From contig JAJRWI010000010.1 in NCBI GenBank assembly GCA_024276825.1, positions 96,001 through 160,000 on the forward strand: DNA of 64,000 nucleotides, read 5' to 3'. This document shows, piece by piece, positions 1-64,000 of the stretch. Each line of letters opens with the position of its first letter. Positions within the stretch are counted from its first letter, which is position 1. The notes beneath the pieces were generated by a model that saw only the letters and a list, made by a program, of their open reading frames with translations, made no database searches and was not told where the DNA came from. The stretch comes from an archaeon (GTDB lineage: Archaea; Asgardarchaeota; Thorarchaeia; Thorarchaeales; Thorarchaeaceae). Position numbers and translations under genes: made by a program.

Positions 1-92
1 TTCTTCGGACAAAATGCGAACCAGTTGCACAGCATGTAGGGGTTGAACGCAATAAGAATGTGATACTCATTAGAAAATAGCAGGCTTCAAAA

Positions 93-917
93 TCACATCT
101 TCCGTTGATATGTAAGTGATTTGTAATAATTGGTACTCTCTACAAAATCAATCTTGAGGTCTGGAAACTCAAGTGACAGATGATGTCGCAGAAGCCTCAT
201 TCCTGGGTCGACAGTGACAAATGCACCGAGTTCAAGAGTGTTAAGCCCCTCCTCATGTGCCATCAGTCTGATTGCTGGTGCCAGTTCGCCAGTGACTATT
301 GTTTCGATACTCTGTCTTTTTGCTGAGATGATCTCATACATGTCAATCTGTGAGCCGGGTATAACAAGAATGAGCGAAACATCTTGATCGAAGTCGCCAT
401 TGAATAGAATTGACTCAAGGTTCATCTTATCAGCAATATAGCTGGCTAGTCGTGAGTGATTCATGTCGGACTTGGGCTTGCAGACCCTTCCAGCAGGGAC
501 AATCTCATTGAAATCGCCAGGGACCATGAAATCGAACTGGGGTTCAAGTTGAAGTAGATTAACAAGAGCATCAGCTAGACCATCCTTTGCACCTATGTAT
601 GCACTTCCAAGCACATAGCTTGAGATATAGTTCTTTGTAAGAAGTCTGACGCGTATCAGGTCAAGCCCAGTGATTCTATCAATGGCATAGGGAAATAAAG
701 GCCAGTGGGTGATAAGGAGGTTTGTTCTTTCTTGAGTTGCTTTGGTGACTATTCTGCCAGAAGGATAAGTAGAAATAAGGACCCTGTTAATAGTGGTCTT
801 GCCCATCTCACCGATACCCTGTGGGCCAATCTCAACTCTGCTCTCATGACCACCGAATGCCATATCACGTGGTGCAATGGTTTCAAGATACTTCACTATC
901 TTTTCAAGAGTTGGCAT
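93..917 (-). CDS. Nif3/YbgI-like (GTP cyclohydrolase I type 2 fold) protein with degenerate metal site
   Basis: N-terminal 'LEKIVKYLETIAP', 'LLITHWPLF', 'GRVC', 'IVTGE' and 'VDPGMRLL' follow the Nif3 layout. Start taken at ATG 917 (track ORF starts 965). Confidence 0.75.
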   Translation of the reverse strand: MPTLEKIVKYLETIAPRDMAFGGHESRVEIGPQGIGEMGKTTINRVLISTYPSGRIVTKATQERTNLLITHWPLFPYAIDRITGLDLIRVRLLTKNYISSYVLGSAYIGAKDGLADALVNLLQLEPQFDFMVPGDFNEIVPAGRVCKPKSDMNHSRLASYIADKMNLESILFNGDFDQDVSLILVIPGSQIDMYEIISAKRQSIETIVTGELAPAIRLMAHEEGLNTLELGAFVTVDPGMRLLRHHLSLEFPDLKIDFVESTNYYKSLTYQRKM

Positions 918-988
918 AATCTCACCTGAGTAGAACGGAATGTTCGACTCAAATATACGGAACATTCCAGTTCATCAGTGTTTCGCAA

Positions 989-3415
989 CTAAGACTTGAA
1001 CTTCTTCATTAGCACAATTACTACTGCCACAAAGCCAACTGCAATGCCAATACCTGCAGGAACTAGTGGATCAACCGTTAGGCCGCCTCCGCCGGTATAG
1101 CCCACAATATGACTGCCCTCAATAATATAGGTATGACCAAAGTCATCTACAAGGTATATGGTAAAGGTGATGTTTGTCCCAGCTGTCATGCCGTTGAGCC
1201 TATATCCCCAACCATCACCATAGTTTTCCATATTAACAACCTGTATTGTGTCCGCATCATTCAGTCTGTAATGAATCTTTACCGATGAAACATAGGCCAT
1301 GTCTGTTGAGCCCCTAAGTAACTTGATTGTGACTCTAATCCCATCGTCGCGTAATTCCTCAGTCACATTGACTGCAGAGATAAGACCACTGACATGCAGC
1401 CAGACCGGACGTGGTTGGTAAGTTGTATTGAAATCATGAAGGTTGAAGACAATCTTGGTATAACCAAAGTCTAAGGCGGTGATGTTGAACTCCATAACCT
1501 GAGATGTGTGGGGGGCTGCCTCAATAATCAGTGAGGGGCGGTCAAACACCAGACTAGTGCCAATGTATATGGTCAGGTTTGCCTTCACACCATAACTCAA
1601 TTCATTTGTAACATTGAGTTTTAGTGTGACGGTTGAGCCTGATTCAATAAGCCCGAGATCAGGGTTCATAATAGCGATGTCGAATCCCAATATGAGCTCG
1701 GACTCAGCATTCTGAGCCAATTCAATTGCCCGTGACGGGTTCCACCAGTCCATTGCATTCTGAGCTTCCGCAAGGTAAGTCTTTGCAAGTTCAATACTCT
1801 TGCCCGATGATTCTAGAGCATCTATCTGACTCTGAACAGTTGAGATTAATGACTCAGCCTGATCCCACAGTTCCAGATATCTATCAACCCAGACACTATC
1901 GCCAAAGACCAGTTTATTGTAGAGGTCCACAACCACATTTCTTCGATTTCTGATGGCATCCATAATGTCCTCTGCGGATATCTTACCATCAGGACCCGTT
2001 GGGGATTTCACAAAGAACACATTTCTGAAATTACCAAGAATCTTGGCATTGTGTGTATCACTGGCTATGTCAAATGACCAGAAATAGGCCTGTTCTCCAA
2101 GACCATGGAAGAAGCCCATATTATCAACTTCAAAAGCATCATAGCCATAGTCCTCAAATTTTTCCCAGACAGCAGCATATTTGCTTGCGAGAGTCGGATG
2201 ACAGAGTATTGCTATGCCACCTTGTGCATGTATTCCATCTACAGCCTCTTGTGTACTCGTCGCGTAGATCTGTTCTGTGAGCGGAAATCCCACAGTATGA
2301 GGAATAGCGGAGAGTTCGGCCCCAACAAAGACCTCACAGTCTAAATCATATTTGTCCTGAATCGCATTTGCCGCAATAGCCCCGTATATGCCATTCTTTG
2401 CGGGCTTGTCATAAGAATGATCAGTAATGACAAAGAAGTCTGCAGCAGTTTCAACAGCGCGGGTAATCATCTCAAATGCAGTGTTTTGGCCATCGCTGTA
2501 TGTTGTGTGGTCATGGATATAACCAGTGAACACCTTATAATCGGCAAGCTCACTCTCATTCAAGTCGGGACCAGGTCGGATTTTGATTACTGCCTTTCCG
2601 CTGGTATCAACTTCCCGGGGTGAGTTCCCAGATAACCAATCGATGACATCTAATGAGAACTGGGCATGATCATCAGGGTCAACAAGGTTAGATATTCTAC
2701 TTCGAAGTTGCATGAAAGGCCCCGCAGAACCAACAGCAACTACTCGTCCACTACCGGAGGTGGCATATGCGACAAAATCACTACCCTTGATTGTGACCAA
2801 TGATGTAGCAGGGCTTGAAACTGTTAATGAGCATCCTTTTAGATCGTCGTTGGTACTATACATTGATTCGACACTATATGTCAGATTATGGTCGGCAATC
2901 TCGCCATTGCTCCTTCTTGCAATACCATTAAGGGCATCAGAATTGAACGTTATGCCATAACCCTCAGAGAGGGGATTCAGATTAACTGCGCTATATCCCC
3001 AAGACTGGGGGTTATTATCAACGCCTACCAGTAATAATCCACCGCCGTTGCTTACAAAATTCTGAATCGCAGTTATTTCGGTGGCGTTGAGAGGTGCCAT
3101 TGGGAAAAATAGGCAAAGCACATCGTATGAGTCAAGAATTCCACTATCCAAAGACTCGAACCAGTTTGTAGAAACATTATACCCATGTTTGGCCAATAAC
3201 CAACCAAATAGGGATGCATTGCCAGGGGTCCACATCTCAGAGGCATTCCTAGTGTGATATTCATCAACTAGAACATTTGCACTGACAAAAGTCTGTGCAA
3301 TGGTTGATTCAACAGGTTTTGGATTAGCACTCGGTTCGACATTTCCAAAGGGGACAGTCATTATGATTAAGAGTGCTAAAATGATAAAGGATGCTTTACG
3401 AAACATATTGGTCAC
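989..3415 (-). CDS. Secreted, membrane-anchored protein: GIFT/DUF4350-like domain + PHP-type metallohydrolase + Ig-like domains
   Basis: Signal peptide 'MFRKASFIILALLIIMTVPF'. GIFT-like 'VLVDEYH...FVSNGGGLLL...GRVVAVG'. PHP motifs 'IHDHTTYSDG', 'ITDH', 'GAE', 'CHP', 'SDTH'. C-terminal TM helix followed by KKFKS. Confidence 0.75.
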   Translation of the reverse strand: MTNMFRKASFIILALLIIMTVPFGNVEPSANPKPVESTIAQTFVSANVLVDEYHTRNASEMWTPGNASLFGWLLAKHGYNVSTNWFESLDSGILDSYDVLCLFFPMAPLNATEITAIQNFVSNGGGLLLVGVDNNPQSWGYSAVNLNPLSEGYGITFNSDALNGIARRSNGEIADHNLTYSVESMYSTNDDLKGCSLTVSSPATSLVTIKGSDFVAYATSGSGRVVAVGSAGPFMQLRSRISNLVDPDDHAQFSLDVIDWLSGNSPREVDTSGKAVIKIRPGPDLNESELADYKVFTGYIHDHTTYSDGQNTAFEMITRAVETAADFFVITDHSYDKPAKNGIYGAIAANAIQDKYDLDCEVFVGAELSAIPHTVGFPLTEQIYATSTQEAVDGIHAQGGIAILCHPTLASKYAAVWEKFEDYGYDAFEVDNMGFFHGLGEQAYFWSFDIASDTHNAKILGNFRNVFFVKSPTGPDGKISAEDIMDAIRNRRNVVVDLYNKLVFGDSVWVDRYLELWDQAESLISTVQSQIDALESSGKSIELAKTYLAEAQNAMDWWNPSRAIELAQNAESELILGFDIAIMNPDLGLIESGSTVTLKLNVTNELSYGVKANLTIYIGTSLVFDRPSLIIEAAPHTSQVMEFNITALDFGYTKIVFNLHDFNTTYQPRPVWLHVSGLISAVNVTEELRDDGIRVTIKLLRGSTDMAYVSSVKIHYRLNDADTIQVVNMENYGDGWGYRLNGMTAGTNITFTIYLVDDFGHTYIIEGSHIVGYTGGGGLTVDPLVPAGIGIAVGFVAVVIVLMKKFKS

Positions 3416-3516
3416 ATTAAGGAGAGTATCTCAACTCTCGTATAAATATTAATCTTAGTGAAAAAAAGTTCCTATGAAATGCATCAAATAAAGACGCATT
3501 TCATAAATCAGCAGAT

Positions 3517-3807
3517 CTATTCCTCTTCAATATCTTCATCGAATGAGTATAGCTCTTCAATGTCCTCATCAATCACTTCTAGTTCAGGCTCTTCAACTTT
3601 CTTGGGTTTCTTTTCCTTCTCCTTCTTGCCTCTCTTTTTCTCCTCAGATTTTGACTCGACAGGAGTATAGCGCTTTTTCATCAACTTCCAGAAGGAGGTT
3701 CTGGTCTTTTGCTTCCTACGAATAAGTCTGTAGTCAATCTGCTGGGGGTTCTGGGTTCGCATCAGTCTTCTTCTTTCTCGAATAAGAGACTTCATTGTCT
3801 TTGCCAT
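3517..3807 (-). CDS. Small charged hypothetical protein (basic N-half, acidic C-terminus)
   Basis: Fills an intergenic gap. ATG at 3807 with TATA-like GTTATAAAAG about 50 bp upstream on the minus strand. Confidence 0.55.
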   Translation of the reverse strand: MAKTMKSLIRERRRLMRTQNPQQIDYRLIRRKQKTRTSFWKLMKKRYTPVESKSEEKKRGKKEKEKKPKKVEEPELEVIDEDIEELYSFDEDIEEE

Positions 3808-3915
3808 TGTCAGATCGCCGCACTCTGTTTTCTGAGTTCTCACGGGTCAGTTCTTTTATAACTGTGACGGCAAAGTATTGCAAGACTTAATCAGTGAACA
3901 TGAGATAATGTCAGT

Positions 3916-4461
3916 GTGGATGGATCTGGAGTGACTGCGGATTCTGAAGATAATGAGATGATCATTAGGGTTAGACTGGACAGAGCAATAGTAGACAGGA
4001 TTGACAAGATGGTAGGAAAAAGCAGGAGAAATCAGTTCGTATTAGAAGCAGTCCTTTGGCGATTGGACCTGCAAGAACCATTGTCCATACCGCCCACAGT
4101 AGCAGGCCTTATGAGTGAATTAGAGGAGCTAAGGAGGAGGGTTGAATATCTTGAAACCCTCCATTCGTCAAGTGTCTACGATGCACAGTTGAGCCAGACC
4201 ATAAAGACAAAGGTATGTCGTGATAGCCTTGATGTGCAGCTCTTGACTCATCTCTTGAGGAATAACGGATCAACTACTAATGAGCTTGCTCATGCTGTTG
4301 GGAAAGAAGGCAAGCGCAGGACTATCTATGACCGACTAATGCGATTGAACGAACGGGCAATTGAAGTCTTTGGGGAACCAATCATTCATTTTGAGAGGGG
4401 GCGATATCAAGGCAAGAGCAATTCATGGTGGATCAAGAACATTTCACTCCTAACCGAGTGA
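3916..4461 (+). CDS. Putative DNA-binding protein: ribbon-helix-helix + coiled coil + winged helix
   Basis: 'IRVRLDRAIVDRIDKMVG..SRRNQFVLEAV' is RHH/CopG-like; heptad 'LMSELEELRRRVEYLE'; 'STTNELAHAVG...RRTIYDRL' is HTH-like. Confidence 0.65.
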   Translation: MDGSGVTADSEDNEMIIRVRLDRAIVDRIDKMVGKSRRNQFVLEAVLWRLDLQEPLSIPPTVAGLMSELEELRRRVEYLETLHSSSVYDAQLSQTIKTKVCRDSLDVQLLTHLLRNNGSTTNELAHAVGKEGKRRTIYDRLMRLNERAIEVFGEPIIHFERGRYQGKSNSWWIKNISLLTE

Positions 4462-4502
4462 CTCAGAATAAACTATTAATTGGTAATGGGCTGTGCTGTC
4501 AT

Positions 4503-4580
4503 GGGGTCGTAGTCTAGCATGGATAAGGCGCCAGCCTCCGGAGTTGGTCTTCCCCGGTTCGAATCCGGGCGGCCCCGCCA
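4503..4580 (+). tRNA. tRNA-Arg (anticodon CCG), intronless, CCA encoded
   Basis: Acceptor GGGGTCG/CGGCCCC + GCCA. D arm GTCT-AGCATGGATA-AGGC with A20. Anticodon arm CCAGC-CTCCGGA-GTTGG. T arm CCCGG-TTCGAAT-CCGGG. Confidence 0.96.
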
Positions 4581-4779
4581 CTTTCATACACCTATTCATG
4601 ATAATGAGAATCAATCATAACAGACTTATCGCATTTCACGTTCCATGAATAAATCAAATCTATTAGTTTTAAGAAAATAGGCTGAATTTTAAATTGTCGC
4701 ATCAGTATTAAGAAATCGAAAATTGTTAAAAAACTAATTGATATAATAGTTGCCTTATGGCAGGAGGCAAACTGGTAAA

Positions 4780-5286
4780 ATGCGCAAGGAAGTTGTAGTG
4801 GCATTATTGTTTATAGTACCAATTTCAATGTATGCACTTCCAGTAATGGCCAATATTACTGATCCTGGGCCAAGTTACTATGTTCCTAGTTCTATCCAAG
4901 AGATTGATGGTGTTTGGGATTCAACATCTCATGATGCCATCGAAACCCAAAGTGGTTTTAGCTATCGATGCGAGATTATTTTCTACTACACCATGGTTGA
5001 TACTTCAGCAGATGTTTACAAAATTGATATTGATTATGATGGTGAAGAACCAGGTTGGTTCTGGCAAATCGAGTCTCTCGAAATGCTATATCGATGGGGT
5101 TCAGGTGGTTCTTGGACTCACTTGGCATATTTTGATGTATCAACATATGACGGAAAAATGACCATAACTGACGCCACTTCATCAACGCTTCAAATTAGAA
5201 TCATAGGATGCATTGAATTCAACGACAACATTCAACACACATGGTATTTTGGTGCTGAACCACAACTATGGTTGTATTGGACTTGA
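4780..5286 (+). CDS. Secreted hypothetical protein (aromatic/acidic, probably beta-rich)
   Basis: AGGAGG at 4762 before ATG 4780; signal peptide 'MRKEVVVALLFIVPISMYALPVMA'. Confidence 0.7.
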   Translation: MRKEVVVALLFIVPISMYALPVMANITDPGPSYYVPSSIQEIDGVWDSTSHDAIETQSGFSYRCEIIFYYTMVDTSADVYKIDIDYDGEEPGWFWQIESLEMLYRWGSGGSWTHLAYFDVSTYDGKMTITDATSSTLQIRIIGCIEFNDNIQHTWYFGAEPQLWLYWT

Positions 5287-5448
5287 TCAAATTATAGAGG
5301 TGCATCCCATACTATTCACAAATTCAATGCTTTCAAAATGGATGAGTAATGTAAAATCATTAAATGCATTTAATTGAAATTTTAGCAATAAACTAATATT
5401 TCAACGAAAAACATTGTTTGGTAAAATATATGCAAAGGAGACATACAA

Positions 5449-6387
5449 ATGGAGGAGAGCATGGGAGGTACACAATCTCTTATTAGAGTTGAAGAAGTTC
5501 ACAAGACTTTTGATGATATTAAAGCTCTTGATGGTATCTCACTGGAGATGAAGCCTTGTATTTTTGGGCTGGTAGGTCCAAATGGGGCAGGAAAGACAAC
5601 ACTCTTGAGAATTCTTCTTGGGCTCATCAAGCCAGATAAGGGCAAGGCACAGGTGCTCGGTCATGATGTGACAGATCGTTTGCGTCCATTCCTTATGCGA
5701 ATTAGAGTTCTTCATGAGAGACCATATTTTCCACCACTGATGACACCCATCAAATACCTTGAACATGTTGGACACCTTTATGGAGCAAAAATTGACCCAC
5801 GAGAGTTGCTTTCAGAAGTGGACCTGCTACATGTTGCTAATCGAAGAATTGGAAAATTCTCTGCCGGAATGTATCGGCGCTTGGGAATCGCGCAGACTCT
5901 TGTTGGAGATCCAGAGCTTGTATTTCTGGACGAGCCAACAGCAAACCTTGACGTTGATGGCCGCGATATAATGATACGCAAAATTATTCAGCTACACATG
6001 AATAGAGGGATATCATTTTTCATTTAATCACATATATTGTCCGAGCTCGAACGTTTTTGTCATCAAATAGCATTTATCAGAAAAGGGCGAGTATTGGATA
6101 AAGGCACTGTAAAGGAACTCATTGATAAATATACAAAAAATCGGTACAAACTGTTCTGTTCAGATCCAGTAAGGTTACTGCATATAATGAAGAATAGTCT
6201 TGACCGGTTTATAAAAGGGTTTATTGAGGGGGCTTCATCAATTGTTATAGAAGCTGACTACGGTGATGTGTCGCTTCTTCTTAAAGAAATAGAGTGTATT
6301 ATAGAGCCATCAGAAGTGGAATTATACTCAGTTGAGCCTGCATGGAGCTTAGAAGATGCATATAGGGGGATGACTTCTCATGAGTAA
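5449..6387 (+). pseudogene. ABC exporter ATP-binding subunit interrupted by an in-frame TAA at 6025-6027
   Basis: Walker A GPNGAGKTT, signature FSAGM, Walker B FLDEPT. The same frame reads 'FFI*SHILSELERFC', so the stop sits in the H-loop S-S-H. Track ORFs 5449..6027 and 6037..6387 share a frame. Confidence 0.85.
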
Positions 6388-7234
6388 ATTGAGGAGTAAT
6401 AAGCCACGATACAGAGATTTGATTCTGTTTGAACATGACACATCATTTCCATCACCCACACTTGGTCTGCTCGTTTCGGTTTTTCTGATTTTGGGATTCG
6501 CCGTAGTTTCAACTCCTGGGGTTATGATTCCATTTTCATCAGATGTATATATAGAAAGCACGCCAGACTGGAATGGAACAATTCAAGTAGGCATATTTGA
6601 AAATACTACTCGTGATGCACCCAACAATGTTTATGGTGCTGCGTTATTTAATGAGTACTATGGAGTCATTTTTTTTAGTGCCTTACTGATATCATTCATT
6701 TTTGCACAGGGATATAGCAATGGTCAATATAGAACTGTCTTGTCGTATCCTATCAGTCGTAGGAAGCTTCTCATGGCAAAGATAAGTGGTATTTATCTCA
6801 TTGTTACGATTTCATCAAACCTTTCAGCGCTTTTTGTTCTTGCATGCTATGTGCCTAGCAGCATTGAGATTGGTGTATTATTGATCATGTCATTATCACT
6901 ATGGACATCAGCGGCACTTGTGGTTGCATCATGCACTTTAGTTGCTGTTGTTACTAAGAGTGCACCACTTACTACAATCATTAGTCTTGGAATGTGGTTT
7001 GTTGCATTTTATAATTACACAACACCAGCCACAACGCCGATTCTAGAGGGTGTTAAGAATCTACTAATTCCATTGTATGCCATACTTAGACATACTACTT
7101 CATTGCGGATGTTTTCATATCTTCAATCGATTCCTACATTTACTGAGTGCATATTATCCATTATTTTGGCAGGTGTGTTTTCCATCATACTGTTTGTAAT
7201 GAGTGCATTCATTTTTGAGAGGACGGAAATCTAG
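6380..7234 (+). CDS. ABC-2 type exporter permease
   Basis: About 6 TM segments; 'YSNGQYRTVLSYPISRRKLLMAK' is the typical ABC-2 permease loop; overlaps the end of the ATPase. Confidence 0.85.
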   Translation: MSKLRSNKPRYRDLILFEHDTSFPSPTLGLLVSVFLILGFAVVSTPGVMIPFSSDVYIESTPDWNGTIQVGIFENTTRDAPNNVYGAALFNEYYGVIFFSALLISFIFAQGYSNGQYRTVLSYPISRRKLLMAKISGIYLIVTISSNLSALFVLACYVPSSIEIGVLLIMSLSLWTSAALVVASCTLVAVVTKSAPLTTIISLGMWFVAFYNYTTPATTPILEGVKNLLIPLYAILRHTTSLRMFSYLQSIPTFTECILSIILAGVFSIILFVMSAFIFERTEI

Positions 7235-7246
7235 GGAGGGAAAAAA

Positions 7247-7753
7247 ATGCATAGGTCGCTTTATGTCGTGGGGATTTTCATAGTCATTCTTTCTTTTCAA
7301 CCAGTGACTCTTGCTTATAGAGGATCTGACGTAGCAGAAAGGGAATACTATGGCCATTGGATACAATGCACTGAAAATCCCATTTTATATCTTCAAGTAC
7401 GAGAGGCTTCAAGTCCTGTTTCGGTGTATTTACTTCAATCTGCTGATGCAGAGCAGGCACTAGAGATGGGATCACTTGGTAATATCACGCCAGAGTTTGA
7501 ATTAGAAAATGTGACTTCATATTATGGTCCAATTGAGATTTCCAAGCCAGGTGTGTATGTCATATTCGTCACTACATGCTCAAAGATTCCATCATACTAT
7601 GATCTTCTTATTATATCATCAGTTCCAAATATGCGAGCATTCATTGTTGCGCTCATTGTACTTTGTTTAGGTGCTAGTTTTCACATAATGAAGCTCAGTA
7701 GAGAAGGGCGTATTACTATTAGATCCAGCAAAGCAAATAGCACCAATGATTGA
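7247..7753 (+). CDS. Membrane-anchored hypothetical protein (signal peptide, beta domain, C-terminal TM)
   Basis: GGAGG RBS; hydrophobic N-terminus; 'KPGVYVIFV' beta motif; C-terminal TM helix. Confidence 0.65.
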   Translation: MHRSLYVVGIFIVILSFQPVTLAYRGSDVAEREYYGHWIQCTENPILYLQVREASSPVSVYLLQSADAEQALEMGSLGNITPEFELENVTSYYGPIEISKPGVYVIFVTTCSKIPSYYDLLIISSVPNMRAFIVALIVLCLGASFHIMKLSREGRITIRSSKANSTND

Positions 7754-7825
7754 TTATTTATTTAGTGAAAAGTATCGGCCATGATTAATGAGTCAATGTC
7801 ATATTCTTGAGATGCCACCACTAGC

Positions 7826-7840
7826 GAAGAGGATATAAGT
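7826..7840 (+). promoter_or_regulatory. BRE/TATA promoter of tRNA-Arg(GCG)
   Basis: Purine-rich GAAGAGGA followed by TATAAG (7834-7839), 28 bp upstream of the tRNA 5' end. Confidence 0.5.
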
Positions 7841-7861
7841 CAAACATCGATTTCGCTTGAT

Positions 7862-7939
7862 GGGGCCGTAGTCTAGCATGGATAAGGCGCCAGCCTGCGG
7901 AGTTGGTCTTCCCCGGTTCGAATCCGGGCGGTCCCGCCA
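7862..7939 (+). tRNA. tRNA-Arg (anticodon GCG), intronless, CCA encoded
   Basis: Acceptor GGGGCCG/CGGTCCC + GCCA; anticodon loop CTGCGGA; T loop TTCGAAT; A20 Arg identity element. Confidence 0.96.
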
Positions 7940-8116
7940 TTATTCAGATTTTGAGTTCGGACATATCCGAATTCTTGTTTTGTAGGAGGTTATAAAGTAG
8001 AAAATTAACTCAATTATGGTCGTCATATTGGAAGCTGACTATCAAGTCCTTTCAGGCGATTGATTCGGTGTAAGATCATCGTAATGATAGCAAAAGACTA
8101 TGGAGTCAGGTCACCT

Positions 8117-8311
8117 ATGAGTGTGAGTGAAGAGGTGGAAGATCACACAGAGGAAGTGGTTGAGAAGTTCACCAAATACCTGAATGGGCCTCAAGGGAAG
8201 GTTGTTCGCGAGTCAATGGAGGACAATGAGAGTTATATATTGAAGACCAAGGATTGCACAATGCGAGTGACAAAGAAGGGCCTCAAAATCGAAGTAGAAG
8301 TCATAGATTAG
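8117..8311 (+). CDS. Small hypothetical protein
   Basis: ATG at 8117 within track ORF 8060..8311; normal composition; fills the gap. Confidence 0.55.
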   Translation: MSVSEEVEDHTEEVVEKFTKYLNGPQGKVVRESMEDNESYILKTKDCTMRVTKKGLKIEVEVID

Positions 8312-8370
8312 CAGAGTAATTTATGTCTGTATTTTTTCTCAATTGTGTTCAAGGCTAATGCTGGGCATGA

Positions 8371-8904
8371 TCAGACAGAGGTCTGCCAACGTTGAAGTTT
8401 CTGGAACACTTGCATGATGACTTTTGCACGTGCAGCCTGTAGTTCGGCCTCTTCACGGGTGAGTTCACGAACCTGTGATGCAGGAACTCCAGAATTGAGA
8501 CTTCTTGGGGGAATTACAACATTTGCCGGCACGATACTTCCAGGGGTCAGCATGACGCCCTCGCCAAGTGTGGCCCCATCAAAAATAACACATCCCTCGC
8601 CAATATTCACATTATCACCGATGTATACACCATGAATGACAGATGCTGTACCAATGATGCTAAGGTCGCCAATTATAGCTGGGTTCTCCTCGGAATGTGC
8701 ATGAATCACAACGCTATCTTGAATGCATGTGCCTTCGCCAATCTTGACCGATGCAGCATCTCCACGGATGACCGCCCCTGGCCAGACACTGGCATTTGCA
8801 CTGATCTCCACATTACCAACAATTGTGGCCTGCGGACTGATATATGCCTTTGAATCAATCTTTGGACTTTTGTCACCAAACGGAAGAATTGGCAGTGAAT
8901 CCAC
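8371..8904 (-). CDS. Gamma-carbonic anhydrase family (YrdA/PaaY-like) left-handed beta-helix protein
   Basis: 'PKIDSKAYISPQATIVGNVEI...SVWPGAVIRGD...IGEGTCIQD..VIH' hexapeptide repeats; C-terminal 'GVPASQVRELT'. Confidence 0.92.
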   Translation of the reverse strand: MDSLPILPFGDKSPKIDSKAYISPQATIVGNVEISANASVWPGAVIRGDAASVKIGEGTCIQDSVVIHAHSEENPAIIGDLSIIGTASVIHGVYIGDNVNIGEGCVIFDGATLGEGVMLTPGSIVPANVVIPPRSLNSGVPASQVRELTREEAELQAARAKVIMQVFQKLQRWQTSV

Positions 8905-8961
8905 CTCACTTTGGTTTTGTAGAGTTCTATATCATGCTCTAATAAACAATATGTGAGTCAG

Positions 8962-8993
8962 AAAAATGAAAAAATGCCCCTGTGAAACAGGGG
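8962..8993 (-). terminator. Hairpin + U-tract terminator downstream of thioredoxin
   Basis: CCCCTGT-GAA-ACAGGGG (8977-8993) with A-runs at 8962-8974, which are U-tracts on the minus strand. Confidence 0.6.
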
Positions 8994-9015
8994 AACTGTG
9001 TCGAGAATTGTTGAA

Positions 9016-9378
9016 TTACTCATTCAGGAGTTGTTCAGCAATCTCTTCATAGACTTCCATGGGCTGCACGCCAACGAGTTTGTCCATCTGGTTACCACGG
9101 CCATCATCAAAAACGACATGCTGTCCGTCCTTGTAGATGATAACACTTGGGACTCCACGGATTTGATGCATCATGCTGAATTCCTGATTCTGGTCAACAT
9201 CAATCTTTACAACTTTTAGGCCCTTGTCGCCATATTTCTCTTCAATCTCCTCAAGCATTGGGGACAGTACCTTGCATGGACCACACCACACTGCATGACA
9301 ATCCACAAAAACAACTTTGTGTTCTTGGAGTATCGAGTCTAGCTCATCAGCCATTATTTCTTGTACCATAGTAGCCAT
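9016..9378 (-). CDS. trxA: Thioredoxin
   Basis: WCGPC active site, 'VKIDVD', 'IRGVPS'. Confidence 0.95.
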   Translation of the reverse strand: MATMVQEIMADELDSILQEHKVVFVDCHAVWCGPCKVLSPMLEEIEEKYGDKGLKVVKIDVDQNQEFSMMHQIRGVPSVIIYKDGQHVVFDDGRGNQMDKLVGVQPMEVYEEIAEQLLNE

Positions 9379-9491
9379 CTCTATTCATCTCTTCGAATTG
9401 TTTGTTTCTTAACCCTTCCTATAATGGTCGGTTGTGCATAATTGCGAACAACCGCTTTTAATAATATCGATGGTGGCCATTAATCCCAAGT

Positions 9492-12218
9492 TTGATAAAG
9501 CAAAAGTGGAGTGCTCAGAGTATCTTGCCAGTCCTACATTGCCCCAATTGTGGAAGTACTTTGAAGATCAGAAGAACACGATTAATAGCTCCTAAGCCAT
9601 ATCTTGAAACGCCTAAAGGAGGCAATGTCTGGTCTGTCAGCTGCATGACATGTGGTGTCGAATACTTTGTGGACGCCACACAGAACGACCTGTTTGATGC
9701 GTTTGATGCATTCTCCAGAGCAATAAAGGACGGCACACTCAAACCGCGTTATGAGGGGCCCTCACCAGATCCCAGGACACTTATCGTTGAAGAGAGAGTC
9801 ATAGAGAGTGATGCTAGGGGAAGGAGAAGCACAAAAGCACGAGTTCAAACACTGAGTGAGATTGACAGAGTCTTGTCACGGGGCGGCCAGAGTCTTGATG
9901 GTCTTCCCAAGTCAATTCAGAGTCTTATTAAGAACACACCAGACAGGTTGGTCCATTACAAATACATGCCACCAACTGAGGCAGAGTATGGATGTACAGT
10001 TGATGAGTTGAAGATTCCAAAGCGGCTAAGGGAGTATTTGAAGTCCAAGGGATTCAAGCAGTTGTACAGGTTTCAGGAGGAGTGCTTCAATGCAATCCTT
10101 GCTGGTGAGAATGTGGTCATATCAGCACCCACAGCTCAGGGAAAGACTGAAGGGTTCATCCTTCCGATAATCAGATTACTGCTTCAAAACATTGAGGATG
10201 CATATGCAGAACCAGGTGTCAGAGCAGTTCTCATATATCCAACAAAGGCTCTGGCGCGAGACCAGTATGAAAAGCTCAAGAAGATGTGTAATGTTGCAGG
10301 TCTCGAGGTTGGTATTTTTGACGGGGATGTTTCACAGACGGAGAGGAGGAGGTTATATGAGAGACCTCCAGATGTCCTACTTACCAATCCTGATGTTCTG
10401 AGTTATCATCTTGGCTGGAGTCAATCCCATCTGATATCATTGCTGCGCACTGTAAGGCATCTTGTGCTTGATGAGATTCATCTGTACACAGGATCATTCG
10501 GATCAAATGTGTACTATATTCTAAAGCGCCTGAAGATGGAAACTGAAAACCCCATACAGCTGATTGGTGCATCAGCCACAATTGCGAATCCCAAGGAGTT
10601 TGCTGAGATATTGTTTGACTCTAAGGTCACACTGATAGAGTCAAAGAGCGCAAAGCGGGGCCCTATCCATTTTCTGATGTATTATCCAGAAGTGGCCACA
10701 AAATACAGTATGATTGTGAATATTGTAAAAGAGCTGGTGAAACACAAGTTCAGAATCCTAGTATTTGGAAATACTCATTCGGAAGCCGAGATCATCAACA
10801 TGATTCTGAAGCGGCAGAAGGTAATGTCGAAGATCCATAGAGGGGGATTGACAAAGAGATATAGAAACAAAGTGGAAGACGAGTTTAGAACTGGAAAACT
10901 GCCAGTGCTTGTGTCTACACCAACATTGGAGTTGGGCATTGATATAGGGCACCTTGACAGTGTTGTCAGCATGATTGTTTCGGTCACTCGCCTGACACAA
11001 AGAATCGGGAGGGCTGGAAGGAAGGGGCAAGAGAGTGTTGCAGTGCTTGCGTTGAGGGATAATGACCCTATTTCGACATTCTATAGATATCAGCCAGAGA
11101 AGTATTTCACAGATATTGATGCCGCATTTGTTGAGCCCAATAATGAAGTCGTGAGCAGATTTCAATTAATAGCAGCCGCCCTCTCGGGAAAATTGAGAGT
11201 TTCAGACTTTCTGTATCAAAAGAGAGTGCTACAAGAACTGGAGAAAGAGGGGCTCATCAAGATTCAGGATGATGGAAAGGTAAGAGTAGTAGACTTTGCA
11301 AGGGCCCAAAAGACATGGAGAAACTACAACATAAGAGGTATTGGTGATCCTGTTTCAATTGTTCATGATGGGAAGACAATCGGAACAAGGACCATGCCCA
11401 TGGCAGCACAGGAGCTCCATCCAGGTGCAATCTATCTCCACGGCGGAGAAACATATCTTTCAAAGGAGTTCAAGTATACCCCAGGAATGGGGAGGGCAAA
11501 GGTAATCAAGATACCAGACCCAAATGAGCACACGAGGCCTCTGTATAGCACAATGCCAAAGATCATTGAGATTCATGAGCGTTCAAAGGTGTTTGGTCTT
11601 GATCTGATGTATTGTACTCTAGAGCTCACCCAGAATGTCCATGGCTATGTGAAACTTCAGACATATCCGCGCAAGATACTCGGAAAATACATGATCTCAC
11701 CTGAACTGACATATCAGTACAAGACAAGAGGGTTTGTCTTTACAGCCCCAGCTCCAACTTCAGAAGTGATCTCCGAAGGACTCAATGAGATGAGGATAGA
11801 CTCGACAATGATTGCAGACCCTGTGAACCTCTATGGAGGATCATTTCACGCACTGGAGCATGTTTTAATAGAGTCAAGCGGGATGTTGACCGGAGGAAGC
11901 ACACGTGAAATTGGGGGCATATCGATGGGCGATTCTGGGATCATCTTTGTGTATGATGGCGCTCCAGGAGGAAATGGTGCATCACGACTGCTATATAGTA
12001 GACTTGAAGAGGCATTCAGGAGAGTCAGAACTATCTTAGAAAGGTGTGAATGTACAAATATTGACGGCTGTCCAATGTGCACCTATTCATACTATTGTGG
12101 TAACAATAATGAACCATTGTATAAGAGGGGTGCATTGTCGAGCGTTATTCAGATACTTGGTGGCGGAGAAACAACAGTTGATACAAAAGAGTATCTTGGC
12201 CATGAACCAGTGGTCTAA
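9492..12218 (+). CDS. DEAD/DEAH helicase with C-terminal DUF1998 (Hrq1/MrfA/SftH family) and N-terminal Zn finger
   Basis: 'APTAQGKT', 'YPTKALARDQ', DEIH, SAT, 'TPTLELGIDIG', 'QRIGRAGR'. C-terminal 'HALEH...YDG..GG.G...CEC....GCPMC....YCG'. N-terminal CPNC/CMTC. Confidence 0.92.
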   Translation: MIKQKWSAQSILPVLHCPNCGSTLKIRRTRLIAPKPYLETPKGGNVWSVSCMTCGVEYFVDATQNDLFDAFDAFSRAIKDGTLKPRYEGPSPDPRTLIVEERVIESDARGRRSTKARVQTLSEIDRVLSRGGQSLDGLPKSIQSLIKNTPDRLVHYKYMPPTEAEYGCTVDELKIPKRLREYLKSKGFKQLYRFQEECFNAILAGENVVISAPTAQGKTEGFILPIIRLLLQNIEDAYAEPGVRAVLIYPTKALARDQYEKLKKMCNVAGLEVGIFDGDVSQTERRRLYERPPDVLLTNPDVLSYHLGWSQSHLISLLRTVRHLVLDEIHLYTGSFGSNVYYILKRLKMETENPIQLIGASATIANPKEFAEILFDSKVTLIESKSAKRGPIHFLMYYPEVATKYSMIVNIVKELVKHKFRILVFGNTHSEAEIINMILKRQKVMSKIHRGGLTKRYRNKVEDEFRTGKLPVLVSTPTLELGIDIGHLDSVVSMIVSVTRLTQRIGRAGRKGQESVAVLALRDNDPISTFYRYQPEKYFTDIDAAFVEPNNEVVSRFQLIAAALSGKLRVSDFLYQKRVLQELEKEGLIKIQDDGKVRVVDFARAQKTWRNYNIRGIGDPVSIVHDGKTIGTRTMPMAAQELHPGAIYLHGGETYLSKEFKYTPGMGRAKVIKIPDPNEHTRPLYSTMPKIIEIHERSKVFGLDLMYCTLELTQNVHGYVKLQTYPRKILGKYMISPELTYQYKTRGFVFTAPAPTSEVISEGLNEMRIDSTMIADPVNLYGGSFHALEHVLIESSGMLTGGSTREIGGISMGDSGIIFVYDGAPGGNGASRLLYSRLEEAFRRVRTILERCECTNIDGCPMCTYSYYCGNNNEPLYKRGALSSVIQILGGGETTVDTKEYLGHEPVV

Positions 12219-12235
12219 CAATTGGAGGCTTATGT

Positions 12236-14170
12236 TTGATAAAGTTCCTGATTGGTCGCGGACATGATGGTCCTGCGCGCATCGGAAAACTTCAGAGAGA
12301 TGGCAGTGTAGTAAGCATCCCTGCATTGTTATCACAGGAGAGAGGAGAGAGTCAGCGACCGTATTATGTAGTTGTTGAGTCAGAGAGTCATAGGATATGG
12401 GAGCCAATACATTCTATGAAGTCCTTGCTGTTCTTGCGAGAAGACAACTGGATGGATGATGAACTATTCCTAATGCCTTCAATCCCTGCAATTGGTGCAC
12501 TTGGATCAGATGTCGCAGAGTTAGTGCTAGCAAGGCAATACGAGTTATTGGTCGACAAGGAGAAAACGACCCGAAATAATGCAATCATCAGGATCCCTTA
12601 TTCAATCAGGCCTGAACGAATTGGGAGAATTATGGACGATTTTAACAGGATTGGTGTGAACAAGGCAGCCTTCACCTTTGATGGAACCCTAGGCCAGAGG
12701 GATATGTCAAACATAGTACTGAGAAGCAAAGTTCCACCCAACTGGTTGATCATTGCCCTTGGAAGAATAGATGTACATATGATCCCAATACTCTACTATC
12801 TGGGATTTGATATCTTTGACATCGGACGAGCTCACGAGGCCGCTTCTGACGGAATAAGGGTCTGGGAGAATTCTGTTGAGAGCATGTTAGATAGCAAATA
12901 TCATAGATTCTGCTCCTGTTCTACCTGCTCGAAGATTGATAACTTTGACAATCTCACCAGGGATGAACTGACAGAAGCGCTTCTTCAGCACAATATTAAA
13001 AGATACTGTGAAGTTCTCTCAGAGAGCCAGATTGCCATGCGTAACGGAAGGTTAAGGTGGCTTGTGGAAACATCCACGCATGCCACACCCGCTCTGGCTG
13101 CGTTTATCAGACAAGCGAACAAAATACTATTCGATTTTCTTGAAGAGTATACACCAACTTCATATCAGAAGGAGCTGCCATTGATTGGCCCCGAGTCCTA
13201 CAATTCGCCTGCTGTAAAACGATTTCGTGACAGGGTTGCTAAGCGATATAGTCCGCCAAAACACAAGAGTGCTGTGCTTCTCTTACCATGTTCAGCAAGG
13301 AAACCCTACTCAGAATCAAGGTCGCACAAGCGATTCATATCATCAATTGAGAGAGCCATTGGGAGCGCAAGGTCATCACTTGCGGAGATCATTCTTACAT
13401 CGCCCCTTGGAGTTGTGCCTAGAGAGTTAGAACGTGTGTTTCCTGCCGCAAATTATGATATTCCTGTCACTGGGGACTGGGATGATGAGGAAATCAGTAT
13501 AGGAGCTAAAGCACTATGGACAATACTTACAAAGTATCCTGAAGATGCCCCAGTGATTGCACATGTGTCAGGCGGATACTACAAGATTGTAAAGAGAGCA
13601 GAGGGTGAAATGAAGCAGAGTATAATATACACAACACATGACTCTTCTGCGACCAGTCAGGATTCGCTCAATACACTCTCAGAGGTCCTGAAGCACATCA
13701 GGGACAAGGGGCTTCTTAAATCACAGAAACCAACAACAATCAGTGATACATTGAGCGCTGTTGCAGACTTTCAGTTTGGCAGTGGTGCAAGAGACCTTTT
13801 AGTACCAAAGGAAACGCGTTTCAAGGGAAAGATATACAACATGATAATGTGCTTCGATCAAAGGGCCCAGACTTGCAGTTTTTTGGGAAGCACTGGATCA
13901 ATAATTCTGACTCTTGAGGGTGGTCGGAGAATAAGGGAACTCGGGAGATATTGGGTCAGGTTTGAAGGTGATAGGATAAGGGGCAGTTCCATATTCGCAA
14001 TGGGCGTGAATCAAGCAGACCCCGAGATTCGTCCGGGAGATGAGGTTATAGTATTGGATCAGAATGATGATGTGATTGCTGTGGGCAGGAGCGAGATGTC
14101 AGGCAGGGAGATGTGTATGTTGGACAGAGGAATTGCTGTGGCTTTACGACATAAGAGGAAGGGGGACTAG
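12236..14170 (+). CDS. arcS: Archaeosine synthase subunit alpha (ArcS/TgtA2) with PUA domain
   Basis: TGT-like 'DGPARIG', Zn motif CSCSTC...H, signature 'LLPCSARKPYSESRSH', 'TSPLGVVPRELE..FPAANYDIPVTGDW', C-terminal PUA. Confidence 0.9.
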   Translation: MIKFLIGRGHDGPARIGKLQRDGSVVSIPALLSQERGESQRPYYVVVESESHRIWEPIHSMKSLLFLREDNWMDDELFLMPSIPAIGALGSDVAELVLARQYELLVDKEKTTRNNAIIRIPYSIRPERIGRIMDDFNRIGVNKAAFTFDGTLGQRDMSNIVLRSKVPPNWLIIALGRIDVHMIPILYYLGFDIFDIGRAHEAASDGIRVWENSVESMLDSKYHRFCSCSTCSKIDNFDNLTRDELTEALLQHNIKRYCEVLSESQIAMRNGRLRWLVETSTHATPALAAFIRQANKILFDFLEEYTPTSYQKELPLIGPESYNSPAVKRFRDRVAKRYSPPKHKSAVLLLPCSARKPYSESRSHKRFISSIERAIGSARSSLAEIILTSPLGVVPRELERVFPAANYDIPVTGDWDDEEISIGAKALWTILTKYPEDAPVIAHVSGGYYKIVKRAEGEMKQSIIYTTHDSSATSQDSLNTLSEVLKHIRDKGLLKSQKPTTISDTLSAVADFQFGSGARDLLVPKETRFKGKIYNMIMCFDQRAQTCSFLGSTGSIILTLEGGRRIRELGRYWVRFEGDRIRGSSIFAMGVNQADPEIRPGDEVIVLDQNDDVIAVGRSEMSGREMCMLDRGIAVALRHKRKGD

Positions 14171-14173
14171 GCC

Positions 14174-15256
14174 ATGCCTTCGATCAATGAGAAGATTCAC
14201 GGGTTCATAAAGAGGGCTAATGTTCAGGCCAGAGGCAGCTCCATCAATAGACGATATAGACGTAATCTGAGCGCCCCATCTGCTGCATGGATTGCACCAT
14301 CTCTTATTGGAAGAACGCAGGCAAAGGCAATAGCCATAGTGCTTGCAACTATTGGATGTTCACATGCTCGGGAGGAAGACGGGGGTTGCACAATGTGCAG
14401 TTACCTCTTAGATGGCTCTGGTGTCATGCCAACAAATGTGGAACTCATCAAGCAGTTTGAGAGAGGATACACCAAAGCAAATAATGAGCAGAAACCCTTG
14501 TCGGTCAAAATCTATACCAGCGGAAGTTTCCTTGACTCGGATGAAGTTTCACCAGAGGTGAGGATGGAGATTTTGAGGAGAGTCGGTTCTGATGATAGAG
14601 TGACTGAAGTAATCATCGAGTCCAGACCCGAGTTCGTAACTGATAGGACCATGCAAGACTTGAGGGAAAGACTGAGCGATAGAAGAATAGAGATTGGCAT
14701 GGGGCTTGAGAGCGCAAATGATGTGATTCGAGAAGTATGCATCAACAAAGGGTTTACTCTGACTGAGTTTCAACATGCTCTGGAAACCGCAAGAAAGTAT
14801 GATATTGGAACACGAGCATATGTTCTTCTAAAGCCGCCGTTTCTCACTGAGAGCCAGTCCCAAGCTGATGCCTTACAGACAATCAAGACCTGTGCAGATA
14901 TTGGGGTGACTACAGTATCTGTGAACCCTGTTAATATTCAGAAGAACACACTTGTTGAGAAGCTATGGTCTAGGGGATCATATAGACCACCATGGCTCTG
15001 GACACTGATTTCGGTGCTAAGGCGAGCAAGACAGGAAATTGATGATTCAGTGAATATTGTCTGCGATCCGGTCGCTGCTGGAAAATCAAGGGGGGTTCAT
15101 AACTGTGGTAAGTGTGATGAGAGAGTTGTCAGGGCAATACGAGAGTTTTCACTGACACAGAATGAGGATGTTTTTGAGGGGCTTGATTGTGATTGTAAGG
15201 AGAAATGGCATCATACCTTACAACATGAAGACATATCATTTCTCATTCATCGGTAG
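14174..15256 (+). CDS. Radical SAM archaeosine synthase subunit beta (RaSEA)
   Basis: 'GC...GGCTMC', 'KIYTSGSFLD', 'ESRPEF', 'YVLLKPPFL', 'YRPPWLW', 'RGVHNCGKCD', 'CDC'; immediately downstream of arcS. Confidence 0.9.
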   Translation: MPSINEKIHGFIKRANVQARGSSINRRYRRNLSAPSAAWIAPSLIGRTQAKAIAIVLATIGCSHAREEDGGCTMCSYLLDGSGVMPTNVELIKQFERGYTKANNEQKPLSVKIYTSGSFLDSDEVSPEVRMEILRRVGSDDRVTEVIIESRPEFVTDRTMQDLRERLSDRRIEIGMGLESANDVIREVCINKGFTLTEFQHALETARKYDIGTRAYVLLKPPFLTESQSQADALQTIKTCADIGVTTVSVNPVNIQKNTLVEKLWSRGSYRPPWLWTLISVLRRARQEIDDSVNIVCDPVAAGKSRGVHNCGKCDERVVRAIREFSLTQNEDVFEGLDCDCKEKWHHTLQHEDISFLIHR

Positions 15257-15336
15257 AGGTTTGATCCCAATCTCCATGAAAAAGGCTTAAAGAGTCACAA
15301 TGAGGAGAACCAGTTGTACATAGAGAGGTCTGAATA

Positions 15337-15690
15337 ATGCCAGAGTATATCACACGTGTTTCAATTTGGTTTAATAGTGAAGGTGCTTCTCCAGCCAAAG
15401 TGATCAAAAAGCTGACAGCTTTAGGATTCACTCCGGTGCGGGGTGTATACGATTTTGTCTATAAACATGACAAGTCCATGGATATGACTGAAACAGAACT
15501 AAGTAATGCAATAATAGATATCTCAAATGCGCTACATGCTGCACTCTCAGGCTTTAAAGTTCTATACAACCTAGACACCCACCCACTTGATGAGGGTGAG
15601 GACTATTTTCCCTTGGAGATTATTGATGCAGAGCTTGAAGAAACACGTAGAGAGATCAATGAAATAGAGAAAGAGGCCAATGCTGGGTGA
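15337..15690 (+). CDS. Conserved archaeal hypothetical protein
   Basis: GAGGT RBS; 'FNSEGASP...LGF.P..G.YDFVY' resembles a small uncharacterised archaeal family. Confidence 0.7.
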   Translation: MPEYITRVSIWFNSEGASPAKVIKKLTALGFTPVRGVYDFVYKHDKSMDMTETELSNAIIDISNALHAALSGFKVLYNLDTHPLDEGEDYFPLEIIDAELEETRREINEIEKEANAG

Positions 15691-15739
15691 GTTGCAAAAG
15701 CTCGAACATTTTCTAAGTTCGTCAGACATTCAATAAATC

Positions 15740-15765
15740 GAGCTGGGGGGCAATTTCCCCAGCTC
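15740..15765. terminator. Inverted repeat between convergent genes
   Basis: GAGCTGGGG-GGCAATTT-CCCCAGCTC, a perfect 9-bp stem between the stops at 15690 (+) and 15787 (-). Confidence 0.6.
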
Positions 15766-15786
15766 TGAGGGAGGAGTTGAGTGAAC

Positions 15787-17568
15787 TTAGTCAGATGTCA
15801 CTACAGGCTCACGACGGTCGTATTCACCCTCGCCCTGAATGGTGACTCTGATCTTCTTTTGGTCCCCAGGATTCATTCTTTCGAATATCCAGACTAAATC
15901 AGTGCCGTCATCAACAGGTTGCTGGCGTGGTTCAAGGTCTTCTGGTTCAATACCAACCACTTCAAATCCTCGAGGAATCCAATCGGAAACTTTGACATTC
16001 TCAACAGTCACTTCACCTTTATTCTCTATCACAAGAACCAAGATGTATTGGCCAGCTTCTGTTCCCTTGTTGATAGCCTTCTTGGCTGAGATTCGTCTCT
16101 TCTTGTAGATAATTCCAATCTTATGGCCGTCCTCAGCGCTGGCAACCTCGGTCTCGATGCCTGGAGGATAGGTGTTTGCAAAGCAGTGAATTGGTGAGGG
16201 ATATTCTTTCTCAGGACGACTCTTCCATGCCATTATCGAGTAGTTTATCCTTATGCTCTCACCAGGTTGAAGTTCACCAACAGAGTCCTTCAGGTCAGAG
16301 ATTTTGAATGTCAGTGTATGCGGGTGGTTGGGATCTTGGTCTTCGGGATCTATAGCAAATTCAAAATTGCCTGTATATTCCTCACCTCGAATGTATATCT
16401 CGATGTATTCTTTTGTAGGCGGCATGACATCATCAGGCAGTTTGTCAATTACTGTAATCTCGTTGATCTTTGCAGTGCCAGCGTTCCTTACTTCAATATT
16501 TACCTCTACTGGCGTTTTGTCAAAGCTGTTGACCTCTGGCGGGTCAAATGTCTTGGTATATTCTATCTTGTAGACGGGTATGGACTGGGCGGCCTTCTCA
16601 ATTGTGCCCAACACTCTCTTTGTGACAATGTTCACTGGGGTGTAGATGACCTCTTGTGAGCACTTGGGCTGGGACTTGCTCTCCATCTGAAATGAACTGG
16701 TCCATTCAGTACCCGGTCCCAGTTCTATTTCTGGGCTCTCATCAATTCGTTTCTCTTTTGTGCCAGACTCTTCAGACTCAACATAAACTTCAGCCTTGTC
16801 AAGGCGGATTACTAGATCACTCTCATTGGAACACTCCAGAGTGACCTCCCAGTTATTGGGTTCGTTCTCTGCGGAGTCAATGCCTGTGAGAAACTCGGTG
16901 AGGGCAGTCAGGTCAGGTGCCAGTAGTGAGCGCTGTTGGCCCTCAGCACGATATGTGACAACAACCTGTCCAGCATCTTTTTCCTCAGCATCTTCGACGT
17001 TTGCAGTGGCAGTAAACACGAGTTCATTCTCCTCATGGGGATAGATGACAAAGTCTTTCCATATGATCTGTCGGGTACCATCATCATATTCAGCTGTTCC
17101 TGACTTCACCTGCTCGATGGTCACATTGCTTAGTTCAGGAGGGACTGTTTTATTGAGAACGATGTTATCAATCTCGCCATCGGTTTCATTCTTTACACGA
17201 ATCGTCACTCGTAGAAGATTGTCTTTTCCAAAGCAATAAGCCCAATGAGGCTCCTCTGTGGTGACTTCACCGCAGGTGTCGTAGGTTTCCGACAGTGTCA
17301 GAATTGGCGATTCAACTGTCACCTTATACCTGTGTTGCCAAGAGCTGCCTGCATCAATCTCACCAGCCAGTAAGACATCCTCAGTGATGTCAGTCTGGTC
17401 CCGTGTGTCACTTAGTAGAACTCGCACATTCCAGACACGACATCTCTCAGAGGGGTTCTTGACAGTCAAGACACCAAAAGCCTCAATATTCTCCAGTTCA
17501 CTTAATTCGCCAAGCTGAGTTCTTTCAGTTTCTTCAATGTCAATTATGACCTTCTTTTGTTCACTCAA
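15787..17568 (-). CDS. Acidic multi-Ig-fold (DUF11-like repeat) protein without signal peptide; N-terminus resembles a mu-homology domain
   Basis: Repeated 'V.I.V.N.G.....V.V.D.LP...W....L.PG......Y' modules; no hydrophobic segment. Confidence 0.7.
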   Translation of the reverse strand: MSEQKKVIIDIEETERTQLGELSELENIEAFGVLTVKNPSERCRVWNVRVLLSDTRDQTDITEDVLLAGEIDAGSSWQHRYKVTVESPILTLSETYDTCGEVTTEEPHWAYCFGKDNLLRVTIRVKNETDGEIDNIVLNKTVPPELSNVTIEQVKSGTAEYDDGTRQIIWKDFVIYPHEENELVFTATANVEDAEEKDAGQVVVTYRAEGQQRSLLAPDLTALTEFLTGIDSAENEPNNWEVTLECSNESDLVIRLDKAEVYVESEESGTKEKRIDESPEIELGPGTEWTSSFQMESKSQPKCSQEVIYTPVNIVTKRVLGTIEKAAQSIPVYKIEYTKTFDPPEVNSFDKTPVEVNIEVRNAGTAKINEITVIDKLPDDVMPPTKEYIEIYIRGEEYTGNFEFAIDPEDQDPNHPHTLTFKISDLKDSVGELQPGESIRINYSIMAWKSRPEKEYPSPIHCFANTYPPGIETEVASAEDGHKIGIIYKKRRISAKKAINKGTEAGQYILVLVIENKGEVTVENVKVSDWIPRGFEVVGIEPEDLEPRQQPVDDGTDLVWIFERMNPGDQKKIRVTIQGEGEYDRREPVVTSD

Positions 17569-17587
17569 TTTTCTTCATCCTCCCATC

Positions 17588-18343
17588 CTAGTCTGACTCG
17601 TTAGGTCCGTTTTGGGAAATTGTAAATCTAAACTCATGTCCAGCGGCCCAATCGGTTTCAAGAACTTGACCGGGCTCCATCACTAATGGGGTTATACCAT
17701 GACCGAATTGACTGATATACTTTGAGAATCGCTTTAACTGCTCATGGTCTTCCCATCTCATTGGAATTGCAAGTTTTGGATGTGCATCAATACATATACT
17801 GACCGCATCTCTGACTGGAAACACACCATCGCCCCCAATAGGAGTAATCAGTATGTGAGATTCCAGTGCTCCAAATGGACCTCTTATCTCCGAGTCTCCC
17901 ACATAGGACACCTTCATCTTGCCCATCTCTATATGGAGGCCATAGTTCTCAATCTTTTCATCATTTGCAGGATCTGTGCGTTTCAGAATATACGGTGTGA
18001 GTTTCATTCCAGGAATCTCATAGGGGATCTCATTCTCTAGTGTGTGAAGAAGCCATGGTTTTGCACCTTGTGACTTGACTTTTTCGATTGTGGACTCATC
18101 ACCAAGTACCCAGGCCTTTGCATTGATTGCAATCTGTGCGGCATTGCCCACAGCATCATCAAGGTGGTTTGTTACTGCAATTATCCTAACATCAAGGTCG
18201 TCAGGCACAACAGCCTCGCCATCCCAGATTCCCGGATTCAGAAGCAGTGAGGTCTCTTCTGTTGACAACATGAACGATGTCTTTCCAAAGTACTTTATCC
18301 TAAGCAAGTTATCACATCCAAACGTCCCGTTTTGGTCACCCAC
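17588..18343 (-). CDS. Metallo-beta-lactamase fold protein (UPF0173-like) with degenerate metal site
   Basis: 'IKYFGKTSF...LLLNP', 'IIAVTNHLDD', 'YVGDS', 'PIGG', 'AIPM' follow the UPF0173 layout. True start may be TTG at 18307. Confidence 0.75.
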   Translation of the reverse strand: MGDQNGTFGCDNLLRIKYFGKTSFMLSTEETSLLLNPGIWDGEAVVPDDLDVRIIAVTNHLDDAVGNAAQIAINAKAWVLGDESTIEKVKSQGAKPWLLHTLENEIPYEIPGMKLTPYILKRTDPANDEKIENYGLHIEMGKMKVSYVGDSEIRGPFGALESHILITPIGGDGVFPVRDAVSICIDAHPKLAIPMRWEDHEQLKRFSKYISQFGHGITPLVMEPGQVLETDWAAGHEFRFTISQNGPNESD

Positions 18344-18497
18344 GAGTCAGAATAATTATGGACACCCTTTACGTTGTATTGCTATCTTAAAAAAGAATTT
18401 TGCATAATCCCAATTCCTCAGATTTTCCGAGTGGTATCTTTTTATTGCATAATCAAGACTCAGTTATTGGACAAATGCATGAACGGATGAGGGCCCA

Positions 18498-19793
18498 ATG
18501 CTAGAAAAGATCCTGACCTTAGAATTCAGAAAGTTAGTCACATCAGTGATTGATGACATAAAGAACTATCATAATCGCGTCACCGAGAAGGAGTTTGAGA
18601 AAGACAAGAGGAGGATCTTAAACGAGCTGTTGACAGAGATTGATGTATATCCGCCAGATATTGTGTTAAATGAGGACTATCTTGTCGCTGCAATAGATGG
18701 TTCTGGTAGCGAGAACTTTTTCCTTCTAGATGATATTAGAGTTCATTTAATCAGCACTGCCACAGTAGTACTCAACACAAACACAAAATTTGGGGACCCT
18801 TTCAGACCAATGAGTAACGATGAGGTTTCAAGGGTTATGGGAAAGGATCAGCCCAATCTTGACTTACTATGGCATTTGGGCGTTCGGGAGGACGCGGCTG
18901 AAAAACTTGCAGAGATGTTTGAACTGCTTTATCCCATCGAGGATATTCCCAGCTTGGTCTTACCATTCTTTCAGGATGTAATTCAAAAAACGATTGACAA
19001 ACTGGAGGATTTGCGGGACACTGAGTTTGGGCAGTATATTGACGAGTTTCATAAAATGGTGACCTTGATATCAAGAGGTAATCTATTAACCACCAGTGCG
19101 GCCCACGATGAGTTGCGAAAAACAGCGGAGTATGCTGCTGCAAAACGGCTTCTAATTAGTGACATCAAGCCCCGCTTTCTACTACTTGATGGTGCTATGA
19201 GTGTATTCATTCATTTTGCCAGACAATATCCCTCGTTGCCAAGTGGATTCATGCTACGAGATATTTGCAAAACAGCTCGTGAGAAGGGTACAATTCTTTG
19301 TGCAGTCAGTAAGAATCACACAATTCCATTTGCTCATAGAATTGCAAAGATGGCAGAAGAAAAATTCGGGAAGAACAAAAAGTGGTTCTGTCTGCTGCCA
19401 TCAAACGATGATCCTGGGGGAGGCCTACACATTTACAGTAATAGGACATATATCCCCCCAAGACTAGCAGTACCCTATTTGTTCAGCTTCTCAGGCGATA
19501 ACCGCCCATCAAGAATCGACTTTGACAGAATATGGTGGTTGGAAAATATCTTTGTTGAGGGTGACCCAGAGTCAACAAGGGAGAATGAGATTGCATTGTT
19601 TCGTGAACTAGAGTTCATGTCAAGAGATGCCAGATGGTATGGATATCCTGTGCCCTTGGCATTGGCTCACACGGAATGCAAGATCAGTTATGAGGACCTG
19701 AGCATTGCTAAAGACATACTGTCAGATGTTCTGCATGAGTCTGACCTAGACCCAAGATTCGCAAAGTCCCTCAGGAGCGATTTTAACATGTAA
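18498..19793 (+). CDS. nurA: NurA 5'-3' nuclease
   Basis: 'AAIDGSG', 'LLLDGA', 'AVSK', 'GYPVPLALAHTECKIS'; first gene of the herA-mre11-rad50 operon. Confidence 0.88.
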   Translation: MLEKILTLEFRKLVTSVIDDIKNYHNRVTEKEFEKDKRRILNELLTEIDVYPPDIVLNEDYLVAAIDGSGSENFFLLDDIRVHLISTATVVLNTNTKFGDPFRPMSNDEVSRVMGKDQPNLDLLWHLGVREDAAEKLAEMFELLYPIEDIPSLVLPFFQDVIQKTIDKLEDLRDTEFGQYIDEFHKMVTLISRGNLLTTSAAHDELRKTAEYAAAKRLLISDIKPRFLLLDGAMSVFIHFARQYPSLPSGFMLRDICKTAREKGTILCAVSKNHTIPFAHRIAKMAEEKFGKNKKWFCLLPSNDDPGGGLHIYSNRTYIPPRLAVPYLFSFSGDNRPSRIDFDRIWWLENIFVEGDPESTRENEIALFRELEFMSRDARWYGYPVPLALAHTECKISYEDLSIAKDILSDVLHESDLDPRFAKSLRSDFNM

Positions 19794-19812
19794 TAGGGAG
19801 GTATGAAGTGAG

Positions 19813-21594
19813 ATGCTTAATAAAGAAAAATTGGGAAGTCTGTTTGGAAGAATAGGAATGGGAGATCAATCCTCATTATGGATTATGGGTAGTAATGAAG
19901 ACATCTGTGTCGGTGAAATATTTGCGATATACTCAAAGCGCGATAACCATGAGAGGGTGTTCTTTTACAGAGTATTGAAACTTCATAATTATCTACGAAG
20001 AGTAGATGATCTCTCGCAAGTTGCTGGCACGCTCATGGTCGAGGGTGATGCATATCTCTCGGGAATCGATAGAAACAAGTTGATTGAACTTGGCGGAAAG
20101 ATGTTGGGCTATGCTGAGCTGGTAGAGAATGAAAAGGGAGAGAGAATATGGAGATTCAAATCACCGAGAAGAATACCAGAACATCTGGCCTTCGTGTACC
20201 GTCCTGTTAAAGGAGAATCGGATGTTATCTATTGTGATATGCTTCATAGTCAGATTGGCGGAGAGATATATATTGGCGACTTTCAGATTGGTGAAGACAC
20301 CCTTGATGTACCTGTCAATATCGAGTCAAAGTTTTTACCTATGCATGTTGGAATATTCGGCTCGACTGGAGCTGGAAAGAGTAATCTCATGATGGTACTC
20401 ATCAAGTCAATGATTGACAATAACCTCAAAGTGATACGGGGCCAGTCGACCAGTAATCTTGTATCAGCATTTTGCATTGACCCCCATGACGAGTTTGCAA
20501 CAGGGGTCGATACATATGGTATTCATGACATCGTGAAGGAGATGGATGAAAACACAAGAAAAGAACTCTTTGGCGAGTTTTATTATTTGACATCTCATCT
20601 GAGTGCAACACCTCGCGAAATCAAGAGATATGCAAAAGAAATCCGAATTCTCTGGAAAGAGATAATTCCACAGGACCTGTACTCCATTATGTCATTCACT
20701 CCTCAAATGTCAGCATTCATTGAAGCAATGTATCATGCTCACGGAGAAGACTGGATTGAAGCAATCATCCAATTGGATGAAAATGATGATTCTGTTGATA
20801 GGTCTAATCTTGGAAGTATGAGGGCAGTCAAGAGAAGACTCAAATTTCTAGAGAACTCTTCAATCTTTGTTGATTCTGGTCAATCAATCTTGCCTGAGAT
20901 ATACTTTGCAATGGAAACTGGCAAGATATTGGTTGTGAACACTAGTCTGATGAGTGACCGCGAGCAGTTTCTCCTCACCACTATTGTAACAAGAACCATC
21001 TCCGATTTAAGACGGGCTGCTAAAAGCAGTGGTCTGATTAGGGATTTTGAAGCTCAATGTCGTGTTAGGCTACCAATATCATTCTACAACAAAATAGAGA
21101 GGAAGGCAAAGGCGTTCTATGGCAAGGGAGGAACAACAAATGAACACGAGGTCAGGGATCCTAGAGACTTGCCAATAGTCATGATCACTGTTGAAGAGGC
21201 ACCATCAATACTCAATCCGACATTGATGGAAGGACAGTCCGTGTTCAAGGACATATCCCGACAGGGAAGAAAGTTCAATATGGGACTCTTAGTGGTGAGC
21301 CAACAGGTCAGTGTTCTTGATAATGTGATACTCAGTCAGATGAACACTGAAATCAACCTAAGACTGGGGAATGAGAGAGAGATTCAGGCATGCATAGACA
21401 ATGCAAGCGTGAACATCTCAGGATTCGAGGACGAGTTTAGAGTCATGAACCGTGGTGAGGCCTTGCTCACAGCATCATATAGGGACATGCCAATTCCTGT
21501 CAGAATACCGCTGTTCGATGATGTCTTCAAGAGAAACCGATCAAACTACAAGAGAATGGCCTCCTCCAGAAAACGAGATAAGCATATCATTTGA
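19813..21594 (+). CDS. herA: HerA bipolar DNA translocase/helicase
   Basis: HAS-barrel N-terminus; 'HVGIFGSTGAGKSN'; 'DPHDEF'; 'ITVEEA'; 'RQGRKFNMGL..VSQ'. Confidence 0.93.
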   Translation: MLNKEKLGSLFGRIGMGDQSSLWIMGSNEDICVGEIFAIYSKRDNHERVFFYRVLKLHNYLRRVDDLSQVAGTLMVEGDAYLSGIDRNKLIELGGKMLGYAELVENEKGERIWRFKSPRRIPEHLAFVYRPVKGESDVIYCDMLHSQIGGEIYIGDFQIGEDTLDVPVNIESKFLPMHVGIFGSTGAGKSNLMMVLIKSMIDNNLKVIRGQSTSNLVSAFCIDPHDEFATGVDTYGIHDIVKEMDENTRKELFGEFYYLTSHLSATPREIKRYAKEIRILWKEIIPQDLYSIMSFTPQMSAFIEAMYHAHGEDWIEAIIQLDENDDSVDRSNLGSMRAVKRRLKFLENSSIFVDSGQSILPEIYFAMETGKILVVNTSLMSDREQFLLTTIVTRTISDLRRAAKSSGLIRDFEAQCRVRLPISFYNKIERKAKAFYGKGGTTNEHEVRDPRDLPIVMITVEEAPSILNPTLMEGQSVFKDISRQGRKFNMGLLVVSQQVSVLDNVILSQMNTEINLRLGNEREIQACIDNASVNISGFEDEFRVMNRGEALLTASYRDMPIPVRIPLFDDVFKRNRSNYKRMASSRKRDKHII

Positions 21595-21604
21595 GGTAGT
21601 GGTC

Positions 21605-22906
21605 ATGGTCAGAATCGCACACCTGTCAGACACACACCTTGGAACAAGAATTAGAGAGGGTGTGAAACAGCAGGTATGGGCAAAGGAGATGCAAATTCTC
21701 CTGTTGGAAAATGACTTCTACGAGCGGTTCATCGAGATCTTCGAGAGGATCAGGGCTCTTGACCCACCCGTTGATGTGGTGATTCATTCGGGAGACCTCT
21801 ATGACTCGCCCACCCCGCAGAACCCCTCACAGCCCCCTGTAAAGGCACAGGAGATTGCCACTGAAACGCTGAAGAGTTTCACAGAGGAAACAGGAATCCC
21901 AGTAATTATCATTGAAGGGAACCACGGACTATATAGACAGTTGAATGTTTCACTACTAGATGTCTTGAGAGTTTCAGTGCCGGAACTAAAGGTTGCAACA
22001 CAAGTGGACTTGAAGCAGGCAATTGTTAATGATGATCCTCTCAAGTTCGAGTTTGAAGACTTCGAGGTCTTTTGCTACCCATATATCAGCCCAGAGATTC
22101 TGGAGGCTGGAGACCTCAAGCAGAGATTTGATGAGTGGGCCACGACAAGACAAGCCCCAAGTAATGATATTCCTTCTATCGCAGTGGCTCATGGAATGCC
22201 ATTGGACAATACACTCTATCCTGTGATAGAGAATATCAATTATGACTACATTGCCCTTGGACATGATCATAGGCAGCAGAGATACAAGCGTAATGCATGG
22301 TATGCAGGGTCACCAGAGCGATGGAGGTTTGATGAGGTCAACCTGAAAAAGGGCTTCCTCGTAGTTGATATTGAAAGTGGGAAGGAACCATATATCACTC
22401 AAGAACTTATTGAGTTTCAAAGGCCCGTATACAATGAGAAAATTAAGATTGAATCAGATGACACGGTTGAATCACTGATTCAAAGAATTGAAGCCTGGCT
22501 CGATAAAAAGGGCATGAGGAGCAAGTGGGACCCAGAAACTGCCGCGCGGGTAAGAATCACCTTTGAGGGCGCATCATCAAGGATAATGGGACTGGATCTC
22601 AACGTTGCCCTTGAAACCCTGCGGTCCAATTTGCTAGGCAAAGAGTCAGAATATAATATTGTTCAATTCACATGGCCGCCTAGGAGCACTGCCATAGAGT
22701 TTTCACCATCCGCCTACGAAGAGATAACATCCGAGTATTTGATTGATGATCCCGAAGGGGACTTCAGGGAGTTTCTGGAGGCATGGAAGCCCGAGGGAGA
22801 GTATGATCCAGAAATTCTGATTAAGATCGCTGCAAGGGCCTTAGAGATTGCATCCCGGGCGAAGGGAGAGAGAATGACTGTCGAGGATTTGGAGGGTGAG
22901 AGATGA
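21605..22906 (+). CDS. mre11: Mre11/SbcD double-strand break repair nuclease
   Basis: Phosphoesterase motifs SDTHLG, GDLYD, GNH, AHG, LGHDH and 'YAGSPE'. Start at ATG 21605 after GAGGT; the track start 21452 overlaps herA. Confidence 0.93.
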   Translation: MVRIAHLSDTHLGTRIREGVKQQVWAKEMQILLLENDFYERFIEIFERIRALDPPVDVVIHSGDLYDSPTPQNPSQPPVKAQEIATETLKSFTEETGIPVIIIEGNHGLYRQLNVSLLDVLRVSVPELKVATQVDLKQAIVNDDPLKFEFEDFEVFCYPYISPEILEAGDLKQRFDEWATTRQAPSNDIPSIAVAHGMPLDNTLYPVIENINYDYIALGHDHRQQRYKRNAWYAGSPERWRFDEVNLKKGFLVVDIESGKEPYITQELIEFQRPVYNEKIKIESDDTVESLIQRIEAWLDKKGMRSKWDPETAARVRITFEGASSRIMGLDLNVALETLRSNLLGKESEYNIVQFTWPPRSTAIEFSPSAYEEITSEYLIDDPEGDFREFLEAWKPEGEYDPEILIKIAARALEIASRAKGERMTVEDLEGER

Positions 22907-24999
22907 AGATACTAAGAATCGAGGCGGACAATTTCAAACCATTCAAGCAAATTACAATTCCTGAAGACCCAGACATGGAGATTCCAGAGGGTCTGATCCT
23001 GATTCGAGGGCCTAACTCGACAGGCAAATCATCGCTCTTTGAAGCAATATTATGGTGCCTATGGGGTCCCGATGCGATACTGCCAACAAATGATGACCTG
23101 ATCAATTTCTCATCCACATTCTGCAAAGTCAGTGTTGTCTTTGAAATAGAGGGGACCAAGTACAAAGTTGAGAGAACTTACGACAGAGCAGATGGAATGA
23201 AGGTGTTCATGTTCTACAAGACAGATGAAGGGTGGCACCGACTGGCTCACAAAGCGAATGAGGTCAAGAGCAAAATGAAGGAGATATTAAACCTCGACTA
23301 TAAGCAGGCTCTTGAAACCGTTCTAGTAAGGCAGGGAGAAGTTTCAAAGATAGCAGATGCAAGACCTGCAGAACTGCGAAAGCTGCTTGGTGATGTGTAT
23401 AATCTTGAAATAATCAGAAACATGACGGCACAGCTCTCATATCTTGAGTCAGACCTGAGCGCCAGAATTGAGAGACTTCAGAACCAGTACGAGTCACCAG
23501 ACAGCATCAATCAGAACATTGAGGGTCTTAAAGAAGAAATCAAAGAGAGAAAGGCGGACCTCAAACAGATTAAGAATGAAATGACTGGCCTAAAAAAGAG
23601 GCTAAAGACTCTTCCAAAATTGGACGAGATTAGAGAACTGGAAGAGGCAATCGAGTTGATGGAGAGATTAAGATATGATCTGGAAAAGGCGAAGGAGGAC
23701 AGAGACACATATCTTGCCGAGGCAGGAGTTGCAGTTGCTAGTGAAGAAGTGATTGAGAGAAAGCTTGCAAGCCTCTCAAAAAGAAAGGAGAAGATTGAGA
23801 GAGAAAACGAGGAGATTCGCCAGAAGATAAGAGATATTGACCAAGAGATTGGTGGTATCAAAGGACAGAGGAAAGACCTTGAAACCAAAATACGAAATCT
23901 CCAGAATATCAACATTTCTGATGATGAGGGCAAAGCAGAGTGTCCAACCTGCTCTAAGCCCCTCACAATAGAGGAGAGAGATGCAATAATTGAAGACTAT
24001 AAAGGGATTATTATTGGTGGGAGAGAGAGAGAGAAACAACTGATCAAGAAACGTGATGATTACAGGAAAAAGATGATTCAGAATGACAAGGAAATCAAGA
24101 TAATAGAGGGTGCCATTCAGGCCCTGGGAAGAATTGCATCAAGACAAGCATCAGTTGACAAGATTGCCAAGGAGTTACAGAGTGCAAAAGACCGCCTTGA
24201 TCGAGTACTTGGTTCTCTAAAAGCGAAGAGCAGGGAAGATCTCTTGGCCAAATATCAGGTGCAAAGTATTCGTGAGATTGAGAAAGAGATTGCAAGTATT
24301 AATGCAACCTTATCAACACAAAGTCAGCGTTTGCAGGACATTCAAGAGGAAATTGACAGTAGGCGTGCAAAGATTGATGAACTTGAGAAAAGGATTGCAA
24401 AAATGATTGCATTGAAGGCTGAAAAGGATGAATTAACAAAACTTCTCAAGCACACCAATTATTTGCGATTGAAGCTTGTGAGCGGATTCATTGCTGATTA
24501 TGTTGTTCAAAAGAGGCTTATCGGAATTATTCGTGGTGCCACAAACGAGTATGTCAAGGCATTTACCAATGGGCAATACTCATCTATTGATCTTATTGCA
24601 AAGGGTTCTGGAAAAAGCATGGGACTTGTATTGCAGGTGCGGGACAAGCGCGATTCAGCAACCAAGAGGTCATCCCAGTTGAGCTTTGGTGATAGAACTG
24701 CCATCAGTCTTGCCCTACGTCTCGGAATAAGCAGGACAATGAGCAGCATTCGACCTCTGAAAGACAGTCCTGCTGTGTCGCCAAAGGTGAGGTGTGTCCT
24801 ACTTGACGAACCGCTTGCGGGCCTTGACCGCGATCGCAGAAAATCAGTTGTTCAGAACCTCATGAATGATGTTGCCTTTAGGCAAATCTATCTTATCACT
24901 CACACTGATGTTCAGGACTGGCAGGGGGTGTCGGTAATTGACATTCATAAGAGTGGAAACTTTAGCACTGTGACGTTGAGAACAAATGGACCCGAATAA
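22903..24999 (+). CDS. rad50: Rad50/SbcC SMC-like ATPase
   Basis: Walker A GPNSTGKSS, Q-loop 'VRQGE', coiled coils, Zn hook CPTC, signature LSFGD, Walker B LLDEP, ITH. Confidence 0.93.
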   Translation: MKILRIEADNFKPFKQITIPEDPDMEIPEGLILIRGPNSTGKSSLFEAILWCLWGPDAILPTNDDLINFSSTFCKVSVVFEIEGTKYKVERTYDRADGMKVFMFYKTDEGWHRLAHKANEVKSKMKEILNLDYKQALETVLVRQGEVSKIADARPAELRKLLGDVYNLEIIRNMTAQLSYLESDLSARIERLQNQYESPDSINQNIEGLKEEIKERKADLKQIKNEMTGLKKRLKTLPKLDEIRELEEAIELMERLRYDLEKAKEDRDTYLAEAGVAVASEEVIERKLASLSKRKEKIERENEEIRQKIRDIDQEIGGIKGQRKDLETKIRNLQNINISDDEGKAECPTCSKPLTIEERDAIIEDYKGIIIGGREREKQLIKKRDDYRKKMIQNDKEIKIIEGAIQALGRIASRQASVDKIAKELQSAKDRLDRVLGSLKAKSREDLLAKYQVQSIREIEKEIASINATLSTQSQRLQDIQEEIDSRRAKIDELEKRIAKMIALKAEKDELTKLLKHTNYLRLKLVSGFIADYVVQKRLIGIIRGATNEYVKAFTNGQYSSIDLIAKGSGKSMGLVLQVRDKRDSATKRSSQLSFGDRTAISLALRLGISRTMSSIRPLKDSPAVSPKVRCVLLDEPLAGLDRDRRKSVVQNLMNDVAFRQIYLITHTDVQDWQGVSVIDIHKSGNFSTVTLRTNGPE

Positions 25000-25042
25000 A
25001 AAACTTCAGTCAGGACTAGAAACATAATACTAATGAGTGTGA

Positions 25043-26593
25043 GTGATTTGCCCTTCATCTATGACTGTTAGGGACTTGATGAACAAGGCAAAGATCATTC
25101 TTGTTGAGAACATTGTGTTCATCATCGTCCTCATCATTGGTCTGATTGTTTGGAACTATGTATGGAACTTGGCTGTTGTGGATTATCTTGATTCAGGCTT
25201 TTGGAATTCAAGGCATGTCTGGTTGGGTCCGGGTGTGGATCCCGGGCAGTTCACATTATTTGGGCTCACGATCGAGTATCAGTTCGAGGGATATTCGGAC
25301 TATAGCTTCTTCTATGTTCACTGGGGCTACAACATTCTTTACGGAGTGCTACCATACACACCTGAGTTTGGATATCTGTCCATGGATGGTATTGTGAATC
25401 AGAATGGGGTTTACTTATTCCCACCATTGACCGCCCTGTTATATGGCCTTGGAATATTGATATCCCCTGACAACACTGGTATTGGCCTTTTGTTTACGGT
25501 CTTTGGATATTTGACAGTGTTTCCGGTCTATGGAATTGCAAGGCATCTTTCTAACAACAGGCGGTATGGGGAGGCTGCAGCCTTGACATACATATTAAAT
25601 CCGATGATGTTGTACTATATTGCGTTCCTGTGGATGAACCCCGCCCCATTCATATTCTTCATTTTCAGTGGCATTTACATGTTAATGAGAGGTAGAAGGC
25701 ATACAGGCACTTTGCTAATCGTGATTGCCGCATTATTCAAACAAATGGCATGGTTCGTAGGTCTCCCGCTGATCGTCTATCTGTTGCTCAAGCCAAGAGA
25801 TAGCTCTGAGAGGAATACAAAAGAGAAGGGCTTGCTGATTAGACTTCTTGGATACTTTGACTTCAAAGGGTTCTTTGGAAGTGTCATACTAGTGGTCCTA
25901 TTTGTCGCTGCGATTGCATTGCCATTCTTCCTCTTTCAACCTCACATGATACAGTTCATGTCCCTTGCTGCTGGAGGCTTTGCTCTTGAATCACCCACAG
26001 AACCACCAGGCTACGCCAGTCCCATGCGTCTTCAAATCCTGCCTGTGGTGGCAGGATTGCCGGATCTTGCAATATTGCTGGACTATCTCGTGTTCTACAG
26101 TGTTCTATTATGGTTTGGTGTGACCCTCATTGTTGGACTCTACGCGATAATTCCAAAACACGAGAACCGAATGTATTTCAGACGGTTCATGCTGATAGTC
26201 TTGGTGCTGTTGCTCTGGGTGCATATCACAGGTCCTCGGGGAGTTTACAAGTATTACTTCACCCTGTTTGCGCCGTTCTTTTCAATTCTCGCGACACCCG
26301 CCATAATTCGCAGCAGTAATGAAACATTGAGATTATCGCCCATAGCGTTCGTGACTCCATTTTTCTTCAGTGCGATGATAATGGTTCCGCCAAGACTTGT
26401 CTATCTTGCGAACGTAATTTTCATCCTCATAATCTATGTATTGATAGCAACTGTCAAGAAACCCAAATCGGAAGGGAGAGAGATAGAAATGGATGCTAGT
26501 ACGGCGGATGACTTGAGAGTTCTGAATAGGATTAGAACAAGATTCTTCACTTTGATGACACGACCGAGTCTAAGTAAAGGGAGAGGAAAGTGA
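25043..26593 (+). CDS. GT-C fold polytopic glycosyltransferase (GT87/PIG-M-like), paralog 1
   Basis: About 11 TM; extracytoplasmic 'EGYSDYSFFY', 'PY', 'YLFPPL', 'LNP', 'FKQ', 'PRGVYKYY'. Confidence 0.7.
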   Translation: MICPSSMTVRDLMNKAKIILVENIVFIIVLIIGLIVWNYVWNLAVVDYLDSGFWNSRHVWLGPGVDPGQFTLFGLTIEYQFEGYSDYSFFYVHWGYNILYGVLPYTPEFGYLSMDGIVNQNGVYLFPPLTALLYGLGILISPDNTGIGLLFTVFGYLTVFPVYGIARHLSNNRRYGEAAALTYILNPMMLYYIAFLWMNPAPFIFFIFSGIYMLMRGRRHTGTLLIVIAALFKQMAWFVGLPLIVYLLLKPRDSSERNTKEKGLLIRLLGYFDFKGFFGSVILVVLFVAAIALPFFLFQPHMIQFMSLAAGGFALESPTEPPGYASPMRLQILPVVAGLPDLAILLDYLVFYSVLLWFGVTLIVGLYAIIPKHENRMYFRRFMLIVLVLLLWVHITGPRGVYKYYFTLFAPFFSILATPAIIRSSNETLRLSPIAFVTPFFFSAMIMVPPRLVYLANVIFILIIYVLIATVKKPKSEGREIEMDASTADDLRVLNRIRTRFFTLMTRPSLSKGRGK

Positions 26594-26599
26594 GCCTGA

Positions 26600-28072
26600 G
26601 TGTCCAATTGGTCGCTTATTTGCAAGAGGACCATTTCTGAAACATTGCGTAAACATGTATATTTCTTGATAGTCCTAGTCTTTGCATCTATCGTATGGAG
26701 CATAGTGTTTCATATTGCAGCCATCGAGTTCATGATGGGGATCAGGCCATTCAGAGCATCATGGACAGGGGTTGGTCAGTTCAATCTCTTTGGATATACA
26801 ATAGATTACTATTTTGAAGGTTGGGCAGACCATGATTATTATTATGTGACATGGGGTCAACAGTTTCTGCAGGGATATGTACCGTATACGACAGGATTTG
26901 ACCACTCTGTAATCAATGGTACAGAGTACTTTACACCATACTTCTTTCCACCCCTGTTTGTGTATTTATGCGCCGTTGGTGAGTTAATATCACCAGTGGG
27001 AATTGGACTGCTAATCACAGTATTTGGATTTCTCACTGCATTTCCAATTTATGGAATAGCAAGCATACTATCAAAACGTAGAGATATTGGGGCAATATCG
27101 GCTGCAACATACCTCTTCAATCCACTGGTCCTCTATCATACCGTGTTTCAATGGCTCAACCCAGCCCCATTTGTATTCTTCATATTCCTTGCATTTTATC
27201 TAATATTTAGAGGGAATAGGCTATCAGGAGCCTTAGTAATGGTCACTGCAGCACTCTTTAAGCAGACAGCGCTATTCATGGCCTTCCCACTTATTGCGAT
27301 TCTAATTAGGGTGAATCTGAAAGAGAGAGAAATTGAACCAGAAACAGTGAGTGAGAAAGATGAAAGGCCTGCAAGTGATAGGATTGACCTCTGGGGATTT
27401 GCAAAGACAAGTCTAGCAGTGATCATCTATGCACTTGCAATCTCAAGCCCATATCTTATCAATCTTGGAAAATACATATCTTCAATCTTTATGCGAATCG
27501 GCGTTGTTGACATTCAAGACTTTACAACAACTCCACCAATCTACAGACCGATTACATTCGCAGTTCCTTTTATTGCATTGGGCTTTCCTGAATGGCTAAC
27601 AAGAACTCTTAATTTCCTCACAGTATCATCCATTGGACTGATTGGGGGTATTCTTCTACTTTTTATCTTAATGTTGTTTGAGATCAAAGATGACAGAAAC
27701 ATCAATGGCTACTGGAGAAAGATGCTGTTTCTGACATTGCTGATGATGCTCTGGTTTCACCTCTGGTCCCCAAGGGGAATTTACAAGTACTATTGCATTT
27801 TGCTAATCCCCTTCTTTTCAATTTTGTCGACATCTAGAATGTGTCAAAAAGAGTGGTTAGACATCAGATTCTCAATAATTATGGTGATTTCACCGATTGT
27901 CTTTGGACTAATGATTCTGGTCCCAGACAGAAATATCTACTTATTGTATGTCTTGATGATATTCCTATTCTATGTGGCTCATACAGGATTGGGAATGATA
28001 TATGGCCGCATAACTTGTAGGTTCAGGTTCCCTAATCTTAGGAGAAGAGTCACTCAGCAGTCAGTTCCTTGA
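26600..28072 (+). CDS. GT-C fold polytopic glycosyltransferase (GT87/PIG-M-like), paralog 2
   Basis: Same motif order as the upstream gene: 'EGWADHDYYY', 'YFFPPL', 'FNP', 'WLNPAPF', 'FKQ', 'PRGIYKYY'. Confidence 0.7.
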   Translation: MSNWSLICKRTISETLRKHVYFLIVLVFASIVWSIVFHIAAIEFMMGIRPFRASWTGVGQFNLFGYTIDYYFEGWADHDYYYVTWGQQFLQGYVPYTTGFDHSVINGTEYFTPYFFPPLFVYLCAVGELISPVGIGLLITVFGFLTAFPIYGIASILSKRRDIGAISAATYLFNPLVLYHTVFQWLNPAPFVFFIFLAFYLIFRGNRLSGALVMVTAALFKQTALFMAFPLIAILIRVNLKEREIEPETVSEKDERPASDRIDLWGFAKTSLAVIIYALAISSPYLINLGKYISSIFMRIGVVDIQDFTTTPPIYRPITFAVPFIALGFPEWLTRTLNFLTVSSIGLIGGILLLFILMLFEIKDDRNINGYWRKMLFLTLLMMLWFHLWSPRGIYKYYCILLIPFFSILSTSRMCQKEWLDIRFSIIMVISPIVFGLMILVPDRNIYLLYVLMIFLFYVAHTGLGMIYGRITCRFRFPNLRRRVTQQSVP

Positions 28073-37630: not shown

Positions 37631-38317
37631 TTATTTGATAAATTGAATAATATTATTGATTATTAGTTGTAATGCTTCTAAGGACTTGCCAACATTGCCA
37701 TCCACTTCTAGACTGTGATCGGCATCTTGGACTCTGACATCCACGCCCTTGGTTGTTTGAACAATCTCATTGAGAGTCTGTTCGTCATAATGAGGATCAT
37801 TGGTGCCAATGATGAACAGAGATGTGGGCTTCTGTCGCTGAATCTGCTTGTACAATATTTCCTGCTTCAGGAGGGGAGTCAGCCAGATGAATTTCTGTTC
37901 ATTAATTCTCGACTTGCTTTCGGTCAAGTGGCCGAGTGCGAGCGTACCAATTGATTTTCCAACAAGCACATCGATATGAATACCAGCGTCAACAGCAGCC
38001 GCATAAATGTTTTCGGCTTCTGAATAAATCACATTGCGACGTTTGTCCCAATTCATCTCAAGAAACTCTGCCCAATCAGAGTAATTGGTTTCAGCAGCAA
38101 GCACGTTATAGCCAAGCTGGATAAGAGCTTTGGTCGTGTAATAAAGCAAAGGCATTCTGCAGTTGTAAGCAAGACCAGGAAAAACAATTGCAGTTTGGGC
38201 GGTTACTCGCTTCTGGCGATAAAGAGTGTTTGATATAGGCCGGTCATTATAACCCCTAATGTCAATAGACGAGTATGTGAAACACATAGTAATCACAGAG
38301 TCTATCATAAGGCTCAT
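37631..38317 (-). CDS. Alpha/beta hydrolase fold protein
   Basis: 'FPG.AY....PLLYY', nucleophile elbow GKSIG, 'IGTND', 'ADHSL' (Ser-Asp-His triad). Confidence 0.85.
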   Translation of the reverse strand: MSLMIDSVITMCFTYSSIDIRGYNDRPISNTLYRQKRVTAQTAIVFPGLAYNCRMPLLYYTTKALIQLGYNVLAAETNYSDWAEFLEMNWDKRRNVIYSEAENIYAAAVDAGIHIDVLVGKSIGTLALGHLTESKSRINEQKFIWLTPLLKQEILYKQIQRQKPTSLFIIGTNDPHYDEQTLNEIVQTTKGVDVRVQDADHSLEVDGNVGKSLEALQLIINNIIQFIK

Positions 38318-38423
38318 GAATTAAAGATTGTCAGTCAAGCGAACATTTATTATGCAACAAAAGCGAGAATGTATCAAACAATAAGGAGGTAATAATGTAT
38401 GGCAAAAGATTTCAGGTGGGATC

Positions 38424-38657
38424 GTGTTTGTCAGACGCTCGTTCTTAGCTTTGCCTCCTTCTGCGAAGTTTGTCTACGTGCTTCTTAAAAACAGTCGCCG
38501 GATGTCCCGGCAAGATTTGATTGATTCTACATTTCTACCCCCAAGAACAGTCAACTATGGTCTCAGTCGATTGAAGGCCTTAGGACTGATAAGGGAGATG
38601 GAGCACAAAGATGACGCGCGGGAGAGGGTATACGAGCTTGTGTCTGTACCAATGTGA
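38424..38657 (+). CDS. Small winged-helix transcription regulator (MarR/TrmB-like)
   Basis: AGGTGG RBS; 'LPPSAKFVY..L', 'LPPRTVNYGLSRLK..GLI', 'DARERVY'. Confidence 0.85.
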   Translation: MFVRRSFLALPPSAKFVYVLLKNSRRMSRQDLIDSTFLPPRTVNYGLSRLKALGLIREMEHKDDARERVYELVSVPM

Positions 38658-38787
38658 TCCGGCAAAGGAAGCACATGTCTGGAAGCCCCAGAGATGGCTT
38701 CCACCATATTGATTAGGATGACCTCTCCAAAACGCTCATAACCCACAGCCATCCCAAGGGATGCGTCATAAGAGAGAGGACATTACC

Positions 38788-40146
38788 ATGAACTTCTACA
38801 CTAATGCGGGTGTTGAACCAATAGGAGAGCTGAAAAGAACGCACTTCACTTCTGAGATTACACCTGAGATTGTAGGCAAAAAGGTCACTCTATTCGGATG
38901 GGTTCACATACTCAGGGACAAGGGAAAGATCAAGTTCTTGATACTGCGTGATGAACATGGAACAGTTCAGGTGACAATACCGCAGAAAAAAGTCACAGAG
39001 GTAGTGTTTAGTACTTCAGCCAAATTGAAACCCGAATATGCAATTGCTGTGACTGGTAAGGTTGTAGAGGCCAAGCAAGTCGCCAGTGGCGTCGAGATCA
39101 TCCCCACGATGATCAGAATAATCAATACTGCTGAGAGACTTCCAATTGATGTTGTTGAGGGCAAAGTGGACATTGATCTTGACACACGACTCAATCATAG
39201 GATATTGGACCTTCGCAAGCCAACAATCAATGCAATATTCAGGATTCAACACTCACTGGTCAGATTTGCAAGAGAGTTTCTTGAGAACAGAGATTTCGTG
39301 GAGATTCACACCCCCAAGATTGTGGCGGAGGCCACTGAGGGCGGTGCTAATCTGTTTGAGATAAAATACTTTGAGCGTCGTGCATTTCTGGCCCAGAGCC
39401 CGCAGTTCTACAAACAGCTGATGCTTCTTGCTGGATTTGGAAGAGTCTTTGAAATAGGACCAGTGTTTCGGGCTGAGAAACACAACACCAGACGACACAT
39501 CAATGAGTATACATCATTTGACTTTGAGATGGCATGGATTAACAGTGTAGAAGATGTAATGGACATGGAAGAACGAATGTTACATCACGCATTCAAAAAG
39601 ACCCGCGAGGCCGCTGCCACCGAGTTGGAGTTATTGGGAGTTGATCTGAAGGTGCCGAAGGTGCCTTTTAAGAGGATAAAGTATGCAGAGGTCATAGACC
39701 TTCTTAACGATGCAGGAAAAGAGATCACTATTCATGATGACCTCGACCCCGAGTCAGAGCGACTGCTCGCCGAGATATTCAATGAGAAGTTCAAGTCAGA
39801 CCTCGTCTTTATAACACACTACCCGCTTGAATTGCGTCCAGCATACACGATGCCAAGCCTGACGGAACAGGGAATGACAGAGAGTTTTGATCTGACTTAC
39901 AAGGGCATGGAGATCACAACAGGTGGTCAGAGAATTCATCTCTATGACTTACTTGTCGATCGCTTTAAAGCAAAGGGGTTCAATCCCGATGACTTTGGGT
40001 TTTATCTTAATCCGTTCAAATATGGAGCTCCCCCACATGGGGGTCTCGGGCTGGGTGTCGAGCGATTGACTATGCAACTTCTTGGAATAGAGAATATTCG
40101 AGAGGCCACACTTTTGCCAAGAGACCGCGACAGACTCACACCATAA
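38788..40146 (+). CDS. aspS: Aspartyl-tRNA synthetase, archaeal type (probably non-discriminating)
   Basis: OB fold 'GWVH..RD.G', 'TRL..R..DLR', '[10 protein letters not shown]', 'FRAE.HNTRRH', '[14 protein letters not shown]', 'PRDR.RL.P'. Confidence 0.96.
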
Positions 40147-40183
40147 TACTCTGTACAAGTAATACTTGGTCTTAAAGACCTAG

Positions 40184-40987
40184 ATGGGAGTCTTAACATA
40201 TCTTCTCAGTGAGAGGAAGGAACACCAAAGGGAAGAACCGATGTACCTGCGAGTCCAATCAGAACTCTACGCATCAATAGCCACACTTGACAGACTGAAG
40301 AAGATGTATAATGTGGGGGTAGTTGACCCAAGGTCTTTTCAGCGAGAGTCTGAGGCCCTGATGATGGACGTGCAGGAACGTATTTCTGAGATGCGCAGGA
40401 TGGGAGTGGATTTCGGATCATTTCTCATGAATGAACGGATCATGGATGCCTTTCCTGATGCTGTGGAGATGCTTGGTATTCGTGGACCCAGTCAGACGCC
40501 TATTCAGAGAGGAATGACCAGAGAAGAGTATTTTGACTATCTGGGGCTCGCAGTCCTTGATGTCGCCACTGCAAATGCCTCCAAGGGACTGATGAGCCTT
40601 GCTGACATGATTGTTGAGGTCTCAAAGCTGTTGCCCCACCTTAAACCAATAAATTACAACGATGTGATAGAGGCAGTTAATATAGTTTCACACCATGGAC
40701 TGATTCCTGGAATAAGAACACTGCAGTGTGGTGTAAAGGTTGTTGAACTGAGACCTCTAGAACTTCGTGGCGATCAGGCAGAGGTTGTCAACCTAGCTGC
40801 GACAAAGGGCTATACAACAGTTGAGGAAGTGATGATAGCACTCAACTGGTCGAAGGATCATGCCACTCAGGTATTGAACAGCCTTGTTGATGCAGGGATG
40901 GCTGTTGCAGATAAGAAGTACTCTACAGGCTTCAAGTATTGGTTCCCTGGCCTTCGAGCAAGAGATAATTCAGACAGAGAAGACTGA
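40184..40987 (+). CDS. ESCRT-II Vps22/Vps36 (EAP30) winged-helix protein with an N-terminal Vps28-N-like domain
   Basis: C-half 'EYFDYLGLAVLDV...GLMSL...DVIEAV...P.EL..DQAEVVNLA..KGY.TV......NWS.......L..LV..GMA..D......YWFPGL' is EAP30. N-half 'SELYASIATLDRLKKMY..G.VD...F......L' is Vps28-N-like. Alternative start at ATG 40241. Confidence 0.85.
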   Translation: MGVLTYLLSERKEHQREEPMYLRVQSELYASIATLDRLKKMYNVGVVDPRSFQRESEALMMDVQERISEMRRMGVDFGSFLMNERIMDAFPDAVEMLGIRGPSQTPIQRGMTREEYFDYLGLAVLDVATANASKGLMSLADMIVEVSKLLPHLKPINYNDVIEAVNIVSHHGLIPGIRTLQCGVKVVELRPLELRGDQAEVVNLAATKGYTTVEEVMIALNWSKDHATQVLNSLVDAGMAVADKKYSTGFKYWFPGLRARDNSDRED

Positions 40988-40988
40988 T

Positions 40989-41666
40989 TCAGACCTTAAG
41001 TCGGATTGCACCCTTCTTCTTATCAACCCATACAGCAAGCTTGTTCTCGACAAGTATGCCAAGGATTTCAAGGAGGTCCTTCTCTGGAAGTGTCGAGAAC
41101 GCAAGCTTGTTGTTCTGTATCACTAGTGACTTCACATCGATGCGAGTGCTACCAGTTTTAAGTGCCCAGCGATATACAATCTGTGCCCATTCCTCAAGGG
41201 GTCTCCAGTGAATCCTCAGTTGCTTTCTATGAGTGCCAATCCATTCTGCCAGCCCTTTGTCGACAAGAATATCTGCTATAATGTTGAACGCCCTAGCCTT
41301 GTCCAAGATCTCTCTGAAGGGTCTGGTTGTGATGAACAGAGACACTGATACAACATGCATATTCATATATTCGGCCCATTCAAGAAGGAAGTCTGCCCAT
41401 TCTTCTGCCCACAATGGTACTGCTTCTTTAGACTCTGGAACATAATACATCCAATGTGCCTGTGAGCTGTCACCCCAAGAGGGTAGAAACGGTCCTAATG
41501 ATGGCTCCTCTTCCATCTTAGATTGTGACTCGTGAACATCATGAACTGCTGCTTGTGCAACCTGAGTTTCATTGATTTCTTCAGTCCTAGCAGTGGGGAG
41601 CGTTCTTGGTCGTTCTGGTTTTGGTTTCGCCTTTGCGCGTCGGCTAATTTTCTCATGAACACTCAT
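40989..41666 (-). CDS. vps25: ESCRT-II subunit Vps25
   Basis: 'W..EW..FLL.W', 'PF', 'LVDKGLAEW', 'IHWRPLEEWAQIVYRWA..TG', 'LPEKDL.EIL.ILV..KLA.W'. Confidence 0.9.
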   Translation of the reverse strand: MSVHEKISRRAKAKPKPERPRTLPTARTEEINETQVAQAAVHDVHESQSKMEEEPSLGPFLPSWGDSSQAHWMYYVPESKEAVPLWAEEWADFLLEWAEYMNMHVVSVSLFITTRPFREILDKARAFNIIADILVDKGLAEWIGTHRKQLRIHWRPLEEWAQIVYRWALKTGSTRIDVKSLVIQNNKLAFSTLPEKDLLEILGILVENKLAVWVDKKKGAIRLKV

Positions 41667-41669
41667 TGG

Positions 41670-42854
41670 TCATGGGCCCTCCATCCATTGGTGATATCTT
41701 CGGACATCATCAGGAGATGCCATAGGGACTATCTTCTTGATTGCCCGTAGGAAGTCGTTCATACTCACAGGACGGACCTTCATCTCACCTTCAGTGCTGC
41801 TCTGACCCATTACTTCTCTTATTGGCCCCATTGCAGCTTCTCGGCAGACTATGCTCAGATCTCTTCCACTATACCATTCAGTTAGTCTGGCCAGTTCGGC
41901 ATAATCAACATCATCAGCGATTTCAACATCAGTCATATGTATACGCAGAATCTCAGCCCTCGCATTCTCATTTGGTAGGGGAACATAGATCTTTCTCTCA
42001 AATCTAGATAGTAATGCAAAATCAATCTCCCATGGAAGGTTTGTTGCTGCCACAAGGGTCACTCGTTCATTAGGAGAACTGTTTAGACCTTGTAGCTCAG
42101 TCAGCAGTTGAGTCTTCATGCGGCGCTCTCCGCCAACATCATCATTGGACCGTGTATTGCCGATGGAGTCAATCTCATCAATGAATATTATGGATGGCTG
42201 GTGTTTGCGGGCGAGCTCGAATAGTTTCATAACGAGACGTTCCGACTCACCAAGCCATTTACTGACTATATTGCCCGCTGAAACATTGAAGAATGTCGCA
42301 TTGATCTCTGATGCCACAGCTTTGACTAACAAGGTCTTTCCGGTACCGGCAGGACCATACAAGAGAATTCCACGCCATGGCTGACGGGCCTTCCCCTTGA
42401 ATAACTCGGGGTGTTTAATTGGAAAGACTATTGCCTCATAGATCGCCTGCTTGGCATCATCGAGCCCTGCGACCTCAGACATCTTGACTCCAGGACGTTC
42501 TCTTATGATTGTGTCTGCGACCATCTCGCTGAGAATTCTATCATCAGAGTCAACAGGAGATGAGTCTTGTTGTGTTGAGTCGGATTGTGACGGCAGAGCA
42601 CTGACCGAAGACTCATTATCCGTGGCAGGTCTTCTGGTTATAGCAATCACCCGCTCAACACATTCCTGTGCCCTATCATAGTATAATTGCCTGACTTTGG
42701 GTAGTGTTGAAACCCGGTAGAGTTTTAGCAGGACCTTGCTAGCGCTGATGTAGAGTCTGCAGGCCTCCTTTCTCAGACCCCTTCTATCAAGATCAATTGC
42801 TTTCTGCAGCAGGTCACGTAGACCTTCTTCTGCGTAATTATTAGGTCCTGCCAT
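41670..42854 (-). CDS. vps4: Vps4 AAA+ ATPase with N-terminal MIT domain
   Basis: MIT 'LQKAIDLD..G....A...Y..A...L'; 'PWRGILLYGPAGTGKT'; pore loop 'SKWLGESE'; DEID; 'RRMKTQLL'; 'ATNLPW'; lies in the ESCRT locus. Confidence 0.95.
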   Translation of the reverse strand: MAGPNNYAEEGLRDLLQKAIDLDRRGLRKEACRLYISASKVLLKLYRVSTLPKVRQLYYDRAQECVERVIAITRRPATDNESSVSALPSQSDSTQQDSSPVDSDDRILSEMVADTIIRERPGVKMSEVAGLDDAKQAIYEAIVFPIKHPELFKGKARQPWRGILLYGPAGTGKTLLVKAVASEINATFFNVSAGNIVSKWLGESERLVMKLFELARKHQPSIIFIDEIDSIGNTRSNDDVGGERRMKTQLLTELQGLNSSPNERVTLVAATNLPWEIDFALLSRFERKIYVPLPNENARAEILRIHMTDVEIADDVDYAELARLTEWYSGRDLSIVCREAAMGPIREVMGQSSTEGEMKVRPVSMNDFLRAIKKIVPMASPDDVRRYHQWMEGP

Positions 42855-43013
42855 TTGAGCTCATACTCATCTCTATCATGCCTAATATTAACCTCTGTAA
42901 CACGAAACCACTAGAATGGCGGCCGCTCCTCATAATGCTTCATGTAATAACCTCATCTATCTTTATGGATCTATCAATGTGATACTCAGGTTTAAACAAT
43001 AGACAGAGAGATT

Positions 43014-43643
43014 ATGCTTGGAACGGTGAGACTCTTGGGCACAATACGCAAGGCCTTTATCTGGGGAAGAAGCAAGCCGAATATCAGTGAGATAAAGAGT
43101 AGATTAAGAATTCTAGTCAGACAGCTTCAAAGGCAAAAGATGAAGCTTGATAATGAGATCTCTGCGATCAAGGCATGTGCTGTGCGTGCCCGCAAGAACG
43201 GTGATATGGAGGCCTTCAGATCATATGCAGAAGAGCTTGTAAGGTTCAGACATCTGGCACTTTCAGTTGACAAATCTAGGCTATATCTGTTAAAGATTCT
43301 CAATCATATCCAGCAGGCTCAGACAACCGCAAAGACCTCATTAGTAATGGGAGAAGTTGGCAAAATACTTGGGATCCTTGGCGATGTGACTGATGTGTCA
43401 AGAGTTGTGGCAAATGTCGATGAGATTGCACGTAGGCTTGAGGAATTTGAGATAGAGAGGGGTATTGCAAGCACATCAATAGACTCGGCTACGAGCAGTA
43501 TTAGGCCAGATGAAGTAGCACGGACGATGGGTGAGATAGAGGCAATTGCAGGCATGTCGTCCGATAAGAGAATGTCAGCTGGTTCAGAAGCCGATTCACT
43601 TGAGGCCACAATAAGAGCTCTTGAACAAGAGCTCGATGTCTAG
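43014..43643 (+). CDS. ESCRT-III subunit, Vps2/24/46 (CHMP1-3/CdvB-like) class
   Basis: Amphipathic N-helix; 'LQRQKMKL....A.K.GDMEA.R.YA.ELVR.R'; acidic C-half; MIM1-like terminal 'DSLEATIRALE'. Confidence 0.88.
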   Translation: MLGTVRLLGTIRKAFIWGRSKPNISEIKSRLRILVRQLQRQKMKLDNEISAIKACAVRARKNGDMEAFRSYAEELVRFRHLALSVDKSRLYLLKILNHIQQAQTTAKTSLVMGEVGKILGILGDVTDVSRVVANVDEIARRLEEFEIERGIASTSIDSATSSIRPDEVARTMGEIEAIAGMSSDKRMSAGSEADSLEATIRALEQELDV

Positions 43644-43663
43644 AGATGAGTTATTGGTGATCT

Positions 43664-45232
43664 TTACCAATTGGAGTATTGGCCATGGGCAGATGCCCCA
43701 TTAATCTGATGACGAAGTTCGTAGAGTTCTCTCATGAGAATCCTGTGCCTTCTGGTGAAGTCTTCAGGAACAAGACGCCCCTCTCTGAACATGCGAACTG
43801 TGTCATCCAGTGCTATCTCAATCTCTGAGAGTTTACGTTGAATCTCTTCAATTCTATTGCTATCGTGATTGAGGTTTCCCATCATGAATCGATCAGAGCC
43901 AGTGGCAAATGTTCTGTCCAACTCCTGTTTGTAGGAGTATGGCGAGTAATCCTGTTGGTTATGCTCCATGAATGGACTTGTGGAATAATGTGGACCATCA
44001 AACATTACAGGATTTGGCGGTGGATATGAATGAGGGGATATTGTCTGAAACCGACCAGATAGTAGAGCATGAACAAGACTATCAATCTTGATTCGAACAT
44101 CCTCAATGTTAACGCTCTTCTGTTCGAGCTTACGCACCCGCTGAAGGTCCGTTTGAACATATCTACTAAAATTGCGTGCGATCTCGACAAAATCAGGCAT
44201 GACTTTCATTGTCTGCTCACTGCAGAGAATCTTGATCATGCCTTGTTTGAACCTCATCACTATGCGTTTTCTGAATCGTCCGTCTTCCTCAAATGATTTG
44301 AAGTATTGAAGTGGAAACTCGAACACAATATCGGTCTTCTTACGTACTCGGCCTGTTTCAGCTATGAATACCAGTCTTCGATTTGTGACGTATAGAGTGC
44401 CAAGTGCTTTATCATTCTTTAGAAAATCACTTCCAACAATGCGTATGTCTGAGAATGCACATACCGGGAGTTCGTTGACTGAGAGCTCGGCATACTCGTA
44501 AAATCCACAGAACTGATTGCGATAATAGTTCAGGCCATCAAGCTGGCGATCGATTTCTGCAATGACCTTTTGAATTGGTTCGATTGTGTCATTAATTGCT
44601 TTCTTGTACTGCTTGCATATCTCACTGACTCTATGAGCCACACCCTCGATGAATGGAAATTGAGAGGGCACCCATTGATTATGATTCATTAACCCCTTAG
44701 TTTCAGCAGCAAGGCGTTTTGCAATGATCTCGACCTGATTACTTATCCTGTTCTTGGCAGCAACAATATTCTCATGGCACTCCTCAATCTTGTCCTCCAG
44801 CCATTTATAGTGCAGAAAGCTTGACATCCTAAGAGAAACCAAGAGCTGCTTTGCAGAGTGAATCCGATTACTTGTTTCACGCAATTTGGTATGACCATAG
44901 TGAATCTCCATGATTGCATGACGCATCTCTTGTGCAAGGTCACGTCGTTTCTCTTCAATCAGTACTATACGGACTGAATGGCAGTTGGGGCAGATGTTGT
45001 CAATACGTTTGCCAGTACTAAGGCGATCTGACCCACACTCGGGGCATGATTCGAAGGTTTCGCCTGGCTCTGGGACTCCTAGGGAATGGTGGCAATTAGT
45101 GCACAAATAATACTCACTGTTTCGCGACTCCAGACAATCCACGCAGAGTATAGTTCCGCAGTCTTCACACATATGTGTGGCCCGGTTCTTATCACATATG
45201 CTGCATCGGGATGAGTTTGGATCAGCTGTCAT
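43664..45232 (-). CDS. Multidomain ESCRT-associated protein: B-box/Zn ribbons, coiled coil, GRAM/GLUE-like PH, Pro-rich linker, steadiness-box-like C-terminus
   Basis: Six CxxC pairs in the first 90 aa; helical region; 'GTLYVTNRRLVF...FPL..F.SFE' PH-like; 'PHSYPPPNP'; 'IALDDTVRMFREGRLVPEDFTRRHRILMRELYELR'. Confidence 0.75.
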   Translation of the reverse strand: MTADPNSSRCSICDKNRATHMCEDCGTILCVDCLESRNSEYYLCTNCHHSLGVPEPGETFESCPECGSDRLSTGKRIDNICPNCHSVRIVLIEEKRRDLAQEMRHAIMEIHYGHTKLRETSNRIHSAKQLLVSLRMSSFLHYKWLEDKIEECHENIVAAKNRISNQVEIIAKRLAAETKGLMNHNQWVPSQFPFIEGVAHRVSEICKQYKKAINDTIEPIQKVIAEIDRQLDGLNYYRNQFCGFYEYAELSVNELPVCAFSDIRIVGSDFLKNDKALGTLYVTNRRLVFIAETGRVRKKTDIVFEFPLQYFKSFEEDGRFRKRIVMRFKQGMIKILCSEQTMKVMPDFVEIARNFSRYVQTDLQRVRKLEQKSVNIEDVRIKIDSLVHALLSGRFQTISPHSYPPPNPVMFDGPHYSTSPFMEHNQQDYSPYSYKQELDRTFATGSDRFMMGNLNHDSNRIEEIQRKLSEIEIALDDTVRMFREGRLVPEDFTRRHRILMRELYELRHQINGASAHGQYSNW

Positions 45233-45386
45233 TTAGAAGCCTCTCTGCAAGCCTGTGAGTCTATCTGGCATTTTACAGGTTTAATCCCGTGTATTACATG
45301 CGACTGACTTCTACTGACCAATAATAATGTGTGAATCAAATCAGTTATATTTGCAATCAAGAGGGGGAGCATGAGAGGCGAACTCG

Positions 45387-46772
45387 ATGGAAGATCTTAC
45401 ACACGCTGCAATTGAAGCTGCGTTGAAAGTCGGAGTTAGTTTTGTTGACATTCGAATTGAAAACACTGAGTCTACGATCATTGAAATAAGTGATGGGGTG
45501 ACTAAACAGTCAATTGAGTCAAGACTCAAGGGTGCCGGGATTCGAGCCTTTGTTGATGGAGCATGGGCGTTTGCACAGACCACAGACCTGACAATTGAGG
45601 GGATGCGAGCAACTGGGGAGTCTGTTGCAAAGCTTGCAATGGCCACACGAAAACAAGTCCGTGAGAAGTTCGATATTGATGGACCAACATTCAAGGATAA
45701 GGTGCATTTTAGAGTCAGAAAGCATCTGAAGGATGTGCCTTTTGATGACAAGATTGCATTTGCAATGATGATAGACAAGCAGGCACGCGAATATGACAGT
45801 AGAATAGTGAACACACGGACAATCTATGGGGACACATGGACCGAGTTATACATTGCTAATTCGTTGGGCACATCAATCTATATCGAAAACTCACTACCAA
45901 GAATCATCTCGTTCACCACAGCCAAGGATGGAACGAACAGACAAAGAGGATACAGGTCTGTGGGGGTGAGAGGAGGATTTGAGGAGATGGAGAGTGAAAA
46001 GCCCCAGCATATTGGAGAGGAGTCTGCCAAACTTGTGATCAGTCTTCTAGACTCAATAGCTGTGAAGGGCGGTACCTATGATGTCATTATGGATCCTGTT
46101 TTCAATGGCGTCATGGTTCATGAGGCCTTCGGTCATGCATGTGAGGCGGACAACTGGCCAGCCCATACAACAGTTTTGGAGGATAAGATTGGAGAACAGG
46201 TCGGTCCTGAAGAGATGAACCTGAGCGATGACCCCACACTCAAAGGGGAACGTGGCTCATTCGAGTATGATTGGGAGGGGACAAAAACAAGAAAACGCAT
46301 ACTCGTCAAAGACGGGGTCTTGAACGAACTCTTGCATAGTCTAGAAACATCATCAAGGTTGGGCATGGAGCCAAACGGTGCAGCCAGATGTCAGTCTTTC
46401 AAGTTTCCGCCAATACCAAGAATGAGTAACACCTTCATGGAGCCTGGCGACTGGGATGTTGATGAGATGATTCAAGACATGAAAAATGGAATACTGTTAT
46501 GTGACTTTAATTATGGCTATACGGAGCCTTCAAAGGGACAGTTTATGTTTCAGGCAAACTACGGATATCTGATAGAGAATGGCGAGAAGACAAGGATGGT
46601 GAGAGATGTTTCACTCGCAGGTCAGATTCTTGAGGTGCTGCCAAAAATCGATGCAATTGGAAATGACTTCCAGATGGACCCTGGGACCTGTGGCAAGTCG
46701 GGACAAGGAGTACCAGACATGACAGGAGGGCCACATGCAAGGATAAGAAATGTACCAGTAGGAGGAATGTGA
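45387..46772 (+). CDS. tldD: TldD metalloprotease subunit
   Basis: 'G.GIR....GAW.FA', HExxGH 'VHEAFGHACEAD', 'DDPT', 'PRMSNT', 'CGK.GQ'. Confidence 0.93.
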   Translation: MEDLTHAAIEAALKVGVSFVDIRIENTESTIIEISDGVTKQSIESRLKGAGIRAFVDGAWAFAQTTDLTIEGMRATGESVAKLAMATRKQVREKFDIDGPTFKDKVHFRVRKHLKDVPFDDKIAFAMMIDKQAREYDSRIVNTRTIYGDTWTELYIANSLGTSIYIENSLPRIISFTTAKDGTNRQRGYRSVGVRGGFEEMESEKPQHIGEESAKLVISLLDSIAVKGGTYDVIMDPVFNGVMVHEAFGHACEADNWPAHTTVLEDKIGEQVGPEEMNLSDDPTLKGERGSFEYDWEGTKTRKRILVKDGVLNELLHSLETSSRLGMEPNGAARCQSFKFPPIPRMSNTFMEPGDWDVDEMIQDMKNGILLCDFNYGYTEPSKGQFMFQANYGYLIENGEKTRMVRDVSLAGQILEVLPKIDAIGNDFQMDPGTCGKSGQGVPDMTGGPHARIRNVPVGGM

Positions 46773-46773
46773 A

Positions 46774-48123
46774 ATGGAGAATCATCTACTTGAATTAGCC
46801 AACAAGGCACTTAGCACCGCAGAGAAACTTGGTGCACAGCAGGCGGAAGTGTATATTGCATTATCCCGTTCTTTCTCAATAGAGGTTGAAAACAGTTCTA
46901 TTAAAAGCGCCAGCGAAATTAGGGACGGAGGTTGTGGAATTCGCTCAATCATTGATAAAAAGATCGGGTTCGCTTTTGTCACAAATCTGAATGAGAAGGA
47001 CATTCTTGAGATGGCAGAGCGCTCAGTAAGCATTGCAAAATCATCTGTGGCTGACCCAAATTTTGTCACACTACCAAGTGCAAGCTCAAGATATCCCAGT
47101 GTCAAGGGCATTTTTGATCCTGCTATTGATAATATTGAATCGGAAGCAGCAACCAATCTCATTATCCGCACAGTTGAGGCAACAAAGAATGCCACCAAAG
47201 ACTTGAAGACCGCAGTTGAAGCCTCAATTTCAACAAGCACTTCAACAAGGGCGATAGTAAATTCTCTTGGAGTAGAGGGAATCCAGAAGGCCACATCCAT
47301 TGTGCTCTTCAGTTATCCCACAATCAAGACAGACAGCGATCAGAACTCCAGCTTCGAGTTCCAGGTGTCAAGACAATTGAAGACAATAGACCCTGAATGG
47401 GTTGGGACAAACGCTGGAAAGAATGCTGTTGCAAATCTTGGCGGAAATACAATAGAGGGTGGTGACTTGCCAATCATTCTCACACCACTCGCTGTCAGTG
47501 TTGTTCTCGGTTCAGGATTCGGAGGAGCCATTAATGCAGAAGAGGTTCAGCAAGGCCGGTCATATATTTCAGATGCACTTGGCGAAGAGATTGCCAGTCC
47601 CGCATTGCATATCGTTGATGATGGTCTAAGAGAGGGAGGAGTTGGTTCGAGAAACTTTGATGCTGAAGGATTTCCATCGAGAACCACAGAAGTCCTAGAA
47701 GATGGTATATTGAAGAGCTTGCTGCATAATTCATATACTGCCAACAAGGATAAGGTGGAGAACACTGGAAACGCCAGCAGACCGTCATATTCAGGACTGC
47801 CTTCGATATCAACCACAAATATGGTGATAAAGCCAGGCAAGGGGTCACTCGAAGACCTTGTTTCTGAGATTGACAAGGGAGTGCTTGTCAAAAACACATG
47901 GGACCGACCGAACATGACCACTGGTGATCTGAGTGCACTGGTTGCGGAGGGATTCTACATTGAGAATGGCTCGATAGCATTCCCTGTCAAGAGCACGCTT
48001 ATCGGAATAAACATGCGTGATGTTCTCAAGCGCGTCAGTATTGTAGGTGAGGATGTGAGAGTCACAAGCAGCGTAGTATCGCCATCAATTGTGCTAGAAT
48101 CAGCCAGAGTCACTTCGGGCTGA
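46774..48123 (+). CDS. pmbA: PmbA/TldE subunit
   Basis: 'GAQQAEVY', 'FDAEG.P', 'TGNA.R', 'TGD.S'; lacks HExxH; follows tldD. Confidence 0.9.
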   Translation: MENHLLELANKALSTAEKLGAQQAEVYIALSRSFSIEVENSSIKSASEIRDGGCGIRSIIDKKIGFAFVTNLNEKDILEMAERSVSIAKSSVADPNFVTLPSASSRYPSVKGIFDPAIDNIESEAATNLIIRTVEATKNATKDLKTAVEASISTSTSTRAIVNSLGVEGIQKATSIVLFSYPTIKTDSDQNSSFEFQVSRQLKTIDPEWVGTNAGKNAVANLGGNTIEGGDLPIILTPLAVSVVLGSGFGGAINAEEVQQGRSYISDALGEEIASPALHIVDDGLREGGVGSRNFDAEGFPSRTTEVLEDGILKSLLHNSYTANKDKVENTGNASRPSYSGLPSISTTNMVIKPGKGSLEDLVSEIDKGVLVKNTWDRPNMTTGDLSALVAEGFYIENGSIAFPVKSTLIGINMRDVLKRVSIVGEDVRVTSSVVSPSIVLESARVTSG

Positions 48124-50037
48124 TCACATTCTCTCTATAATTGGTACGCCGAGTAGTCGAAGGCCGTTCTCCATCGTCTGCCTGAATGCCTCGACTAGAT
48201 GAACTCGCGCCTTTCTCATCGGCTCATCAGCCTTGAGTATGGGAATTGTTTCGTATAACTTGCTAAACAGGGTGGCCAGTCTATAGCAGTAGGTCGTGAG
48301 CCTGTTAGAGCTAAAGCTGGTTCCCCATGCCTCCTTCTTCAGGCCAATCACAATCTCAAGGACCTCATTTGGAAACCTTGCAATTGCCTTTAGCAATTCA
48401 TATTCAGCATCAGAGGTGAGAACGGAGAGGTCCACATTCTCAGGACTGATCCCACCATCATATTTCTCAAGGATTCTCTTTGCACGTGCAATGGAGTATT
48501 GCAAGTAGGGACCTGCATCGCCATTGAAATCAAGGACCTCATGCCATCTGAAGGTTATCTTTCTATCGGGTGATGCATTTAATAATCGATATCGGACTGC
48601 CCCAATGCCAACACTCTCAGCCACTGCATCCTTGAACTCATCGCTCTCGTCGGGGTTTCTCATCTCGACCTCCTTTCGGGCCAGCTCCCTTGCTCTATCC
48701 AGCACATCATCACAGCTATACCCGACCCATGTGCCCTTTCTTCCTGAAAAACTCTCGTCCTCAAGTCCGACAAACTCGTAAGCAACATGGTGTGAGTTCT
48801 CACTCTCTTTGTGATAGCCCAGCAGGTAAAGAATGGTGTAAATCAACTTTTGAGGATGTGCCTGTGCGGAGCCGATGATATTGAATACTGCATTGAATTT
48901 TCCCCAGTCCTTCTTCTTGCCCTTCAACGATGTTCTGTATACAGGCTTGCCATTTGGCTGGTTCTCAAACACTTCATATAGGAATGGGTCATCGACAATT
49001 CCAAACTTCCACATCTGGAATGCCACATCAGCCCCCGTATAAGTCCTTGTACCATCAGATCTGAACAGGACCTTGTAAGGATCTTTCATGTCCTTGAACT
49101 CTTCAAGGGAGTCAAGCTTGGCAACAATGCAACCAGCCTTCTCGCCCCCCTCAAGTTTGACTATACTATCACAACTTAGGAGAATCTTCTTTACTTTATC
49201 CAGTAGCCCGCTGTGTGCAATTGTACTCTCCCACACCTGAACGTTGTGATATATTCCAAGACGATATGCCGTCTGACACTGAGCCTTCACGCAATTAGTC
49301 ACCATTTCCCTACTGACCGATGACTCCTCTGACTTGAGGTCCTCCAACCTTCTTGACACTTCACGTATCTCGCGTTCCACTTCAGGGTCAGTTTCAAACT
49401 TCTCTTGAACATCGACATAGAGGTGTCCCAAGAAATGGTCGTATTTCTTTCCATTTGGATCAATATCGTCCTTCATCAATTTCCATGTCAGTTGTGCAAT
49501 CTGGAGTCCAAGATCATTGATATAGTCGATCCGAAGAACATCGTATCCAACAGCTTCCAGAATATTGCAGAGTGTGTCACCAATTACTGCATTACGGGTA
49601 TGGCCAATATGCCAAGGCTTTGATGGATTCACAGCAGGAAACTCAACAAGTGCTCGCTTCCCTGCAAATACCCTGGATTTTCCATATTCGGATCTTTTCT
49701 TAAGTACCAGACCAATGACATCACTGGCAAGTCTAGACCTATTGAAGAAGACATTGATGTAAGGCCCCTTGGCCTCCACTCTATCAAACATGGGATTCTG
49801 ACTTGTCATCTCATTGAAACTCGCAGTCAACTCCTCAGCTATGACCTTTGGATTCTTCTTGAGGGTCTTGGCTAGGTTGAAGGCAATTGTTGAGGCCACA
49901 TCACCCAGTTTGAAGTCGGGAGGCGTTTCTAGAGTTGACTTGATAGTTTCTGTTGGCATATCTGCAATCTCAGACATCAGTTCAACCAAGACGGATATGT
50001 ACAGGTCCCATATGCTATCTGATTTGTTGGAGTTCAA
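48124..50037 (-). CDS. argS: Arginyl-tRNA synthetase
   Basis: 'PP....GD', 'GPYIN', 'NPSKPWHIGH.RN', 'RSDGT.TY...D', 'FSGRKG', 'GPYLQY..AR...IL', terminal 'ERM'. Confidence 0.96.
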   Translation of the reverse strand: MNSNKSDSIWDLYISVLVELMSEIADMPTETIKSTLETPPDFKLGDVASTIAFNLAKTLKKNPKVIAEELTASFNEMTSQNPMFDRVEAKGPYINVFFNRSRLASDVIGLVLKKRSEYGKSRVFAGKRALVEFPAVNPSKPWHIGHTRNAVIGDTLCNILEAVGYDVLRIDYINDLGLQIAQLTWKLMKDDIDPNGKKYDHFLGHLYVDVQEKFETDPEVEREIREVSRRLEDLKSEESSVSREMVTNCVKAQCQTAYRLGIYHNVQVWESTIAHSGLLDKVKKILLSCDSIVKLEGGEKAGCIVAKLDSLEEFKDMKDPYKVLFRSDGTRTYTGADVAFQMWKFGIVDDPFLYEVFENQPNGKPVYRTSLKGKKKDWGKFNAVFNIIGSAQAHPQKLIYTILYLLGYHKESENSHHVAYEFVGLEDESFSGRKGTWVGYSCDDVLDRARELARKEVEMRNPDESDEFKDAVAESVGIGAVRYRLLNASPDRKITFRWHEVLDFNGDAGPYLQYSIARAKRILEKYDGGISPENVDLSVLTSDAEYELLKAIARFPNEVLEIVIGLKKEAWGTSFSSNRLTTYCYRLATLFSKLYETIPILKADEPMRKARVHLVEAFRQTMENGLRLLGVPIIERM

Positions 50038-50117
50038 GGTTAGTCGAGTATTTAGTCCATAGATTTACTCATAAATGAAGCGTTGTTGTGAAGTCACAGG
50101 CACAGCAACATCAACAA

Positions 50118-50160
50118 AACAAATAATATTATAATTATCCAAATATATATTAAATCATCC
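50118..50160. promoter_or_regulatory. AT-rich divergent promoter region (argS / tfb)
   Basis: Several TATA-like boxes (ATATTATAATT, ATATATATTAAA) between divergent genes. Confidence 0.45.
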
Positions 50161-50342
50161 GACAATCTCCAAACCCTTATAATGTTTTATTATATGTGCA
50201 AAAATGTTCTCTGTTTGGAGAACTTGTTCGCAAGACCGCGTCCCGCATTGTCATACCCCCTTGCGCCAAGAGGAGTATGAACCTAGATACCTCAGAAGCT
50301 CTAACCGCAGTTCTATCCACTGAGGATAGTGATTGCAGGGAG

Positions 50343-51305
50343 ATGATCGGACTGGCCAGCACACAAAAGACTCGGAAGCATCAAGAGCGAAGCCTTGGAA
50401 CGGCCAGCTATGTTTGTTCTGCTTGTGGATCCACAGAGATGTTTATTGACCATACAAGAGGAGAAGTCATCTGCTCAAGTTGTGGTCTTGTTCATTCTGA
50501 TAGATCTATTGACATGGGACCTGAATGGAGGGCTTTCACTAGTGATGAACAGAATGCCCGTCAGAGGGTGGGTGGCCCTCAGGATTGGAGTAAGTTTGAC
50601 CAAGGACTAACTACAGTGATTGGTCGTCAGAATGTAGATGCGTCTGGAAGAAAATTGAGTTCGACTAGGCGTGCAGAGATTCACAGGCTTCGAAAATGGC
50701 AGATACGTACCAAGGTTCACAGCTCTGATAAACGAAACCTTGCTGTGGCAATGACTGAGCTGCATCGAATTTCATCACAGCTTAGCATTCCCTATGCAAT
50801 TAGAGAGACCTCAGCAGTGATTTATCGAAAGGCACTCCGTAAACGACTCACACGTGGACGAACAATTCTCGGAATGATTGCAGCGTCCCTGTATCTTGCA
50901 TGCAGAGTACATTATGTGCCCAGGCCGCTTGAAGACATATGCGACCAGATACATATTACACGGAAAGAGCTAAGTCTCTGTGTAAGACTCATTCTGCGTT
51001 ATTTAAACCTGAAAATTCCTCAAGCCAACCCAATCGCATATGTACACAGGTTTGGAGCACAATTAGATCTTCCAGGTAAGGCCACCAAGGCGGCAATTGA
51101 CATCTTACAGGAGGCACAAAGACAAAGACTCACTATTGGCAAAGACCCAAAGGGCATGGCAGCAGCGGCAATTTATGTGGCTAGTATTCTTACTGGCGCG
51201 CGAAGAACACAGCTAGAGATTGCACGTACTGCAAGAGTCACTGAAGTCACAGTGAGGAATCGCTACAAAGAGATGGTGCAAAAACTCAACATCTCTACAA
51301 CCTGA
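50343..51305 (+). CDS. tfb: Transcription initiation factor IIB (TFB)
   Basis: Zn ribbon CSAC...CSSC, B-reader 'D.GPEWRAF', 'RLRKWQ', two cyclin repeats, 'ARVTEVTVRNRYKE'. Start ATG 50343 after GGGAG. Confidence 0.95.
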   Translation: MIGLASTQKTRKHQERSLGTASYVCSACGSTEMFIDHTRGEVICSSCGLVHSDRSIDMGPEWRAFTSDEQNARQRVGGPQDWSKFDQGLTTVIGRQNVDASGRKLSSTRRAEIHRLRKWQIRTKVHSSDKRNLAVAMTELHRISSQLSIPYAIRETSAVIYRKALRKRLTRGRTILGMIAASLYLACRVHYVPRPLEDICDQIHITRKELSLCVRLILRYLNLKIPQANPIAYVHRFGAQLDLPGKATKAAIDILQEAQRQRLTIGKDPKGMAAAAIYVASILTGARRTQLEIARTARVTEVTVRNRYKEMVQKLNISTT

Positions 51306-51315
51306 TTCCAACAAG

Positions 51316-51347
51316 GGAGAGCTCCCCCACAGCTCTCCTCTCCTCTT
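51316..51347 (+). terminator. Hairpin downstream of tfb
   Basis: GGAGAGCT-CCCCCAC-AGCTCTCC followed by a pyrimidine tract. Confidence 0.5.
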
Positions 51348-51385
51348 TATTCAAATGATTTATCAATACAACCGGACAGAAGAAA

Positions 51386-51601
51386 ATGGAGCGAATGCTT
51401 ATGACAATCAAATGTTCGGAATGCAATGGTGATGATCTGTCAATGATCATTTTCGAGATGAATAGGAGGATGGCAGTAGTAGTATACTCTGCAATAAAAT
51501 GCAATAAATGCGGGATGGTATATCCCATTCAAGAGTTGGGCAAAGGCGGGAGAGGAATGGTCAATAAGGACATAGTGACCTCCATGCTCCGGGGCAAGTA
51601 G
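51386..51601 (+). CDS. Small Zn-ribbon protein
   Basis: CSEC...CNKCG pairs; fills the intergenic gap. Confidence 0.7.
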   Translation: MERMLMTIKCSECNGDDLSMIIFEMNRRMAVVVYSAIKCNKCGMVYPIQELGKGGRGMVNKDIVTSMLRGK

Positions 51602-51706
51602 GAGGATTGGAGACATTATTTAGGTCATGGGCCATCTATACTGATGTCATCAGTAACTAGATTAATTTATTCTTAATAGAGGTTCATCCTTTAGAGTTAA
51701 GGGGTC

Positions 51707-52912
51707 TTGGTGATGAGCGTTCCACATAAGCGTGTACAACCGATAAAATACTCCCCAGTTTCAGCAAGAGAGATTCTGACTCAGATGAAGACAATCTCTG
51801 AGTTGATGATTGACCTTGCATATTCATCACTTCTGTTCTCAAACAAAGAACTTGGAAAATGGGTGATGGAGCTTGAGGACGTTGTTGACAGACTGGGCTA
51901 CCAGCTCTTTATGACTTTATCAATGTCAGTTCGCAGTAAGGATGATGCGGAGTTGTCAGTCGGGCTCTTCAGGGTCTGCGTGGCTGCAAATGGGATCTCT
52001 GATGCAGCAGCAGACATGGCATCTCTTGCAGTCATGGGACAGGAAGTCCATCCATCAATAAAGGGGGCTCTTCTCCAAGTGGAGGAGAGGCTAATTAATG
52101 CGCTTGTTGCCGACTCTTCAGAGATGAACGGTGCCACAATAGGACACATCTTGGATACTCATGACATAGGAGTTGATATAATCGCGGTAAGGAGGGACGG
52201 GTCGTGGACTGTGAACCCCGATGAGGACTTTGTACTGCAATCTGGGGATGTAATATTTGTCCGAGGAACTGATGTGGGAACCGATCAGCTCTTTGAGATT
52301 GCAACGGGCGAGCATCATAAGGAGGAAGAGGTCAATATTGAGGATAGACACTCAGAGTTGGTGCGACTGATCTTAAGAATGAAAGAAACCTCAGAGTTCA
52401 TGGTTTCTCTGGCTTATGCGGCTGTTAGATTTGATGACAAGGATCTGGCTCAAGAGGTGTCCGAGCTGGAAGATACAATGGATAGGCTGCATGAGATAGT
52501 GGGCAAGGAAACCCTGTCTCTTGGGCGCAACGATATACCCCATAGATGGACACTTCTACGGGTGGCCACCTCGTTAGAGGCCATTGCAGATGCAGCCTGG
52601 GAGATGGCGATGGTGCCCTTAAGCGGCCTTGACACGCACCCAATAATCAGGGCAATAGCAGATGAAGCGGAAGAGATTGTATCAAAGATAATTGTGAGGG
52701 AGGGATCCCCATTGATTGGAAAGAGGCTCAGGGATATTGCGCTTGATGACAGATATGGTCTATATGTACTCTCCATCAAGCGGGAGAATCATTGGTTCCA
52801 TAGACCATCAGAGGAGTTCAAGATTCAAGCAGGGGACTTGATGATAGTTGATGGTTATCGCACAGGAATGGAGGATCTTCGAAAGGACATACTGGAAACC
52901 AGTAATGGATAA
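51707..52912 (+). CDS. Tandem PhoU-like/TrkA-C (RCK_C) regulatory protein
   Basis: Two repeats of 'MK..SE.M..LAY' followed by 'G..I.AV/SI.R...W...P...F.LQ.GD'. Confidence 0.9.
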   Translation: MVMSVPHKRVQPIKYSPVSAREILTQMKTISELMIDLAYSSLLFSNKELGKWVMELEDVVDRLGYQLFMTLSMSVRSKDDAELSVGLFRVCVAANGISDAAADMASLAVMGQEVHPSIKGALLQVEERLINALVADSSEMNGATIGHILDTHDIGVDIIAVRRDGSWTVNPDEDFVLQSGDVIFVRGTDVGTDQLFEIATGEHHKEEEVNIEDRHSELVRLILRMKETSEFMVSLAYAAVRFDDKDLAQEVSELEDTMDRLHEIVGKETLSLGRNDIPHRWTLLRVATSLEAIADAAWEMAMVPLSGLDTHPIIRAIADEAEEIVSKIIVREGSPLIGKRLRDIALDDRYGLYVLSIKRENHWFHRPSEEFKIQAGDLMIVDGYRTGMEDLRKDILETSNG

Positions 52913-53015
52913 TATGCAACATCATTGAGTGTAACAGTTCTATTAATGGATAGATTGAGAATATTGGATCAGGAATATGGGAAAACAAGGAGGCAGGAAC
53001 AAATGGCAGGAAGTG

Positions 53016-54338
53016 ATGACGATGACCACCCAGCCCACGCGAGAGAAACAAGCATTGACGGAAGTCATGCCAAAACATCATGTTTCTAGAACCCTTCAGG
53101 ACCTTGTTGATAGATTAAAGGGTGCTACTGCACAGTTCAACGCATTCTCGCGGAAGGGGTCTTTCACAAGAACATTTGGACAATCAACAGTTTCACTCAT
53201 GTTTAATCTTGGAGGACTCCTTGCCGGATTCATTATGATATCATTCTTCAGTATTGTTTCAATTGTATCATGGGGGCTTCTCATATATCCTGGTATCCTA
53301 AGCCTTAGAGGGGTCTTAGGTGGAGTGTTCTCTGGACGACTGGGAAGTGGACTCCATACTGGTGAGATCAAACCCACAATGAGAGGAAACACGCATTCAT
53401 TCAATATGCTTTGGAGAGCACTGGTTGTGATAGCAATTCAAAGCACAGTGTTACTCTCGTTATTTGCTCTTTTGATTGGCACCTTCACAATAGGACTTCA
53501 TATTACAGACATTATTGAGATAGTCGTTGTCGTGGCGGCGACAATGGCGCTCTCTGTCATTCTTGTGGCACCAATAACGGCGGAGGTCTCGTTCAAGTCA
53601 TTCAAACATGGTCTTGATCCAGATGTCATGGTCTATCCAATAATGTCAACGGTTGCAGACATCACGGTTACATTTGTTTACATCCTCACCATAGTTTTGT
53701 ATAGTTCTGGACTCGCTGGCATGGCTATTACCCTAATTCTTGCACTGGGCCTTGTGGTCACATCAATCAAGTTCATAGCATCAAATTCCAGCGACTATTC
53801 ATTTCGAAAGACACTGCGTGAAACATTCCTCACAATTATGATAATATCGGTGATTGTCAATATTACTGGATCACTCTTGGAATCGGTGAACGAAACTATT
53901 GGAAATAGGCCAGAAGTGTATATGATCTATCCAGCATTGATTGACACGATGGGAGATGTCGGTTCAGTGGCGGGATCAACAGCCACAACAAAGATTGCAG
54001 TTGGTGCACTGCGCCCAAGACTGTTGTCCATCAGGAACCATGCGGCAGAAACTTTTGCAGCAATCACATCAGGACTTGTTCTATGCACGATGTTTATTGG
54101 AATCACGGGATTCATTCAGAACATGACTTTCTTGCCAATTGTAAGGTTCGGGCTAATTGTGTATTCAACTGGCTTTGTGGCTGCTTGCATAATGTCAATA
54201 ATAGCATTCATAATAGCCATCTTGACCTATAAACGAGGGTGGGACCCAGACAATTTTGTCATCCCTATCGAGAGTTCCATCGCTGATACAATAACCTCTG
54301 CAATTCTACTGATTGTGTTGATTCTCTTCATGTACTAG
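53016..54338 (+). CDS. mgtE: MgtE-membrane-domain (SLC41-like) divalent cation transporter
   Basis: Duplicated MgtE TM repeats 'YPG.LSLRG', 'GLDPD...PI.ST.AD', 'YPA...TMGD.GS', 'GWDPDN..IPI.SS.AD'; paired with the PhoU/TrkA-C gene. Confidence 0.88.
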   Translation: MTMTTQPTREKQALTEVMPKHHVSRTLQDLVDRLKGATAQFNAFSRKGSFTRTFGQSTVSLMFNLGGLLAGFIMISFFSIVSIVSWGLLIYPGILSLRGVLGGVFSGRLGSGLHTGEIKPTMRGNTHSFNMLWRALVVIAIQSTVLLSLFALLIGTFTIGLHITDIIEIVVVVAATMALSVILVAPITAEVSFKSFKHGLDPDVMVYPIMSTVADITVTFVYILTIVLYSSGLAGMAITLILALGLVVTSIKFIASNSSDYSFRKTLRETFLTIMIISVIVNITGSLLESVNETIGNRPEVYMIYPALIDTMGDVGSVAGSTATTKIAVGALRPRLLSIRNHAAETFAAITSGLVLCTMFIGITGFIQNMTFLPIVRFGLIVYSTGFVAACIMSIIAFIIAILTYKRGWDPDNFVIPIESSIADTITSAILLIVLILFMY

Positions 54339-54456
54339 AAGAATGCATGATAACCATGGGAACACGTTATCCATGTCATTATTCAGGCACACTAATCTTA
54401 TTTTGAAATACGTTTCTGATTATTCGAGGTCGCGATATAGTTTGTCAAATTCACGG

Positions 54457-55275
54457 TTGATACTCGGAGTCTGGCTGATAGAGAGAAGTTCAGGAAAGAA
54501 CCTGATATCTCTGACATTTACAGACGTCGAGATAGACATGGACCTGTTTGCTCCATTCCTGTCAGCCACAAAGTTTCTCATTGACACCGCGTCATCCGAG
54601 TCCCTTGAGATGATAAACACGGAAGGGCGGCGGTATGTATGGCATTCCAATGACTGGTTCTTGATTGTCTTAGCAATATCAAAGAGAGCACGTGTTGCAC
54701 ATATGCGATTTCTACTCAATTATGCCCTGAATGAGTTCATGAATAAGGCCATTCCCTCAAACACATCTGTGGACGAGTTCTTGCGTAAATGGGATGGCAC
54801 TCCGCGTCCATTTAGAGAGTATGAGGATTTCCTCAGAGTGCTCATTGACCAATTCGAGCAGACCGATGAATCATTATTGGCGGGGAAGGCCATGGACTGC
54901 TTAGCAGTATACAGCCACATCTTTACGGCAATTCTGAGAACCAATATGAAAGATGACACTCGTGAAAAACTTGTGTCTAGAATAAGAGAAGAGCTGGGAA
55001 ACCTCATCAAGGATGACTCGGCATTCAAGGGAATTCTCATTGATAAGAGGGGAATTGATGTTCTATCCATTAATCCAACTATGTGCTCGTATAAAGTTCT
55101 CCGAACAAGACTTGACCAGATCCTTGAGATTGTTTCAAACATCGCCAAAGACCTAATCCCTAAAAGAGACTACAATAAAATGCTCTTGGAGCAGCTCATA
55201 CCATACATGAAAAGGGATATTGACCGTTTGGAAACCTATTCCATTCTGGATGACATTATCCGTCTGGTCTTCTAG
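54457..55275 (+). CDS. Longin-like domain protein with a helical C-terminal domain
   Basis: 'ILGVWLI..SSG..L....F......DLFAPFLSA...L......L..I.......W......IVL......L......F.......WDG....F..Y' matches the Asgard longin pattern. Start taken as TTG 54457 (track 54343). Confidence 0.65.
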   Translation: MILGVWLIERSSGKNLISLTFTDVEIDMDLFAPFLSATKFLIDTASSESLEMINTEGRRYVWHSNDWFLIVLAISKRARVAHMRFLLNYALNEFMNKAIPSNTSVDEFLRKWDGTPRPFREYEDFLRVLIDQFEQTDESLLAGKAMDCLAVYSHIFTAILRTNMKDDTREKLVSRIREELGNLIKDDSAFKGILIDKRGIDVLSINPTMCSYKVLRTRLDQILEIVSNIAKDLIPKRDYNKMLLEQLIPYMKRDIDRLETYSILDDIIRLVF

Positions 55276-56615
55276 ACTTTCGCAAGCATTATGACCTCTC
55301 TCTGAACAATCTGGCCCCGCTTACGCTCATAGATACGTAATCGGTTGGGCGATATCTTTAGTCGGTCATCAGTAATCTTCTCGCTGTGAAATGCCCTTTC
55401 GGGCAATAAGTATTGAACACTAAGATCAGTATTCTTCACAAGCTGGTCGAGATTGAGTGTGACCTGTCCATCATCAGAATTGATTGCAGGAATTGTCATA
55501 CTGATGCGCCCACCAGGCTTCAACCGTTTTTCGAGTGCCTGCAATGTGGAAGTATAGAGCTCTGTCAACTCACGAATCTGTTTCTCGGCAGCGGTCCTCG
55601 TAGGAGGGCTATCATATAATGGTCCAAGGTCTGGCTCGAAGGCAATAGCATCAACATCAAAGGGTATTATGCGATCTGCATCTCGGGCGTCACCAAGAAG
55701 AATTGTAAAGTCAAAGCGCTGACCCATCTCATGTCCCAGCCACTTTAGGTTAGATATTGCACCTTGTACCACATCAGGATTGATATCGATTCCAACACAT
55801 TTCATGTCTAAAAGTGCCGCTTCCATCAGGAGTGTGCCAGTACCACAGAATGGGTCAAGGACCGTATCACCAGCACGTGCACCAGCAAGACTCAATAGAG
55901 TTCGACATAGTTTGGGACTTGTACTAATGCCTGCTGAAATGTAAGGCCTTGCCTCGTCCCTAAATTGCTGTAGTTGGGAGTCGTAGACAGCACGGCTTTT
56001 TGCAAGATATAATGAGGTTTCAGTAAACACTGCTAGGATCTCTGCATTTGGCGGTGTCAGGAGATTATGTCGTGCGATGGTTGCAGGCCAGAGGGCGGTA
56101 TTGGGCCTGCTCGCATTTCTTCTGTCGGGCTCTTCATACGCGTAGTACACTGCCTTCTTGGCGCCCATCTGAACCAGTTTCTGCTTAATCCATTCATCCA
56201 TACCTAATGTGAACCTCTTGAGGTCAATACGTGGGGCTGATGGTATTGAGGGATATGAACTCACTCCGAATTTGATTCGCTTTCCTGAAACTCTTCTCCA
56301 TACATTATCAACCCAGTTGCATTCTCTCAGGGCCAGTCTTGCATTCTTTCTTATGCGACCCTGTTTGGGAAACGCATTCCTTGCAATCTTTACATCATAC
56401 TGTTTCACAACATGTCCTATCTTGAAACACCCGCCGAGAGAGGCCTGTATATCAATGAGTTCCTCACCGCTGAGAGTAGATGTTGTTCTCACAATTGCTG
56501 CTGTTCTAGAGTGGTCCACAATCTCTTCAAACACACCACGATCATCTAGGCGAACTATCAGTTCAGCAATGCTAAGCAACCAATTCTTTCCAAGTATAAA
56601 GACATACAGACTCAT
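55272..56615 (-). CDS. Trm11-like (tRNA m2G10) SAM-dependent methyltransferase
   Basis: 'LGKN..LS.AE', 'LGG..KIG', 'RD..RP', 'SPKLCR.L..L', 'LDPFCGTGT.L.EA', 'GDA', 'EPDLG'. Confidence 0.8.
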   Translation of the reverse strand: MSLYVFILGKNWLLSIAELIVRLDDRGVFEEIVDHSRTAAIVRTTSTLSGEELIDIQASLGGCFKIGHVVKQYDVKIARNAFPKQGRIRKNARLALRECNWVDNVWRRVSGKRIKFGVSSYPSIPSAPRIDLKRFTLGMDEWIKQKLVQMGAKKAVYYAYEEPDRRNASRPNTALWPATIARHNLLTPPNAEILAVFTETSLYLAKSRAVYDSQLQQFRDEARPYISAGISTSPKLCRTLLSLAGARAGDTVLDPFCGTGTLLMEAALLDMKCVGIDINPDVVQGAISNLKWLGHEMGQRFDFTILLGDARDADRIIPFDVDAIAFEPDLGPLYDSPPTRTAAEKQIRELTELYTSTLQALEKRLKPGGRISMTIPAINSDDGQVTLNLDQLVKNTDLSVQYLLPERAFHSEKITDDRLKISPNRLRIYERKRGQIVQREVIMLAKV

Positions 56616-57466
56616 GATTTTGTCCTCGTCAGCTCATCCAATAGAGCCTTTGCATATAATGCTCCTCTAATAGGAACAGGGGTCTCGGAGATTATCACAG
56701 GACTATATCCCTGTTCAAGAATAATGTCCATCAAGGGCGCAATATCGGGACCCCAAGACTCTCCCAGAGGCTTGTGTGAACTCTCGCCAGCCTTGGTATA
56801 GACGATTCCACTGACATGAAAGTGCATATTGTCAGTGAACTTCTTTCCAAGAGCATCCTCAAATTGATTGATTATCTTAAGGTAGTCATCATAACTCTTG
56901 ATTGCACCCTGTCTGCGAGCATAGATATGAGCCCAGTCGATTGTTGGTATTATCCCCTCATGCCCCGAACATAAGTTGATTATCTCTTCAACAGAACCAA
57001 ATGCATTGACCTTCCCTGCAACCTCAGGAGAGAGGTGTGCTCCACCAGCGGCATCACCAGCAACATCCCATACATCTTCCAGTGCCTTTCGAATCACTCT
57101 AAATGTCTCGTCATCGCTCAGACCACCACGTGTGCCAGGATGAAACACAATCCGCTTGACATTCATCAGTGGAGCAAATCGAAGTGCCTTGATCAGACGC
57201 TCTTTGGAACGTTCGCGAGTTTCTTCCTTCTTCGAAGCAAGGCTTATGAAATATGCAGCATGCAATGACATGAATATCCTAGATTCTCTTGACAGGTCTC
57301 CAATAACCTTCGCAGCTTTTTCTGATGTCCTGAGACCGTATACTGCCGCATACTCCAGAGCATCAAGACCACTCTCTTCGAGTATCTCAAAGACTCTCTT
57401 GACATTGCCCTTTGCCTCATCAGGATAGCCTGAAGGCCCAAAACGGACTCTACTCAGAGTGATCAT
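56612..57466 (-). CDS. nfo: Endonuclease IV (AP endonuclease family 2)
   Basis: 'RFGPSG', 'SLHAAYFISL', 'VFHPG', 'PE..GK...FGS..E', 'DWAH', 'HFH.SG', 'GE..H', 'ISETP'. Start has an ATGA overlap with the upstream gene. Confidence 0.92.
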   Translation of the reverse strand: MITLSRVRFGPSGYPDEAKGNVKRVFEILEESGLDALEYAAVYGLRTSEKAAKVIGDLSRESRIFMSLHAAYFISLASKKEETRERSKERLIKALRFAPLMNVKRIVFHPGTRGGLSDDETFRVIRKALEDVWDVAGDAAGGAHLSPEVAGKVNAFGSVEEIINLCSGHEGIIPTIDWAHIYARRQGAIKSYDDYLKIINQFEDALGKKFTDNMHFHVSGIVYTKAGESSHKPLGESWGPDIAPLMDIILEQGYSPVIISETPVPIRGALYAKALLDELTRTKS

Positions 57467-57969
57467 TCCTCCATTGTAAACTCCCATGCGCAGTAGTATT
57501 CATCAGGATGGGGGTCAGGTGGACAGGCAATGCAACGAGTCTTAATGCGTGGGTCGATTGTCTTTGCAAATTCAGTGTACTCGATTATGCCAACTTCCTT
57601 GCACGGAAAGTCGGGAAGGCCCTTTCGTTTTCGAGCGGTCTGAACACGACACTCATTCATTCTGAATATCAGTGTGTTGTCATTCACCCATTCACTGGAT
57701 TGCTTGTTAAGGCGTGCATAGACACGGAATTTGAGTGCCATGTCTAGTGACCTGAGACCGCCCCCCGGCTCAATCCCCATCTCCCTCATGATTCGTTTAG
57801 CCTCAATTGGAGAGAATATCTTCCATGCCTCCTTGTCCATCTCAATCGCAACATCAATTCCGTACTTTTTCTCAAGAGCCAGAAAATACGCCCCATCCAT
57901 TGCTTGCCAAGCTTTTGCATACATATCAATTATCTTCAACAGAGTTTCTCTGGGGAGTTCTTCGAACAT
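57463..57969 (-). CDS. DUF6125 family (V4R-like ligand-binding) protein
   Basis: 'W.A.DG.YF...E..YG...A...D..AW', 'CRVQ.AR.RKG...FPC', 'F...IDPRI...C..CPPD.HP....CAWEF'. Confidence 0.8.
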   Translation of the reverse strand: MFEELPRETLLKIIDMYAKAWQAMDGAYFLALEKKYGIDVAIEMDKEAWKIFSPIEAKRIMREMGIEPGGGLRSLDMALKFRVYARLNKQSSEWVNDNTLIFRMNECRVQTARKRKGLPDFPCKEVGIIEYTEFAKTIDPRIKTRCIACPPDPHPDEYYCAWEFTMEE

Positions 57970-58095
57970 TGCCTTCACTCTCATGATTGGCAATGCATGC
58001 TGCGATTTTAGTCATTTGCTTGAGGATTATGTAATGAATAACTTTCGGAACTCTTTAATGAGAGATGCATAAGTCTGTATCTGGAGACCTCGACC

Positions 58096-59010
58096 ATGTC
58101 CGACAAGTCCAGAAAAACAGATCCCAAAGCATTTGTGAGTATAATAAGACCACAGAACTGCATCATCGGCGGACTCACAGTCATCTCGGGTATTGCAATC
58201 GCTCATCGCATTGCTCAACCATTAGTACCTATGGGCCAATTCCAGAATCTGTTTGTCCTTGGATACTTCATCTACTTCTTTGTGGCAGCTGCTGGAAATG
58301 TTGTGAATGATATATTTGATATTGAGATTGATAGGATTAACAGGCCACATCGGGCCTTGCCAAGCGGAAGAATGACCGTAAGGCAGGCTTGGATATATGT
58401 TGTCATTTTGAGTTCAATTGGTGCTCTTCTGGCATTAATTGTTGGGCTGTACTCCTTTGTGATAGTAGTATTCTTTGAGGTTGTTGGCTACTATTATGCT
58501 GCAAAGGGAAAGGAGCTTGGAATTGCTGGAAATCTGATGGTGGCATTCTCTTTTGCATTTGGCACGGTCTATGGCTCATTCATATATGGCGAAACAATTG
58601 GGCAGTTCATAATTCCAACACCAACTTGGCTTTTCTTCATCACCGCATTCATGATCTTGCAAGCTCGTGAGACCATCAAGGGAGCAGAGGATGTGGAAGG
58701 CGATGAGCTGAGAGATGTCCGCACAATTGCAAGAGTGTATGGACACAGAGCGGCCGCAGGGGTTTCTGCCATACTAAACCTGATAGGAATAACTTGCTAC
58801 ATTCTAATCTGGTATTTGGGTTATGCGAGCTTTAATCTCTGGCCACTTTTGCTTGCAGGTGTCATTGCTGTTTTGGGGGCCGCTATTGCGCCACTCGCAG
58901 GACCGGAAGATAAGAAAAAGCTGCTGATCGGCAGCACCTTGGACAAAGTTGGAGCATTAATCGGACTGATAGCATTCGTCGTGATACCATTCTACGGTGC
59001 GGTGTTCTAA
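58096..59010 (+). CDS. UbiA-family prenyltransferase, digeranylgeranylglyceryl phosphate synthase
   Basis: 'IRP.N', 'NDIFDIEIDRINRP.R.LPSG', 'GN..VA', 'RE.IKG.EDVEGD'; about 8 TM. Confidence 0.9.
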   Translation: MSDKSRKTDPKAFVSIIRPQNCIIGGLTVISGIAIAHRIAQPLVPMGQFQNLFVLGYFIYFFVAAAGNVVNDIFDIEIDRINRPHRALPSGRMTVRQAWIYVVILSSIGALLALIVGLYSFVIVVFFEVVGYYYAAKGKELGIAGNLMVAFSFAFGTVYGSFIYGETIGQFIIPTPTWLFFITAFMILQARETIKGAEDVEGDELRDVRTIARVYGHRAAAGVSAILNLIGITCYILIWYLGYASFNLWPLLLAGVIAVLGAAIAPLAGPEDKKKLLIGSTLDKVGALIGLIAFVVIPFYGAVF

Positions 59011-59013
59011 TTG

Positions 59014-59820
59014 TCAGTGAACTTGCCAGAATGTCCAGATCAGTACAATCATACACAATATGGAAACGATAAATGCCCACTGTGTTGATGTATCGTGGGC
59101 CTCACGTATTCCAAATATCAGCAGAAATCCGACCCAGAAGAATGAAGCCACTGTCAGGTAATCAATTATTAGCCACATAGGAGACTCATATAGACCCAAT
59201 ATTGCAGCGGTCAATGCTGCCTGCGTGTTCACACTATACGTGGGAGCCATGGTGAAGACCACAATCAATGCCAGTAGTCTGAACAGCACAACTGGAAGCA
59301 TGCTATAACCCACAATTGCAATAGTCTTACGCTTGTTTCCCCTACCACCTGTGATCTTGAATGCGAGATGTGCAAATGCAGAGCCAAGAATCAGATAGAT
59401 AAAGCCCAGTAGAACATTTGGCAGAATGGAAACAAGTGCACTAAGATATAATCCGCCACTATAGGGAGTGTTTAAGACACTCACATCAGTAAGGGTTCCA
59501 TTGATATTAACAGAAACCGTGAGCTTGGACATCATTGCCAACAAAAAGCCTGCAAGAACTACAGCATTTGCTATTATTATGAGAAATGGGCCCACCATAT
59601 CGGGGCGCTGAGCGATGTCACGATATGTTGGACTCGGTCTCAAAATGACTCCGAGAAGACGTTCGAATGGGTTCATATAGCGGATGTCAGGCGCCTCGGG
59701 TCGCTTGAGGAGTGGAAGAATTCTCTCAAGGGTCTCCTCTGCAATCTCTTCCTTGCAGACTGGACAGACAGTTGCATCAGCAGGAACCGGTGAGTCGCAG
59801 AACGCGCAACGACGGACCAT
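59014..59820 (-). CDS. Yip1 domain membrane protein with N-terminal Zn ribbon
   Basis: CAFC...CPVC; 'RL.GVI.RP..TY..I', 'H...KI.GG.G......IVGYS.LP', 'FGIREAH'; 5 TM. Confidence 0.8.
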   Translation of the reverse strand: MVRRCAFCDSPVPADATVCPVCKEEIAEETLERILPLLKRPEAPDIRYMNPFERLLGVILRPSPTYRDIAQRPDMVGPFLIIIANAVVLAGFLLAMMSKLTVSVNINGTLTDVSVLNTPYSGGLYLSALVSILPNVLLGFIYLILGSAFAHLAFKITGGRGNKRKTIAIVGYSMLPVVLFRLLALIVVFTMAPTYSVNTQAALTAAILGLYESPMWLIIDYLTVASFFWVGFLLIFGIREAHDTSTQWAFIVSILCMIVLIWTFWQVH

Positions 59821-59896
59821 TTGTCACTCCTCGTAATCTGGTCACACTTTAGATTGCTAATCATAATATAGCGGTTTCTACGATTGAAACCATTTG

Positions 59897-59927
59897 AAAA
59901 AAAGTAAAGGGGCCCCCTCCGGCCCCT
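59897..59927 (-). terminator. Hairpin + U-tract terminator of the ECF S-component gene
   Basis: AGGGGCC-CCCTCC-GGCCCCT (59908-59927) with A7 at 59897-59903, which is a U-tract on the minus strand. Confidence 0.6.
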
Positions 59928-59938
59928 CGCGAATTGGT

Positions 59939-60580
59939 TCACCACAGTTTAAAGTGCTCATAGAGCGGAGTCTTGAACACTATCATATATGGGATCACAG
60001 CATCCCATGTCCCTTGAAAGAGGTTTAGTACAACTGTCAGATACACTATTTCTTCAAGAGTGACGAAGGGATACAGGAGCGGGACTAGAACTATGTTTAC
60101 TGCAAGCATGAATACTAGTCTGACAACAAAAGCCACCAGCATCACTTTGAAATACAGTGATGCATTGGATAAAACAAATCCACCATGCAAGAGTGTTCTT
60201 TTTCTCGTGAGCAGATATGGTACTGCAATCATCGGAAGTGTTGCCAAGAACTTGAACATGGGACCGATTCCGGTTGGGTCCCAAATAAATAGACCAAAGG
60301 TTCCAGCAACCATACTAATACTACCAACACGATAGCCACCTATGAGAAATGCGATTATCCAGAATAGTGATACAGGGTCGAATAATGCAATTCCCCATGA
60401 GGCCCTAGCGAGTATTGACGCCGAAGGCGCAATTGCAATTGAGAGAGATGCAAGGAGGGCAGACACTGCAATCTCCTTTGCTCCTTTCTTGCGATTATTG
60501 ATGTCTATCGGCTCCAATTCAGAGGTCTCTGTTATTGTAACTGCTTCCACGCTGTTTTCATGATGTCTGGGTTCTGTCAT
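59939..60580 (-). CDS. ECF transporter S-component-like membrane protein
   Basis: 'KEIAVSALLASLS', 'FDP......AFL.GG...G', 'G..FK..A'; 5-6 TM. Confidence 0.7.
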   Translation of the reverse strand: MTEPRHHENSVEAVTITETSELEPIDINNRKKGAKEIAVSALLASLSIAIAPSASILARASWGIALFDPVSLFWIIAFLIGGYRVGSISMVAGTFGLFIWDPTGIGPMFKFLATLPMIAVPYLLTRKRTLLHGGFVLSNASLYFKVMLVAFVVRLVFMLAVNIVLVPLLYPFVTLEEIVYLTVVLNLFQGTWDAVIPYMIVFKTPLYEHFKLW

Positions 60581-60654
60581 GGTTAAGGCTCAGAATGCGC
60601 CCCTTATAAAATTACTCATTGAGTAGTAAATACCCATAATTGAGTATATCAGTA

Positions 60655-61122
60655 TCAATAGCTATCAAGGATTTTTTGGATATGATCATGCAATCGTTCC
60701 TCGGGTGGCACAAACAACCTTCCGCGTTCTAGCATCCGCAACAAAAATCGTGTAGATTCGAGAAGATCAGGATTGATTCGCCATTCAGCCCATTCTATCC
60801 CCGAGTGAAGAGAGGTCCTGCTTAATACGAGCTTGGAAGATATCAACTCATTAAGCCCATTTAGAATTGTCCCGATAGTTACCGCTCCTATTACTGGGCG
60901 TATCTCGCGTGCCACCCTCAGAAGTTCAGATGTGCTCACCCAACCACCATTCTCGATAAGTAGTTTAAGGATCTTTGATCGGACTGGGTCGTTCTCAAGA
61001 ACTCCTTTGAGGGGCGCAAGATTCGCCGGACGCGAGGGGCGCTCATGTTCCCTTGGGCTCTCCCATGGCTCGAGAATCTTGTCAAATCGGATTTGTCGAA
61101 AGTCCATTGTGACATTCTCCAT
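60655..61122 (-). CDS. Winged-helix domain protein
   Basis: 'DPVRSKILKLL....GW.STSEL......VTIGTIL..L......WRINP' is ArsR-like wHTH. Confidence 0.6.
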   Translation of the reverse strand: MENVTMDFRQIRFDKILEPWESPREHERPSRPANLAPLKGVLENDPVRSKILKLLIENGGWVSTSELLRVAREIRPVIGAVTIGTILNGLNELISSKLVLSRTSLHSGIEWAEWRINPDLLESTRFLLRMLERGRLFVPPEERLHDHIQKILDSY

Positions 61123-61216
61123 GACCTTAGACAGCGCAAGTTCATTTTAAACACAGTATTACATTGGTTGTGCGTCACAATTCACAACCCTTATCTTAGT
61201 TTACACACTAGAGAGA

Positions 61217-61597
61217 ATGATGACAACCCATAACCAGATTGAGAACTTATTCTCTCGAAGCTTTGAGAAACCATCAGACCTCTTATGTTGTGCATTTGGT
61301 CTGAAAAACAGTGAGATTGACACATATTTCTCACTACTATCAGGACCAAAGACTGTAGAGGAGATCAGGTCAGTTGTTGAATGCGATAGGAGTACAGTCC
61401 AGAGAGCACTGATGAAGCTACGAAACAAAGGTCTTGTGGAAAGGGAGATTCGACATATCAAAAGAGGGGGCTACTACTATGTGTATAGAGCCCTATCTGC
61501 CGACGATGTACGAAGAATAATCCTTGACCTTCTTGAGAAGTGGTACCGCGAAACCAAAAAGTTATTGTTGGCCACATGGCCCGAGCAGCTTGAATAA
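61217..61597 (+). CDS. TrmB-like HTH transcription regulator (COG3355-like)
   Basis: 'DLLCCAFGL...EID.Y..L', 'DRSTVQRAL..L...GLV.R......GGYYYVY'. Confidence 0.88.
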   Translation: MMTTHNQIENLFSRSFEKPSDLLCCAFGLKNSEIDTYFSLLSGPKTVEEIRSVVECDRSTVQRALMKLRNKGLVEREIRHIKRGGYYYVYRALSADDVRRIILDLLEKWYRETKKLLLATWPEQLE

Positions 61598-61627
61598 AAC
61601 AGAAATCTTCAGGTTGGTAGATCAGCA

Positions 61628-62194
61628 ATGGACCTATTCCCACTACGAAAGAACACAGCAGCACTAGTGATACTAGCAATGTTAGCAGCACTTGGGATTC
61701 TCGTAAGATCATTCATTTCCATTCCCGTGGTACCAGGCCTTGTAGAACTGACTCCAGGATTCTTGTTCTCAATTCTTGGTGGCGTGATTGGAGGCGTGCC
61801 AGGGGGCGTGTTTGTCGGCGCCATCACGGGTCTTGGTGGAGCCCTGGCTGGAAATGAACCACCACTCTTACCAATGATTGGAAACATATTCCTTGGAGTC
61901 GGCGGGGGATATGCAATACATCTTGTCAAGGACCGCGACGGTTTCAAATATGCAACCATGGTAATTCTGGGGAGCGGCATAATAGGAGGATTCATTCCAT
62001 CGGCCACAATATTCGCATCACTCACAGACTCATGGGAAGTGATTGTGGGTACCGCCGCAATCGATATGTTTCAGGGCTTCCTTTGGGGGTTCATAGCATT
62101 GATTTTGGAAAAGTGGGTGATCAGACCAGTTGTGGGTCATTACATTTATCGTCCCAGAGACGGTTCATTTGACGAACTGGAAGAAGGAAAATAG
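61628..62194 (+). CDS. ECF transporter S-component
   Basis: 'LAMLAALG', 'IP..PG..E.TPG....L.G...G...G..VG'; about 6 TM. Confidence 0.75.
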   Translation: MDLFPLRKNTAALVILAMLAALGILVRSFISIPVVPGLVELTPGFLFSILGGVIGGVPGGVFVGAITGLGGALAGNEPPLLPMIGNIFLGVGGGYAIHLVKDRDGFKYATMVILGSGIIGGFIPSATIFASLTDSWEVIVGTAAIDMFQGFLWGFIALILEKWVIRPVVGHYIYRPRDGSFDELEEGK

Positions 62195-62195
62195 A

Positions 62196-62846
62196 ATGGT
62201 AGACAAGAAAGTTGTAATTGACATCAAAAGAGATCTCTTCGGGGCCAATGAGGAGGCCGCTTCAGAGAATGCTGAGATATTCAAAAAGCATGGTATAAAG
62301 TCAGTTGATATCATGGGCTCAGTAGGGACTGGAAAGACACACCTGATTGAGGCGTTGTGTGAGCGGCTCAAAGGCAAGTACAGGATTCTTATGCTTGCTG
62401 GAGACTTGGCCACCACAATTGATGCGGACAGGGTCGCCGCACATGGTGTTGACACCTTACAGATTAACACACAGACAGCATGCCATCTGGATGCCAGAAT
62501 GATCAGGTACGCCTTGAATAATGTCGACCTCTCCAAGTATGATCTTGTCTTTATTGAGAATGTGGGAAATCTGATTTGTCCCGCAGGATACTCTCTCGGC
62601 GTTGATAAGAAGATAGTTGTTGTGAGTGTGACCGAAGGGCCATATATGATCAGAAAGCACCCATTAACAATTAAACGCGCAGATATGGTGGTCATCAATA
62701 AGATAGATCTTGCAGAGGCCCTAGAGTTTGATGTTGGTCATTTGATTGCTGATGTGAGAGAGGTGGATGCAAACATCCCTGTTGTTGCAGTCAGCTCAAA
62801 GACTGGCGAGGGACTTGATGGGTTGATCAATGTATTAGATCTCTGA
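62196..62846 (+). CDS. hypB: Hydrogenase nickel incorporation GTPase HypB
   Basis: 'GSVGTGKT', 'GD.....DA.R', 'CHLDA', 'ENVGNLICPA', 'SVTEG', 'NKID', 'S.KTGEG'. Start ATG 62196. Confidence 0.95.
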   Translation: MVDKKVVIDIKRDLFGANEEAASENAEIFKKHGIKSVDIMGSVGTGKTHLIEALCERLKGKYRILMLAGDLATTIDADRVAAHGVDTLQINTQTACHLDARMIRYALNNVDLSKYDLVFIENVGNLICPAGYSLGVDKKIVVVSVTEGPYMIRKHPLTIKRADMVVINKIDLAEALEFDVGHLIADVREVDANIPVVAVSSKTGEGLDGLINVLDL

Positions 62847-62937
62847 ATATTAATCAATAACTGGACCATAATAGTCGTACTTTAGTTCAACAAAGCTATA
62901 AAATAGAGGAAGGGACATACTTGATTGAGAGATTGTA

Positions 62938-63990
62938 ATGAATAGGAAGACTGGGCTGATTATTGGAACCATTCTTGTCCTGGGCATTATAGTCGGTCTT
63001 AGAATGGTGAGCTTTGAGAATGTTGGAACCATAACTGTTGGCGGACTTCAAAGAACATATCGAGTCTATGTTCCGGATTCACTTGATGAGAGCAGAGCTG
63101 CACCACTTATTATCGCGCTTCATGGTGGAGGAGGCTCTGGTAGGGGAATGATTGATCTAACACAGGGGGGCTTCAACACACTGGCTGATGAGAGCGGGTT
63201 CGTGGTTGTTTATCCAGATGCTGCTGAGAAAAACTGGAATGATGGCAGAGGCATAGAGAGGTATCGCTCTCAGAGAGAGAATATTGATGATGTCGGGTTT
63301 ATTTCCGCACTTATTGATAAGTTGGCGGACCAATTGAACATTGACCTGAATCGTGTATATGTAATTGGGATGTCGAATGGAGCAATAATGAGTTTTCGTC
63401 TTGCATGCGAACTCTCAGACAAGATTGCTGCAATCGCCCCCGTATGCGGCTCCATGCCAGAGAACTTCTCGGCAGTGTACACCGCTCAAAGGACAATGCC
63501 AGTCATGATGATCAATGGGATTGACGATCCTTTGGTTCCTTAGGAAGGTGGTAATATCACCTTTGGAGATTTGGATTTGGGGCGTGTCATATCAGTTCAT
63601 AATGCAATTGACTATTGGGTACAGATCAATAACTGCTCAAGTGAACCGATAGTAACATGGGAGCCTGATAGAGATCCCAATGATGGCACACGAGTTTACA
63701 AAGAAATGTACTGCAATGGTACTAATGGAGCCGAAGTCGTCCTTTATGCAGTTGAGGGAGGGGGTCATACTTGGCCCAGCGGAAAGCAATACCTCCCTGA
63801 AAATGTAATTGGCAAGACATGTTATGATATTGATGCGAACAAGTTGATATGGAGTTTCTTTAGTAGTTATTCGTTAGCCAGCACAGGTGAAACCAGACCA
63901 TCCCAACCAAATTTGAGAGCTTTGACCTGTATGGATTTCTCTCCCAGAGTCACTTTTGCGTGCATTGTTGTCTTTTCCGTAAAGAGTTGA
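62938..63990 (+). pseudogene. PHB-depolymerase/LpqC-like esterase interrupted by an in-frame TAG at 63541-63543
   Basis: 'R.Y.VYVP', 'LHGGGG', 'DDVGFI', GMSNG nucleophile and 'G.DDPLVP*EGG' continue in the same frame to 'GGGHTWP'. Track ORFs 62938..63543 and 63571..63990 share a frame. Confidence 0.85.
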
Positions 63991-64000
63991 ATCATGATTA

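What the first reader, a model, noticed from the sequence alone, without database searches (positions are those of the whole stretch)
40184..45232. Rewired five-gene ESCRT locus with no ubiquitin-system genes
Seen: Vps28N-Vps22 fusion (+), Vps25 (-), Vps4 (-), one Vps2/24/46-class ESCRT-III (+) and a B-box/PH/steadiness-box protein (-) are contiguous between aspS and tldD. No ubiquitin, E1/E2, UEV or Vps20/32/60-class gene is present in the window. Known: Asgard ESCRT clusters are described, typically with two ESCRT-III classes and in some lineages ubiquitin genes. Inference: a minimal, possibly ubiquitin-independent ESCRT pathway in which ESCRT-I and -II are covalently linked and membrane targeting comes from a PH domain. 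I cannot verify whether published surveys already report this architecture.
Basis: partly seen in the sequence, partly recalled or inferred. Interest (0 to 1): 0.88.

Follow-up and report, generated by a model that had tools for sequence, protein, structure and literature searches.

The report
Standard Thorarchaeota ESCRT gene cluster
This is the usual, already published five-gene ESCRT membrane-remodelling cluster of Thorarchaeota (a ubiquitin-less Asgard lineage); it is real and well conserved, but it is neither new nor "minimal", because a second ESCRT-III gene lies elsewhere in the genome.

Summary
All five genes are real and lie between aspS and tldD. They are a Vps22 with a Vps28-type N-terminal hairpin (steadiness box, SB), Vps25, Vps4, a Vps2/24/46-class ESCRT-III, and a 522-aa zinc-ribbon / helical / PH / SB protein.

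The genome is a Thorarchaeote, 2.9 Mb and 98% complete. The same order and orientation, flanks included, occurs in 14 of 16 other genus representatives of its family.

The cluster is already published. Hatano et al. 2022 list and tested ThorAB25_08990 (SB), 09000 (ESCRT-IIIA), 09010 (Vps4), 09020 (Vps25) and 09030 (Vps22). Makarova et al. 2024 describe the SB-Vps22 fusion and the Znr_CC_PH_SB family. Both Hatano 2022 and Lu 2023 report that Thorarchaeota lack ubiquitin and UEV-Vps23.

I found no ubiquitin, E2 or UEV in this genome. Ubiquitin matched 0 of 87 Thorarchaeia genomes, against 62 of 66 other Asgard genomes.

The "single ESCRT-III class, minimal pathway" inference fails. A Vps20/32/60-class gene sits on another contig and is found in 79 of 87 class genomes, always unlinked.

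A model of the two SB hairpins binding each other got only weak support.

This scan has reached the same verdict on several other Thorarchaeota genomes.

The parts
38761..40146 (+). Aspartyl-tRNA synthetase. A flank, not part of the system, but its position is conserved.
   Evidence: Pfam tRNA-synt_2 2e-91 plus the anticodon OB domain. It occupies the same position in 15 of 17 related loci of the same family.
40241..40987 (+). SB-Vps22: a Vps28-type N-terminal helical hairpin (steadiness box) joined to the Vps22/EAP30 core, which is one helix plus two winged helices. The ORF opens at 40184; the likely start is M20 at 40241.
   Evidence: EAP30 at 48.8 bits. The family profile hits human SNF8 at 1.5e-19, and its N-terminus hits the yeast Vps28 core at E 0.4-0.8. 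10 of 11 orthologue N-termini hit Pfam VPS28, best E 9e-4. The AF2 model has pLDDT 83, with a hairpin at 20-72 and two wH domains. The top Foldseek hits are Vps22 chains: 3cuq_A at 3e-10 and 1u5t_A. M20 is invariant.
40989..41666 (-). Vps25 (ESCRT-II). It lies downstream of vps4 on the same strand, 3 bp apart, so they are probably one operon. The N-terminal ~60 residues are poorly conserved.
   Evidence: Pfam ESCRT-II at 43.7 bits. It is the only such gene in the genome. Orthologues align from about residue 20-60 onward.
41670..42854 (-). Vps4 AAA ATPase, with MIT, AAA, lid and Vps4_C domains.
   Evidence: Pfam: AAA 1.4e-41, AAA_lid_3, MIT at 28.4 bits, Vps4_C at 25.6 bits.
42855..43034 (.). 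Divergent promoter region between vps4 and the ESCRT-IIIA gene. It holds a conserved BRE/TATA-like block (CGAAGGTTTAAACG in relatives; GGTTTAAAC at 42989-42997 here), a TTAA-rich block about 30-40 nt upstream of vps4, and GGTGA at 43025-43029.
   Evidence: Alignment of 16 orthologous intergenic regions; sequence read. Reading these blocks as promoter elements is inference.
43014..43643 (+). ESCRT-IIIA, of the Vps2/24/46 (CHMP1/2) class. The start is probably TTG at 43035.
   Evidence: Snf7 at 42 bits. Best solved relatives are CHMP1B at 4.6e-7, CHMP1A and CHMP2A. The conserved 'GGTGA..TTGGG' is.
43664..45232 (-). Znr_CC_PH_SB protein (522 aa): three predicted Zn sites, a three-helix stalk, a GRAM/GLUE-like PH domain, a disordered linker and a Vps23/37-type C-terminal hairpin. 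It is the predicted ESCRT-I-like membrane adaptor.
   Evidence: Sequence. AF2 model pLDDT 82. VIA: MTMR2 Z 12.3, Lam6 Z 12.1, EAP45 GLUE Z 10.1; the hairpin matches yeast Vps23 (2p22_A, Z 9.8, rmsd 1.5) and CdvA (Z 10.8). Foldseek hits 2hth_B (GLUE) with TMt 0.60. Among family C-termini, 9 of 17 hit Vps23_core and 7 of 17 hit Mod_r. The family is found in 84 of 87 class genomes.
45387..48123 (+). TldD/PmbA metallopeptidase pair. A flank; the adjacency is conserved but there is no evidence of a functional link.
   Evidence: Pfam PmbA_TldD domains; conserved position.

Best explanation
This is the canonical ESCRT locus of Thorarchaeia.

Shown:
- The five genes encode ESCRT-II (an SB-bearing Vps22 plus Vps25), Vps4, an ESCRT-IIIA (Vps2/24/46 class) and the Asgard-specific Znr_CC_PH_SB protein.
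- The same gene order is the standard of the class.
- An ESCRT-IIIB (Vps20/32/60 class) gene lies elsewhere in the genome.
- No ubiquitin, E2 or UEV is detectable.

Inferred pathway:
1. Znr_CC_PH_SB acts as an ESCRT-I-like upstream adaptor. Its GRAM/GLUE-like PH domain sits on the membrane.
2. Its Vps23/37-type C-terminal hairpin packs against the Vps28-type hairpin carried by Vps22. ESCRT-I-like and ESCRT-II functions are therefore joined without a separate Vps28.
3. Vps22 and Vps25 recruit the unlinked ESCRT-IIIB.
4. ESCRT-IIIB nucleates ESCRT-IIIA polymers on the membrane.
5. Vps4 binds the ESCRT-III tails through its MIT domain and disassembles the polymers, driving scission.

Cargo or site selection would be independent of ubiquitin. 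The selector is unknown; it may be the zinc ribbons.
For: - Family assignments.
- Architecture of the 522-aa protein.
- Vps28-type SB on Vps22. The published HHpred probability is 99 for the SMTZ1-45 orthologue KXH75178 residues 1-70 (Makarova 2024 Table S3).
- Synteny: AspRS>SB-Vps22>Vps25<Vps4<ESCRT-IIIA>Znr_CC_PH_SB<TldD>PmbA>ArgRS< is identical in 14 of 16 other genus representatives of the family and in three further contigs.
- Znr_CC_PH_SB is found in 84 of 87 class genomes, and in 24 of 24 high-quality ones.
- ESCRT-IIIB is found in 79 of 87 class genomes and 24 of 24 high-quality ones, always far from the cluster.
- Ubiquitin (PF00240) matched 0 of 87 genomes in the class against 62 of 66 non-Thor Asgard genomes. 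There is no UQ_con or UEV in this genome.
- Literature: the Hatano 2022 supplement lists ThorAB25_08990|SB, 09000|ESCRT3A, 09010|Vps4, 09020|Vps25 and 09030|Vps22. The visible starts of its SB and Vps22 sequences match my family consensuses by eye.
- The same paper reports Thor Vps22 self-interaction, Vps25-ESCRT-IIIB and Vps4-ESCRT-III interactions in Asgard yeast two-hybrid assays, and no ubiquitin in Thorarchaeota.
- Makarova 2024 predicts that Znr_CC_PH_SB is an ESCRT-I part with a membrane-bound PH domain.
- SB-SB docking model: score 0.41 against a best control of 0.04. That mark was reached by 58 of 80 solved complexes and 2 of 110 mismatched pairs. At 0.60 or under, it was reached by only 7 of those 80 solved complexes and by both mismatches that passed. 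The runs agree in at least 94% of contacts, and the partner's pLDDT is at least 66. This is weak support, and it may reflect likeness to solved ESCRT-I headpieces.
Against: - No experiment bears on this genome.
- The SB assignments rest on sub-threshold Pfam hits (VPS28 13.7 bits against a cut-off of 24.5; Vps23_core and Mod_r E about 2-3e-3 at best) and on helical-hairpin fold matches, which are not specific (note).
- hhalign finds no similarity between the two hairpin profiles (probability 6%).
- The housekeeping flanks (aspS, tldD/pmbA, argS) are as well conserved in position as the ESCRT genes. Synteny within this family alone therefore does not prove functional linkage.
- Lipid binding by the PH domain and the order of assembly are by analogy with eukaryotes.
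- The genome is a draft of 82 contigs, so absences are 'not found'.
Confidence: 0.85

Rival explanations
1. This is a novel, minimal, self-contained ESCRT pathway. It works with a single ESCRT-III class and with ESCRT-I and ESCRT-II covalently linked.
For: Only one Snf7-family gene lies in the window. The SB-Vps22 fusion is real. There are no ubiquitin-system genes.
Against: - A Vps20/32/60-class ESCRT-III is encoded on contig C33 (67 bits to Snf7; best solved relatives Heimdall ESCRT-IIIB and yeast Snf7). It is found in 79 of 87 class genomes.
- The locus is the lineage standard and is already published.
Confidence: 0.03
2. The pathway still sorts tagged cargo, but the tag is a SAMP/Urm1-like beta-grasp modifier instead of ubiquitin. 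It would be recognised by the GLUE-like PH domain or by the zinc ribbons of Znr_CC_PH_SB.
For: - The genome encodes one ThiF-type E1-like enzyme (227 bits) and six ThiS/MoaD-family genes over the cut-off.
- The PH domain resembles the ubiquitin-binding EAP45 GLUE domain (Z 10.1 with 20% identity; TMt 0.60).
Against: - ThiF and ThiS/MoaD genes are general sulfur-carrier genes. Both families ring in most control genomes.
- None is near the cluster.
- The PH domain matches GRAM domains that do not bind ubiquitin (MTMR2, Lam6) better than it matches GLUE.
- There is no direct evidence.
Confidence: 0.07
3. The 522-aa protein is not an ESCRT component. It sits next to ESCRT-IIIA only because gene order in this family is generally frozen, as it is for aspS and tldD.
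For: The housekeeping flanks are conserved just as well. The protein has no Pfam hit at E 0.01. A hairpin fold is not specific.
Against: - The Znr_CC_PH_SB / ESCRT-IIIA pair stays together where the cluster is rearranged: in the inversion in L015, and in the other family, where the cluster is split (L030).
- In Lokiarchaeum GC14_75 the family member lies two genes from a Vps20-type ESCRT-III (Makarova Table S2).
- For the C-terminal hairpins, the two Pfam families matched by the most family members are the ESCRT-I families Vps23_core and Mod_r.
- Hatano 2022 treated the Thor orthologue as the 'SB' ESCRT-I protein and included it in the two-hybrid set.
Confidence: 0.05

Closest known systems
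Thorarchaeota AB_25 ESCRT cluster: ThorAB25_08990 (SB), 09000 (ESCRT-IIIA), 09010 (Vps4), 09020 (Vps25), 09030 (Vps22). Hatano et al. 2022, Nat Commun, PMC9192718.
   Same: The same five genes carry consecutive locus tags in the same order. The visible starts of the published SB and Vps22 sequences match my family consensuses by eye. The lineage is the same, and ubiquitin is reported absent in it.
   Different: A different genome. Identity to the listed family members in public data is about 42-60% for the 522-aa protein, apart from one 88% relative. There is no functional difference that I can see.
Asgard Znr_CC_PH_SB family (asCOG cog.011556) and SB-fused Vps22 (cog.002769). Makarova et al. 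2024, mBio, PMC10936438.
   Same: The 522-aa protein has the described architecture: zinc ribbons, coiled coil, PH, SB. Vps22 carries an N-terminal Vps28-type SB, as listed for the Thor SMTZ1-45 protein KXH75178.
   Different: asCOG profiles are not available here, so membership rests on architecture and lineage and not on a profile score. In Lokiarchaeum the family member lies near a Vps20-type ESCRT-III and is longer; here it is paired with ESCRT-IIIA.
Eukaryotic ESCRT-I / ESCRT-II (Vps23, Vps28, Vps37 and Mvb12; Vps22, Vps36 and two Vps25)
   Same: - The Vps22 and Vps25 cores, Vps4 and the two ESCRT-III classes are homologous.
- Helical-hairpin 'steadiness box' modules of the Vps28 type and the Vps23/37 type are present.
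- A GRAM/GLUE-like PH domain is present, as in Vps36.
   Different: - No UEV, no ubiquitin, and no Vps28 C-terminal domain was found.
- The Vps28-type hairpin is on Vps22 itself.
- The PH domain is on the SB protein and not on a Vps36 paralogue.
- There is a single Vps22/36-like gene.
Crenarchaeal Cdv system (CdvA, CdvB, CdvC)
   Same: It has ESCRT-III plus Vps4 and a membrane-binding adaptor that ends in a helical hairpin. The C-terminal hairpin here superposes on the S. islandicus CdvA structure (9s9g_A; Z 10.8, rmsd 0.8, 70 residues). It also works without ubiquitin.
   Different: Cdv has no Vps22 or Vps25. CdvA lacks the zinc ribbons. The hairpin match is not specific.

Membership tests
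Vps22/EAP30 (ESCRT-II) | Pfam EAP30 over its gathering score, and a helical N-terminus followed by two winged-helix domains | tested here: met
   48.8 bits against a cut-off of 26.8. The family profile hits human SNF8 at 1.5e-19. The model shows two wH domains. The top Foldseek hits are Vps22 chains, ranked above Vps36.
Vps28 (ESCRT-I), as a fusion partner of Vps22 | N-terminal steadiness-box hairpin homologous to the Vps28 core | tested here: inconclusive
   The Pfam VPS28 hit is under its cut-off (13.7 bits against 24.5) and covers profile positions 2-51. It recurs in 10 of 11 orthologues, best E 9e-4. The family profile hits yeast Vps28 core chains at E 0.4-0.8. The model has a hairpin at 20-72. 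The published HHpred probability is 99.
Vps28 (ESCRT-I) | C-terminal four-helix-bundle domain that binds ESCRT-II | tested here: not met
   The match to the VPS28 profile stops near position 55 of 188, and the Vps22 core follows directly. Only the N-terminal module of Vps28 is present. No gene in the genome reaches the VPS28 cut-off.
Vps25 (ESCRT-II) | Pfam ESCRT-II over its gathering score | tested here: met
   43.7 bits against a cut-off of 27. Single copy in the genome.
Vps4 | An N-terminal MIT domain, one AAA domain and the Vps4_C oligomerisation domain | tested here: met
   AAA 1.4e-41. Vps4_C at 25.6 bits, over its 21.3 cut-off. MIT at 28.4 bits, just under its cut-off of 30.
ESCRT-III, Vps2/24/46 class | Snf7-family fold, and closer to CHMP1/2/3 than to Snf7/CHMP4/6 | tested here: met
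   Snf7 at 42 bits. The best solved relatives are CHMP1B, CHMP1A and CHMP2A, and no Snf7/CHMP4 hit is listed. This is a best-hit test only; no tree was built.
ESCRT-III, Vps20/32/60 class (gene on contig C33, outside the window) | Snf7-family fold, and closer to Snf7/Vps20 than to CHMP1/2/3 | tested here: met
   Snf7 at 67 bits. The best solved relatives are Heimdall ESCRT-IIIB (9ftl, 1.6e-9) and yeast Snf7. Best-hit test only.
Asgard Znr_CC_PH_SB (asCOG cog.011556) | Three zinc ribbons | tested here: met
   There are six CxxC pairs in residues 10-84, and ten of the twelve Cys are invariant in 37 sequences. Small beta hairpins appear in the model. Metal binding was not tested.
Asgard Znr_CC_PH_SB (asCOG cog.011556) | A PH domain after a long helical region | tested here: met
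   Helices at 92-246, then a beta sandwich at 256-336 followed by a helix at 339-359. VIA Z is 12.3 (MTMR2 GRAM-PH), 12.1 (Lam6) and 10.1 (EAP45 GLUE). Foldseek hits 2hth_B with TMt 0.60.
Asgard Znr_CC_PH_SB (asCOG cog.011556) | C-terminal steadiness box of the Vps23/37 type | tested here: inconclusive
   A hairpin at 452-521 has pLDDT above 90. It superposes on yeast Vps23 residues 321-385 (Z 9.8, rmsd 1.5), but helical hairpins are not specific. Among family members, 9 of 17 hit Vps23_core and 7 of 17 hit Mod_r, all under the cut-offs; this protein's own C-terminus hits neither. The family profile hits the yeast Vps23 core at E 0.6.
Asgard Znr_CC_PH_SB (asCOG cog.011556) | A score against the asCOG profile itself | not testable with these tools
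   No asCOG library is on hand. The Thor orthologue is labelled 'SB' by Hatano 2022.
B-box zinc finger | Pfam zf-B_box over its cut-off | tested here: inconclusive
   PF00643 is precomputed for three homologues only (P0047, P0054, P0083). This protein gives only ANCHR-like_BBOX at E 1.4. The family profile hits FYVE, RING and B-box chains at E 0.02-0.6.
Eukaryote-type ubiquitin system | Ubiquitin, an E2 (UQ_con) and UEV genes in the genome | tested here: not met
   There is no match at E up to 1 for PF00240, PF00179 or PF05743 in a 98.3%-complete genome. PF00240 matched 0 of 87 genomes in the class against 62 of 66 other Asgard genomes with the same search.

The most novel reading that the evidence does not exclude
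In ubiquitin-less Thorarchaeia, ESCRT-I and ESCRT-II may be one hard-wired assembly. The Vps23/37-type hairpin of Znr_CC_PH_SB would dock directly onto the Vps28-type hairpin built into Vps22. Membrane targeting would come from the GRAM/GLUE-like PH domain. Site or cargo choice would come from the zinc ribbons, with no ubiquitin involved. This would be a working model of a pre-ubiquitin or post-ubiquitin ESCRT upstream module. The parts and the general idea are already in print (Makarova 2024; Hatano 2022). Only the specific SB-SB docking and the ubiquitin-free selector would be new.
Probability: 0.35. Interest if true: 0.5.

Novelty: already known. Interest (0 to 1): 0.22.

Why it matters
Thorarchaeia are the one large Asgard class whose ESCRT machinery apparently runs without ubiquitin. 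That makes them a natural test of how ESCRT-I/II-type upstream modules choose membranes or cargo without a ubiquitin tag. The case itself is already recognised in the literature, and this locus adds only one more well-assembled example. The practical gains here are:
- corrected start codons for two genes;
- the location of the unlinked ESCRT-IIIB gene;
- class-wide counts for synteny and for the missing ubiquitin;
- a weakly supported model for hairpin-hairpin docking that a pull-down could test.

Tried and rejected
1. Standalone Vps28 or Vps28 C-terminal domain in the genome. PF03997 gave only two sub-threshold matches: the Vps22 N-terminus itself, and a 420-aa coiled-coil protein on C56 (P0214, E 0.16). 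Pfam on P0214 gave nothing relevant. Unresolved.

2. Freestanding steadiness-box protein.
- PF09454 hit a 175-aa protein on C78 (P0215) at 25.3 bits, just under the cut-off of 26.8.
- Vps23_core is not among the families that its 24 aligned homologues match most often.
- Its family profile hits only coiled-coil chains in the PDB.
- The ESM Atlas gave unnamed Asgard clusters.
- I do not count it as an ESCRT part.

3. Profile-profile comparison of the two hairpins (Vps22 N-terminus against the Znr_CC_PH_SB C-terminus). hhalign probability was 6%, so there is no detectable homology between them.

4. DH-PH (RhoGEF) likeness of the helices-plus-PH region. Foldseek E-values were about 1e-4, but TM was 0.2-0.3 and rmsd about 19 Å. 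I read this as shared 'helical bundle then PH' topology, not as a DH domain.

5. ThiF, ThiS and MoaD genes as a hidden ubiquitin-like system. They are present but generic and unlinked. I keep this only as a low-probability rival.

6. The cluster in the class genome G058 (77% complete). No Vps4 orthologue was found, and Vps22 similarity is confined to part of a 746-aa frame. I cannot tell loss from assembly error.

Full report
**What is there**

The window is G000:C81:96001-160000 of a 2.94-Mb genome in 82 contigs, 98.3% complete. Close homologues of its proteins are labelled Thorarchaeota.

Pfam assigns them as follows:
- 40184-40987 (+): EAP30/Vps22, 48.8 bits.
- 40989-41666 (-): ESCRT-II/Vps25, 43.7 bits.
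- 41670-42854 (-): Vps4, with AAA, lid and Vps4_C over their cut-offs and MIT just under its own.
- 43014-43643 (+): Snf7 family, 42 bits.
- 43664-45232 (-): a 522-aa protein with no Pfam hit at E 0.01.

**The two unusual proteins**

*Vps22.*
- The profile of 16 orthologues matches human SNF8 at 1.5e-19 over its C-terminal two thirds. Its N-terminus matches the yeast Vps28 core chains of the ESCRT-I headpiece structures at E 0.4-0.8.
- Taken singly, 10 of 11 orthologue N-termini hit Pfam VPS28 (best E 9e-4), always at profile positions 2 to about 55.
- The AF2 model (pLDDT 83) shows a helical hairpin at residues 20-72, then short helices and a short disordered linker, then a helix and two winged helices. 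Its best fold matches are Vps22 chains.
- The protein is therefore a Vps28-N (steadiness box) plus Vps22 fusion that lacks the Vps28 C-terminal domain.
- M20 is invariant and the 19 residues before it are not conserved, so the gene probably starts at 40241.

*The 522-aa protein.*
- It has six CxxC pairs in residues 10-84.
- The model (pLDDT 82) shows three long helices at 92-246, a beta sandwich plus helix at 256-359, a disordered linker at about 396-455 and a confident hairpin at 452-521.
- The sandwich is a GRAM-type PH fold: MTMR2 Z 12.3, Lam6 Z 12.1, EAP45 GLUE Z 10.1 with 20% identity. Foldseek gives TMt 0.60 to the GLUE domain 2hth_B.
- The hairpin superposes on yeast Vps23 residues 321-385 (Z 9.8, rmsd 1.5) and on CdvA (Z 10.8). 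Such matches are not specific for helical hairpins.
- Among 17 family C-termini, the two most frequent Pfam hits are the ESCRT-I families Vps23_core (9 members) and Mod_r/Vps37 (7 members), all under the cut-offs.

**The rest of the genome**

The in-cluster ESCRT-III is closest to CHMP1B, CHMP1A and CHMP2A, so it belongs to the Vps2/24/46 class as stated.

A second Snf7-family gene (217 aa, 67 bits) lies on contig C33 between unrelated genes. Its best solved relatives are Heimdall ESCRT-IIIB and yeast Snf7. The genome therefore has both ESCRT-III classes, and the pathway is not "minimal".

Other whole-genome searches gave:
- one EAP30 gene and one Vps25 gene over the cut-offs;
- no match to ubiquitin, UQ_con or UEV at E up to 1;
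- no gene reaching the VPS28 cut-off;
- one generic ThiF-type E1-like gene and six ThiS/MoaD genes.

**Relatives**

The 522-aa family is found in 84 of 87 genomes of the class, including all 24 high-quality ones.

I fetched 20-kb stretches from one to two genomes per genus and located the window's proteins in them.
- The order AspRS, SB-Vps22, Vps25, Vps4, ESCRT-IIIA, Znr_CC_PH_SB, TldD, PmbA, ArgRS, with the same orientations, is intact in 14 of the 16 other genus representatives of the family.
- One locus has the ESCRT-IIIA / Znr_CC_PH_SB / TldD / PmbA block inverted.
- One locus lacks the Vps4 side.
- In the single genome of the second family, the cluster is split into SB-Vps22...Vps4 on one contig and ESCRT-IIIA plus Znr_CC_PH_SB on another.
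- Three further public contigs show the same order.

ESCRT-IIIB is found in 79 of 87 class genomes, always far from the cluster.

Ubiquitin (PF00240) matched 0 of 87 class genomes. The same search matched 62 of 66 non-Thor Asgard genomes, so the search is able to find Asgard ubiquitins.

One caution: the housekeeping flanks are conserved as well as the ESCRT genes. Within this family, synteny alone therefore does not prove function. The better argument is that the ESCRT-IIIA / adaptor pair persists where the cluster is rearranged.

**Literature**

- Hatano et al. 2022 (PMC9192718) analysed 30 Thorarchaeota genomes. They state that Thorarchaeota "seemingly lack true ubiquitin homologues".
- Their supplement lists ThorAB25_08990|SB, 09000|ESCRT3A, 09010|Vps4, 09020|Vps25 and 09030|Vps22 for the two-hybrid work. 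The visible starts of the SB and Vps22 sequences match my family consensuses by eye.
- Makarova et al. 2024 (PMC10936438) state that Asgard Vps22 is fused to an SB. They list Thor SMTZ1-45 KXH75178 residues 1-70 as a Vps28 N-terminal SB with probability 99.
- The same paper defines the Znr_CC_PH_SB family as a likely ancestral ESCRT-I part with a membrane-associated PH domain. Its tables give KXH75180 as Vps4, KXH75181 as ESCRT-III, and a second ESCRT-III (KXH70284) elsewhere in that genome.
- Lu et al. [quoted passage not shown]

**Mechanism**

The genes and their families are shown. The steps below are inferred.
1. Znr_CC_PH_SB binds the membrane through its PH domain.
2. Its Vps23/37-type hairpin pairs with the Vps28-type hairpin on Vps22.
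3. Vps22 and Vps25 recruit ESCRT-IIIB.
4. ESCRT-IIIB nucleates ESCRT-IIIA.
5. Vps4 disassembles the polymer.

I tested the hairpin pairing by complex prediction.
- The score was 0.41 against a best control of 0.04.
- That mark was reached by 58 of 80 solved complexes and 2 of 110 mismatched pairs.
- At 0.60 or under, it was reached by only 7 of those 80 solved complexes and by both mismatches that passed.
- The runs agree in at least 94% of contacts, and the partner's pLDDT is at least 66.
- This is weak support, and it may reflect likeness to solved ESCRT-I headpieces.

hhalign sees no homology between the two hairpins.

**Smaller points**

The vps4 / ESCRT-IIIA intergenic region carries a conserved BRE/TATA-like block (CGAAGGTTTAAACG in relatives; GGTTTAAAC at 42989-42997 here). 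A conserved GGTGA is followed five bases later by TTG-GG. This suggests that ESCRT-IIIA starts at TTG 43035 and not at ATG 43014.

**Verdict**

The locus is the known Thorarchaeial ESCRT cluster. Earlier follow-ups in this scan reached the same verdict on other Thorarchaeota genomes. I reached the two key papers independently, took the AB_25 locus-tag lead from those notes, and checked it myself.

Noticed in passing
G000:C33:67178-67828 (-) (L001:1381-2034:-): Unlinked ESCRT-IIIB (Vps20/32/60-class) gene of 217 aa, lying between a HAD-type hydrolase-like gene and a thioredoxin-like membrane protein gene. It has a Pro-rich stretch (IPSPSHPSPP) before the C-terminal helix; I read this from memory as a possible MIM2-like Vps4-binding motif and did not test it.
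   Followed up: partly
window 42985-43037: A conserved BRE/TATA-like block upstream of ESCRT-IIIA, and a conserved GGTGA followed by TTG-GG. The gene probably starts at TTG 43035 and not at ATG 43014, giving an N-terminus of MG...
   Followed up: partly
window 28050-29216 (-): A 388-aa protein with an IFT52 GIFT domain (Pfam E 1.2e-15) and a long coiled-coil tail. It has no Pfam-annotated neighbours of related function.
   Followed up: no
G000:C78:7980-8507 (+) (L035:4981-5508:+, P0215): A 175-aa helical protein conserved across Thorarchaeota. It scores 25.3 bits on Vps23_core (cut-off 26.8), but Vps23_core is not among the families its 24 aligned homologues match most often. It lies near a HerA-like ATPase that has a long Lys/Glu/Arg-rich insert. 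Whether it is a small SB protein is unresolved.
   Followed up: partly
G000:C56:22671-23933 (-) (L005:841-2103:-, P0214): A 420-aa all-helical protein with a weak VPS28 profile match that covers the C-terminal part of the profile (E 0.16). It lies about 10 kb from the genome's only ThiF-type E1-like gene, which carries a TBP-like C-terminal domain.
   Followed up: partly
G001:C21:21396-21869 and G058:C1:2157673-2158041: Two related Thorarchaeia genomes have 746-810-aa open frames that contain an EAP30/Vps22-like part. These may be larger multidomain Vps22 paralogues. This genome has none.
   Followed up: no
window 45387-50037: The TldD/PmbA pair and ArgRS sit next to the ESCRT cluster in most of the class representatives sampled. 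In one genome they travel with ESCRT-IIIA and the adaptor gene in an inversion. There is no evident functional link.
   Followed up: partly
window 25043-28072, 33250-35186 and 37631-38317: Five ORFs of 228-516 aa have no Pfam hit at E 0.001. Matches to the 228-aa one (37631-38317) appear upstream of aspS in only 3 of 17 related loci of the same family.
   Followed up: no
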